A DNA stretch of 63,235 nt, filler included, from Dugesia japonica (taxonomy: Eukaryota): the NCBI GenBank assembly GCA_001938525.1. It is 5 parts of 5 records of this genome, joined end to end, with 100 filler letters (N's around TTAATTAATTAA, not from the genome) between each part and the next. Parts side by side here need not be neighbours in the genome. Positions count along the whole stretch, not along the records: positions 30,846 to 41,382 come from MQRL01386158.1; 4 more parts are not named here. One strand, 5' to 3'. Position 1 is the first letter of the stretch. Every line of letters begins with the position of its first letter. A model generated the notes under the pieces. That model searched no databases, was not told the origin of the DNA, and saw nothing but the letters and a program-made list of their open reading frames with translations. Made by a program: the position numbers and the translations under genes. Below are positions 1-63,235 of this stretch, one piece after another.

Positions 1-156
1 AGTGATTCAGAATATATTTTGATATCTAATAAATATTTATAATAGATTGGTGTTGTATCTTAACCTAACAATAAGTATTAATAATAAACATGATAATAAT
101 AATAATAACAAGAAATAATTTGTGAAAATTAGAATAGAAAAATATCCGACAATTAC

Positions 157-279
157 CGGTAGGTGGAACGAAGGCAAACAGAACTTTCCAGAATAAAGTT
201 AAGAAATGCATAACATAATCCACACATGATGGTAATTTCTCTTCTGATAAATCTTCACAATCATCTCCTCCATTTTCAC
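157..279 (-). CDS. NCX: Internal exon of a Na+/Ca2+ exchanger (NCX/SLC8 family)
   Basis: Encodes GENGGDDCEDLSEEKLPSCVDYVMHFLTLFWKVLFAFVPPT, matching the hallmark NCX motif EEKLPSCFDYVMHFLTVFWKVLFAFVPPT. Flanked on the minus strand by a ttttcag acceptor and a gtaatt donor; 123 bp, phase 1-1. Confidence 0.93.
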
Positions 280-938
280 CTGAAAAATGAAAGAAATAAT
301 TACAATATAAAATAATTACAATCATTTCAATTCTACAATAAAAATAAACCTTTCCAATTTCAATTCTACAACTATACTACATTATAATATTTCATTTTGA
401 CTTTAAATGTTTGAAAAGTTTTTATTGAAATTTATTGAAAATTATGTAAAAATAAAAAACTATTCATTATTTATCAAAATTTTGTTATTAGTTAATAATT
501 TTAATTTTATTCTATTAATAAAATTTTTATTTTAAAATTTTATTTTAAAATTTTACATGTATAAATTTATTCATTTGTAGTATACTAATATGATTTTATT
601 TGTAATTTTATTTGAAATTTGTTTATTTAGCTTTTAAACCTTTTGACAAAACCCTTCGATAAGAAAATTGTTTTAGTAATTTTGTCTATTTAAAATTTTT
701 AGTCAAATCCAGTAAACATGATGAAAAGATAAAAATAAATTAAATTTATATTCTTTAATAACCAATGAAATCAGTATCGAGCAGACTTAAAGTCCTAAGC
801 TTCTCTCAAAATTTTAATATTAACCTTTCTTTTCTCATTTTATTATGATAAATAATCAAATGTGTTTTGATTCTGAAATGTATTCAAAGCTTTAGAAACT
901 ATTTCTTTATACAAATGAAACCAAATATAATTAAAATA

Positions 939-1150
939 CATTTAATATAAAATCTTCGATCAAAATTTGTTTTTTTGGTTTTTTATAATAATTCTATATT
1001 TCGACTTTGTCAGGAATTGACTTTTTGACTAAAAGTTATTTGAAATTATTTTGACTAAAAAATTAATTCATGGGGAAGGCAAAGTCGAAATATAGAATGA
1101 TTATCAAAATCCAAAAAAACAAATTTTGATCGAAGCTTTTATTTTAAATG
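939..1150. repeat. MITE-like inverted repeat with ~70-bp arms, part of a dispersed repeat family
   Basis: 939-1009 and 1080-1150 are near-perfect reverse complements. Related copies lie at ~1503-1620 and ~41650-41810. Confidence 0.75.
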
Positions 1151-2110
1151 AATTCTGAAAAACGATAAATGGTTATTCCAATAATTATTCTCGCAATAAT
1201 TGCAATTGTAAAATAATTAAAATACTTTATTATTATTACATGTGTATGGTAAGTTATATATGATTAGTGATTTTTATTTCAAATGGGAAAAAAGTATCAA
1301 AAATCTTCAATAACAATTGCAAACTTAGCAGTTATTTGGATTAAAATTCAGATTTTAATTAAAAATAATACAAAAATTAAAAATTCTGGAGTAGTTATTA
1401 AAATTTAATTTCTAAAGTTTTCAGTTTGGCTGTTTTAAATAACTCGAATATATCACCAAAAGACCTTTGAAAACGTTTGACTAGTTTAATAATTTCAATA
1501 AATTAAAAGCTTCGATCAAAATATTGTTTTTATTTTTTAATTAAAATTTTATATTTTTTAGTTCTTAATAGTTTTTCAAATTTTCGATTTTGTTTTCGTC
1601 AGGAATTGACTTTTTGATTTATTTAATATTTATTGTTAAAATAGAAATATGTTTTGGAATTAATTTATTTTATTGAATTTTAATTGGTTAACTTATTTAA
1701 TTATTATAAATTACATTGATTTTAGGTTTATCTTTTTTAATTACTAATTCTTCATGTTTTTTCCTGTGAAGTGTGGAAATGAAGTGTGTTCCTAGTGTTC
1801 TCTATGTTATATGATATTTTTCTGGTGAAATTTTATGTTTGTGTTGAAAATGTTTGAAGACTTCACTTTCTTTCTGTTTGAGATATTCTTTAATTCTTGT
1901 TCGGATTGTTCCTCATGTTTCTCATATATATGTACACTTACATATGGTGCATGTTATTTTAGAAGTGACATTTTTCTTATTGCATATTTTTTCTGCCATC
2001 ACAAATGCGTTTGGGACAACAAAAGCTTAGTCCTACTTTAATTATACTTAAATTTTCAAGATTGTTGATGTAGTTGTGATACTTCAATTCTATCAATCTA
2101 ATAACTTTAT

Positions 2111-3034
2111 TATAGGATTGGAACGAAAGTCTTGTCCGATAGAAAATAATATTTATTTAACCAATAAAGACAACATGTAAATTGAGAAATACAAAAAAAA
2201 CATCATTCGTCCGTGGATCTGAAATGCTGAAAATAGTCTCCTTTAAGATCCACACACTTTTGCCAGCGTTCTGGAAGTTGTTTTATGCCGTTAGCATAGA
2301 ATTCTGCAGGTTTTGAAGCGAACCAGTTTTCCAAATCACCGTTAACTTCTTCAGCAGAGTGATAAGTTTTCCCACGAAGTGAGTTTTTCATAGGAAAAAA
2401 CAGGAAAGGTCTGGGGAGTATGGTAGATGTGGCAATACCGTAAAACCGATCTCAGCAAGCTTACTTGGAGTTAATCGTACCGTGTGCAGTCAAGCGTTGT
2501 CCTGGAGAAAATGGAAATTTTTTAAACTGTTTCGCCGCAGCCAACGTCTCTTTTGTCGAATCGCATCTAAGAGTTTGTCCAAATGAGTTCAGTAAATTTC
2601 TGCGTTTATGTTTTTTCCTTGAAGAAGTACATCACACAGGAGAATTCCTTTCACGTCTAAAAAAAATAGTTGCAAGGTTCTTTTGTGCTGTCAAAGATCG
2701 ACGAATTGATGTTGTTGGTTGATCAACGGCACCGTACCAAGATCGGTCGTGATAAGACCAATTGGCATTGTCCCAATATACCCACACCTCATCCACCGTT
2801 ATGAGTTGGGATAGAATGTCGTTCCGTTGGTGTATAGCCAACAATTCACCACAAATTCTTTCCATGTTGGCTTTATTTTCATCTGACAAAAAATGTGGCA
2901 ACCATCTGTTTACCAAGTATTGCTTTTCCATTTTGTGCAAGAGTCGGAGTATTGTTGTGTGAGACGACGACAGCTCTTCTGCAATATTACGAGATGTAGT
3001 CTTTATCGGACAAGACTTTCGTTCCAATCCTATA
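2111..3034 (-). mobile_element. Internally deleted mariner transposon with perfect TIRs and TA target duplication
   Basis: tataggattggaacgaaagtcttgtccgata (2111-2141) is the exact reverse complement of 3004-3034. Transposase motifs WLPHFL, ITVDEVWVY, FLQDNA, YSPDL and GIKQLPERWQKCV are present with frameshifts and stops. Confidence 0.95.
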
Positions 3035-4399
3035 TGTTATAAATTTCAATTTTTTTGCACATCTTATTCAACATTACCGTCACACAAAATCAGCTAACTC
3101 ATTTGAATACAAACAATTTTGCTACAATCAATTAACAAAATTTTTAAAAGCAACTTATTAAACCACTAAAATCTAAAATATTTTAATGAAATTTTTCACA
3201 ATAGAATAAATTGGAAAATAAATAAAAATTCTAAAACATTTTTTTCTTTCTAAACGTTTATTGAAAATAAATTCTATAATTATTTTTTCTAAAATCTTCC
3301 ATAGATAAGCTATAAACAAATATTATTTAAGACAATTTCAAAGGCTTTAATCATGCTAATTGTAAGAAATAAAAACAAGTTCAAAAACATTTGTTTTTCA
3401 AATNNNNNNNNNNNNNNNNNNNNNNNNNNNNNNNNNNNNNNNNNNNNNNNNNNNNNNNNNNNNNNNNNNNNNNNNNNNNNNNNNNNNNNNNNNNNNNNNN
3501 NGAATCGGAATTAACATCGAAGTGAAGTAGGTAATCCCTTAGGCTGAAAATCAGAAAGGGGTGCATAAATGTAGTCTTTATAATAATAAAGCATTTTTAT
3601 ATTATAGGCTTTCCAATTTCTAATTGAATATTTCTAATTTATTATGAAAACTTTTCAATTAAATATAGAATTATTTTAATTATAATTATACTATGAAGAA
3701 AAAAAATATTAGATGATGATAAAAGAACAATTATATCAAAATTAACGATAATAAATTTTTAGGATTTTTAAAGATAAAAATACTACCAGACATAATAAAA
3801 ATACAATCAAAACGGCTTAATACCATACAAACGAAATAAGAAATTAATTTGAAATTATTTTAAGAAAATGATGTTAAGTCGGTTAGATGATAATCCTTGT
3901 GTGACCTTGGAATTAATTCAAAATATTTGAATAATCTCTATTAGTCTCTCAAAAGATTAGTCCCATATTTTAGAATATGTTGAGAAAAGATATGTACGTA
4001 CTGAGTTTTCAAAATATCTTATCGGAAATAAATGATGAAAATATTTTCTTTTGTGAATTTGTCAAAAAATGAAGACCATTAGCTGAATACAATCTTATAT
4101 TATATTAACAAAGCTTCTTCAACTGAATAAAATTTCAAATTTATAAACATTTAGAATTAATACTCTTTATACTTTGAAAATCTAAAATAATTATAATTTC
4201 TATGATACACGAACTCTATAAATGCTATGTGTTAAAATTGAAATCGTGTTCACACATACTAACCTTCTTGATCTAAATAAGAAATAATATAAATAAAAAC
4301 TCGCTTTATAAAAAACAATGGAAAAATATTATTATAACAAAAAATTAATAAAATATAAAAATAATTACTATCAATAATACTTTTATTATAATTTTAATA

Positions 4400-4495
4400 A
4401 TATCAATCAATATCAAATCAATATCAAATCAATATCAAATCAATATCAAATCAATATCAAATCAATATCAAATCAATATCAAATCAGTATCAATA
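4400..4495. repeat. 11-bp tandem repeat (aatatcaaatc) x ~7
   Basis: Read directly from the sequence. Confidence 0.9.
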
Positions 4496-7469
4496 TTATT
4501 ATTATTAATATTATTTGATGAGAAATTATTTTTTTTATTGTATTTTGTTAAATGCATGTATATAAAAGAATAATAATACCAATGAAATTCAAGAAAATAT
4601 TATTTCTATAAAAATTAGATCACATTTGGTTTAAATTGTTTTAATATTACTTAATCAAAAACATGGTTTCATTTGAAATTCTTAAAGTTAATTTTTGGAT
4701 TAATTTCAACATTGATTGAATTTATTAAAACTTTCTTGGTTTTCGATTACTTTTAATTCAAATCAAGTAATAGGTACATTGCATGTTAATTTTGGTCGTT
4801 TCAAATTTAATTTCAAACAAATTTTTTTTATATTCCTTTAAAATATTCCAAGATATCCAGGATAATTGATTGGATTTAACAAATAGTTTTAGACATTATG
4901 TAAAACGAAATAAAATTTCTGTAAACATATAGATAAATGGGTGCAAATAAATCCATTCAGTCATAAATCCATACATACTGAATTTGAAAATCATATAGGG
5001 ACATGAAATTGATCAATTATTTCCAATCAATCATTTTGAGCCGATTATATTAATTTAAATAAAAAAGAAATTTATTAAATTTGACTTTTAATTTGACTAT
5101 TATATAAATTAATAAAATATATATAATACAAATAAATTTACTTTTTTTCCCCAACAACCCAATAATAAGTTGAATACTAACATTTATTAAAAATTGATTA
5201 TTTTTTGTACCAATGAATTAATTTGCTCAGAACAATAATTTTTAATCTTAAAAATAATAAATTAAATTTAAAGTAAACTTTTTTGTTAAAATTAAAATTT
5301 TCAACTAAAAAAATCTAATCAAAAAATGAAATTGTAAAATTTAATTCATTATTTTATTTTTTTTATTATTTTATTTTATTATTTATTATATTTTATCAAT
5401 TTGTTTTCATTATTTTCCATATTATGTGTAAAAATGTTCAATCATGAAATCAAAAACATCTAAATTAGATAATGAAAACAAGAGATTTCTAGTCTGCTAT
5501 ACATACTTATTTTTGATGAAGTTTAGCGGAAATTAATAAAATTATTACTGATTCAAAATTAGTTTTCAGCATGATATATATTGATTATTAAATGATAAAT
5601 TTCCTTTCCAGTTATTTTATAAAATAAGTGTGAAGAAAAAGTATTTTCTAAAAATATTATTGCAGTGTTCAATTTGTACAGATTGTGTAGGAGAATAATT
5701 GAAGAATAATTAAACATGATCTTCAAGTGTGAATTGTTTAAGGAAAAACGATTTTAAATTACATAAATAACTTTATAAAATAAAAAGCCATTGCTTTAAT
5801 ATTGTGCTTTTTTAAGGTAAAAATAATTGAGTGTTATTTAACATGTTTGCTGCCAACTACGAATTAACGCGAATGTCAAATTTAGATTTTTTGCGCCAGC
5901 TACGATTTATGTTGGTAAAACGTTATTTTCTTTATCTATGCTAAATACAAATAAATTCGTAGTATACTCATGTTCATTACAGGTATCTGACTACGGTTTA
6001 ACTTGTATAATCAATAAATCAATTGAAATCTATCTGGATTCAATAACTTACCAATAAATACTAGTATATGTTTTGTAGTTTTTTATAACAATCAGTTAAA
6101 TAAAATTATTTGGCGTGTTTGACCAGTTTTGTAAAATATCGATTGATGGCGGCCGTGTTAAAACTTTTGTGAATTCACATTAGAAATTGAAACAATTTTA
6201 TTTAATTACAATTTTTATAATTGTTTTTACTGTAATTCTTGTAATAACTTTTGTAAAAAAATTTAATATATGATTTTTTAATAAAATTGTGTAGTTAATC
6301 TATTTAAGAACAGTGTAGTTAATTTCGTTATTTAAACAAGAGTTAATTTGTTTTTGTATAATGTAAAATAAATCTGAAGATATTAATTTATAATTAAAAA
6401 CATCTAACATGGACAATAAGACCCTAAAGGATTTATGATTTTTTCATTTCTCAAAGATTTAAAGAAATTCAAAATAATTTAAAATAAAATTTTATTTTTA
6501 TATATTTCAACGTATCACCGTTCATCATCAGACAGAAATGAAAAAATGAGTTTATTCAGTCCATATTATTAAAGAAAAATTCAAGCAATTATACTGAATA
6601 TACGATTGCTATGATCATAATTCTTAATTTTTTAAATTTAAAAAATTTTTCTAAAAAAAATTATTTTATATTCTAATAAAGTTTTTTCTATAATAATATT
6701 TTTTTAAATTTACAATTTTGAAAATAATGAGACCTATTCAAAAAATATCCATAAAACGATTCAATACTAGATTGAATTTTAAATTTATCAGATTTTCTTT
6801 TAATGCTATGTTCTTGTCTAAATTTTAATAAAACTGAATAGCAAATAGTTATAAATTTTTAAAAAATGCTTAAGCGATCATTTTTTCATCAATTTTTGGA
6901 ATAATCACATATAAATAAGAATTCCTAAAAAAATTGAAAAAAAAAGTACAAACACTTTGTAAACTGTTTTTACTTTTCGAAACAAAACTAGAAGTTCTCC
7001 AACAGAAAAAAACTTGCAAACACATTTTTAAAATTCAAAAATGGATAAAACACGAAATAGTATTTTTCCACTCAAAACAAAATTGTATTCAAACGTGAAA
7101 AGTGGGTTACATTGGATTATTTAAAACCAACAATCAACAATGAATAAAAATTTCTATTCCATTCTTAGTGTAGTTAAGTTGTTCTAGCATGCGTTGTTAT
7201 CTCATGGATAAAAAATGAAATTAGTATTTCAATATCGCGTGAAAATAACAGTAGACCTTTTTTCTGTTTCATGAAATATCATCATTAATAATCTACTGGG
7301 GGTATTATTTTAAAAATTTCCCTTAAAATAAAATGTAACTGATCATTGTTCAAATTAATAAAATTCATTAATTATTAAATTTTTAAATGAAATATTTAAA
7401 TTGAAGAAAATTTTTTTTAAATCATTAAAAAATTTTTTACCATAGAGTTACATAATGGCTAAATTCGTA

Positions 7470-8245
7470 GCTGACAAAGAATATATCTGGCACTGTGTTC
7501 GAATTGAATATCATTGTGGTTATAATGCAACACGAGTTGCCAAAAAGATTTGTATAATTTATGAAAATGGCATTAGCGACAGAAAAGCTGTAAATTGATT
7601 TAAACGGTTCCGGGTAGCTAACACATCTTTTAAGATCATCCATGTTCGTGAAATTTCATTGGAAAATAGTGCTCTACAAAAATTGGTTAAAGAAAATCCG
7701 AAGCTGACTCTTGAAGAAATGAAAATTACTCTTGAAATTAGTAAGTCAACTGTTCAACCCCATCTTCATTTGATTGATAAAATCTGGAGAAATATTGTTT
7801 GGCTGCCTCATGAAATGCGTCTCTCCATTTTTAATTCATTAACTTATATAATCTATAATATACAATTTTCACATGAACTTGAATCGAACACATCAATGGT
7901 TTTCACTGGGTCAAATACCAATATCTACCTTAAAACTAAAGTTGCACCCGAAGAAGGCCATATTGTTTATATGGTAAGAGTAACGTACAATAATTAATTT
8001 AGAAAGGTTAAAGAAGTGTGAAACCACTAATGCAGAAATTTGTTGAGAACAAATAGGTAATTTGGCAGTCGTTTTCAAAGTTGAGCGGCCAGTATTAGTC
8101 AACACAGTAAAAATGATATTTCATCAAGACAATTCCAAACCACATGCAGCAAAGAAGACTTTGCAAAAGTTACAAAACTTGAAATGAAATCTCATTTCAC
8201 GTGCCTCATATTTCCACGATTATGCACCACCTGACTATATTTCCT
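7470..8245 (+). mobile_element. Degenerate mariner transposase relic
   Basis: HTH region LVKENPKLTLEEM...SKSTV..HL, WLPHE, a KLHPKK-like segment, FHQDNSKPH and APPDY; many stops and frameshifts. Confidence 0.8.
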
Positions 8246-8753
8246 CTACCGGTAAATTTGGCATTTTTTACGTTACTGTTGACCGTTCAAAATATTTATC
8301 ATTTTCATGGTAATACGGTAATTGTGCAAAAGAGAAAACCAACAAAGAAACTAAACACTCCAACAATGACAAGTGTGTTTGATGCAAGTCTAATGTTTTT
8401 TTATTTAAACTTAAAATACTCTATTTTATTTTCTTTTTGGTGAGAGTTGTTTAGTTAATTACAATTTTCAAATTTTTCTGTTTCTGGCTGATTTTTACAG
8501 TGAGAAGTTGAGAATTTGTGTGTGAATAATATATTATAATTTGTAATCTATAGAAACATACTATAATTCGTAAGTAATATAAGATTTATAATTATTATTA
8601 TTAGCAAGAAAAACGCTATCTGCATCCAAAATTTATTTATGACAAAGTTTCTTTAAATTTAAAAAACTGAACTAGAATAGTTTTAATATTCAAACAAATA
8701 TACGCAATAATTATTTTAATTATTTTCTTGAAATATTTTAAATTTCAAAAACT

Positions 8754-11700
8754 TTATAAATATTTAATTGCGCATATAAATTTGAAATCAAACAATTCAA
8801 ATATCATTATCACGTACCCCTTCTTTAAGAAATCTTCGGATCTTTTCAACATTTTTTCCATTGTAAGACCCAGATCATCTCGAATCAGATATCCTCGGAC
8901 ATGTTTCCTTTTTACTACTAAGAATGAATCTACAAAACGATCCTGATCCTTATTTCTTGTTTCCTCCTCGATAAGCACTGCATCTCCAATATCGAATGTT
9001 CTCCTGATTGAGAACGTAACCTTCGGTATATTGTCTACCTTCTCCTACACTAGTTGTCTAAGTGAAAACCATCTTTCTCTAGTGATTTTTCTACCAAACA
9101 CCATTTCTGCCGGGCTTTTATCTGTTATTTTCTGAACTGTCCCATTCATCACAAATTCAATCTCTGGTAGAATTTCTGCTCAATTCTTAGCATTTCTGTC
9201 TGCTATTGATGCCCCAATACAATCTCTGCTAGTCCGAAATTGCCTTTCTAACTGTCTATTCATATGAAGGACTATTCTATAAGGACTTAAGAAAAATTGT
9301 TTAATATTCATCTCATCGGCAAATTTCTTCATTCTTTGTGATTAAAATACCTTACCACAATCTGTATGTATATATCCCGGAGCTCCTACCTTTAATATCC
9401 AGTTATCTTTTAATACACGAGTTATTGACTCTTCATCTTGTTTTGCTGTTGCTGTCAATGATATATATTTACTATTCTGATCGATAATAGCCACGATATA
9501 TTTCTTTTTTTTGAAAGTTTCTGGCCATGGTCCTATATATCAATATATATTCTCTCAAACGGCTTCACCAACTCGGATTTTATAGTTTCTTCTTTAGTTT
9601 GAGTTGTTACCACCTTCACACGCTGACATGCTTCGCATCTGTCCACGATTTCCTTTACACTTCCCCACAACCTAGTCCTGTCATAATGTTCTCTAATATA
9701 ATTGGTAACTTTTTTGTTCACGCGTGTGCTAGAAATTGATGCATTTCTCTAATCATATCCGATTTTCTATCTGTTGGTATCCAAATCTTTCCGTTTTGTG
9801 TTAATATCTGACCATCTATCCATTAGAATCTCTCTTCCTTACCATCTTTGATCTGCTATCGTATTATTCGTATCTCTTCATTATCTCTTTGCCATTTTGA
9901 TGTTTCCGTTATTGTATTTAATCGTCTCGTTTTTAATTTGCCCCCTATAGGATTTTTGTGTGACATCAAACATTGTACACATGTACCACATACCTGCCTT
10001 GAGAGAAAATCCGTATTACCAATTTTGTCACCTTTCCGATACTGTAAATCAATGTCTAATCCACTTAGGTAATTGATCCAATTTTGAAACTGTGCCGTTA
10101 TAGGTTTCTTCGTAGTTAACATAAACAAAATCTCTTTATGGTCTGTTCGTAGAGTGAATCTTCGCCCATATAAGTAGTGACTAAAATGATTGCAAAAATA
10201 GAATATCGCCAGGAACTCCTTTCTTGTTATACAATACCCTAATTCGTGGTTATTCATTGCGTGTGATCCATACGCTATCACCCTTTCTTGACCATTGTTG
10301 TCAATTTGTGATAATACGGCACCAATAGTATTGTAACTTGCATCTGTATCCAGTATGAATTCTCTTCTGACATCCGGAAACACTAAAATTGGTGGCTTTG
10401 TTAACGCCTCTTTCATATCTCTGAATGATTGTTCGCAGCTTTGCGTAATTCTTTATGAATCTTCTGTAATAGCAACATATTTCCAAGAAACTCCTCAATC
10501 CTTTCACGCATTTTGGCCTTTCTATGTCTGTATTGGATCGGTCTGAACTCTTTTATCACTTGTGATGTGTCCCAAAAATTTGATCTCTTTTCTTAGCAAT
10601 TGACATTTTAACGGACTCAAACGTAGTCCTGCTTGATGTATTTTACTAAATACTTCATCCAGTGTTTTGTATTCCTCTTCCAAGTTTTCTGAATATATTA
10701 GAATATCTTCTAAAAACACCGTTGTTCCCTTTGTTGTACCTAAAACCTTTGTCATGAGTTCCTGGTATGTCCCAGGCGCTGCAGCTATGTCAAACGGCAC
10801 TCTATTGAAGCAGTATTGACCTGACTTTGTTGAAAAGGCTGTTTTATCTTTTGACTCCTCTTCTAGCTCAACTTGATAGTAAGCATTACCTAAATCTAAT
10901 GAGCTGAAGAATTTGGACTCGCCTAACCTATCCAGAATCTCTTATACATTTGGCATTGGAAATGCTTGTCTTTTTGTAATAGCGTTGAGCTGTCGAAAAT
11001 TGAGACAGAGACGAATGTCTTTCTTTTCTTTTTTCCAGATACATATGCACCTTCGTATTTTTTTCCAAAAAGATTACGTACTCCTTCGTTTATCTTATCC
11101 TCTAGGTTCATAGGTGTTCTCTATGGATTAAAATTTATAGGTCCTCCTTTTGTTACAGTTTTATGCATCCTATGTCCTATTTATCTGCCATAAAGATATT
11201 TCAATGTTTTCTTATCAACTCCTTGATCGTGCTATTTTCCAATGTATTTATCTCACTCAAAGCTTTTTGACATCTTTCTTCATCTGTAATAATCATTCCA
11301 AAATGCGGTGTGATATTGCAAATCCGATCTTGATTATCTTTTTCTGCAATATCTATCTAATCTAGTTCTAATCCAAAACTGGACTGCAACTCAATGCCAC
11401 CAATAATGCTAGGGATTACCTTTTCCACAACTATGAAATTAACCCATCTAGTCATATTGCCGATCCTCACTTCTACCTCAAATCTCCCTTTGGTACTTAA
11501 TGAACTGTCGTTAGCTCACCGTAGTTTGTCCTTGGTTGTTAGTAACGGGATATCCTTGAATTTGTTAAACACATTCATACCCATCACATTAATTCTTGCT
11601 CCGCTATCCAGTAAGCATTCAAACTCCATGTTTTGGATGTTTATCTCAATACGTGGTCTACCCTGCATTATATCATATCTAATCACACCTTTTCCTCATT

Positions 11701-12245
11701 CTTTCACTGTTGCGATTGTTGGTTCCACTGATGTTTCTCCCTTGATTACTGATATCTCTTTCTTTAAAAAATTATAAAAGCGTTCCTTGACATCATCCTC
11801 TATATTATTGATATTACTACTTTTACTATAACTATCGATATTTTGGGGATCACCCATTAGATTTTGAGTTCTAGAGCTCCTACCATCTCCCCTGTTGGAG
11901 GAGCCTCTCCGTTTGGGTTTTGCCTTGATTCATATCCGTTTGCGTCATATCTGTTGTTACCATATGTAACGTCTTCATATCTGTCGTCCTTATATTCCTT
12001 GTTACTTGTTTTATCATTTTCCACTGCATTGATGTTAACATGCCTACCCGGAAATGGGGGCTTTTTTACCTCGTATTTCTTATATTCCGAAGGATATTCG
12101 TTCCATCTCTTGTACCATATCTTTGTGAAACAGTCTTCGGTTTTATGACCGTTCTTGTTGCATTTTATCTTGTTCCACTGTCTTCTTATATGCCCTGTAT
12201 TTCCACATGCGTAGCATATATGAAGCTTTCTGTCTGGGCACTCCC
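8754..12245 (-). mobile_element. Ty3/Gypsy LTR retrotransposon internal region (gag knuckle-PR-RT-RNaseH-IN), decayed
   Basis: Knuckle CYACGNTGH (~12200), protease LLDSGA (~11600), RT FSSLDLGNAYYQV and MPF.IAAAPGTYQ, RNase H FILDTDAS...RTDHK, integrase C-terminus, and a purine-rich PPT-like tract near 8820. Confidence 0.92.
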
Positions 12246-12249
12246 GACT

Positions 12250-13619
12250 TATAGAAGATATTGTAATATTATTTTGTATGATGACGATAAAAATTAAAAT
12301 CTTGGAAAATGAGATGCGAAATAAATTCAGGAAATAATAATAAACCGATTAAATGAGTTCAACGTAGACTTTGACCATCAAATTTTATGTTCAATCAACG
12401 ATGGTGCGGCAGTTATGCGAAAATATAATAAAGAAAGTCCAGTTGAACCAGTATTATGCTTAAACCATGAACTACATTTATCAGTAATAAAGTTTTTCTA
12501 CCAAAAAGATGTTGATGTTGATGAAGCTGATCAGAGTTTAATTGAACATGTGGAAAACATTATTTTGGAAGAGGAATATGACAGTGACGCTGACATTGAT
12601 GATGGTGAGTCGATTGAACCAGATGATAATATGATAATTCAGAATATAAGCAAGACAATTGAAAATGATGTATATAACCATTCAATATTTTTATTCAGCT
12701 GCAACACTTACGCAGCATCGCTAAATATTTTCGATTATCATCACTGAAAAATGATTTTTTGCAAGAGAAGATAAAAACCGTTGGAACTCTATCGATCAAA
12801 TGATAGAAAGATATTTACAAGTAAAAGAAGAAGTAAAAGAAGCCTTAGAATATTTTAATTCTATACATTTGTTAGCCAAAATAGACGAAAAATATTTGAT
12901 AATCCTTCAAAGAAATTTTACAGCTGGTTCGGATTGCTGCAGAAGCCTTAGCAAGAAATGATACTACACTATTTACCGTGGAAAATGTAATTGAATTGTC
13001 ATGTTCAACTTTGGCAAAAAATAGCAATTCACAAATATTCTCTAAAGTTTTAGTTTGTTTGAAGACAGAAATTAATAAAAGACGAAATATAAAATTGTTG
13101 TCTCTTGTACAGTACATGCTTCATCCAAAATATTTAATGAAACGAAATGTTCACTTTGATTACTGTTCAAAGTTATCGACAGTGACATTTGGAAAAAAAT
13201 TAATTGAAAGATTATTCAAATCAGATGAACAAGCAGAATCAAATTCAGAAGAAGATGACGTGACCAAACCTTGAAATATTGATTTGAAATCTCAATTTCT
13301 AAAAGCTATATCAACAGCTATGGATTCAATTTCCAGCAAACCAGTAGGCTTTTCATCATCAGTCCAGAAAGAGTTTTTATTTTTTGAAGTGTCCGCGGAA
13401 AAGAGTTATAATTGCACATTATTGTTCAATGCACTGAAAACCGCAAAGCCAACATCTACAGACAATGAAGGAACATTCTCCATAGCGAGCCAAGTTTGCA
13501 CTAAGATAAGAACTAGGCTATCAGATGAAAATTTGCACATTATCGTTTTCCTTAAATACTTCTTTTTAAAACAAAGATTAAGATTAACAGACTGCTGTTG
13601 GATTAATTTTAAAAACTAA
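12250..13619 (+). mobile_element. hAT DNA transposase relic
   Basis: NDGAAVM (DDE core), CLNHELHL (CxxH), RWNS-like motif at ~12780 and the C-terminal dimerisation motif KPTSTDNEGTFS...RTRLSDENL. Confidence 0.85.
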
Positions 13620-13714
13620 TAATTTAAAAATGAAATTTTTACAATATGAAATATTTACAATTTGAATTTTTGTATTTGTTTTTTTTGTATGAATTTCTTT
13701 ATTTGTTAATTTTC

Positions 13715-13925
13715 GAGGAACTATACACCTGACTATTATTTGTTTCAATCATTATCCACTTTTTTGTCAGGAAAATCATTCTCGAACATATAGTCTATAA
13801 AATCGGAACTTAAAAAGTTTTTTGCTGAAAAACCTTCATTATTTTACGATGAGAGTATTCAAAATTTGTTGGAAAGATGACGAATGGTTGTGCAATAAGT
13901 TGGAAATTACATAATTGATTAACTG
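13715..13925 (+). mobile_element. Mariner transposase 3' fragment
   Basis: TPDYYLFQSLSTFLSGKSF...FFAEKP..FYDESIQNLLER*RMVV..GNYIID*. Confidence 0.8.
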
Positions 13926-14399
13926 TTGTTATCTCTAATAAATATACATTTTCATTTTTATATTTTTCATAAATTTTTAAATAATACTATAAATAGTTTG
14001 AACTGCCACAGCCTAATGAAAGGACTAAAGCATATGTAAGTTGTCAACAACTTATTCATTTCATTTCAATATTGACTTAAAAGATGTCTGGTATTAGCAA
14101 ATATCAAAGAAATCGCTTGCAGTCATAATATTACTCTAAATATGACAAAATACTGCAAAATTAAAGGCTTTTACTTCTTAAGTTTCTGGATTTTCAAAAA
14201 ATTTTATTAAAAAATAAAACTTCAAATACTAATTAGAAAGTGTCACAATGACTTAAACATAGATAAAATTTTAAGACCAAAAGTAGAATCATAATTTTTT
14301 GATAATGATAGAAAATCCGTAATTAATTCGATAACAAAATGAATAACATACATAAGGCCTACTGGGATATTTATTGAGTTAGTAAGTAACCCACATTAT

Positions 14400-14992
14400 A
14401 TTACTTAATGAAGTTCATTAGATGACACGCATAAATATCTGCAATATTCTCCGGTGAGAAAACCAATAATTGGTAATGAGAAATGGATTGGTTACAGCAA
14501 TGTATTATGCAACTGGTTTCTTGGTACAGATGAATAAGTTCGCCTGAAACGACAGCGAAAACCGATATTCGCTAAAGAATATTTTACTTCCAGTTTAGTG
14601 GGATTTTAAAGGTGTTGTGNTTTTTGGGCTTCGACTAATAAACAAAACAATCAACTCCAATGTGTACTGTCGGCAATTGGAAAGTTTAAATGAATCAATT
14701 ATCCAAAATGTCTAGAATCGTTAATCGTAAAAGCGTGGTGTTTCATCATGACAATACAAGAATACATACAAGTTTGGTCACCCGTCTAAACTTGTTAGAG
14801 ATTGTATTGGATGCGTTGCTAAACCTATCACTCGCAGATTTCTATGTGTTTCGCGCTCTTTAAATTCTCTTCGCGGTTTAAACTTGAATTCCAATGACGT
14901 CGTTAAATAGCATCTTGTTCACTTTATCGCCGATAAAACAGGTCTTTCTTTGAACGAAATAAAAATCAGCCACGACTTTACCGACAAACTAG
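14400..14992 (+). mobile_element. Degenerate mariner transposase (catalytic region)
   Basis: IIGNEKWI, WDFKGVV, VVFHHDN and DFYVFRAL motifs with frameshifts. Confidence 0.78.
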
Positions 14993-15959
14993 TGTATTAT
15001 TTTAAAATTCTCAAATTAAATACTGATTGAATGTTTATTCAAATTCCAAATATTTTTAATAATTTCTTTTACTATTTTTAATAATAACAAATTATTACTT
15101 AAAATAATTTCAAATTTTCAAACTAAATTTTTCTTGAAAAAAATATTAAAAAGTCTACAATTAAATTTAATTAAAACGTTATTACGCTAAGAATTAGTGA
15201 AAGAAAATTTAGAATTTCCTGTCGCGTGTCGAGAAAAATTTCAAAGAAATTTGAAAAAACCCAACCCCAAAAGTTCATATGGGGATTTCTCTGATGAAAA
15301 GATTAACATATTTATTTTATAAAAAATTTAATAATATACTAAATTATTAAAATAAATGAAACAACACACTTTACCTAACGTAAATATATGCATAAAAACT
15401 TGCAATTTTATTTAAAAATATGATTGATTTTTTTAAATGTTACAAAAATTTAAAANNNNNNNNNNNNNNNNNNNNNNNNNNNNNNNNNNNNNNNNNNAAT
15501 TAATTTTTAATATTTACTAAATGTAATATCTTTAAAATTTAATTGTTTTACATGTTCATCCAGGATAATTACAAATTTTAAATTTTCCTTTGTAAAGAAA
15601 TATTATTCAAGAAAATACGGCTCCATCCTTCTTATGTCTTATGCAAATAACTTGTACATATTGACTAGAACTAATTTTACTATTATTTCCATTTATCATG
15701 CAGTTTTTTCAAAGAAGAATAGCTTAAGGTCTGCCAAGTTAAACAAGTATTTCTTATACTTTGTTAGATTTATTTGTTTGCTTCATTTAATTCAATTAAA
15801 ATAAAAATTTCAATACAAAACTTCATTAAAACACCAATAATTCTTCTTTAAAATTATTCTTGCTTTCTTAAGGTTTCTTCCCAAAATTGCTTTATACAAT
15901 TTATGTTTTATATAATTTATTTAAATTTATTTAGATTTCTTTTATTTAAATTTTTTTAT

Positions 15960-18379
15960 AATTCCTAACAATCCATTTTTTGTGTAAATTTTTCTCAAAA
16001 ACTATTTCAGCTAGAGACACATTCATCGTTCTCTGAATTGTGGTGTTCATCATAAATTATATTTCTGGTAAAATATCGGCCCAGTCCTGCATTTTCTTTT
16101 CCTGTAAACTAATATGAATTGTATCTCTTATAGTTCGAAATTGTCTTTCAACCATTCCATTACTACTATGGTGATATGGACTTGAGTATTGGATTTCATT
16201 AAATTCATTAGCTAATTGTTGGAAATGATTTGATTCAAATGATTTTCCGCAATCGGTATGTATTATTCTCGGTGCACCATATTTCAAATCCAATTATTTT
16301 GAAATATTTTAAAAGCGGTTCTTTCGACTTGATACGAAACTGCATTGAGAGATATAAATCTACTGAATTTATCAATTATAGTTAAAATATATTGTTTTCC
16401 CTATAAAGTTTTCTTTAAACGACCACAAAAATCGATATGAATGATTTCAAAGATGTCATCAGCTGGAATACTATTAATTTTTTTTGTTTGAGTTGTCGGT
16501 GTTTTTCTTAATTGACAATTTTTAAAACTTCGAGTAACCCCGTTTACAATTTCTTCTAGACTTTCCATATCATAATTTTCTCTTANATGAGCTGCAATTT
16601 TTTGAGATCCTATATGACATAATGATTCGTGTTCATCACTTACAAATAATTTTCTGCATTCTAAAGGAATCTAAATTTTATTATCATTTGTCATAATGAT
16701 TCCATTTGAAAAATTAAATTTTGAACTCATTTCACCATTTTAAAGTTACTTTTTATATTATTAATTTCTTCAGAATTTTCTTGCCATTTACTACCATTTG
16801 ATTTAAACTCAACTGATAAGACTTTTATTTTCATTTTCAATTTTTTCGCATTCTCATTTGACATTGAATACATGTTTTGCAATTATTCCTCAACATTTCA
16901 TCAGCATTTAAATGACATTTTTCTTCTCTGTATTACATAATCATGTCCAAACTGCTTAAATAATTGATCCATGTCTGGAATTGTGGAGAATTTGGTTTTT
17001 TTGTATTAATCATAAAAGTTATGGCTTGTGATCAGTCCGAAGCTTAAATCTTTTCCCGTATAAATAGTGTTTATAATGTTCCGTAAAATAATATATTGCT
17101 AGAAGCTCTTTTCTGGTTATACAATAACATAATTCATGCTTACTAATTGCTTTTGATCCATAAGCTATAACCCGTTCATTGCCTTGTTCATCTAATTATA
17201 ATAATACTCTACCAGTTGTGTCAAAGCTAGCATATGTATCTAGTATGAATTCTTTGGACAAATCTGGATAAATGATTCATTACTTCTCGTTTTAAAGCTT
17301 CGAAACTTAGTTTACATTGATCTGACCAAATTAATTTATTTTTATTGTTTCCACATAAACTTTATAATATCCTCGAGTGATTTCAACAATCTTTAATAAA
17401 TTTTCTGTAATTATTAGTAAGCCATAAAAATCCACGAAGTTTTTTCAAACACTTAAGTTGTTCAAATTCTTTAATTGCTTTTATCTTTTCTGGATCTGTT
17501 TTAAAACCATCTTTTTAAATGATTGGCCCAGAAACATAATCTCACTTTTTATATATATATACACACATTTATCAAAACTTAATTTCAAATCTGAATTTCT
17601 GATTTCATTAAAAACATTTTCCAATCTTTTTGTATGATCTTTCTGAGTTTTAAAAAATATCAGTATATCATCAAGAGAAACAATTGCTTCCTTCTAATTT
17701 AAGGGTCCTAACACTTTTGTCATTAATTTTTGAAATGTTGCTGGTACTGCAGCTATTCCAAATGGCATTCGGTTTAAACAAAATTGACCAAATTTTTGTA
17801 GAAAATGCCGTTTTGTATTTTGAACTTTTCTCTAATTCTAACTGGTAATATGCATTACCCAAATCTATCGTTGTAAAATATTTTGATCCATTCAAAATGT
17901 CAAGCATTTTTCCTATATTTTGTATTGGGAACAATGGTCTCTCCGTTATCATATTCAATAATCTAAAATCCAAGCAAATTCTAATTTATTTTTTTTCTCT
18001 TTCTTCCAAACACAAACTAATGGACTATTCCACTCAGAATCACATTGTTTAATTATACCCTTTACTTCCATTTCTAAAATAGCCTTATTATTTTTATCTT
18101 CTAAATGAATAGGTTGTTGCCTAGTATTTACTACAACTGGACCACCGTGGCTAACGATTTCATATTTTATTAGTGTTGTCTTACCTACATCCTATTTATC
18201 TTTCAAAAAATTTCTGAAAATCGTTCAATTATATCAATAATTTTTTTATTCACTTCATTTTTAAAGTTCATAGTTTTTATTTCCAATATTTCTTTATTAA
18301 TATAGTTCAGCATTTTTAATTTGATATTAAATTTAGATAAAAAATCAATTGCTGCAATAACACTGGGAGAAATATTTTA
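15960..18379 (-). mobile_element. Ty3/Gypsy pol (RT-RNaseH-IN), AT-rich decayed copy
   Basis: LDFRLLN, YFTTIDLGNAYYQ, RMPFGIAAVP, RTDHQ-like motif, integrase IHTDCGKSF and SPYHHSSNGMVERQFRT. Confidence 0.9.
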
Positions 18380-18479
18380 NNNNNNNNNNNNNNNNNNNNN
18401 NNNNNNNNNNNNNNNNNNNNNNNTTAATTAATTAANNNNNNNNNNNNNNNNNNNNNNNNNNNNNNNNNNNNNNNNNNNN
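18380..18479. other. Artificial assembly spacer (44N-TTAATTAATTAA-44N)
   Basis: An identical 100-bp construct also occurs at 30746-30845, 41383-41482 and 52506-52605. The 12-mer encodes stops in all six frames. Confidence 0.95.
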
Positions 18480-20700
18480 CATTTCCATAGTATCCTCAAT
18501 CATACTTAAAACATTCTAAGACACAATTTCATCCCATCCTATTTTCTCCTTTGCCGTTAATCGTTGTATATAGGCACATGCTACTCTTAACCATCCGCCA
18601 AGAGGAACGTGACTAACCCACTCACCTAAGATTCCATGCACCGCCCTCCGCGTCAGCGTGCCATTTTTGACTGAGGCAACTTCTTGTCTCTACACCATTG
18701 GTAGTCATTATCCACGCTAAGACCCCAAACTCTGATATTGTCACCACCTCACAATCTCTCTATGGGTTTTGATGTCAATCCATATCTGTTAAAATGCTCG
18801 ACAACTTCCTTAGCTACATAACCTCTTTCCGTGCGAAAAATGTCATCGATATAACTTGTAGCTTGGAACTTTTTATTTTCCGATAAAACTCTCTCAACTA
18901 TCTTCGACATAACCTTCGGCGCAATGTTCAACCCGAAGCCAAGCTTAGTCATAACATATAACCTGTCGCCAAACTGTACAACCTGATAAGTCCACAAATC
19001 TTTGTCGATTCTGATTTGNNNNNNNNNNNNNNNNNNNNNNNNNNNNNNNNNNNNNNNNNNNNNNNNNNNNNNNNNNNNNNNNCCAACCTGGGCAACTGAC
19101 AATTTGATCATTTACAAACCTGTAATCAAGTACAGGCCGAACCTTCGTTTTACCACCCTTGACTTTTTGCACACTCATGAGTGGGATCATGTTCCTGACT
19201 TTACCGTGTTTCTTTGAATCCCATTCACCCAGTATCCCATCTTGTATCCAGCTCTGTATCTCGTCGTTGAACAACTGTAAGTCATCAGAAGCCACCGGGT
19301 AATTGNNNNNNNNNNNNNNNNNNNNNNNNNNNNNNNNNGCGAACTTCCATCTGACAGTCCATTTACCACTGTCAAACCATGCTGTGAAATCGTTGTCATC
19401 AATCAGTAAGTTTTCATCATTCTCTGGTATTGTCGCGCATGTATTTAAAAGTTTTTCTTCCCTTGGAATGCTATTCATCATGCTGACTCTTGAATGCTTG
19501 TTTTCTACAATTACTTGAGATTTACAGCTGAAAATTTAATGGTTATCTCTTTCCTGAGCATGATGTCATTTCCAATTATGACATCGATGCCAAACGGTAA
19601 TTTATCCAACACATAAAACTCAACTGGACCTATGTCTACATCATCTATCACCATGGATGTGACTTCAAACTTTCCCAGTATATTCAGTGCACTGCCATTC
19701 ACCGACTCCAACCGCGTACCACACATGCTGTTAAGCTTTGCATGTTTTTTTACCCCACTCCTTATTAAGGAAACACTACTGCCTGTATCCAACAACGCAC
19801 TGAAAGATTTTCCGTCCATTCGTATCCAAACTCTCTGCAAGTCTGTGGATGACGCAAAACATTATATGGCTTGAGGACTTTTATGGCCGTCCTCGTTGGC
19901 CATCAAGCAGCTCGTTTCATTGGACTCATGCAGCATTTTATAGACACGAGCCTTACCAGAACTCACATCACCGCGTCCTCCACGAATTGCTACTGATCCA
20001 CCCAAATTGGTGGAGAATAGACGGGATCGATTGCCTATTCTCCTTTGTCGTTTAAAGCTGTCTTGCAATTTGTTCTGATATGACCGACATCACCACATTT
20101 AAAACATTTGACTAGGCAGTTCTTCTTTATATGCCCTGTACGATTACAGCCCAAGCAAAGGTTGATTTTGACTTCTTTAGTTCCACTGATAAACGCAATA
20201 ACATTGTCATTGTGTTCTCGTTTCTTCTTGACATTCTTTTGGAGATCAGTTCACTCAAAACTTTCATCAAGTTTTAGGATGCATTCATCTTTTATATCAC
20301 CTGGTAGCACATTTAGCAGCAACATTGATGCCATAGCATCCATCGGTTTATGATCTCCAATAAAAATTTTCAAGTTTTTCTTGATGTCTTCAATAGCAAC
20401 GTCCACNNNNNNNNNNNNNNNNNNNNNNNNNNNNNNNNNNNNNNNNNNNNNNNNNNNNNNNNNNNNNNNNNNNNNNNNNNNNNNNNNNNNNNNNNNNNNN
20501 NNNNNNNNNNNNNNNNNNNNNNNNNNNNNNNNNNNGGCGATCCGATCAAAAACATCGGCAACCAACTTACTTCATTTTTTTCTTCTTCATCTATTTGAAC
20601 CGCCAGTTCAAAACGATCATTCCGTTTTTCCACATCTTCGCCTTCTTCAAAATTCTTTAATTTCTTCAAATATTTTATGGCCGCGATAGCTTGTTGAGAA
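18480..20700 (-). mobile_element. Divergent LTR retrotransposon (gag with CCHC knuckles, protease, RT, connection region)
   Basis: Gag with knuckles (~20080-20160), protease ALLDTGSSVSLI, RT VRPVLDYR / KLGFGLNIAPKVMS / SYIDDIF, then HVPLGGWLRVACAYIQR. Visibly less AT-rich than its flanks. Confidence 0.85.
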
Positions 20701-21357
20701 CAATAACTAAAAATTGACTGTAGCCAAAATTTATTTATTCAATTTCAAAAGCAAATCTGCCTCGTTAATTCAGATATTAAAACTAACTCATAATTAATAT
20801 AACATGTAATTAATTATTTAAACTTTATCAAGTAAAATTAATTTAAAAGATTTCTATATTGGACCGCTGTGCACAATTTGAAGAACTAAACCAATTAACC
20901 TGGAAAATTAGATTTATGCTTTATTAAAATGTAATTGGAAAGTCTAATGATAAATTTAGTTATTTAAAGGAAAATTTGCAATAAAATAACTGGATTTCCA
21001 ATTTCTAAAATCATTTCAAAATTATTAATCTTTATAAAAAATTTTAATTATTAATGTTTTATTTGAAATAAGTCAATTTTGTACTTAGTGCTTACTTACT
21101 AGTATGTATTTATTTCATTGTTTCAATGATAAACTTTATGACCATTAGATGATACTAAAGTGGCCATTACTTTCATTAACTCGTTTTGTAGAGCTTTTCT
21201 AAAGACAAGCATTTCAATTAGGCATTTGAAAAATGAATCTTCTATTAAACTCTAAAAATTTTTTATCCTTGAAATAATAATGTCAAATAAAAAAACAGAT
21301 TAAAAAAAATTATAATAATAACGTAATAAAAAAACAGAAATTAAACACATTTTATTA

Positions 21358-22430
21358 TTAAAAATTAGCTATTCTCCTCAAATATTGTAATTTATTTTGC
21401 ACTTCATTATATTCTTGAACTGCCATAGATAGGGCTTCATGTAATCTTTTATATTTCTTATTTACTCTTTTTGGACGAGAAGATACTGCATTTGCTAATG
21501 TTAACCGATGACAATCAATATCTCGCTTTAATCCATCAAATAAATTCCACATAGTAGGATGACTGTGAAAGAACAACGAATTAAGAGCACTATGAAATCC
21601 TTCACAGCAGTTAGTTGTCTTGAGAGACTATTCTAGTGCTGTTTTATAATGGTTCCATAGCTTCATTGGAAATTGTACATTTCTCCCCGCAGGACCTTCA
21701 ATGTAATTAGTAAGAAAATAACTCAAAACTTTATTGTGACTTTCTTGGTCTGAAAGTTGATAAAAAAAAGATCTGGGGCTTTATCGAAAGTTCCATCTCC
21801 AAACAGTATATCTTCCTTTAATTCATTCAAAAGGTTTACGTGTTTCAGGTCCAAAAGTCTATCCGGAGAATTTGCCCCTGTATCATAAAGAACTAATTCC
21901 ACACACTTTTCTGGTATTAAAAAGTTAATTGATGTAGGACATTGTATAGACACATTTCTTCTATAATTCGAAAAGATTTTTTGCCAGACTAGATCTCTTA
22001 GGCATGTATGCCAATATTTCGTTGCTGACCTCAGAAAGCAATTCATCCATGATATTTCTTGGGGTCGAATTATTAACACTGATCGCCTGTTTCATTTTTC
22101 TTTTCATTGCTTTGAAGCTTGATTGTTAAGTACACTCTGACAATTTTGTTTGATTCGTTTCCTTTGATTTTCTATGAAGGAAACAGTGTTTTTTTCTTCA
22201 ATTTCACACATATAAAATGGTTTTACCTTCCATTTTTTGAGGGCAGGAATCATGGCAATGCTCGATAGGTAGCCGGATAATGATCTATTCTTCTGTTTTA
22301 ATAATTGCATTACACTTTGTAAGGCGTTTCTGTCTGCATCTCCATGTAATAACAGCATTTTTACACCTATAAAGAACATATTTCGTGTCCACTGTAGATC
22401 AATACTTGATTTCCTCTCTCTGTAGTGGAA
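21358..22430 (-). mobile_element. Mutator-like (MULE) transposase relic
   Basis: ILFGDGTFDKAPDLF (first catalytic D) and TTNCCEGFHSALN.LF.HSHPTMW (catalytic E region). Subterminal-type 16-bp repeats (aattttctatgtgagc) at ~22683-22736. Confidence 0.82.
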
Positions 22431-23539
22431 TATTTCATAATTTGAAATAAATTATAATATTATTTCAAAATTAATTAAAACAAACTGAATAAGTAAACAA
22501 TAATTTTTAAATAAATTGTTACAATTTATGTAAAAAAATAAAAATTTAAAATTTTATCAGTTTTCAATTTAGTCTTTAAATCACTACATAAGAATTTTGA
22601 AAGACGAAGAAATATAGGTAAAAAATTTAGATGATTTAAAAATTTGGCATAAAGTATCATATAATAAATTCATATTGTGCGTAATTTTCTATGTGAGCAA
22701 TTTTCTATGTGAACAATTTTCCAAGTGCGCAATTTTGTTGTGCTGTCTCTTATTTAAAATAATTTATACAAAGCATACCTTTATAAATGATATTTTGGGT
22801 ATATAACAAAACAACCTTAAATCGCAAAATTTTATATTAAAAGAAAGAAGCCACACAAAGAGAGAGGTTCTTTCAGTTAACTTGACTCAAATAATTCTAA
22901 AAAGCTATAAGTATTTAAACTGATTCTACATGTGCTTATTGTTAAACATACACATAAAAATAAATAATTATACAGATAAAAAAATAATCCCTACTTTTTT
23001 TTCTAAAATACACAGTAAAAATAAAATCAATAATAATAATATAACACCTGTTTAAATAATTGTGATAAAAATTTCCATTGCTTTAATCGATCAACAATAA
23101 CAAATACAATAACCAGAAATAATCCAATTATAAAAATAAAAATAATAAAATTATAAAATAATAAAATTAATAGTCATTTTGATTAATATACAAATCAAGA
23201 ATCAATAATAAAATAAATGTTGATAATTGGATAGGTTTTCTTTAACTCGAACTGGTTTCATTTTGAATATTGATTTGTTTGGTTTCGAATATTGATTGAT
23301 CTCATGTATGTGTATATGTTATGCGTGCATTATTGTATGTTTAAATCTCAACAGTAAACTGGTATAAAAATTTCAGTTGTTTAGAATTTTAAGTTGGTAT
23401 AGACTTTGATCGGGTATAAAATTATAGTTGGTTGAAAGTTGGTATAGGCTTTGATCCTTTGGAATTGTTGTAAAATTTTGATCTTAGTATCATTTGATAG
23501 AGAATTAAAAACTCTATACATTATCCAAACCTTTGCCAA

Positions 23540-25880
23540 CCAATAAATTATAGCCAAACAATGAATTTAGGGGAAAGGATTGAAGAGGCCATCAAGAACC
23601 TAAATGATAAAGGTATAATCCGGAAGTGTAATTCGCAATGGAATACGCCATTAATCTGTGTTTTGAAAAAGGAAAAAAAGGATATACAATTATGCTTAGA
23701 CTTTAGACAGCTCAATGCAATAACAGAAAGCATTGCTTTTTCCTATGCCAAATTTGGACAAAATGCTAGAAGCTTTGAAAGGTACGCAGTATTTTAGCTC
23801 AATAGACTTGGGAAATGCATACTACCAAGTGGAACTCAGTGAAGATTCTCAAGAAAAGTCGGCTTTTTTGACCAAACAAGAAAAATTTTGTTTCAATAGA
23901 ATGCCTTTTGGAATTGCAGCAGTACCAGGTACGTTCCAAGAAACGATGAATAAAGTAATTGGAAAAATAAAAGGAGCGATGGTTTATCTAGATGATTTTC
24001 TCATATTTACCGAAACAAAGGAAAAACACTATGAAATAATCAATAAAGTAATGACAGAAATTAAAAAGGCTGGTCTTAGAGTTAATCCGGAGAAATGTCA
24101 ATTCATGCGAAAGATTTTGACATTTTATTACTATTTTGGGACACGTTATCAGTAAATAAGATGTCAAAACAGATCCAACTAAAATAAAAGCAATTAAGTA
24201 CTTTGGTAAACCAAAATGCGTCAAGAAAATGAGAAGATTTTTAGGAATTTGCAATTACTATCGCAAGTTTATTAAAGATTATTTGAAAAAGCTAGATTGC
24301 TGGAACAACTGTGTAGTGGGCCAAGTAACAAGAAAATTGAATGGGCGAATGAATTAGAAATTTTTTTTAATAGAATGAAAGAAGCACTAATGATGTCTCC
24401 AATATTATGTTTTCCAGATTTAAATGGAGGAGTTATTTTGGACACGGGTGCGAGTTTTGATACGATTGGGGCAGTACCATTTCAAAAGGACAACAATGGA
24501 CCAGAAAGAGTAATTACATATGGGTCACACACAATGACGAGTCATGAGAAAGGATATTTTACGACACTGAAAGAATTGCCCACAATTTACTACTTTTGTA
24601 TTCATTTCAAACATTACTTACATGGAAAGAGATTTATCCTCAGAACAGACCATAAAGCCATCACTCTATGCTAAATACCAAGAAGCAGATTACATCACAG
24701 TTTCAAACCTGAATTAATTATTTGAGCAGTTTAGATATAAAATTGAAATATAGAAAAGGATCGCTTCGTACAAATGCGGATATGTTGTCAAGGAGTAAAT
24801 GTGATACATGTGCACAATGTTTAATGTCACATGAAGATCCCAAAAAAGGAAAATTAAAAACCAGGATGTTAAATAAAGTAGATATTCAAGAAGAACAAGG
24901 TAACTTTGGTGAGAATAATGAAGGAACATGGATACCTGATGATAAAATAGAAAAGGTTATAATTAGGATGCACCATCTTTTGTGTCATGCTGGAGCAGAA
25001 AAGGTAGCAGTGTATATGAAGCATAAATATAACGCGAAACATTTGTGAAGCAAAGTTCAAGAGGTTGTCCGAAGCTGTATAACATGCCAGAAAACTAAAG
25101 TGTTGACAACAAAAACGAAGAAAGAAACCAAAAAGACGCAGTCAGCCGAAATGTTTGAACTGTTATTTATAGATGTGTGTGGACCACTGCCGGAGAGAAG
25201 AGGTCGGAATAAATATGTTCTTGGTATAATAGACCAATGCACTAAGTATGCAGGATTGATAGCAATGACAAAACAAGATGGAGATACCATACGAAAAGCA
25301 ATAATGGAAAAATGGATATTAAAGTTCGGGTGTCCGAGAGAAATAAGAGTTGGAAGAGCATTTGAGTCTAAATCGATGAAAGATTTCGCAGCTGAACATG
25401 GAATTACCCTCAGGTTTTCGATTCCATATCATCATAAAACAAATGAGAAAATCAAGAGGCAGTTTAGAACTATACGGGATATGATTAATACAAGGTTTAA
25501 AGAAAGGGAAACCTCAGATTGGGCGGATGTATTGCCAGATATAAAATTTACCTTAAATGCTACAAAACAGAAAACTATCCAAAAAAGCCCTCTTGAAATC
25601 GTATTTGGGAAGAGAATAAGCAGAGAAAAATGGTACTAAACAGATACTCTAAAAGGGCACAAAGAGCAAGATGAAGAGAAATTAACCAAAANACAATTCG
25701 AGGTCGGCGATGAGGTTTTAGTGAAAGTTGAAACAAGAACCAAGATCGTTTTGAAGGATCTTATAAGATCAAAGGAAAGGTCCACGATAGACGTTACATC
25801 CTTGAAGATACAAACAGAAATAGTCTCGAAAGAAACATTAAGAATATCAAAAAACTTCTTAAAAGGGAGTTGTGAGTATG
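23540..25880 (+). mobile_element. Ty3/Gypsy pol (RT-RNaseH-IN) ending at a PPT and LTR start
   Basis: LCLDFRQLN, FSSIDLGNAYYQ, YLDDFL, LDTGAS, RTDHK, HHLLCHAG..C..C, FIDVCGPL, then aaaagggagt-TGTG at ~25861-25874. Confidence 0.92.
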
Positions 25881-27049
25881 TTTTAATCGAGTTGAAATTT
25901 TTGTGTGGTTGATGATCGTTTTTCTTGAAATCTTTTTTGAAAAAGATTTAAATTGAAATGAAAAATTAAATGACAAATAAATAATTGTTGTAAATTTTGT
26001 AATTAAATTTTAATAAATAAATTGAAAATTTGTCTTAAAATCTGAATAAAAAATCAAATGACTAATAAGTAATTGTTTTAAATTTTGAAATTAAATATTT
26101 ATACATAAATTGAAAATTTATTTTAAAATCTGATTTAAATTGATTTTAAAAAATCTTAAGAAACGATCACCAATTTAACAGTAATTTAATTTGTTTAAAA
26201 ACGCAATTACTGTTGTCAAAGTTATTATTTTAATAAATTTATGGAGCTAAGTTCTGATGTTAATGATTCGATGAGTTTTCCGAACTCACCTAACAATCAC
26301 TATTACTGAGCATTAACTTTTCATTTGTTAACATTATTATTTCTTACAGTGGTCCTTATTAATGCTATTATTTATTTTTGCTACCACTATCGCAGCCATT
26401 ATTATTATTGTCGTCTTTAACAAATCAGAAATTACTGTTCACTTTAAAAGGGAAATGTATTTTTATTTTACGATTAAAACCATTATTATAAATCATTATG
26501 AATTAAAATAATGAAACATTAATTAAACATTACTATAATGGTTCTTTACTAATAATTTTTAATTAATTATTTTAATTATTACTCAATATTATTAACAAAT
26601 TGCTACTATTTAACTATAAATATTACTAATCATTAAATTCATTACTGTTAAGTATAAAGAATTAATTAAAGAAAATTATATTATCATTCATTAATTACAG
26701 TATAAAATTTTTAATTTACATAATCTAAACAAAACTAACGTGAACTGCAAATCGATCCAAAGCAAGCACTCAGCGCAATTGACAATCACCGAGACAAATT
26801 TATCTAATTCCGATTGAACACAACTGAAATCTATCTATCTTATTCACACAATCGCGTAATAATATTTCACTCCAATTCATTGGCACACCTACGTAGGGTA
26901 TCATAGATTTCGTAATTGCACACACCTTCATAGATTTCGTAACTTCATTATTCCTGGGACCTTTCCTATATCATCCACAGATTTCTGAATCCGAAACCGT
27001 TGCAAAAATTTATTTTATAAATCACCTTTTGCTCCTTAGTATCAATGTA

Positions 27050-27850
27050 AAGTAAATTTATTTGATTCTATTTTTTGATTGATTTTTCTATCGTTCATAT
27101 TGGCTGAATTATTAAAGTCCCGATACCTGATTTCTTCTAATTGGTCAATATTTTGGGAATTACAAAATTGCTGGAATCCAATTGGCTAACCTTAAATTCA
27201 CGTAACGTCTTTCTTGATCGAGTTATGATTTTGTAGCTTTAATTTTCGGAATCTACAACGTTTTCTTAACTGCTGCTTTTACCTTAATGGAAAGCCTCCG
27301 TTTTCCTCTATTTTCGTTTTCTTGTAAATTAATTTCTTTTTTTCAATAAATCATTTTAATTTGCATGATTTATTTTATTCAATAAATTGATTGTTTATTT
27401 TTTATTTACTTCTTAATTAATTTATTAATTAGGTTCCCCTTTCTCGTCTCTAAATTAAAATTTAATTTAATTTAGGCATTTCTTTCCACAAATAATTCAT
27501 TTTATTTATTTTTTCCATTTGTAATTATTAATTTAATTCAATTTCTTTATTATTCTCAATAAATCCCCTGATACAATTACCATATGTCATTTTCTTTGTC
27601 TTCTCGGTCTTCTAGTGTCTTCTGTTATTTTCTTTCTTCGTTGGTTTTCTCGTTTCCAAGTTTCTGTTTTGTTTACTGGTTATTGCTTAAGTTTTAATTT
27701 TTTAATCTTGATTTTTCTTTAATTACTTCTTCTTCAACTAATATTTGGACTCCTTTGTTCTGGATTCTTTATTTCTCTTAGTGATATCTTCTTCTATTTT
27801 GTTACTATTTATTGTTATTATTATCTTACCATATCAGGTGTTCTACCCCA
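27050..27850 (-). repeat. Dispersed repeat homologous to 43200-43900 (+), probably LTR-element leader sequence
   Basis: The reverse complement of 27300-27420 aligns with 43630-43760 (attaattaagaag.aaataaaa...aaataaaataaatcat.caa.ttaaaatgatttatt). Confidence 0.65.
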
Positions 27851-30459
27851 TTAATTATATAATTAATCATAAATTATAAATAATAATAATTCTTCCAATA
27901 TTTATATACCATTATATGAATTAAAAGTTTCCTATTCATTGCCTACTATCATAAATGCTTTTTTAATATCGAAAATAATTTTTTAAAAAACAGGGCAATA
28001 ATTCATTTTAATTTAACTTTAATTTAATTTGTTTAAGTTTATTTTAATTATTATAACTACATTGATTTTATTTCCTCATTTGAAGATAGTCTTTCAGTTC
28101 TAATTATTTTACCCTTAATTATTCAAACTTTTTGTCTAATTGTACTAATACTCCCCGATTATATATGAAACCACATCACTATGGACATATATAAGCGAGA
28201 CAGTAATCTATCGATTCAACAGGAACTGAACAAGAATTAACAACTACCTCAAACTAAAATGGCTAAAAGACAAATACAAAATGATCAATGAACGCGAACG
28301 TCGAGTTCAGGCAAACAATAGATGGATAAAGAGAAAAAAACAAAGTCCCAGGGTTGGTTCAGAGATGGACCAAATAATCAACACCTGAACAAACTAAAGA
28401 TAAGCTTGAACTTTATTCTTTGTTTTATAAATTTCTCAATCATTATCAATTTTTTGTTAAAGACAATCAATTTTCCCTTAGACATTGTATAGATACTTTT
28501 AATTGTCCATCAATAAGTATAGATTTCATTGTTGTATGTTTCCAAATAGCGGCTGTGATGTCTTTGCTCTACTATCTACCTAATCTAACCTAAATCTTTC
28601 TAACTCTTTTCCATCCTAAACAAGTCGTTTTGGGATAGTAGTATTTTAAACAATGTATAAGTTATTTTTAATTTTCTATCGATTAATATAAGTTTCAAAG
28701 CTTTATGTTTAAAAATGGCGGCTGTCAGCTTATTAAATTTTAAATCTATAAAACTACCTTATCTTAACATTTCATTAGAAATATAATTGCACTAAAATGT
28801 TTCTTATCTAATTCCGCATCAGACACTGTCATGTTTGTTTTCTTAATATGATATAAATTGGACTTCGACTTTTATAAGTTATTTATCTTTAACCGCCATT
28901 ACAAAAAGGAAGGAAGCTCTTTAAGATATATGTTCAAGAGATAATACTATCTTACTTTTAATTTTCTATTAAAATTTATCGGTTTTNNNNNNNNNNNNNN
29001 NNNNNNNNNNNNNNNNNNNNNNNNNNNNNNNNNNNNNNNNNNNNNNNNNNNNNNNNNNNNNNNNAATAGTAGTCCTTTAGACAATGTATATCCAGATTTA
29101 GCAGTTCATCCTAGATATACCATCATTTATTCTAAAAAAGTAAAATAATGGCATGCAGAAAGAATTTAAGGTTTTAAGATGGTTTTTGGTGAATATCGTT
29201 CAATAGACTCCGCCCACCAGTATGAAAATAACACCAAAATGTGCTACTTCATCTTCCACATGTATAGATACCAAGTTTGATCAGATCAAACAAAATAAAC
29301 CCTATTTTTAAAAGTTTTTACCATTAAAACAACAAAAATGTTTTCTATCTGTATCTGTAAACCAAATTTTTAGATCAATTCCACAGGGGAGTTGATACTA
29401 TGCGCAAGAAGCTTTTTTCAATAGTTGGTCTTTAAAATTGTATAGACAGTTTTAAATTCTATATCGAATGATACCAAGATCGAAGCTGTTAGACCAATTC
29501 CAGAGGGTCAAGGCCTATACCAATATTTGACCAACCAGATTTCGAGAAATTATATATTAAGTCAAAGTGGTTACCACCTGAGTTCAAAGTTTTTACCCTC
29601 CTAACATTTTCTACCACTGAAATTTCTATACAAGTTTGCTGGCTTAGGAAGGAGAGTTGTACAGTGCTCTACCTACTACGGTCAAATTTCTACTTATGCT
29701 GACCGTTGAAATCTCAACAATTACCATATTATTTAGTTTTTGGATTTCAAAAAGTTATATTTCCGTGTGTAATTCCTAGATGCAATGAAATGGTACATCT
29801 TAATAAATTAATTTGTCTCAACTGTTCAATGTTTAAAATTTTAGGAAAGCAATGCAATAAAATATTTAGTTATATTAATATTTACACAGAAATTGGATAT
29901 TCTTATTATTAACCCTGTCATATTACGTTCCTCGACTTAACTTTTTTAGCCATCAATGATATCATCACCNACTTCATTTTACCACTCTGTAACTAATTAC
30001 TTATTATCTACATGATCGTTAATGCCGGCTTTTTATAATACTAATTGCTCATTAATATCACGCATTAGTGAACAAACTCTACTATTCAAATCATTATTCC
30101 TTCAATGAAGTTTAGAGTATGATAATAGTATTTATTGTGGTGACGACTACGTTATCATTATATTTTTCAAATGTCAAGTAGTTTATTAGTAAGTTTTTCT
30201 TACCACTTTCAGATGGTTTTCTTTTCATTGGCTAATATTTTGTAATTCCAAAACTCATTGATTTTAAAATAACAATAACAATAACATTCACGATTTTATA
30301 AGTTATGATTTTACTTTTAATGAAAACAGAGAAATAACAAATTNTTCTATAAATANTTTTAATTGTGGAAACAGTTTTATCTACTATTTATCTTTAATAA
30401 CAAATATTATTCGCAAATATTTAAATATTTGATAAATTGATTTTGAAATTTTTTAAATA

Positions 30460-30745
30460 ATCTAGTATATGGCCGCGCCTCAATTCGGTTGAATGATACA
30501 GAAAACAAGAGGGAATGAATACGTTTCTAATATATTTAATTTTCAATGCTTGTAGAAGTACAATATTTTCTGTTGTTCCATTGTTTGTGTACGTATAAAG
30601 ATTGCTTGGTTTGCCGACTTTAGAAGACTCAACTTATTATCCATAACAGAAGCAATCCGTCAAAATTTCAAAGCAATCGGTGAAAAACTTTCGGAGTTTA
30701 TCTATTTTAAATAAACGAACATTTACAATTTTATATATATATATA
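30460..30745 (+). mobile_element. Non-autonomous Helitron/Helentron-like (DINE-1/HINE-type) element
   Basis: 5' ctag...ggccgcgcc, core caaaatttcaaagcaatcggtgaa and 3' tttatatatatata; this architecture is typical of these elements. Truncated by the gap. Confidence 0.55.
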
Positions 30746-30845
30746 NNNNNNNNNNNNNNNNNNNNNNNNNNNNNNNNNNNNNNNNNNNNTTAATTAATTA
30801 ANNNNNNNNNNNNNNNNNNNNNNNNNNNNNNNNNNNNNNNNNNNN

Positions 30846-31561
30846 CTTCTAAATTTCACCAATATAAAGTTTGGTAATCGACAATCACCAAATATTTGTT
30901 CCTTATAAAATGATGTAATATCTTTGTTTTTATCGGGTAAACTGCATTTTGTTTGTTGAAATCCTATTTGATGTCCGACCAATACAGAAGGTTCGACACA
31001 TACTTGTCTGTACATCAATTTTGCATCCAACATTTGATATTTCGGTTCATAATTTGCTGATTCTAAAAACATTCTAGTATTGGCTTTTTTCATTAGAATA
31101 TGAACATTGGCACTCGGAATAAGATATTTCGGTTGATCCATAAAATCTAATTACAATGAACCACCTAGAGACAATGATTTGGATTTCTTAATAGAAGCTT
31201 TTCTATTTTTATCTGATCCATACCACATTGCTGCAAGACATATATTTGTACTTTCTCCATTATAATTTAAAATTGTTTCAATCAATGCTTTTTGAATATG
31301 AGTTCCATTCCCACCCTCAATTTTCATTGTATTAAATGACATAATTACAACTTTAAATAACGAATGAAATATGTAATTGCTAGGTACCACATCAGAATTG
31401 TCAGGCAAATCTTTACCAGTTTTATCAACTACTTTTACTTGCACATACAATAAAGTATCATTCAAGTCCAAGTATTCTGTTTGGGATCCATTTATATAAA
31501 ACTCTTCATCATTTCTATCTTCCGAAATTGTATTCATTTGAAACATCCTCAAATGCACCAT
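30846..31561 (-). pseudogene. Polinton double-jelly-roll major capsid protein (PY/MCP), 5' part
   Basis: EFYINGSQTEYLDLNDTLLYVQVKVV...VPSNYIFHSLF, QPKYLI and RLPNFILV motifs; frameshifted and cut by the spacer. Confidence 0.85.
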
Positions 31562-31921
31562 ACTGGTTTTTGTTGATTTGTTAAAATATTCCTTATACTA
31601 CTTGGTATTTTGCTTGTTATACTTGCCGGTAATATTTTTTCTACTTTTGGTTTCATGTTAGTTGCTCCGCTAGGCAATGAAGACACTACATTCAAGTTCA
31701 GCCAGTGCATTCGATTTTAGTGTTGGTAATAGCTTTCCATTATTAGCCAGTACATTCTGAGCAGTTTTCATACCAAATGAACCAATTCGTCTAAGAATAA
31801 GACGCGCAAATCTACCTATTGTTCTCAACCAACCGGAACCATACTGTTTTCCTAAAAAATAAGGTAATTCTCCACCAGCTTGACTACTGCTATACAACCA
31901 CACAATATAGGGATTATTCAT
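31560..31921 (-). pseudogene. Polinton PW-like small core protein
   Basis: QAGG.LPYF.G.QYGSGW...I.RFA..ILR motif, in the usual position just upstream of MCP. Confidence 0.7.
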
Positions 31922-32935
31922 TTATTTTTCGAAAATGTAAAGTAAATGTGTTTTAGAGTCTTTTGCAAACTTGATTAATTTTGTTATCATCAAAAATATT
32001 TATTTCTATATTTTGTATTCATGTTGTAGTAAATAAATTGGATTATCGACTATAATTTGAACTACCTCATCATTTTCATGCTTTTCTATCCATACAGATT
32101 TCAAAAGAGGAACTTTAACATCTCTTACAGTTATAGGTTCGGCAATACTACTATAGATGAACATTTGTTGGTGTAACTTAATTATTTTTGGATTTCTAAT
32201 ACCTTGCAATATACCATCCTTCAATTCTGCATGTGAATATTGTTGTTTTTCTAATCCCAAAGTTTTTGGTAAGACTTCATGAAATGTAATAGTTTTGATA
32301 TCATTTCTTAGTGACATTTTAAATAGATTATTTCTTTTGAGACTAATTGTATAAAATAGTTCAGAAGCGCTTTCTGTTAAATATTTACTTAATTCTTCAA
32401 TTTGTGTTATGTATAATTCATCTTTCAACTATATAGTATTATAACTTACTTTAGAATATTCTATTTTAAATTTTACATATTCTATTGGAGAATTCTCTTT
32501 AAATGCTGTATACAGAAGAAGAAAATGTCCGGGTTCCATTTGGTTAATCTTATATGAGAATCCAAATCTAATTGCAGTTGTTTCATTTTCAAATATGGCA
32601 ACATATTAATATTCACATTTAATAGTTAAATATCCACTTATTGCTATATAGACATTATTATTTTCATTTTTACTTACACTCAAGGATTGCTCTTTGTGTT
32701 CGATTGTAACGGTTATTTAATTTGGTATATTTCTTGTAGACATGTATTGAATTTTAGACTTGCTATATAATGGAAATGTTTGATAAACAAAAGTAAAATC
32801 TAACAATAATACTTCCCACTTTCCATCCATAAAAATTGAATTTTGGAGCTCAACAATGAATTTTCTGGCATTATTATTCGAATGAACAAGAGGACAGCTA
32901 TTATTCGATAAAATTGTATAGAAATTATTTAATGT
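31920..32935 (-). pseudogene. Polinton minor capsid protein (penton/PX)
   Basis: N-terminal NFYTILSNN...NN..KF.VEL...I..DGKWEV.L and C-terminal MFIYSSIAEP..V.DVKVPLLK motifs; frameshifted. Confidence 0.82.
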
Positions 32936-33335
32936 CTTTATTAACTAACTGTGATGCTAATATCCAAGTAGATTTTTCATATCCAACACACTTTACATAA
33001 TATTGTTTATTCTTTTTTGTTCTTTTCGATTTTAAAATTTTTTCGATTTTATATATAATAGGAGGTGGAATGACTTGTAATTCTTGCTAATAAAATTTTC
33101 CTTCCACTATATTATTCTCATAATCTTTAATTACATACATGACCGGATTTTGTTTTGTATTTGTTTTAGATATTTGAAACACTTCATCGTTCAGACTGTA
33201 TGCAAGTTGACCAATAACCACTTTTTGGTCTTTGTTTTTGTCCTACTTTCATCAATTTCTTTTACGCCACGAAAACCTGGGGAATTTTTTGAGTCCATCC
33301 ATATCGTCTTTAGTTTGCCCATTACAACCATTAGA
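32930..33335 (-). pseudogene. Polinton retroviral-type integrase with the catalytic core deleted
   Basis: N-terminus LKTIWMDSKNSPGFRGV is joined within ~400 bp to the C-terminal YVIKDY....VEGKFY..ELQ and the chromodomain YKIEKILK...YYVK.VGY...TWI. Confidence 0.78.
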
Positions 33336-33455
33336 TGAAAATTTGAAATCAAAATTAGGTAATGATTGTACACCACCCATTGTTGATTTTGAATGAGTTT
33401 ATTTTAGTACTGATAATATAATTGGTAGTAATGCTACTATAAAACCAACCATTGT

Positions 33456-33776
33456 TTATTTAAAATGATTTAATCCTAGTGCTTCTAATGCAATTGGTAG
33501 TAATGCTGCTATAAAACCACCCTTTTGACCAAACAAATTTTTTCTCATTAATCTCCTATTTTTGTGTATTGACAAGTGATAGTAATGGTTTTTTATGTCT
33601 TTTCAATTTTCGTTTTCTAGCTTGGCTAATATTTACATTACCGTTAACAACATTTACGATAATTTCTAATAAATCGTCAATTACAAACGATGGGAATGAT
33701 TGCAGAATTGTCATTCTCATTGGTTTTGGAGATTCAAGCAGTACAAAAAAAATGGAACACTTTTTTCTAATTTCAT
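33456..33776 (-). pseudogene. Polinton small virion protein ending QKGGFIAALLPIALEALG
   Basis: LLEIIVNVVNGNV.I...KRKLKRHK..L and the QxGGF..LL motif typical of Maverick PM-like proteins; frameshifted. Confidence 0.72.
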
Positions 33777-33807
33777 TTTACTTTAATATTACATATAATT
33801 TGATTGT

Positions 33808-33990
33808 TTATAGTGATTTCCATTTTTGGTTTGCATTTTTAAGTTTTTTTCCATAAAAACTGATTTTTCTTTCCGATTTATGCTTCTTTCTTTTACCGAC
33901 ACCCTTTTTTCTATTAGGTTTTTTAGACGTTCGTTTACGTTTCACAATTGATTTTACCTGATCAATTACAACCTTTTTAAATTTCGTCAT
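33808..33990 (-). CDS. Small Lys/Arg-rich putative DNA-condensing core protein
   Basis: KRKRTSKKPNRKKGVGKRKKHKSERK, directly downstream of the ATPase. Confidence 0.45.
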   Translation of the reverse strand: MTKFKKVVIDQVKSIVKRKRTSKKPNRKKGVGKRKKHKSERKISFYGKKLKNANQKWKSL

Positions 33991-34006
33991 TTTATAAATA
34001 AAATAT

Positions 34007-34636
34007 TTACATCGTTTGTTTAAACACCGTGACACCGTTAGAATTGAAAAAATCTGTCCGTATCCTCAATTCATCTGGACATTGTTGTGTAAAATCTAGA
34101 AAAAGATATACATGAGGGTTTACCGTAGCATCCTGGAATGATTCAAAAAGAAATTGTCTATTATTAGGATACGCTTGTCTTGCTAGAAAATCGACAACCG
34201 TTTGATTCCTCGGATTTTTAAAAAAAACCAAGTATTGAACATTAAAATTACGGGTTCTGTAATTTCCTCCTTGATAAAACAAATTTTGAGTAATGAATAT
34301 AACAATTACATTAAAATGTCTTGATATTTTTGTAAATAAATTATTAAAGTCCTTTTCTTTGTTTGCCTTCTGATAAAGATTATCTACTACAATAACATCA
34401 CTCGGTTTCAATCTCTTGCTCCAATTTTTATCAAATCCATTTATAAATTTTATTTTTATATTACAAAATTCCGATTTCGTTAATCTATGCTCTTCATGGG
34501 CACCTCTATGCCAGTAGATGTTGTTAAATTTTGATTTCAATAATTTAAATAGAAATAAAGTTTTTCCGCTACGACAAGGACCAACAATTTGATAAAAGGC
34601 ATCATTTTTTAAATCCATTTTATAACATTGTATCAT
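34007..34636 (-). CDS. Polinton A32/FtsK-like DNA-packaging ATPase
   Basis: Walker A GPCRSGKT, Walker B VIVVDNL, SRH motif, FITQN, FKNPR and YLFLDF. Confidence 0.92.
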   Translation of the reverse strand: MIQCYKMDLKNDAFYQIVGPCRSGKTLFLFKLLKSKFNNIYWHRGAHEEHRLTKSEFCNIKIKFINGFDKNWSKRLKPSDVIVVDNLYQKANKEKDFNNLFTKISRHFNVIVIFITQNLFYQGGNYRTRNFNVQYLVFFKNPRNQTVVDFLARQAYPNNRQFLFESFQDATVNPHVYLFLDFTQQCPDELRIRTDFFNSNGVTVFKQTM

Positions 34637-34905
34637 TTAATACATTGTTTATAATGTAACTGCTTTTTTTTAAATAAATCAATTACTTTAATTTTACAAA
34701 CACTTATATATATATATATATATACGCTAACAATTATTAGAAATCATAATTAATGTTAGTCAATATTTGTAGTCAATATCGAATGACATAATTTGAATGA
34801 GGCGAATTCAGACAATTTGAAAAGTATGTATTTCAATAAAATAAATGATATAAACAAAATTAATTAAATATTTAATATATTTAATTAATTATTTCCTGAA
34901 TTTAA

Positions 34906-35352
34906 TACTACATTATTAATTACATAGGTAAAGTGTCACAAGACGTAACAAGCAAAATGAAATTTCCCATTGATAAACCTTCACAATTTGTTGACAAAAG
35001 CGGGAAATATATAATCATATTTTTTAAATCAGGAAATTGTGGAATCATGGGATGCAAACATCCGATTGAAATAGATAAATTACAGTATGATATTAAAGAC
35101 ATTCGGTTACAATCGTTAACATTCGTAATCAATTTGGGACTTGCGATTAATTTGTATAAATTGGCAATGATAACAAAATGCTGGTTTGAACCAGAATGGT
35201 TTCCAGCATTACGTCTTACAAAATGTGATCCTATATGCGTTAAAGTATTTTCATCATGAAAAGTTGTCATACTTGGTCTCAAGAATTTATATTATCAAAA
35301 ATATGTGGATAATATAATTTCATATTTGCATAATTTGATTGATAAATTATAA
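34906..35352 (+). pseudogene. TATA-binding-protein (TBP)-like gene inside the Maverick
   Basis: Two TBP-like half repeats: IIIFFKSGNCGIMGCK, then LQSLTFVINLG..INLYKLA...FEPEWFPALRL....ICVKVFSS*KVVILGLK. One TGA (35257) sits at the conserved Gly position. The start codon is not resolved. Confidence 0.8.
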
Positions 35353-35514
35353 AATATAACTACAATTTGCAACGTGCGTGCTGTTAGAATGCAAATAAAC
35401 AAAGTACTATTGCTTACTCAAATTGAATTGGTCAATTTTGATTTGTTGAAATTATCACATTGTAATTTAATATATATACAAGAACATTTGTAATCAATTT
35501 TAGTTCAAAAAATC

Positions 35515-35978
35515 ATGTACATTTACGAGCAACCAGAATTACCAACATTTGATGATAATATTGTCAATGTAATGGACGAAGAAACTGGCCAAGAAGAAGA
35601 TGTGAATATGGAGGAACCTTATGAAGAGATTGAAAAAGAAGAATGGTCGGAATGGAATGGGGATCCATATAATACAGGGAAGAGTATTTTTAAATTTTTA
35701 TTATTTTTTGTTATTTTATATTTATTTTTCTAGAAATTGTATTGGCAATTCTTTTTGAGGAGTTGGATCATTTAAAGGACGATGCGATGTAGTGGCCAGA
35801 GGATACAATATGCTCAGAAATCAAGGAATATACGGATATCGATATCGAATTAGTTCTAGCCGATTATTCCTCAATTGCAATGATATGTCCATACACATGT
35901 ATTGCGTGTATGAGAAGAAATATGTTCAAAGCTTTGAACAATTACATTGACAAACCAAAAATAAGACGACTGGAATAA
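35515..35978 (+). pseudogene. Two-exon Maverick cargo gene A (unknown function, acidic N-terminus)
   Basis: Phase-1 intron 35684-35733 (gtattt...ttctag). Exon 2 is open to TAA 35978 except for one TAG at 35790. Homologous to gene B. Confidence 0.6.
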
Positions 35979-36137
35979 TTTTATTAAATAAATATTGTAT
36001 TTTTTTTAATTTTTTATTAAATAAAGTTTGTTTTTTATTAAGTAAATTACTTTTTATTAATAAAAAAATGAGTTATTTTAATAAGAAAATTAATTTTCAA
36101 TAACATTTTAGATAGTTACATTTATTAATGATAACAA

Positions 36138-36600
36138 TTATAACAGTTTATCAACTTTTCGAACAGTTTTTATTTTCCATATTAGTGTAGCTTCATTATT
36201 GAATTTCTTGATTCCTTGTATTTCAATTATAATCATCCATTTATCTTCATTTACATATCNNNNNNNNNNNNNNNNNNNNNNNNNNNNNNNNNNNNNNNNN
36301 NNNNNNNNNNNNNNNNNNNNNNNNNNNNNNNNNNNNNNNNNNNNNNNNNNNNNNNNNNNNNNNNNNNNNNNNNNNNNNNNNNNNNNNNNNNNNNNNNNNN
36401 NNNNNNNNNNNNNNNNNNNNNNNNNNNNNNNNNNNNNNNNNNNNNNNNNNNNNNNNNNNNNNNNNNNNNNNNNNNNNNNNNNNNNNNNNNTGTTTCTTCA
36501 GGAATTTCATTTTACGCTGATGAAAATCCACAGTTTTTCCACATTCAATATTAATATTCAATACTTTATCAATTGTAAGAAATAATTGTTTTTCTCCCAT
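36138..36600 (-). CDS. Putative OB-fold ssDNA-binding protein (interrupted by an N gap)
   Basis: Starts MGEKQLFLTIDKV. The piece after the gap reads WMIIIEIQGIKKFNNEATLIWKIKTV, resembling the terminal beta-strands of viral SSB OB-folds. Confidence 0.4.
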
Positions 36601-37003
36601 TTGGAAATAATGATATATTTTTAAAGGTTTTATTTGTATACATACTTGTACTGATTAAGATTGATTTGATTGGTTGATTTTGACGAATGTTTAGATGCCA
36701 ATTACATAGTGATTGGTTAGTCTTCCAATACTCATGTATGTACGATTTTAATTTGCTGTAATTTGTATTAATTGGAGAAATTTAAAAATTAAATCATTTT
36801 TTAAATAAACGATATTGACGAAATTACAGAAAAAATGGCTGAATTAAAAAATGCAAAACAAATCAATCCGCTGACATTATTTTCGATAAAGGTTAATTAT
36901 TTGTTTTTTGATTTAATTAATTAATTAATATATTTAGAACGAATAATCGGCGTTACTGGTGAAATTGCAGAAAAAATAGCTCAGTTGAAAATCTTCTATA
37001 AAA

Positions 37004-37346
37004 ATGAATAAAATTCAAACAGTTGATATATCTGAGGAGAAGAAACTTTTATTGGAAATAGGTAACCTTATTTATAATTCATTTTAATAATTTATATATA
37101 TACATTTTAGATCTAATAATTGATCTATTAGATTTATTTTTCCCAAAGTTAAAAAACGAATCAATTTATTGGGCGCAGGAGATTTATTGGTATAAAATGA
37201 AGAATTATACCAACATCGATGTTGATGAAGCTATGTGGATTTACAATAAATATCAAAAAAAAGATGAAATGATCAAAATGGATTTAAAAAGAAAATTTAT
37301 TAATTTATTTATTCCTGCAATCAATAAATTTTATGAAATGTACTAA
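37004..37346 (+). CDS. Spliced Maverick cargo gene B (paralogue of gene A)
   Basis: Phase-1 intron 37062-37110 (gtaacc...ttttag); exon 2 is open to TAA 37346. A further upstream intron is possible at 36892-36947. Confidence 0.6.
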
Positions 37347-37899
37347 ACTTATTAGTTTAATGTAATAAATGTTTCTTAATCAGAGTTTTATTTAATATTT
37401 CATCTTTTTAATACAAAAATAGTTTCTATAACGTGAAATTTTAAATAATTTGTTATAATACAGTTTAAATAAAGAAACGTTGATAAATTACTGGAGAATA
37501 TGTTGAGTGTCATTGTTTAAAAGTAACTTTAATATTGTTAAAAAAACTTCAAAAAATAAATAAATAAAAAAACAAGAAATTCAAAAAAAAATTTTTAAAT
37601 TACTTTGAAAAAAAAAAAGTTTTCCACTAAACAAAAATTTAAACCAGAATTTCAAAATTAAATTTTAAAAGTTATTTGTTTTCGTGTACTACCTTTTACC
37701 TTAAGTAAAATTTGACTTTAAATATTTTCCAAAATTTTATATAAGATTTTCAAAGAAAATTTTTTAGGTTATATGTTTCCGTGAGGGGGGAGTACTTTAA
37801 TTGACCTTTAGAAAATATTTACTTTAAGATTTTCGTAAAAAAACATTTTAAAAATAATTTATAAAAAATATTTTTTTAATTGGGGTACCCTATGACTCA

Positions 37900-38002
37900 T
37901 TGCCCCTCTAAAAAATTCCCTCGGTGGCTCATCGGGTGAGTAGGGTGAGGGTAGGCCTCTCTCTCGACGGGCCCTTGTTTGGTGCGCTTATATCTACCTA
38001 CT
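37900..38002 (-). repeat. Maverick terminal (TIR) end
   Basis: GC-rich subterminal block; the minus strand begins AGTAGGTAGATATAAGCGCAC. Confidence 0.7.
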
Positions 38003-38860
38003 CAATAGATTTTTCGTAACATAAAAGTTTCTTAGAAATAACTCGTCTTTGTTGTAATAAATCATAAGTAAAAGAGGAAATATTGAACGCGAAACAAAGG
38101 AGTGTGAGTATACTCCAAGTATGCGTTGGGAGTCAACTGCTTCATTCCAAAAGCCTAACTAGGGACGTTAGGTTAAATTCTTCACGGGGTCCACTGAGGG
38201 CTGACTTTTTCCTTCAGCCATATATTTTCTATCATCAACTCATGGAAACCCAACATAACAAAGATTTTTTAGGGAAATTCGTCGTGGGACAATTCGTGGT
38301 GATTTATCTTTCTAGGAACGACGGTAAAAAACATTATTTTTATTTAAAATTTTATTTTTTGTTAAGACATCATAATTACTGAAAAATTTTAAATTACTAA
38401 TAATGTTTTTTGTAGGAAAATTAAGTACGATAAATGGTTAGATAGAAAAAGGTGATTGCAAATAAAAAACAAAAATGAGGAAAATATCAGGTTAATTTTG
38501 GTTGGTATTAGCTCAATCTGGTGGATTTTTTTCTATTTTGCGACAATTCTGGTCACTTTTTGGTGATTTTAGGTGATTTCTCGATATGATCGGTTTTAAG
38601 TGATTTGGTTGATAATTTGCTCTGTTGTTTATTTTTAGCTAATTTTGAAAAAAATTGCTCATCAGGGTCAATTTTGGTCGAATTTAGGTGATTTCTTTAA
38701 AATTTTCAAGGTTTTAAATTTAAAAATACGATTAAAAAGTTCAGTTTGTTTAAATATTTGAAATTTTTTTGGGAATTCAAGTGACTAATCCTAATTTCGA
38801 AAATATTTTGAAAACTTTTTAATCGAGATTTTTACATCAAATAATCCAGAATTTGATTAG

Positions 38861-40300
38861 AGTAGGTAGAAAGTGGCGCCACAGCACAATTTGTATACCC
38901 CCCTTACCTCTCGCCTTTGGAAACCGCTTACGATTGTGCTATGATTTTTGTGCTGATTTTTTCGGTAGTTTTTTTTCTAAGATTTTTTATCCTGAAAGTG
39001 TGTGTGTGTGTGTATTTTATATTTTTAAAATTTGTGTGTGCTTGGGTTGCTAAGAAGGTTAATTTAAAGTAGGCAAAGTTTAGTTTGTGTGTGTGTGTGG
39101 AAGAAGGAAATTGAACTCGAGGGAATGCTGGAGATCTTGGAAATAATTTTTCGGGGGTTTTTAATATTTGATTGTGGTTGGACAAAAATTCTTTATATAC
39201 TTTGTCAACAGAACTTATGAGGTGGGATGGATGGTTTGTTTACAAAGGGTAGTGTCGCCACGGCACAGGCATATGAGTTATCGTGGTGTGATTTTTGATT
39301 TTTTAGGGTGTTGGTTTGTATGGGGTTTGGATTTCAGTTGTTATAGATTGTTGGAAAGGTAATGTGATGGTGAATATTTTAAATGTCGATTGTGCTTTAA
39401 TTTCTGATTGGTTGTGGTCAAATTTGATTAGTTGATATTTGTAAGTAGTATAAGTGTTTTTAAAAAATTTTCGGGAAGGGGAAAGTGGTATGGGTTTAAA
39501 GAGAATTAAGTATCAGATTTTTTAGAATTTATTTAAAATTTTTCTGCCGGGTTTGTATGACGTATTAATTTTTCGAAATCTTAATTTTGTGTAAAAATGC
39601 TGTATTTTGCTTAAAATGACGAATTAATTGAAAATAATGGTATTTTTGTAAAAATGATGTATTTTTGAGTATTTTTTTGAGTATTTTTTGTATTTTTGTA
39701 TGGTAGGGTGTTTTTTATATTTTTGAAATAGGAAGAGGGTAGTTTTGATATTTTTGAAAAAAATATTTTTGGTGGGAAATTTAAAAATTTAATTTTGGGG
39801 TTGGGGGGTTAATTTAAAATTTTTTTTGAGCAGACTTTATATTTATGTATGTGATGGCAGTCTTGATATTTATGTATGGAATGTACTGTCTTGATATTTT
39901 TGATGGAATGAGGGGAGCCTCCATATTTTGCATGGGATGAGGAGAGTCTCTATATTTAGCATGGGATGAGGTGATTCTTGATATTTTGTAAAAGATAGAG
40001 AAGTCTAAAATTCCCAGGCATTTGATTTTCAGTGTATGTGTGTTGCAGATGTGTTGCATCTGAGTTGCATACCTATAGCATTTATTATTAAAAACACTGG
40101 GGTAGTAGAAAAAAACTGAGGTAGTCTTTATATTTTGTAGAAAACGGGACAGTCTTGATATTTTTTGCCATAGTTTGGTTAGTATTGATTTTTTTTGAAC
40201 AGTCTTGATATTATTGCAAGATATTGGGCAGTCTTGATATTTTTTAATATTGAGCATTCTTTTGCAAGAGATTAGATAGTTTTTTATGTTCCGGGCAGTT
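38861..40300 (+). mobile_element. Second Maverick terminus with a G/T-skewed subterminal region
   Basis: Begins AGTAGGTAGAAAGTGGCGCC. Strongly G+T-skewed, with repeated gtcttgatattttt motifs at ~39830-40245. The right boundary is approximate. Confidence 0.55.
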
Positions 40301-40759
40301 TAAAATTTAAATAAGTTAATTAAAATTAATAAATTAAAATTAATTAATTAAATTTAATTAACATGATAAAATATATCCATCAAAAAAACTTTAAAGAGTG
40401 GAGTCTTTGTGATATTTGCATGATAAATATTAAAATTAAAACTTTTTTATAAAATGATAAAAACAGAAATTTTTTCTATAAAACATATTAGTCGTGCAAT
40501 TGTTAACAAAAAATCTCATTAGTGTTGCAATTTTCCTATAAAAAACATATTAGTTGTTAGTTACTGATAAACTTTCTGAAAAGTCCATTAAATTCAATAA
40601 ATTTTTATTTATAACACAAAATTTCAAATCTTCAAATTTTCCAAAAACTATGTTTTTAAAAGCTGAATATTTAAACAAACATTGTAAATATTTTGAAAAA
40701 ATTTTGAAATATTTTATAACGTTTTCTTTAAACTTTAAATTGCAATTTTCAATTTTTAA

Positions 40760-40985
40760 TCCTTACATCCCCCTCGATTAAAAGAAGTTTTTTAAGCTAT
40801 TCTACGTTCCTTTCTACCTCTTTTTCCTTTGTATTTCGTATACGATGACTTCTCTCATCTACCTTATCAGTGATCTTGTACGGGCCAGCATATCTTTAAT
40901 TATCTTTTGTTCTAGTTTTTAGTTTTATCAATACTTCGTCTCCCACTTGAAATTGTATTTTTGTAGGTGTTTCTATGTTCATTGC
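40760..40985 (-). mobile_element. Ty3/Gypsy integrase C-terminus, PPT and LTR start
   Basis: FQVGDEVLIK...RYAGPYKI (GPY/F motif), then gagggggA-TGTAAGG on the minus strand. Confidence 0.8.
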
Positions 40986-41009
40986 CGCAACATTGGCTTC
41001 ATTTGAATC

Positions 41010-41192
41010 AATAATTGTGAAAATTTTACTTGATTTAAAATTTATTTTAGATGCGAACTTTTAATAATCTTTGTCATTATCTACTATTTTTATGTTGCAC
41101 CTATTTCTAATATTTTCAAGTCTTTTTCCATAGAAAGCATTTAACATTAATTTATAAATGTAATCACCAAAGACATCACCATTTCTTTTTTG
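41010..41192 (-). pseudogene. Protein-primed DNA polymerase B fragment (motif B)
   Basis: DYIYKLMLNAFYGKRLENIRNR.NIKIV matches the KxxxNxxYG motif of Polinton pPolB. Confidence 0.8.
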
Positions 41193-41194
41193 TA

Positions 41195-41382
41195 CAGGAT
41201 GCATGATCCGAAATGTCATTATGTTATTTATTGGAAACTTTTGAAATTGCATATAAAGCTAGGGACTCATATAACATTAGTTCATAGAATTGTAAAATTC
41301 AAAGAGATGGAAATTTTCTCTAGTTACATAAATGCAAATTCGGCAAGAAGAGCGGCGTCCACAAAAAATTTGAAAATGATTT
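41195..41382 (+). pseudogene. Protein-primed DNA polymerase B fragment (just upstream of motif B)
   Basis: K.HYVIYWKLLKL.IKLG..IT.VHRIVKF....F.SYI..N..RR, then a frameshifted FENDF running into the gap. Confidence 0.78.
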
Positions 41383-42219
41383 NNNNNNNNNNNNNNNNNN
41401 NNNNNNNNNNNNNNNNNNNNNNNNNNTTAATTAATTAANNNNNNNNNNNNNNNNNNNNNNNNNNNNNNNNNNNNNNNNNNNNTTCTTCACAAAAAATTTA
41501 TTATAAAGTAATAAAATAAACCACTTATTTTAAACAATATAACTAACCATAATAATCACCTTTTGATTTGAATTTATTAATTTTTTTATAATAATATATA
41601 ATTTATACGATTAACACATAATATTAATATTATAAATAAGTCATTTCAAATAAAAGCTTCAATCAAAATTTATTTTTTTGGTTTTTGATAACAATTTTAT
41701 ATTTCGACTTTGTTTTCGACAGGAATTGGCTTTCGTCTAAATTCTGTAAAACGACCAATGGTTACGTCCAACAATTATTCTAGCAAAAAATTCTAATTGT
41801 AAAAAAATTATAAATAATGTAAAAATTTTTTAATTCTTATTGAAATTAATTTTTTTAATAAAATGAAAAAATATAAACTTCAATATTTTCTAACAAACGA
41901 GGTTTATTTTTTGTAAATTTTTATCGACAATCATACAATGATAAAGTGTTAAGTGTTGATAATTCCGTTCATCGTGACAAATGGAGCATTTATTGTTTAG
42001 AGCTTTCTCCTGCATCATCGTTACAAAAAACCGGCAATTTATTGTTGTACTCTCATAACACTGAGATCAACTTGTCTCTGAGTTCACCAGAACTTCTGAT
42101 GTAATTGGCTTTAAATATTCATACCACCCAGTGTAATAAACCTTTCAGTTCATTTTGGGCTCATTTAATTTAAGTTCAGTTCATTAATTAAAACAACATC
42201 TGAATCAATTCAGCCTTTA

Positions 42220-42610
42220 TCTCATCAACTGTAATAACAGTTGCGTCATCTTTGTCTTTTCAAACAATTGAATTTACATATTTCATTTCATTAACTGTAC
42301 TAGTAATGGCATTAACTTAACCTTGGTATTGCACGCTTTCATTGAATTGATGATTTATAATAGCCTCGCCAAATCTACCTTCTCATTTAATTACCAAAAA
42401 AAGTTTTGTTATAACTGCTATAGTAACATCTCATTAAGTTGCATGAATTCACTACAGTTAATTGACTTCAATAGTGACAACATCTTATCACATAACATGA
42501 AATATTTTCTGTTTACTAACTGTGATAGCAACATCATCTCATTGAATTGCACAAAATAATTGCGGTTTATTAACTGCGATAGTAATATCATATCATTAAA
42601 TTGAGCTTCA
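42220..42610. repeat. Degenerate ~54-bp tandem repeat
   Basis: taactgtgatagcaacatcatctcattgaattgca-like units at ~42411, 42517 and 42571, with weaker copies upstream. Confidence 0.6.
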
Positions 42611-44994
42611 ATAATGTCTTTAATATACCTAGATCAGGAGGCTGAATTTTAAAATTAACAAAGTTTATTTAACTTAACAAAGCAAAATGGCCGGTAAAAT
42701 GGTGATTTATTGTTGAATAGAAATAAGCGATTTCTTAATTGGTGAGAGAAACAATTTTTGAATTGGTTTGGAAAATGAGCTTGATGAAAAATATTTTACG
42801 ATTTTTTATCTGATGTTTGCTGCTTTATACTTACGCACACTGGCTTGATAAATTTTCTGTTTCTAGTTAGTATTGCAATTGCTGAGATGTATGCCAATTT
42901 CTATATCCTGCAATTTGGTGTAGAATTATTATCAATATGATTGGAATATAATTGACATGTAAAATGATCACAATGTAGCTGCAATTTGTTTAGTAAAAAT
43001 TGAATAGATGAGACCGCAATTTTGTTTTTCTTCTTAGATTTCCAACTTTTTTTCCAAATTTCCTGGGGTATTTCTTCTCTTTTAAGAGTAATTTATGTTT
43101 TTGATTGGGTGGAATAAATTTAAAATTAATTCAATTTGTTGATAAATTATTTAGATTTATTGAATTTTATTTAAATAGTGTTAAATTCCGGGACGGAATA
43201 TTTTCGGAAAGGGGAGTATTTTGAGAATGGAAAATAAATCATCAATAGGTAAACCCAAAATTGGAAAGAATGTCACAAGAAAGAAAATGAAAAACACAGA
43301 CAAAAGGAGTTAGACCAGTTACCGCAAGGAATAATTGAAGAAAAAACTGAAATTAAGGAACTAAATATGGCAGATGATTGTTAACCTATTGAGTCACAAA
43401 AGAAGAAAAATGTTTAAAGACACAAACAGACTGAGTAAACAAAGAAAGGACAATTAATAACGGAAGAAAGTTAACTAATAAATGGACAATTCATTAACTA
43501 AAAGAAAGAAAGTCGAAAGAAATGAAAAATCAACTTACAGAAAATAAATCAAATGAATTAATAAGTAAAAGAAAACAGTTGAAATTAAATTAAAATTAGA
43601 TCAGAAAAACGAAAAAATGAACATCAAATTATTAATTAAGAAGAAAATAAAATAAATAATTTATTTATTTAAATAAAATAAATCATACAATTTAAAATGA
43701 TTTATTTTTCAAAGAAAATTAAATATTTTATGAAAATATAGCAAAACGAAGACTTCTTAGGGTGAGAAAATTAGCAATTAAGAAACTTTTGGTCAAGAAA
43801 AAATCAGAGATTTCGAAAATATAAGTTAAAAAGACACAACAAGAAGATACAGTGGTTTGAAGATTGACCAATAATTTTGAAATCCCAAAATAACCATCAA
43901 TAAAAAGAACTCGTGTGACGAACAAGCCAATAAGGACGTTAGAAAAATTGTACGACTCCCAGTAACCAATGAAATAAACGAGGGTGTAGAAGAGAACCGG
44001 TATAAATACCAATGTGATTTTTCATCAAAAACTACTTTTTATTCAATTAAAATTACTGAAGCCAATTTTTACAGTAATTATTGTTTTATTAAATTCGTGG
44101 TGCAACGATTCCCGACTTGAAGATAGAAAATTATTGAGGACCCTTAGAATCGTTGATGGCTATCGAAGAAGAAACAATTCATGTGGTATGCTTGCTCCGG
44201 ATTGGGATTCAGGTCATGTTAGTTATTTTGCTCATAATTGTTAAATTTATGTACAAGTGATCGTAACAACTTATAATATATTTTTCACTTGTTAAATTTG
44301 TTTTTTTAAATTTTTTATTGATTAAATGATCCATAGACTAGAAAAATTATGATTGACTACGTTTAAAATAGATAATACACTAATATCTAATAAAAGACGC
44401 ACAATGTGGAAACTGATAAAATAAGTAGTAGGAATCAAGTATGATTTGAAAATCAAGCGAGTATTTTGAAGTCTGAACCAAAATCAAAGAAATTCGAGTC
44501 TGTACTTGGATTCCAAGTCAACGGCTCCATTCTAAAGATCTCGTTTTTCGGGGACACCAGATTAAATTCTTCTTGGGGTTTTACTAGGCCAACCACCATA
44601 GACTTAACTACGAAAAATCAACTCCCCTAGATGAAACCCCAACAAGAATTTTGGAGGTTCATAAGGGATATTGAGTAAAATTTAATTAAAAATTATCGTG
44701 TGGACGCGTAAAACTATCAAAATTACATTAATAATCCATCCTTAAATAAATAATAATTAGCAATCTAAAATCAATTCGGTAAAAAGATAGAGATTCTTAA
44801 ATATCTTAAATAATCAAACAAACAAATAATGTTAGACAGAATAGTCAATAGATACAAATTCTGAAGCAAAAAGGAACTTGGAGTTTGAGCAAAATGTGTC
44901 CGAAGGGGTACGTATTCTTTTTGAAAATGGAATTATACAAAAATAATAAGAAGTTAATATGGACACAAAGTTGCTAACATTCATTCAGAGATAA

Positions 44995-45355
44995 GAAAGA
45001 AGCATTGATGAAGCCACTAATTTTAGTGTTTCCAGATGTCAGGAGAGAATTCATACTGGATACGGAAGCAAGCTACAATACATATTATCACAAATTGGCA
45101 ACAATGGACAAGAAAGGGTGATAGCGTATGGATCACACGCAATAACTAACCACGCATTGTGGTATTGTATAACAAGAAAGGAGTTGCTGGAGATATTCTA
45201 TTTTCTCAACCATTTCAGTCACTACTTATATGGGCGAAGATTCACTTTACGATTAGTTCATAAGTCGATTACGTTTATGTAAACTACAAAGAAACCTATA
45301 ACGGCACAGTTTCAAAATTCGATCAATTACCTAAGTGAATTAGACATTGATTTAC
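44995..45355 (+). mobile_element. Ty3/Gypsy RNase H fragment, same family as 8754-12245
   Basis: Aligns closely at nucleotide level with the reverse complement of ~10040-10415. Confidence 0.85.
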
Positions 45356-45389
45356 AGGGCACATTTTGAACAATTGTAGCAATAAACGG

Positions 45390-47135
45390 AAAATGGCTAA
45401 GAAAGAAACAACACAAAGTCGCCCCAGTAAGGAAGGGGAACAAGAAAATGCAGTGGCCAACTCAATTAAACTTTGCATGCTATAGGTGGAAACCGCAGAA
45501 ACAATAGAACCAGACGACTTCACAGAGGTAGTGAAAAAGAAGAAAAAGGGAAGAAAAACAATTGAAGAAATGAAAACCAGAAGCCAGACGTCGTAGGGAA
45601 GCACTCTAAATATACAGGAAGCCGAAATATATCAAACATACCCTAGAACAGGTAAACTATTTAACAAGGACGAACTCAAATCGAGAGTCAAAACTATCGT
45701 CAAACAACGATCTTACAGATCAGATGGAAGAATTGTTATGGGTATTAACGTTACAACTAAAGGAGTTGAAAGAGGTAACCAATGCAGTACAGAAAGTATC
45801 AGTAAAAGCAATAGTAGAAAATATGCTCAAGTCAAGGTTATCGAAATTAAGAGAACAAGAAAACAGGACGAAATTTGCAATGTAATTGTTGTTAAAAACC
45901 TGGAATGAAACGAAGGAAGTAATAATGAAGCCCACAATACCCAAACAAAAAGAAAACTACAAGTGTAGTGAATATGGCAAACTTGGTCATCTGTCAACCT
46001 GGTGTTGGAATAATAGACTATGTGAATATTGTGGGGAATCAGATCACCCGAAGAAACTATGTTGGAAAAAACCATGCAAGTTATGTGGTGGTTTAGAACA
46101 TACAGAAAAACAATGAAAAAGAGAATCAGATATCGAATCTATCTTTAAAAGAGAAGGATGCTAGAGATTTTGATAAAAGGACCACACGATAGTTTTATGC
46201 GGATTAAAATGCAACAAATGTAGCCGCAAAAGACATACCGAAATAGTATGCCAACCGGACAAACAATGTACTAAGTGTAAAAGGAGAGGACATCTAGCAG
46301 AACAGTGTGGTATCCATAGATGCATCAACTGGGGTAGAACCAAACACACCATTAGAAGGTGCCGATTTAAAGAAAGTAGTGAAAACTTAGTTGTAATTAT
46401 AGAGAGATCAAACAAATTATGTCTGTTACAAGCGTCCAATGAAGAGGATGAAACGCAACCTACTTATATACTAAAAGAAAATCAACAAACGACATACAAA
46501 GAACAGGATAATCACCGGGCAGTACCAGAAGACTGGCAGAAAATACTTAATGCATATGATAATCGGATATCAAGATTAGATGAAGCTTTACGGTTGAGTC
46601 AAGTACAATGCCAAAATTTCAAACTCTTAGCAGACACCGCAATAGATGACAAACGAAATGAACTGGTATTGCACGATATAGCTATGACCTACAAAAGAGA
46701 GTAATTTTCAGCCTAAAAAATTGAGAAGAACATCGAGCATCATTTAACCAAAGAAAAGGACTGAGACAGCAAAGCTAGGAGCTATCTGTCAGGCTAGGAC
46801 ATGAAAAACAAAATACTAGGAATTAAAAAGACAAACCAAACTAATTGACCAATCGCGTAAATCATATCTAGACGAAAACGAAAACCTGGTGGAAACGTAC
46901 AAGGCACAATTATTAAAAGAAGAACCAACCGAAATGGAAGAAATGACATGGACAAAACTCCAATTGTTGGAGGAAGAACAAAGAGAGACTAATAAAAGTT
47001 GTTAAAAATGATTAAGGATAGAGAAACTTTCTACGAAAAATTAATGAAACCGCAACAAAACTGGAAGGCTAGGGCAAATATGAATCCACCAATGCATACA
47101 AGTAACCAAGTTCAATTACCTGGGACAAAAAATAA
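45390..47135 (+). pseudogene. Decayed gag/ORF1-like gene with ~7 CCHC zinc knuckles and a coiled-coil tail
   Basis: CSEYGKLGHLSTWC, CEYCGESDHPKKLC, CKLCGGLEHTEKQ*, CNKCSRKRHTEIVC, CTKCKRRGHLAEQC, CINWGRTKHTIRRC and one further broken knuckle. Confidence 0.7.
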
Positions 47136-47350
47136 CGAGGCTTCAACTAATGTGGGTCTAAAGAAGCTCATAGCGATGATAAGCTCCATACTGAAGAAGC
47201 AATCTGCCAAGGTTATGGGACAATCAAACAATCCGATAATAATCCATTCAGGAGAAGCCATTGGTCATCGCTATTCTTTGCTTGGAAGGATGACAGAAAC
47301 TTTTGTTGGATCTTTTTCCAAAACAACTTGACCATATATTAACTATAAAT

Positions 47351-49116
47351 ATTGGCGTGTAATTAAAAAAAATAAGTAACGCCATTTAAAATAAAACTTT
47401 ATTGCTATATATTTGGACGGATTAACCTGCTGTCTTCAGAAAACATTGAAATAAATGAGTTTATTCAGTCTGTAATATTCTAACAAAGATTAATGCGATT
47501 ATACTAAATATAAGATGGCTATAATTCTTAATTTTTTAAAATAAAATTCTTAATTTTTAAAATTTTTAACGACTTTTCAATAAAATTAATTTACATAATA
47601 ATATTTTATTACTGTTACCTATAAAATCAAAGATGTTTTACCAACATATTTAAATTTTTAATTTTAGATTATATTAAAATTTTAAAACCTATGAAAATAG
47701 AAATTTATTTCAAAAATTAAATTAAATAAAAACCTTTGAAGTAAAAATTTTTTTAAATTCATGTTGGGTTGCTAGGCTTTTGATGTTGTTTTAATATTTG
47801 ATTTTAGTTTTCTTTATTTTAAATATCTTGATCATAATTATATCTCCTGCATATCTTTTCTGTCTAGGGGATGACACCTAGCAACCACAGAAATTTATGC
47901 TACTCTTTCTAGTAACCCGATCTTCCTTTTCCTGGATTCAGCGGACTATGCTTTATCCCGTCTTAAATATGCAATTTCTATTTAATCCGGCTCTCAATCT
48001 ATTGATGTTATTTGTTGTTATTAACAATAAACCTTCCAATTAAACAATTTACAGAGAAACTTTATTTTAGATGCAGGCGTTTACTCGTCGATTTTCATGA
48101 TTTATTTTTCTTTTTGGATCTCCTTGGTTGGTCTTGACACCTCGGTAAGTATACGAATTGTGGAAATCAGTACTCCTTCCTGATCCGCGTAGGTCCTAAT
48201 AATATCTGACATGGCTCGGCATGTATGTGATAGCGCCAGTTCTCTTTCTTTCATTTTATCAACTTTACTTCTGAGTTGTGCATTTCTTATTTGCATTTTG
48301 TTCTGATGTCGGTCATTAAGGTATCATTGAGTTTCCTTGCATCCATCACTGTAATTAATTGATATGAAATATTTTATAATTTTAATTATCTTTATTCAAG
48401 TATTTTTGCAAACGTAAAATTATTCATCTTATTATTTAACAATATTATTCAGAAGTCGAAATCAATGTAATTTGGTACTGAATTTATCTTTAAATTGCTT
48501 CATTTATTTATATTGCTGTTGTCATATATGAATGAAAATCAAAGACAAAACAATAATCAAACTAAAACTATATTGTATATAGATTAAACTTCGGTTATTC
48601 ACACATTGTCAATTTCATCCAACGGTGCAAGAATTTGCGATAAGATAAAGTAATTTTGCAGTTTNNANTAAAATCTTGATTTATTTTCAAAAATATTTAT
48701 AGGTTGTGTATTTTATTTATTAAAGTGAATTTTAAAAAATTTTTTACTTCGAAGGTTTTTATTTTATTTTATTTTTTGAAATAAATTTCAATTTTTATAG
48801 GTTTTAAAAAATTTTAATATAATTTAAAATTAAAAAATTTAAATATGTTGGTAAATCATCTTTGATTTTATAGGTAACAGTAATAAAATATTATTTTGTA
48901 AATTAATTTTATTGAAAAGTCGTTAAAAATTTAAAATTAAGAATTATAGCCATCTTATATTCAGTATAATCGCATTAATCTTTGCTTGAATAATACAGAC
49001 TGAATAAACTCATTTATTTCCATTTTGTCTGATGATGACGGCTAATCCGTCGAAATATATAACAATAAAGTTTTATTTTAAATGGGGTTACTTATTTTTT
49101 ATTAAACATTTGCCAT
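47351..49116. repeat. ~400-bp inverted repeat arms around a ~960-bp spacer (foldback-like)
   Basis: 47351-47762 is the reverse complement of 48725-49116 with scattered mismatches. A related single arm lies at ~6480-6660. Confidence 0.85.
48102..48350 (-). pseudogene. Unknown coiled-coil ORF family, copy 1
   Basis: KMKERELALSHTCRAMSDIIRTYADQEGVLISTIRIL; homologous to 50571-50867. Confidence 0.5.
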
Positions 49117-50570
49117 CGTTTTTTGCATAATTATTATTATTATTACTATTATTATTATAGTTAATATTTAATTAAACGATCTTAAAATCAAAAGAGTTTA
49201 TTATATAATTAAAATGAAAATAAGTTCTTAATTAATTTTAAAAAATGAAATAAATCAACATACTCATTATAAAAGGAAGTTGTAAAATCTTCAACAATGA
49301 AATTCTTCCTAATTACATCATTTTTTACAGAACACATTTGATGAGAACATAAAATGATTTCATCATAACGTTTTCACTGTGATATTCACTGAAAAGTTTT
49401 CATTGAAATTTATTAATTATTTAACAATGAGACGTTTGGATTTTATATATTAATTAGAATTTTTTAAATTGTTCTTTTTCTTTTCTTTAAAATTTTGTTT
49501 TAAATAGAAAATATTATCAAAAGACTTTGTCAGTTGGATAATTTGTTAAGAATTCAATGGAAAATGTAGGTTAGGTACATGTCAGCTGATGTTTGTTGCT
49601 AAGCAACAAAATATCAAGATAAAATATTTTTAATGGTGTATTGAATGATATATTCATTTACATATTGANNNNNNNNNNNNNNNNNNNNNNNNNNNNNNNN
49701 NNNNNNNNNNNNNNNNNTTAAACGAAACTGTAAAGTGATACTAACAAAAGTATAGAAAATGTATGTGTATACGTCTATAATGCAAGATCTATTTGAAAGA
49801 TTTTTGTTTCGAAGAAACAAAACCTTGTTAAGTGAGCACCATGTTGTGCAAAGTACGGTTGTATTGACATATTTATTGAGATAGTGATATATTGAGTAGG
49901 AGAATCTTAGAAAGATAGTTTAATTCATTTTTATATACCATTTATTTACATTTAAATATTTACTTGTCTTTCGTCGACATTAATAATTTTGTAAGAGTTT
50001 AAAAATCTTCGAATATCTATTTTAATTTTTTCAAATTATAAACTAGTATTTTATGTAGTTATCTAATAAAATAATATAAGGTTGGTTTTAATTATTAATT
50101 ACATTTAAAGAGACGACACTATTTTTAAAATTTTTAATTCTTATAAACATTTAAATTACCTTAAGATATAATAACTTTATAATAACTATAGTTAAATTAT
50201 TAAAACCAGAGTTCAATTACATATTGATGAATTTAATAAATTTTTTGGGTTTTTAGGATTTGTTGTTTTAGAATAGTCGCTACTCTCACAATTTCCTTTG
50301 TATATTTGAACTTTCATCACACAATCTAGGGGCATTCCTAAAAACCACAAGTATTTATGTCACCTCTTTGATATGCCCCTTTAATTTCACGTGTTCAGCG
50401 CGACTTTGCGATATCGCGTCTTACTCACTGAATACATGAACCATGATAGCAATAATCTCACATGCTCAGTAAAAATAAATATGAAAAGCGCATCTCATCA
50501 ATTAATACTATAGTTCAAGAAGTACTCAAAGCAGCATTTATTAATACATTTACACTTCCTCCTTTGGTTG

Positions 50571-50867
50571 TTAGGCGTCCAGATGGACGGTCTGCTCCAT
50601 GGCTTTGGTTGATTCCTCAGGAGATCGGTAATTGAACCACAAGGTTCGTAGAATATGGAACAGTGGGGCCTCACGATCCGCATACACCTTGACAATGCTA
50701 GCCATAAGGCGATTGGCTTGCTGAAGTGCCAACTCCTTTTCCTTCAACTAGGCGAATTTCGAGGACGATAGATTCAGTTGCCACTTGAGTTGTAGGATTT
50801 CGTTACGCATCTCGCGTTTCTCCTCCTTCCACCGTTGCTGTGCAGCAGCTGCATCCCGTTTTAACAT
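50571..50867 (-). pseudogene. Unknown coiled-coil ORF family, copy 2
   Basis: MLKRDAAAAQQRWKEEKREMRNEILQLKW...KFA*LKEKELALQQANRLMASIVKVYADREAPLFHILRTL; one internal TAG. Confidence 0.5.
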
Positions 50868-51659
50868 TTTCTAGTCATTGGATCGATTCACTAAATTAAA
50901 ATTTAGCGTTAAGTTAATTGTAACATGTAAAGTTGATACAAATGGTCATAATCAAGTTGCAGTTTAAACTATTAACCAAAATTCTCGAATTACTTAAGAA
51001 CTGATGAAATAATTATTTACTCCGCATCTGCGTTTTTAATCAATTTTTTTAATAGCTCAACGGTGTTTCTCCAAGGAATCCAGAATGTTCCTTCGTCTCC
51101 GTCGTTGGTAAGGACCAACGGAATATGAGATTTATAATACTCGGTCATGGTTTCTACCAAATAAATTTATCAAAATACATTATAATAATAACAAATGAGA
51201 TTTAAGAATAAATTAAAGTAAAAATAAAGGCAATTAATAAAACGATTCTTCGGCCTACGGCCTCATATGACTTTGTCCCCACTTCAGTAGTACGAATCAG
51301 AGAAGATGTCCACAATAGCAGTCATCCTCCCTGGTTCCCACTATTTAGAAGCTCTGTTAAGAATTTTCCTTATGATTATATGGAACATGAAAATACGATT
51401 TCTTATTCGTCGTTTATTTATAATTAAATAACTTATTACGTTACTAAATCTCAATTGTTTAATGAAAACACAATTTTTTAGCAATTATAAACTATATTAA
51501 AACTTAAAGAAAAATTTATAAAAATAAACAAAAAACTGCACGAAACCCAAAACCAAAATCATTTATCAAATTCAAAGTGTATTCAGTGTTCAATTATCGA
51601 GCTCCCCGCTCTTCTATAATGATCATTCTGCATGTTCATTTTATGTCTGCAATAATCTA

Positions 51660-52070
51660 TCAATAATTGGATTCCATTTCCTCAGTGCTGGATTAGCCAA
51701 TTTTCCCGATTATTCGATCATAAATTAATCTCGATTGTACCTCCTTTAATTGATATTCGATTTTTCCTTCTTTTTATCCTACTCAACATTAATTTGGTCA
51801 TAATTGCATTTCCCCCTTTTTTAGTGCTGGATTGGCCGATTTTCTCTCATGTTGCGGTTATAAATTAATACCGATTGCATCTCTTTTCCTTGATATTTAA
51901 TCTCTCATTCTTCTATCATAACTTTAAAGTAATTTAACAATAATTGCATCTCATTTTGACGTGTCGAATTTGTCAATTTTAAATCATCTTGCGGTTCCAA
52001 ATTATTATCGCTGGTGTCTCTTTTCCTTGATATTTAATTTCTCATTCGTCTATCATATAATCGAATCTCA
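51660..52070. repeat. ~139-bp degenerate tandem repeat x3
   Basis: agtgctggatt at 51684 and 51823; ataattgcat at ~51800 and ~51940; tcttttccttgatatttaa repeated. Confidence 0.7.
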
Positions 52071-52605
52071 TTTGTTGCAATCGTGGGTTTGCTAATTTTT
52101 CTTCACGGGTATTATTTTTTTAAAATTTGCTTTTCTGTTCTCCGGGAGCACGACCGTTAATTAGGGCACTCAGATTTTATAATATAAAAAAAACAATGGT
52201 GTAAATTTTTCAAATTAAAATTAAAATTAATTTTCTTTCAATTATCTGTTCTTCGATTTTAGAAACTAAATTTTCTTTGAAAAACGAAATTCGACGATAA
52301 AATTACAAAATTAAAGTTCAACTCTCGCAAAAATTGAATTGTGGTTCTGACGATTTCTTCAGTGCAAACGAGTTTTATTTCTCGTTTGCACCCCAACTTG
52401 GAATGACTCATTCGTTTGCAAATAAGCATTTTTTTTCGTCCAATCCAGGTTTATGATTGGTTGCTGTCTCCTTCTCCTTCGCGGTGCATCTCTTGGCTAA
52501 GTTGTNNNNNNNNNNNNNNNNNNNNNNNNNNNNNNNNNNNNNNNNNNNNTTAATTAATTAANNNNNNNNNNNNNNNNNNNNNNNNNNNNNNNNNNNNNNN
52601 NNNNN

Positions 52606-52657
52606 GGGGGGGGGGCTCTGCATGTGTGCTGAGGCTGTGCGCTACTATCTATCTACT
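52606..52657 (-). repeat. Third Maverick terminal end, abutting element 2
   Basis: The minus strand reads AGTAGATAGATAGTAGCGCAC, 18/21 identical to the terminus at 38002. Confidence 0.7.
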
Positions 52658-53318
52658 GTATTAATATATAAATTTTTAAAGAAAAGCAATCGTGAATCAA
52701 TATTATTTAATTTATCAAGCTTCTCCTGTTTAAAAGAATTAAATGTAAGTGTATTGATTTTTTTTTCGTTTACACTTTTTATATTTTCATCAACTTGTTT
52801 CACACCATCTTTTAAAGATTTTATTTCTTTATCATGCGCTAGTTTAAAAGAATTAAATATAGCTTTGTTAACATTACCATTTGATTTTAACTCGATTTCT
52901 TTATCTATTAGATCTTTAATTTCTTTATCTAATTTAGTTTTAAATTTTGATATTTTAGATTCAATCATTTCATTCACTCTAGTAATAAATGTATCTATTC
53001 TAAACTGTGTTCTATTATCTGTATCACAAAGAAGATCCTTTTTCTAATTTGATTAGTTTATTTCTTTAAATATTTGTTATTTACAACATCATTATCAATT
53101 TTAGGTTCTTGAATAACTTCTAGTTTTTCTATTTTATAACCTGATTCATTTACATAAACTTTATCAAGATTATTTATCTCATTACTAATTTTATTATTTA
53201 ACTTGTGTTCTAAAGGTTTAGCTAATTTAGCTTCAATATGTTTAATTACATCTTCTAAATTAAAATCACTTGATTGAATAGTTGAACCAAATATATTTGT
53301 ATGTATAAAAGTACTCAT
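52658..53318 (-). pseudogene. Fibre-like/coiled-coil virion protein
   Basis: MSTFIHTNIFG start, VYVNESG and EPKIDNDVVNNKY (P..D.DxVNKxY-type motif), followed by repetitive coiled-coil sequence. Confidence 0.45.
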
Positions 53319-53339
53319 TTTTTATTTTGTTTAAAAGTA

Positions 53340-53753
53340 AACACTTTTATTCTATTTATGATAAATTACATAGTATCTTACTTATTTATTCAAAAGTGAT
53401 TCTAAATCTGAGTAAATAGAATCAATAATTCTATCAAAAGTAATAACTGAAAATAATAACTGAATAAAAATAATTTTTATTTAAAAAGATTCTACTTCAT
53501 CCGGAGGTTTAATACCATATGAATCAAAATTTATAAGTTTATCCTTAAAACAAACCCAATAAGACCCGTTTTTATTTGAGCTTTGATAATTAATAATTAC
53601 ATTGTGTTTTTTAGTTGTCTTTAATTTATAAAGCTCATCGTTCATTAATATTTTAACAGGTAAATTTAATTGAATAGAATATTATTTTAAATCAAAATTT
53701 GTTTTAGTATTAATACCAAATGTTTTTAAGAAATCAAGTATTGAATATTTCAT
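53340..53753 (-). pseudogene. Adenain-like cysteine protease (inactivated)
   Basis: IINYQSS.KNGSYWVC (normally G.HW) and FDSYGIKPP.EV; no catalytic Cys segment recognisable. Confidence 0.8.
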
Positions 53754-53767
53754 TTTTATTTTATTAG

Positions 53768-54439
53768 ACTTGTTTTAAATGTAAAAATATACTAATAGTT
53801 TCGCCATTAAAATCTATTAAATTATTATATTCACCAACAACTGAAGTCTTTAGGATTAGACATTCTTTCAACAAATTTAAAACCAAAAGGTACTGTGTTT
53901 ATAGGAAAAGAATATAAACATTTTCTTCTTTTCCGTTAACATAACTTCCTTTAATTAAATCACAAGTAATATTTATCGTTGTAATATTTATTATTTGAAT
54001 CTTATTAGTACTAGCATATTTTTCTTCTTTATTATAAATGCCTGGATTAAATCCTAGAATTGTATAAAAAAAGATGTGTTTTCAATAAGTAATATTTGAT
54101 CTTTTGAATAGTTAATTCACATTTAGATGTAGATAAATCAGCTTTAATTTCTATTTTATATAATTTAAACTTTTTGTTTAATTCTTTAATTTCATAAGCG
54201 CCAGGATTAATCACAATTACTTTATCATTTAATTGAAATTTGTTATTTGAATTATTAATATTAAAAATAGTATTATAACAACTAAACCATAATAATCCTA
54301 ATTCATAATTAAAGTCTTTATGTAAATCTATAGGTGTAGGAAAATCAATTTTAAATTCAGATGTTTTTGATTGTGCTGATATAGATGTTGAGAATTTTGA
54401 GCTCATTAAAATAATTAGCTTTTCCATTTCCTTTTCCAT
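53768..54439 (-). pseudogene. Minor capsid protein (penton)
   Basis: F.TPIDL....YELGL..F..YNTIFNIN.SNNKF...I.PGAYEIKELN, INITCDLIKGSYVNG and IDFNGETISIFLHLK. Confidence 0.85.
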
Positions 54440-54454
54440 TTTATTTTGTTTTCG

Positions 54455-55280
54455 TCAAAAAATAATTATACTTAACTGTTGAAATCAAATGATTAATACT
54501 TAATTTACTAAGAATACTTTTAATTTGTTGATCGACATTATTATGACAGCTTTTTGTGCAGCAAATAATTTATTTAATTCTATAAATAGATTAATAGGAT
54601 TATCGTCGCTTTCTTCATCATCACTAATTGAGTTGAGATTACTTATTATGCCTCTTCCTTCTTGAATTAATGGCCCGTCATTTGATAAAACATATTGCTT
54701 TAAACTTTTAATATAATTACTTGTTGTAGATGATTTACATAATTTGATTAAGTTTAAATATTTCTTTATTATTAGAGTTTTTACCTAAAATTAAATTCTC
54801 TAAATCACTAGTAAATTCTAATTCAATTTTATCTAATTGTGAATATATTTATCGTGTTCCATTTCTTTTAAAGAGTAAAAAGAGATGTTTATTAATAGAT
54901 ATAATTTTATAGTTAACATTATTTAAAGTTTGAACAGTAAATTCAGGACAAATTGTTACTGTTATTGAATTAGTAATATCTTGTTTCATATCAATTGGTT
55001 CATAATTATCAAAATCAATTAATAGTGGTTGTTGCTGTTGTTGATCTTCTTTTTTATCCTAAATAGCTGGTTTAGTTTGTTAAGTATTTTCAATTGCAGG
55101 TAATTGCGTTGTTAATAATGTTTTATCTATTCTTTCCAATGCTTTAATTGTAGGTGTTTGCTGTTGAGTTAAAACATCATTTAAAATTGTTGCTTCTGTT
55201 TTTTCAAGTAATTCTTTATTATTACATTTATCTTGTTCTTTGATTAATTTTTTTAATAAAGCAATTCTATCTTCATACAT
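54455..55280 (-). pseudogene. Conserved Polinton/adintovirus helical protein (G.G...P..L..EL..L.A...A C-terminal motif)
   Basis: N-terminal ..PTIKALE.I coiled segment and C-terminal EGRGI....DNPINLFIELNKLFAAQKA; frameshifted. Confidence 0.5.
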
Positions 55281-55329
55281 TTTTTATATATCTAGTAAAG
55301 TCTAATGTATATTCCTAAACAATGATTTG

Positions 55330-55847
55330 ATTCTTTTATTTTAACAATGCCGCTCAATTTTAATTTCCTTCCTGTTTCATTTATTACTGATTTTACTGAA
55401 TCAGGTAAGTTTGATTGATTAATTAAATTCTTTATAAAATTAAATACACCTTTTCCTTGATAGGGATTCAAATAATTTTTTTTTACCTTTATAACTTTCT
55501 ACGATGCCTTTACCTTTAAATGGTTAGACTGGTTGAGTAGTTTTATTTTCTGCTTCTTTTAATTGTCTTAATTCTTCTTCAACCTTTTGTCTTTCTACAC
55601 CTAACTTTGAAGCTTCTCTTGCTTTAGAAACGGTTGTTGCTACTCCTCTAGCAATACCAGCAGCGCCAGATTAATTGCAGGAATTAATGTTAATAATGGT
55701 AATATTCTTCCTTCTTTAGCTTCTTCATTTGTAATTGCTTCTTTAACTTTCTTTCCTATCCAATACTTTTTATTATCTATTAAAAAAGATTTTGATTAAT
55801 TAGAATATATTAATTCTTTTAATTCAGTTTCAGTTATATTAGTCATT
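55330..55847 (-). pseudogene. Polinton core or membrane-active precursor protein
   Basis: KEGRILPLLTLIPAI..GAAGIARGVATTV followed by repeated P(F/Y)xGKG motifs. Confidence 0.6.
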
Positions 55848-55865
55848 GTTTTTTAAAATTATAAA

Positions 55866-56658
55866 ATGAGTACAGATTTACCGATTTGAAATAAAAATAA
55901 AACATTATTTAATAATAAAATTTTAATAAATAATTTTAGATTATTAATCATTGGTTCCTCTGGTTGTGAAAAGAATGTATTATTAATGAAGATGTTATTA
56001 GTTGATGATTTTATGGATTATAACAATTTAATATTTTATTCTACAACTATAAATCAAATTGAATTACAAATATTAAAAAAAGGTTTAGAGAATAATATAA
56101 CTAAGAAAGCTATTTTAAATATATTTAATAATCAAGATAGAATACCAGATGAAATAAATAGTATTGTTGAATGATATAAAGAAAATATTAATAATTCTGA
56201 TATTAAAACGACATCTGTCTGAACGTCAAACTTTTAATAAAGATGAATATATAAATGAAGAAAATAAAATTGATGTTACATTTTCTAATAAACCTGAAGT
56301 TATTATTTATTGTGATAATCTTCATAAAAATAAAAAGAATTTAGTTATAGTAAATATGAAAAATCAAGATATACAGAAATCCTATTTTACTAGAGGAAGA
56401 CATAATAGTTGTAACTTTATTTATATCTCTCAATCTTATTATGCTTTAGATAAAAACTCGATTAGAAATAATTCTAATCGTTTTATTATTTCCAAGTTAA
56501 ATAAAAGAGATAAAGATATGGTTTATCAAGATTTAATTAGTAATATCGAACCGGATAAATTATCCTTTAATAATTTTATTAGAAATCATTGGAAAGATAA
56601 ATATAATTACATCTATTTAGATAGAGAAAAAGAAGAGATTATTGAAGATTTGTTTTAG
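55866..56658 (+). pseudogene. A32/FtsK-like packaging ATPase of element 2
   Basis: FRLLIIGSSGCEKN (degenerate Walker A), YFTRGRHN, YISQSY and IRNNSN; contains a stop and frameshifts. Confidence 0.85.
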
Positions 56659-56693
56659 TCACTGCGTTTTAAAATATGTTTTGAGTAATTCAT

Positions 56694-57560
56694 CTAAAAA
56701 TTAGTTTTTAGTAATTCATTATCATAAAATCTACCTAATATATCTTCATTATTTAAATCAGTTATTCTATGTGTAATTGGTTTCGTATGATAAATTTTAG
56801 TTATTATAAATATTTCATTAGTAAATTTTGTTGTATATCCTTTTTCAAATTTATTTTTATATATGAATATTCTTACTCTATCACTTATTTGAAACTTTTG
56901 CTTAAATTCAAGATCATTGTTTTCATTGTTGTGTTTATTAATGATATCTTTTATTTTCTCAGGATTTTCAGATGCTTCTTTTGGTAATAACTTAGTACTT
57001 GAATGAATTGAATTATTATATTCATTGACTATTTTATCTAATAATACTTTATTCCAATCCTGTTTCCCAATTAATGTAAAATATTTAAACATTTTATTTT
57101 TCAAAGTTTTTATTAATCTTTCAGCAAAAACTGATTTACCTTCATTCTCTGTGTGATATAATTTAATATTATTTTCATTTATAAATTTATCAAAGTATTT
57201 TGATTTTATTGCTGATTCTTTAATAAACCAAATTTAATGAGGTACTCTATTATTTTCTTCAAATATATTTTCATAAGTTTCTCTTAAAGATTCTTGAGTT
57301 TTCTTTATTATTTGAATACAAAAAGCATATTTCGTATATAAATCTATACAAACTAGAATATATCTATACTTTTCCTGATCAGTAGATTTTTTAATCATAT
57401 CTGCCATATCGCATCCCCACGTGTGATTTTTATTATGTATTTGTACTTTTAAAAATCTCTTTGTTTTTCTAAATTCATTGTGCAATTCGGAAGCATAGTT
57501 TATTTTATCATCTTGAGGTTCAATAATTTTAGTGTTATTGTCAATGTCTTTTTCTTCCAC
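56694..57560 (-). pseudogene. Retroviral-type (rve) integrase of element 2
   Basis: TWGCDMADM, YILVCIDLYTKYAF, KSVFAERLIKTLK, YNNSIHSS, FEKGYT..FT.EIF and GRFYDNEL. Confidence 0.9.
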
Positions 57561-57599
57561 CGACTATTCAATAATCTTTTGATTAGCTTTATTTTTAGC

Positions 57600-58030
57600 A
57601 GACCTATTTAATCCTCCTCCAACTTATACTTTGCCTTTCATAGCTAATTTAACTAAAGCTCTTGGAATCTTTTCTTTAAATGAAGGATTTTCAATATTAT
57701 TTAAATCATGAATAAAATTTACATCAGCAATATTTCTGTCTTTTAAATCTTTAGATTTATATGCAATGTCCTGTTTTAATGTTGCTGCGTCAACTTTATT
57801 TTTTGGTTCTTCTCCTAGTAAAAGATTCTTATTTTCATCTAATCTAATATCTAAAATCGTATTAAGTCCAGTATAATTATGTCTAAATAAATGTCTTTCA
57901 CCAGGATATTTTTTAAACGTAAATGGTTTTATAATAATGTAGTAACTTTGGAAGATTGAATATCTCCTCCAGTTTTCTCCCAAGGAAATTTATTAATAGT
58001 AATATCTATTGATCTATTTATTGGTTTATT
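57600..58030 (-). pseudogene. Parvovirus VP1-type phospholipase A2 (PLA2X-like)
   Basis: HNYTGLNT (YxGPG loop, degenerate), P.NKVDAA.LKQDIAY (HDxxY with H replaced by Q) and R.IAD. Confidence 0.8.
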
Positions 58031-58209
58031 TAATTGTTTTATAATTATTTTTCTGACAGGGAATTAAGATTTTTAATATGTTTATCTGTTTTTCATGCCT
58101 AGCTTTATGTTGACGCAAAGTAAAAGAATTAAATACATTACAGTACCAATTTAGATCATTGATTTTTATTTACTTCTTTATTTATAAAAATAAAACATCT
58201 CTTTTTACG

Positions 58210-59464
58210 TTTTCTATTATACCTATTTTGCCTCAGTTTAATCTCATTTCAATTTTTTTTCTTCAAGAATTAAACAATATAATTTAGCTTTGAAACCTGT
58301 ATCTTTTGTACAATGTAAAGTAACATCAACATTTTATATAGCTAATTTATCATCTTGCGCTGACGTATCAATTCAAAATATTCTATATAATTTATTGAAA
58401 TCTTGTAAACTAAGTTGTGATTTGACTTTAAATTTTTTACAGGAATTTATATATGAACTAAAAGGAAATAACATTTCGTTATTCGCTATATTAAACTCCA
58501 TTCTGTTGACTAGATAATATGTATTATTTAACTGTATTTGTATTGATTTTAAACTATTTGTTCCATCTGTAACTATAAATAAATTACTATACTTTTCAAA
58601 GGCAATAGTTGTATCTTTAAAACCAATTAAAATATATCTTGGTCTTTAGGCTTAATTTGCTAATTTAACAGAATAGGTTGATCCTTCTCCCATATCAATA
58701 ACAGAAAAAATTCTATTTAAATAATTTGCATATATAGATTTATTTGAATTTAGTCTTTCTAAAAGAATTACTTCTGATCTTTAATTAAACGTCCACTCAG
58801 GTATATGTAATTCTATTGTTATTAGCTTTAATTTAGCAGTTAATTTGTCTGCTCCATAAAATAGTAATTTGTCTTCTACTTGTCTGTTGCATATTAATTC
58901 GATAAATACATTATGTAAAACTTTATCGTAATTCTGTAGAAAACCGAATAAATATTTTAAATCAAAATATCCTTCAAATTTCTTTGTAGTATTATATAAT
59001 AATTTTCTTTTATAATAACCAGTATTAATATATTCTCCTGAAACATCGTTTGTTCCTGAGCTATTATCTGGAATCCATCCAGTCATTTCTCCGTATTCTT
59101 TTTTATAATCAGTGTCAATTAAAATAAAGTTTAACATTGATGGATTTAAAATAGATTCTACTTCTGTTGAACCTAATTTCAATCTTATATTACTAAATAA
59201 ATAAGGAAACAAATTATTTTCTAAAGTTATATCATCTTTATCTGTAGTAAGTGTTATTTCAATTTTATAATATAATCNTGCGTTACAAATATCTAAAGGA
59301 TTCGATGATTGTAATGATTGAAAAACAATATCTCCTGATTTATTTAAGTTAGAAATTGAACCAGATGTTGGAGAAATCTTTAATATATCGTTTTTCTTTA
59401 TATCGTGTTTGAATTCTTTATTGTAATTCAAATTAAGTTTGGATTTTTGCTCAGATGTTGTCAT
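58210..59464 (-). pseudogene. Double-jelly-roll major capsid protein of element 2
   Basis: LENNLFPYLFSNIRL.LG..EVE, LKYLFGFLQNYDKV, RPRYILIGF, IQIQLNNTYY and IDTSAQDD; frameshifted at ~58780. Confidence 0.88.
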
Positions 59465-61071
59465 TTTTTAAAAAATCAAAACTAAAATAAAACCAAAGGA
59501 ATTTATTTTTATTAATTTTTTTATTTTTATTTATAAATTAGCGTACAAAATATGTTATTTTTTTATTTATATTTGTTTTTATTAATTTAATAAATAATTA
59601 ATTGATTTTTTCAACGAAAAATAAAAGAATTGTTTAGCAAAAATATAAATCTTTATAATCTAATTAAAAATTTTTAAAAAAATCCTTATTTTCAAAATTT
59701 TATGCAAATAATTTTGTTATTATTTTAAAACATGAATGTTGCATTAATACAAATTAAAGTTTATATAATTAGATAGTTTATTGAAGTAGAAGGCGCTCTA
59801 TGGATACGAACTCTCTAAAACTCGCTCCGAGGCTTGGGGTTTGCAAGACGAAAAATTAAACCCTGTTATAAAGAAGTCCAACTAGAGTTTCTAAAACATA
59901 TTTTATGACATTATCGGCTTCTATATATTGTTTTAGAAGCCAGCAGTCTTGGGGAAATCTATGAAATAATAATACGGGACTAAAACAAATAAATCCACAT
60001 ACCTGACATGCACACATACAATCAAACATTATTAATTTATACGAGCCCTGAGAGATGATTTTGTAATCATCTCACACCCCCTCGTTTTAAACGGCTTTAG
60101 CCATTCTATATTTCGAACTATCTCTTTACCTTCAGAATTTCTCAATTTAAAGCTATTATTGTGTATTTCATTTAAATTTTAAAAGGTCCTCCATATCTAT
60201 TTTTACCAGTACATTATCACCAATTTTTAAATGTCTATGAATTCTTTTATCATTATTTTAATCATTAATCATATTAGCACTGAGAGATGATTTTGTAATC
60301 ATCTCACAAACGCCTTGTTAAAGGAGTCGATGATTCTGATTTACTGTTACAGAAATTACTTGCATGTAAATTAGATTATTAACGATGCATAAATCACCAT
60401 CTCATTCATTGGAGTTTTATTAATTTATAAATTAAATTTATTTTTAGAAAAATATTTTATTAACTTATTTATGTTCTAATTTATTAAAACAAAATCCAAA
60501 AATATTTATTAAGAATTGACAACTATAAATAATCTGATAAATAAACAACTTTATTTAATTGAAAAAGTATTGAATTTTTTTACTGGACAATTTAATGCAA
60601 CAGACTGTATATACTCACGCACTTTTTTTTAATTTAAATTTTTATCATATTTTTAATTTGATCAATCCATAATATCATGTTTTTAATTTGAACAACTTGG
60701 TCAAAAAAAAAGATGATCCAATTATACTTTATGATTTGATTTAAATTTTATAAGCTCATATTAAATTAAATTTCATCAATTGAGTTTGCTTGTGTTTTTT
60801 CTAAATTGCTTTATTAATAATTAAACCATCGATTTCACCATTTTATACAATGATGTCGATTATATTAAAATTACAAACGTGTGTCATTGAAGCAAACACA
60901 CACACACGTTAACATATGCTTATTTTAATACAAACATTCTAAATTTTGTTATGTGGGTAATTTATGATGATGTAGTGTTTTTGTATTAATTTTTCAATAA
61001 TTTATGCTTAATTTTGATTGTAATATTTAAAATTTAAGTGGTTTATTGAAAATTATTTTGGATTATGAAAA

Positions 61072-62765
61072 ATGAGATTTAAACTGAAATGTGAAAGTTT
61101 ATCTGGTGAAATTTCCATACTTGAGGTGAATGAGGCAGATCGGATTGACAAAATTAAAAAAAATTTATCACAAATAGTGAATGTGAAATATGAAAATATT
61201 GGATTTTTATTTAAAAATCAATTTTTATTTAACGATGAATTTGTGAGTGATTATCCAATTGGAAATGAGGAAATTGTTGTTTATTTTCAATATGAGAATT
61301 GTGTGAGGTGATTATTTGAAATATTGATTTTTTTAAAATATAATTTGTTTTTTTTATATTGAAGATATTCAATAAGTGATTCTGTTGACGACAGGTTGGA
61401 GATTTTTTATTAATAGATTGATTTAGATTAAATGGATTTATAGATTGAGAGAATTGAATAACAATATTATTATTGACCAGGAAAATAACAAGATAATTAG
61501 AGTATTTGTAAAGAAATATAACGGTGGTGAAGTGTATAATTTTGATTTACCAATACGATCGAAGGTGGCACATTTAAAACAAATGGTTGCTTGTAAAATT
61601 AATATAAATCCAATTGGAATTATTGAATTGGTTTTTCGAGGAGAACTTCTGTTGGACAAGAGATCTCTGAACTTGTACGACTTCGATGATTGCGATACGA
61701 TAATAGCAATAACGAAATTGTAATATTGATTATCAATATTGATAGAAAATAACTTCCAAATAGTGTTGAAGGACCTGTTTCCAGTCGGTATTTATCGATG
61801 TACAACTTAATTACCAAATTGGGAGTTGGTTTTTTTGGAATTACATTTCAATGCAAAGAGAAATTATCGAACCAAATTTATGTGCTGAAACAGTTCAAAA
61901 TATCAAAAGAAGATGACATCGAACGAAATTTCGAAAAACAGTTAGCAGGTTTTCTTTCAATGGAAAAACATCCGAGAATTGTCGAGTTAATTAAACAAAT
62001 CAATGATGTTAATTCATCATATTTGCTGATGGAATATATTGATGGGGTAATATTGATCGATAATGGAATAATCAATATATGATTGCTGCAATCATTATTA
62101 ATATTTACAGAACAGCATAGAATCGAAATTAATGAAGAATGGAGCTCTTTCTGAAACAGAATCTGTCAAATATGCACAGCAAATTTTAGAAGGACTTGAA
62201 TATCTCCATATTCACAGAATAATTCATGGAAATATCAAAGGTAAATCAATTGAGAAATCGATTTATTGATTTGAATTAATTATTCTAATTGATTAATAAT
62301 TACTTTTTCAGGAAGTAATATATTGATTGATGGAAATGACAATGTGAAATTATCAGATTTTGGTTTGAGGACGATTTTTCGTAACATTTCAAATAGAAAT
62401 ACATGTAATGAAGGGCTGCAATCAGAAATTGGTGCTATCAATTGGTTGAGTCCAGAAATGATTAGAGGTGGTCAACTTGTACCTGCATCTGATATCTGGT
62501 CATTTGGTGCTGTTATGGTGGAGATGATCACTGGTGATTAACAGGATTTTCATTTGATTTTATTCGCTTGATTACAGGACAAATACCACATTTTGGATTA
62601 TCTGTTGGTCAAATTGTATTTGCCATCATGAAGGGACAGATCCAATTCACATGTCCAACATTTTACAAGGACCATGTCAAATCATTTATCAACATTTGTT
62701 TGAAGTTACAACCAAGAGAAAGAGCTAATTTTGATGATTTATATGAACATTCTTTCTTGAAATAA
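61072..62765 (+). CDS. Tandem ubiquitin-like domain + STE11/MEKK-like pseudokinase, 7 exons, 454 aa
   Basis: Exons 61072-61307, 61365-61394, 61444-61719, 61764-62046, 62111-62240, 62312-62533 and 62578-62765. All introns are GT-AG and the exons total 1365 nt in one open frame. Motifs GVGFFG, VLK, HGNIKGSNIL, DFG, WLSPE and DIWSFG. Confidence 0.85.
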
Positions 62766-63109
62766 AATTTGACAAACATTATTCATTTGGCATCTTATCT
62801 TCATTGTTAAACATTAATTTATTATTATCGCGGTCATCTAGTTTTATTCTGATCCTGTTCAATCGTTAGAATTTCTTTTCCTCTTGCTTTACCTATCGTT
62901 ATTATATTTCCTAGCTGTTTCTTCTCAGCTTGTTTTGTTGCTTTTATTTCTCAACTTTTTTCTCGATATCAGCAATTCTTTTTTACTTTACCTTTTCATT
63001 CTCAATCTTTAAAACTTACTCCTATATCCTAGAACGTTTTAACTTTCTATATGCTTGAGCTCTTATTTTCTTCTTTTCTGATTCCTGCCTATGCTTGCCT
63101 ATCGCTCTT

Positions 63110-63235
63110 ATATCACGTGTTCTACTCTAACAACAAGAATCATGTGTTCTACCCTAACAAAAAGAATCAAGTGTTCTACCCTAACAACAAGAATCATGTG
63201 TTCTACCCTAACAACAAGAATCATGTGTTCTACCC
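63110..63235. repeat. 27-bp tandem repeat (gtgttctaccctaacaacaagaatcat), running off the window end
   Basis: At least 4 near-identical units. Confidence 0.92.

Follow-up and report, generated by a model that had tools for sequence, protein, structure and literature searches.

The window analyzed here is a stretch of 63,235 nucleotides from Dugesia japonica (GenBank assembly GCA_001938525.1). It contains four scaffold spacers of 100 bases each (N runs around TTAATTAATTAA, at 18380-18479, 30746-30845, 41383-41482, and 52506-52605), whose flanks need not be contiguous. A pseudogene for a compact TBP, hereafter referred to as the mini-TBP, lies between the second and third spacers, among genes and signals that appear to belong to a decayed Maverick/Polinton element. 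The features of this region are as follows.

30846..31597, minus strand: broken major-capsid-like gene, cut by the scaffold gap at 30746-30845 and assigned through its ESM Atlas neighbors
31670..31921, minus strand: small virion gene, presumably PZ/Cupiennin-like; no family match
32006..32944, minus strand: broken minor capsid (penton)-like gene, its penton identity presumed from an N-terminal motif; homolog in metagenome locus L002 (E 8e-10), no Pfam match
32925..33230, minus strand: broken chromodomain fragment; Pfam Chromo E 4.5e-4, under the cut-off
33460..33776, minus strand: broken virion gene that we take to be PW/GasderminX-like; no family match
33804..33812, minus strand: TATAAACAA, candidate core promoter of the PW/GasderminX-like gene, 36 bases before it
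33808..33990, minus strand: short lysine/arginine-rich ORF, with a one-mismatch promoter word at -34
34007..34636, minus strand: A32-like packaging ATPase; 209-aa open reading frame with a visible Walker A motif, Pox_A32 E 1e-3, under the curated cut-off
34645..34653, minus strand: TATAAACAA, candidate core promoter of the ATPase, 35 bases before its second ATG (34618)
34705..34724, no strand: (TA)10 microsatellite between the two divergent genes, most likely without significance
34849..34857, plus strand: TATAAACAA, candidate core promoter of the mini-TBP gene, 54 bases before the start position of its relatives
34906..35352, plus strand: mini-TBP pseudogene, 148 codons plus stop, identified by a Pfam TBP match, 64-76% identity to 10 intact relatives, and a count of decayed sites
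35257..35259, plus strand: in-frame TGA that breaks the mini-TBP gene at codon 118, within the last conserved turn
35515..37346, plus strand: small accessory ORFs between the mini-TBP gene and the end of the element; no convincing family match
37901..38002, no strand: putative right end, GC-rich, with a Maverick-like end motif; partner repeat not found in the window

Gene content and gene order, with each single match weak, suggest that this element is a decayed and partly assembled Maverick. DJR-like, Capsid_N, and Sputnik MCP clusters are among the ESM Atlas neighbors of the capsid-like gene at 0.96-0.98, with each family on only 10-15% of cluster members (recognition 2059) and no Pfam match for the gene itself. 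Because the scaffold gap cuts this gene, the rest of the element may be unassembled. Neither a six-frame search of 25900-38100 nor searches of shorter pieces gave a match to protein-primed PolB. The chromodomain fragment is read as the C-terminal end of an integrase; no catalytic core was found in it, no rve match was found in 25900-38100, and the fragment had no significant match to the integrase of a second element in the window. The stretch 26000-30745 had no Pfam match and was not counted within the element. Virion modules of this kind are reported in animals only, according to the accessible text of PMC8502044.

The sequence-only reading had placed a TBP-like gene divergent from the packaging ATPase and inside a terminus at 38002. 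The divergent arrangement was confirmed, with a gap of 269 bp between the ATPase frame and the mini-TBP gene. The terminus stood in part. The last 100 bp before 38002 are 55% GC, versus 14-23% in the five preceding bins, and the end reads AGTAGG inward, a motif similar to the AGT/AG ends reported for vertebrate Mavericks (PMC8097293, accessible text). Neither a left inverted repeat nor a 6-bp target duplication matching this end was found within the window, and we treat the right end as putative because its partner repeat was not found there.

Two further observations concern the minus-strand genes. A 72-bp tandem duplication (81% identical, 33372-33515) lies at the end of the PW-like gene. 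The starts of the ATPase and of the basic ORF share the context TATAAAATG (34618-34624 and 33990-33996, minus strand), which would be a translation context or an initiator-like signal.

Decay of the mini-TBP gene

The frame, its coordinates, and the peptides quoted in the sequence-only reading were correct: the gene has 148 codons before its terminal stop and is interrupted by a single in-frame TGA. Its resemblance to TBP was likewise upheld and goes well past what chance would give. Translated with X at the stop, the gene matched Pfam PF00352 with E 2.1e-9 (37.5 bits, cut-off 22.9); the match spans residues 65-127, which by sequence search is the C-terminal half only. A PDB sequence search returned 33 matches, all of them TBPs or TBP fusions (best E 6.8e-11).

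The copy had been described as probably inactive on account of its TGA, and its decay goes beyond that single codon. There is no ATG at the start position of the relatives, the first in-frame ATG being codon 18, and 7 of 59 columns that are invariant in the relatives are altered, including the stop and two DNA-facing positions. The same 59-column count gave 0-4 differences in nine intact relatives and 7 in one. Because of the stop, the missing start, and the altered invariant sites, the mini-TBP gene of the window is a dead copy, the fossil of a Maverick/Polinton gene. The acidic stirrup pair (E186 and E188 equivalents) is present in this copy too.

Predicted fold and residue anatomy of the mini-TBPs

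An intact relative, P0002, which is 76% identical to the window mini-TBP, was modeled with AlphaFold2 from 59 sequences, and statements on structure refer to this protein. The model (pLDDT 96) matched yeast TBP by Foldseek with E 3e-9, and the matches listed, from a total of 44 at E 0.001 or better, were all TBP chains. VIA-align placed P0002 residues 1-148 on yeast TBP 66-240 (Z 13.2, rmsd 2.8 Å), and identity to solved TBPs in structure alignment was about 20%. This span indicates that both lobes are present, and the model predicts a two-lobed TBP saddle fold in one chain. The TBP fold anticipated by the sequence-only reading was thus recovered, as were both of the half-repeats that it had claimed, the C-terminal one by sequence and the N-terminal one by the model.

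Residues were numbered as in yeast TBP through family member P0116 (offset 41), a motif-anchored sequence alignment rather than a residue-level structural one, and counts refer to rows having a residue among 144 family representatives. Three intercalating phenylalanines are kept (F116 in 116 of 117 rows, F190 in 140 of 142, and F207 in 136 of 136), as are P191 (119/142) and N69 (86/91). The column equivalent to F99 by repeat symmetry is variable, with no aromatic among the eight commonest residues in 107 rows. Other positions have conserved replacements, namely V122R (116/118), T124M (131/132), N159S/T (140/140), V161T/S (139/141), L205N (133/136), V71N (73/91), I194R (100/142), and V203C (98/138). 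Judged from these alignments, the DNA face of the family appears to be conserved and more polar. Three of the replaced positions, I194, V203, and L205, are the ones changed in the altered-specificity mutant TBPm3 (PMC1636458, accessible text).

The positions of E186 and E188, acids that bind TFIIB according to the accessible text of PMC7221094, are both acidic in 132 of 142 rows. The same text assigns TFIIA, TAF1, Mot1, and Brf binding to basic N-lobe residues, three of them on helix H2. Spacing from T124 to Q158 is 21 residues in P0002 versus 34 in yeast, and the P0002 model has no helix between strands 45-51 and 64-77, the H2 region. Across 132 rows the median spacing is 24, with 33 or more in nine rows, and the region is longer in deeper-branching members. 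From these values we infer that H2 was lost in the subclade of the window copy and shortened in most other members.

A family of compact relatives

The ten intact relatives comprise nine proteins of 144-155 aa and one partial of 101 aa. When 1.84 billion representatives were searched with a profile, 187 clusters scored E 1e-10 or better; six ordinary two-lobed TBPs were removed from the best 150 of these, which left the 144 representatives, clustered at 50% identity, used above. With a wider profile, 419 proteins reached E 1e-8 among 1048 candidates. All of the matches listed from this profile, at least 120, carry Pfam TBP and stem from assemblies of JGI, ENA, or Logan. None of the 20 family proteins whose clusters were looked up had an informative name or an NCBI accession. 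By these searches, the mini-TBPs form a large unnamed family of ~150-aa proteins. Seven of ten 90% clusters that were looked up contain 8-21 slightly different members, which fits a multi-copy mobile gene.

Searches of IMG/VR with a pair of alignments, with a pair of DNA patterns, with the ATPase, and with the penton-like protein of locus L002 yielded no relative. Five loci found by pattern (L003-L007) were rejected as chance matches. In prokaryote genomes, one pattern had 0 matches and a looser pattern had 26, none of them family members. Among the sequencing runs listed, 20 of 24 had small shares (0.05-0.18), and no RNA run was among them.

DNA context was obtained for two relatives, in metagenome loci L001 and L002. 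L002 carries its mini-TBP gene directly after the homolog of the penton-like gene of the window, and no Maverick core gene was found in the 2 kb of L001. Direct linkage to Maverick genes was therefore seen at two of three loci (the window and L002), and the linkage for which the sequence-only reading had proposed a check was seen in L002 and not in the 2 kb of L001. Independent Maverick linkage of the family, as read from gene neighborhoods, appears thin but present. PDB sequence searches with the L002 penton-like protein and with the ATPase returned nothing useful, and a single-sequence fold of the L002 protein had pLDDT 35.

Some family members and neighbors had unusual tails. In L001, a 229-aa protein with an acidic tail and no Pfam match is encoded at 1283-1969 on the minus strand, facing the mini-TBP gene; the tail recalls single-strand DNA-binding proteins. 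P0357 is a mini-TBP fused to an acidic-tailed domain weakly similar to this protein (E 0.02). Seven members (P0024, P0034, P0051, P0053, P0095, P0140, and P0142) have long low-complexity C-terminal tails, which may be read-through across an overlapping downstream gene.

Relationship to cellular TBPs was analyzed in a quick IQ-TREE run with 55 rows. Forty were family rows, made up of alternate members of a set of 70 full-length representatives together with four close relatives and the window copy, and 15 were other TBPs (10 eukaryotic, 3 archaeal-type, and 2 unclassified, by labels that are mostly ours), without TBPL1/TRF2 or giant-virus TBPs. A branch with a length of 1.45 changes per site and an SH-aLRT of 99 set all 40 family rows apart from the other 15. 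In this quick tree lacking TBPL1/TRF2, the family was not nested within eukaryotic TBPs. The family thus appears to be set apart from cellular TBPs by a long, supported branch, which argues against a recent host retrocopy, the alternative against which the sequence-only reading was to be judged.

A candidate promoter word

The word TATAAACAA occurs five times in the 63-kb window. Three occurrences lie within the element, all in sense and 35-54 bases before a gene. Ten element starts were examined: two more are preceded by the word with one mismatch, and five, including those of the penton-like and capsid-like genes, lack it even at one mismatch, several of these five being eroded and chosen by us. 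In a de novo test on the window alone, 227 of 3000 AT-matched random sets shared a 9-mer in 3 of 10 segments, and 30 of 3000 did so when the word had to contain three kinds of base. As a discovery from the window alone, the word is marginal.

Locus L002 was searched with the 7-mer TATAAAC fixed, a test that was not blind. The exact 7-mer precedes two of four genes (at -44 and -39), a count reached by 0 of 20000 null draws, and the other two genes are preceded by TATAAAC with one mismatch. No exact word was found in L001. The second Maverick-like element of the window, which has no TBP match, had the word within one mismatch at 0 of 8 approximate starts. Of the 229 occurrences of TATAAA in the window, only 14 continue with C. 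In the TATA box, recognition of the 3' half belongs to the N-lobe (PMC1636458, accessible text). The C of TATAAAC falls in the half that is read by the lobe without F99 and with V122R and T124M, a coincidence that is suggestive only.

A (TA)n tract in the divergent gap had also been pointed out. It exists, as (TA)10 at 34705-34724, and was rejected as a promoter signal, being an ordinary microsatellite; it was given no weight because the window has four such tracts with at least five repeats. The informative word is TATAAAC(AA).

Possible role of the intact protein

On balance, we think it probable that the intact protein bound the TATAAAC boxes of the element, docked host TFIIB, and brought Pol II to the packaging and virion genes, while being deaf to the host regulators of TBP. 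The mini-TBP would bend a TATA-like box, since the equivalents of F116, F190, F207, P191, and N69 are kept. The word that it reads would differ from the usual box, because the rest of the DNA face has conserved replacements and F99 is gone from the lobe responsible for the 3' half, the part of the box in which the candidate word carries its C; TATAAAC would then be an element-specific TATA variant. Docking on host TFIIB is suggested by the retention of both stirrup acids and by the lack of any TFIIB-like Pfam match in six frames of 25900-38100, in L001, or in L002. With helix H2 shortened or gone, the protein would escape control by TAF1, Mot1, TFIIA, and Brf, and the outcome would be recruitment of Pol II to packaging and virion genes. 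Against this reading, TATAAAC includes a TATAAA box, which host TBP could recognize on its own. The wider proposal, that a widespread Maverick lineage has a private one-protein switch of 150 aa, stripped of its regulatory helix, retooled for TATAAAC, and still docking host TFIIB, is more tentative, and we regard it as possible rather than probable. We know of no smaller two-lobed TBP than the 150-aa mini-TBP.

The mini-TBP might instead be a decoy or repressor that damps host or early element genes by sequestering TFIIB or occupying TATA boxes, with host TBP driving the TATA boxes of the element. The TFIIB stirrup is indeed among the best-kept surfaces, loss of H2 would strip activator and TFIIA contacts along with the inhibitor contacts, and the candidate word contains canonical TATAAA and precedes, in one copy, the mini-TBP gene itself. 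We nevertheless think a decoy unlikely, as a pure TFIIB sink needs no DNA face with near-invariant novel residues, and the word has a C at position 7 that is rare after TATAAA and stands before packaging and virion genes. More doubtful is an arrangement like that of giant viruses and herpesviruses, with activation of element genes through a viral co-factor (a TFIIB-like protein or adaptor encoded by the element) or through another polymerase route such as Pol III. In its favor, the viral TBPs known so far mostly have TFIIB-like partners of viral origin, incompatibility with TFIIB is predicted for KSHV ORF24 (PMC12529657, accessible text), and the present element, besides being incomplete, contains accessory ORFs with no assigned function. 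Yet both stirrup acids are kept in 132 of 142 rows of the family versus about 40% conservation at C.L3.2 in viral TBPs (PMC7221094, accessible text), the searches named above gave no TFIIB-like match, and Brf1 uses the H2 surface, which is reduced in the family.

That the mini-TBP was a DNA-bending architectural protein for replication, integration, or packaging seems improbable to us. Minor-groove bending is a conserved property of TBP, and the gene adjoins the packaging ATPase here and a penton-like gene in L002, but such a role leaves the retained TFIIB stirrup and the promoter-like spacing of the word unexplained. A host TBP/TRF paralog or retrocopy that came to lie inside the element by chance is largely refuted, and we give it very little credence. 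Maverick neighbors at only two of three loci, and a tree from which TRF2/TBPL1 is absent, leave some room for it; against it stand about 20% identity to solved TBPs versus 64-76% to the ten intact compact relatives, the long supported branch from cellular TBPs, and the 90% clusters with their 8-21 slightly different members.

Comparison with known TBPs

With cellular TBP (PF00352; PDB 1ytb and 2z8u) the mini-TBPs share the two-lobed saddle, F116, F190, F207, P191, N69, and the acidic TFIIB stirrup. They differ in being about 27 residues shorter, in the DNA-face replacements, in an overall identity of about 20%, and in lacking F99, so that three of the four intercalating phenylalanines of cellular TBP are kept. 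The basic N-lobe helix H2 of cellular TBP is absent in the subclade of the window copy. The family offers a natural experiment that may show which surfaces of TBP can be lost.

Giant viruses and herpesviruses are known to encode TBPs. The beta- and gammaherpesvirus mimics (KSHV ORF24, HCMV UL87, and EBV BcRF1) resemble the mini-TBPs in being viral TBPs with a polar DNA face, and ORF24 also has polar residues at V122, T124, V161, and L205 (PMC12529657, Table 1). In the accessible text of that paper, the mimics are held to read the variant box TATT and to use host Pol II, and are described as large multidomain proteins in a six-protein complex, without the TFIIB acids and with direct Pol II contact. 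The mini-TBPs, in contrast, are bare ~150-aa saddles that keep these acids. With its polar replacements and retained acids, the family would join a herpes-like remodeled DNA face to a cellular TFIIB stirrup.

Foldseek also matched TBP folds of Nucleocytoviricota (Heterosigma akashiwo virus, mimivirids, and asfarvirus B263R; best E 3e-8) and, from Chionoecetes opilio bacilliform virus, a protein of 169 aa labeled "putative TATA-box bind protein" (E 8e-3). These viral TBPs are 8-20% identical to the mini-TBP, mostly longer, and usually accompanied by a viral TFIIB. Nucleocytoviricota TBPs also usually occur alongside a viral RNA polymerase, which Mavericks lack. The accessible text of PMC7221094 reports that viral TBPs mostly lose the TFIIB and regulator signatures, dropping the contact with host TFIIB and bringing their own TFIIB, a pattern that the mini-TBP family counters. 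Its main text and four supplements, as far as accessible, make no mention of polinton, maverick, or virophage.

In the literature searched, a TBP-like gene of this broad class of viruses appears so far only as a figure label. The adintovirus paper of Starrett et al. 2021 (PMC8502044) has "TBP" in a figure legend on MELD viruses and related elements, as a label that occurs once in the accessible main text and is absent from the readable supplement. A Maverick TBP family, its reduced anatomy, or a promoter word was not found described in this literature, most subscription journals and Repbase reports being outside its reach. The interpretation given in the sequence-only reading was supported overall, with a TBP fold and homologs that are not host retrocopies, and needed correction on the TA tract and on this printed precedent.

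Mavericks encode capsids, and their virions have not been seen (PMC8097293, accessible text). How their genes are switched on becomes a question testable by ordinary binding and reporter assays, given a dedicated TBP and a candidate word. A private switch of this kind, if real, would be the equivalent, in one protein, of the late-gene complex of herpesviruses. It would also provide a first entry point to the activation of virion genes in Mavericks, and it would constitute an orthogonal TBP-promoter pair of natural origin.

Other features of the window

A second, different decayed Maverick-like element, with no TBP-like match, lies at 52600-59800. The following pieces were located in it.

55890-56655, plus strand: ATPase-like
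56697-57563: rve integrase
57627-57989: PLA2-like gene (PF08398, E 1e-6)
58784-59467: jelly-roll capsid (PF21738, E 1e-7)

Penton-like and protease-like pieces are also present, and the element fits an Alpha-class virion module. Decayed pieces of LTR retroelements (RT, RNase H, integrase, and zinc knuckle) lie at 9800-12400, 15500-25900, and 45000-45400. At 61427-62082 on the plus strand, a ubiquitin-like frame (E 2e-6) adjoins a protein kinase frame (E 4e-11), and the two probably represent host gene exons. A probable non-autonomous DNA transposon is marked at 47367-49100 by long imperfect inverted repeats that are separated by about 1-1.6 kb.
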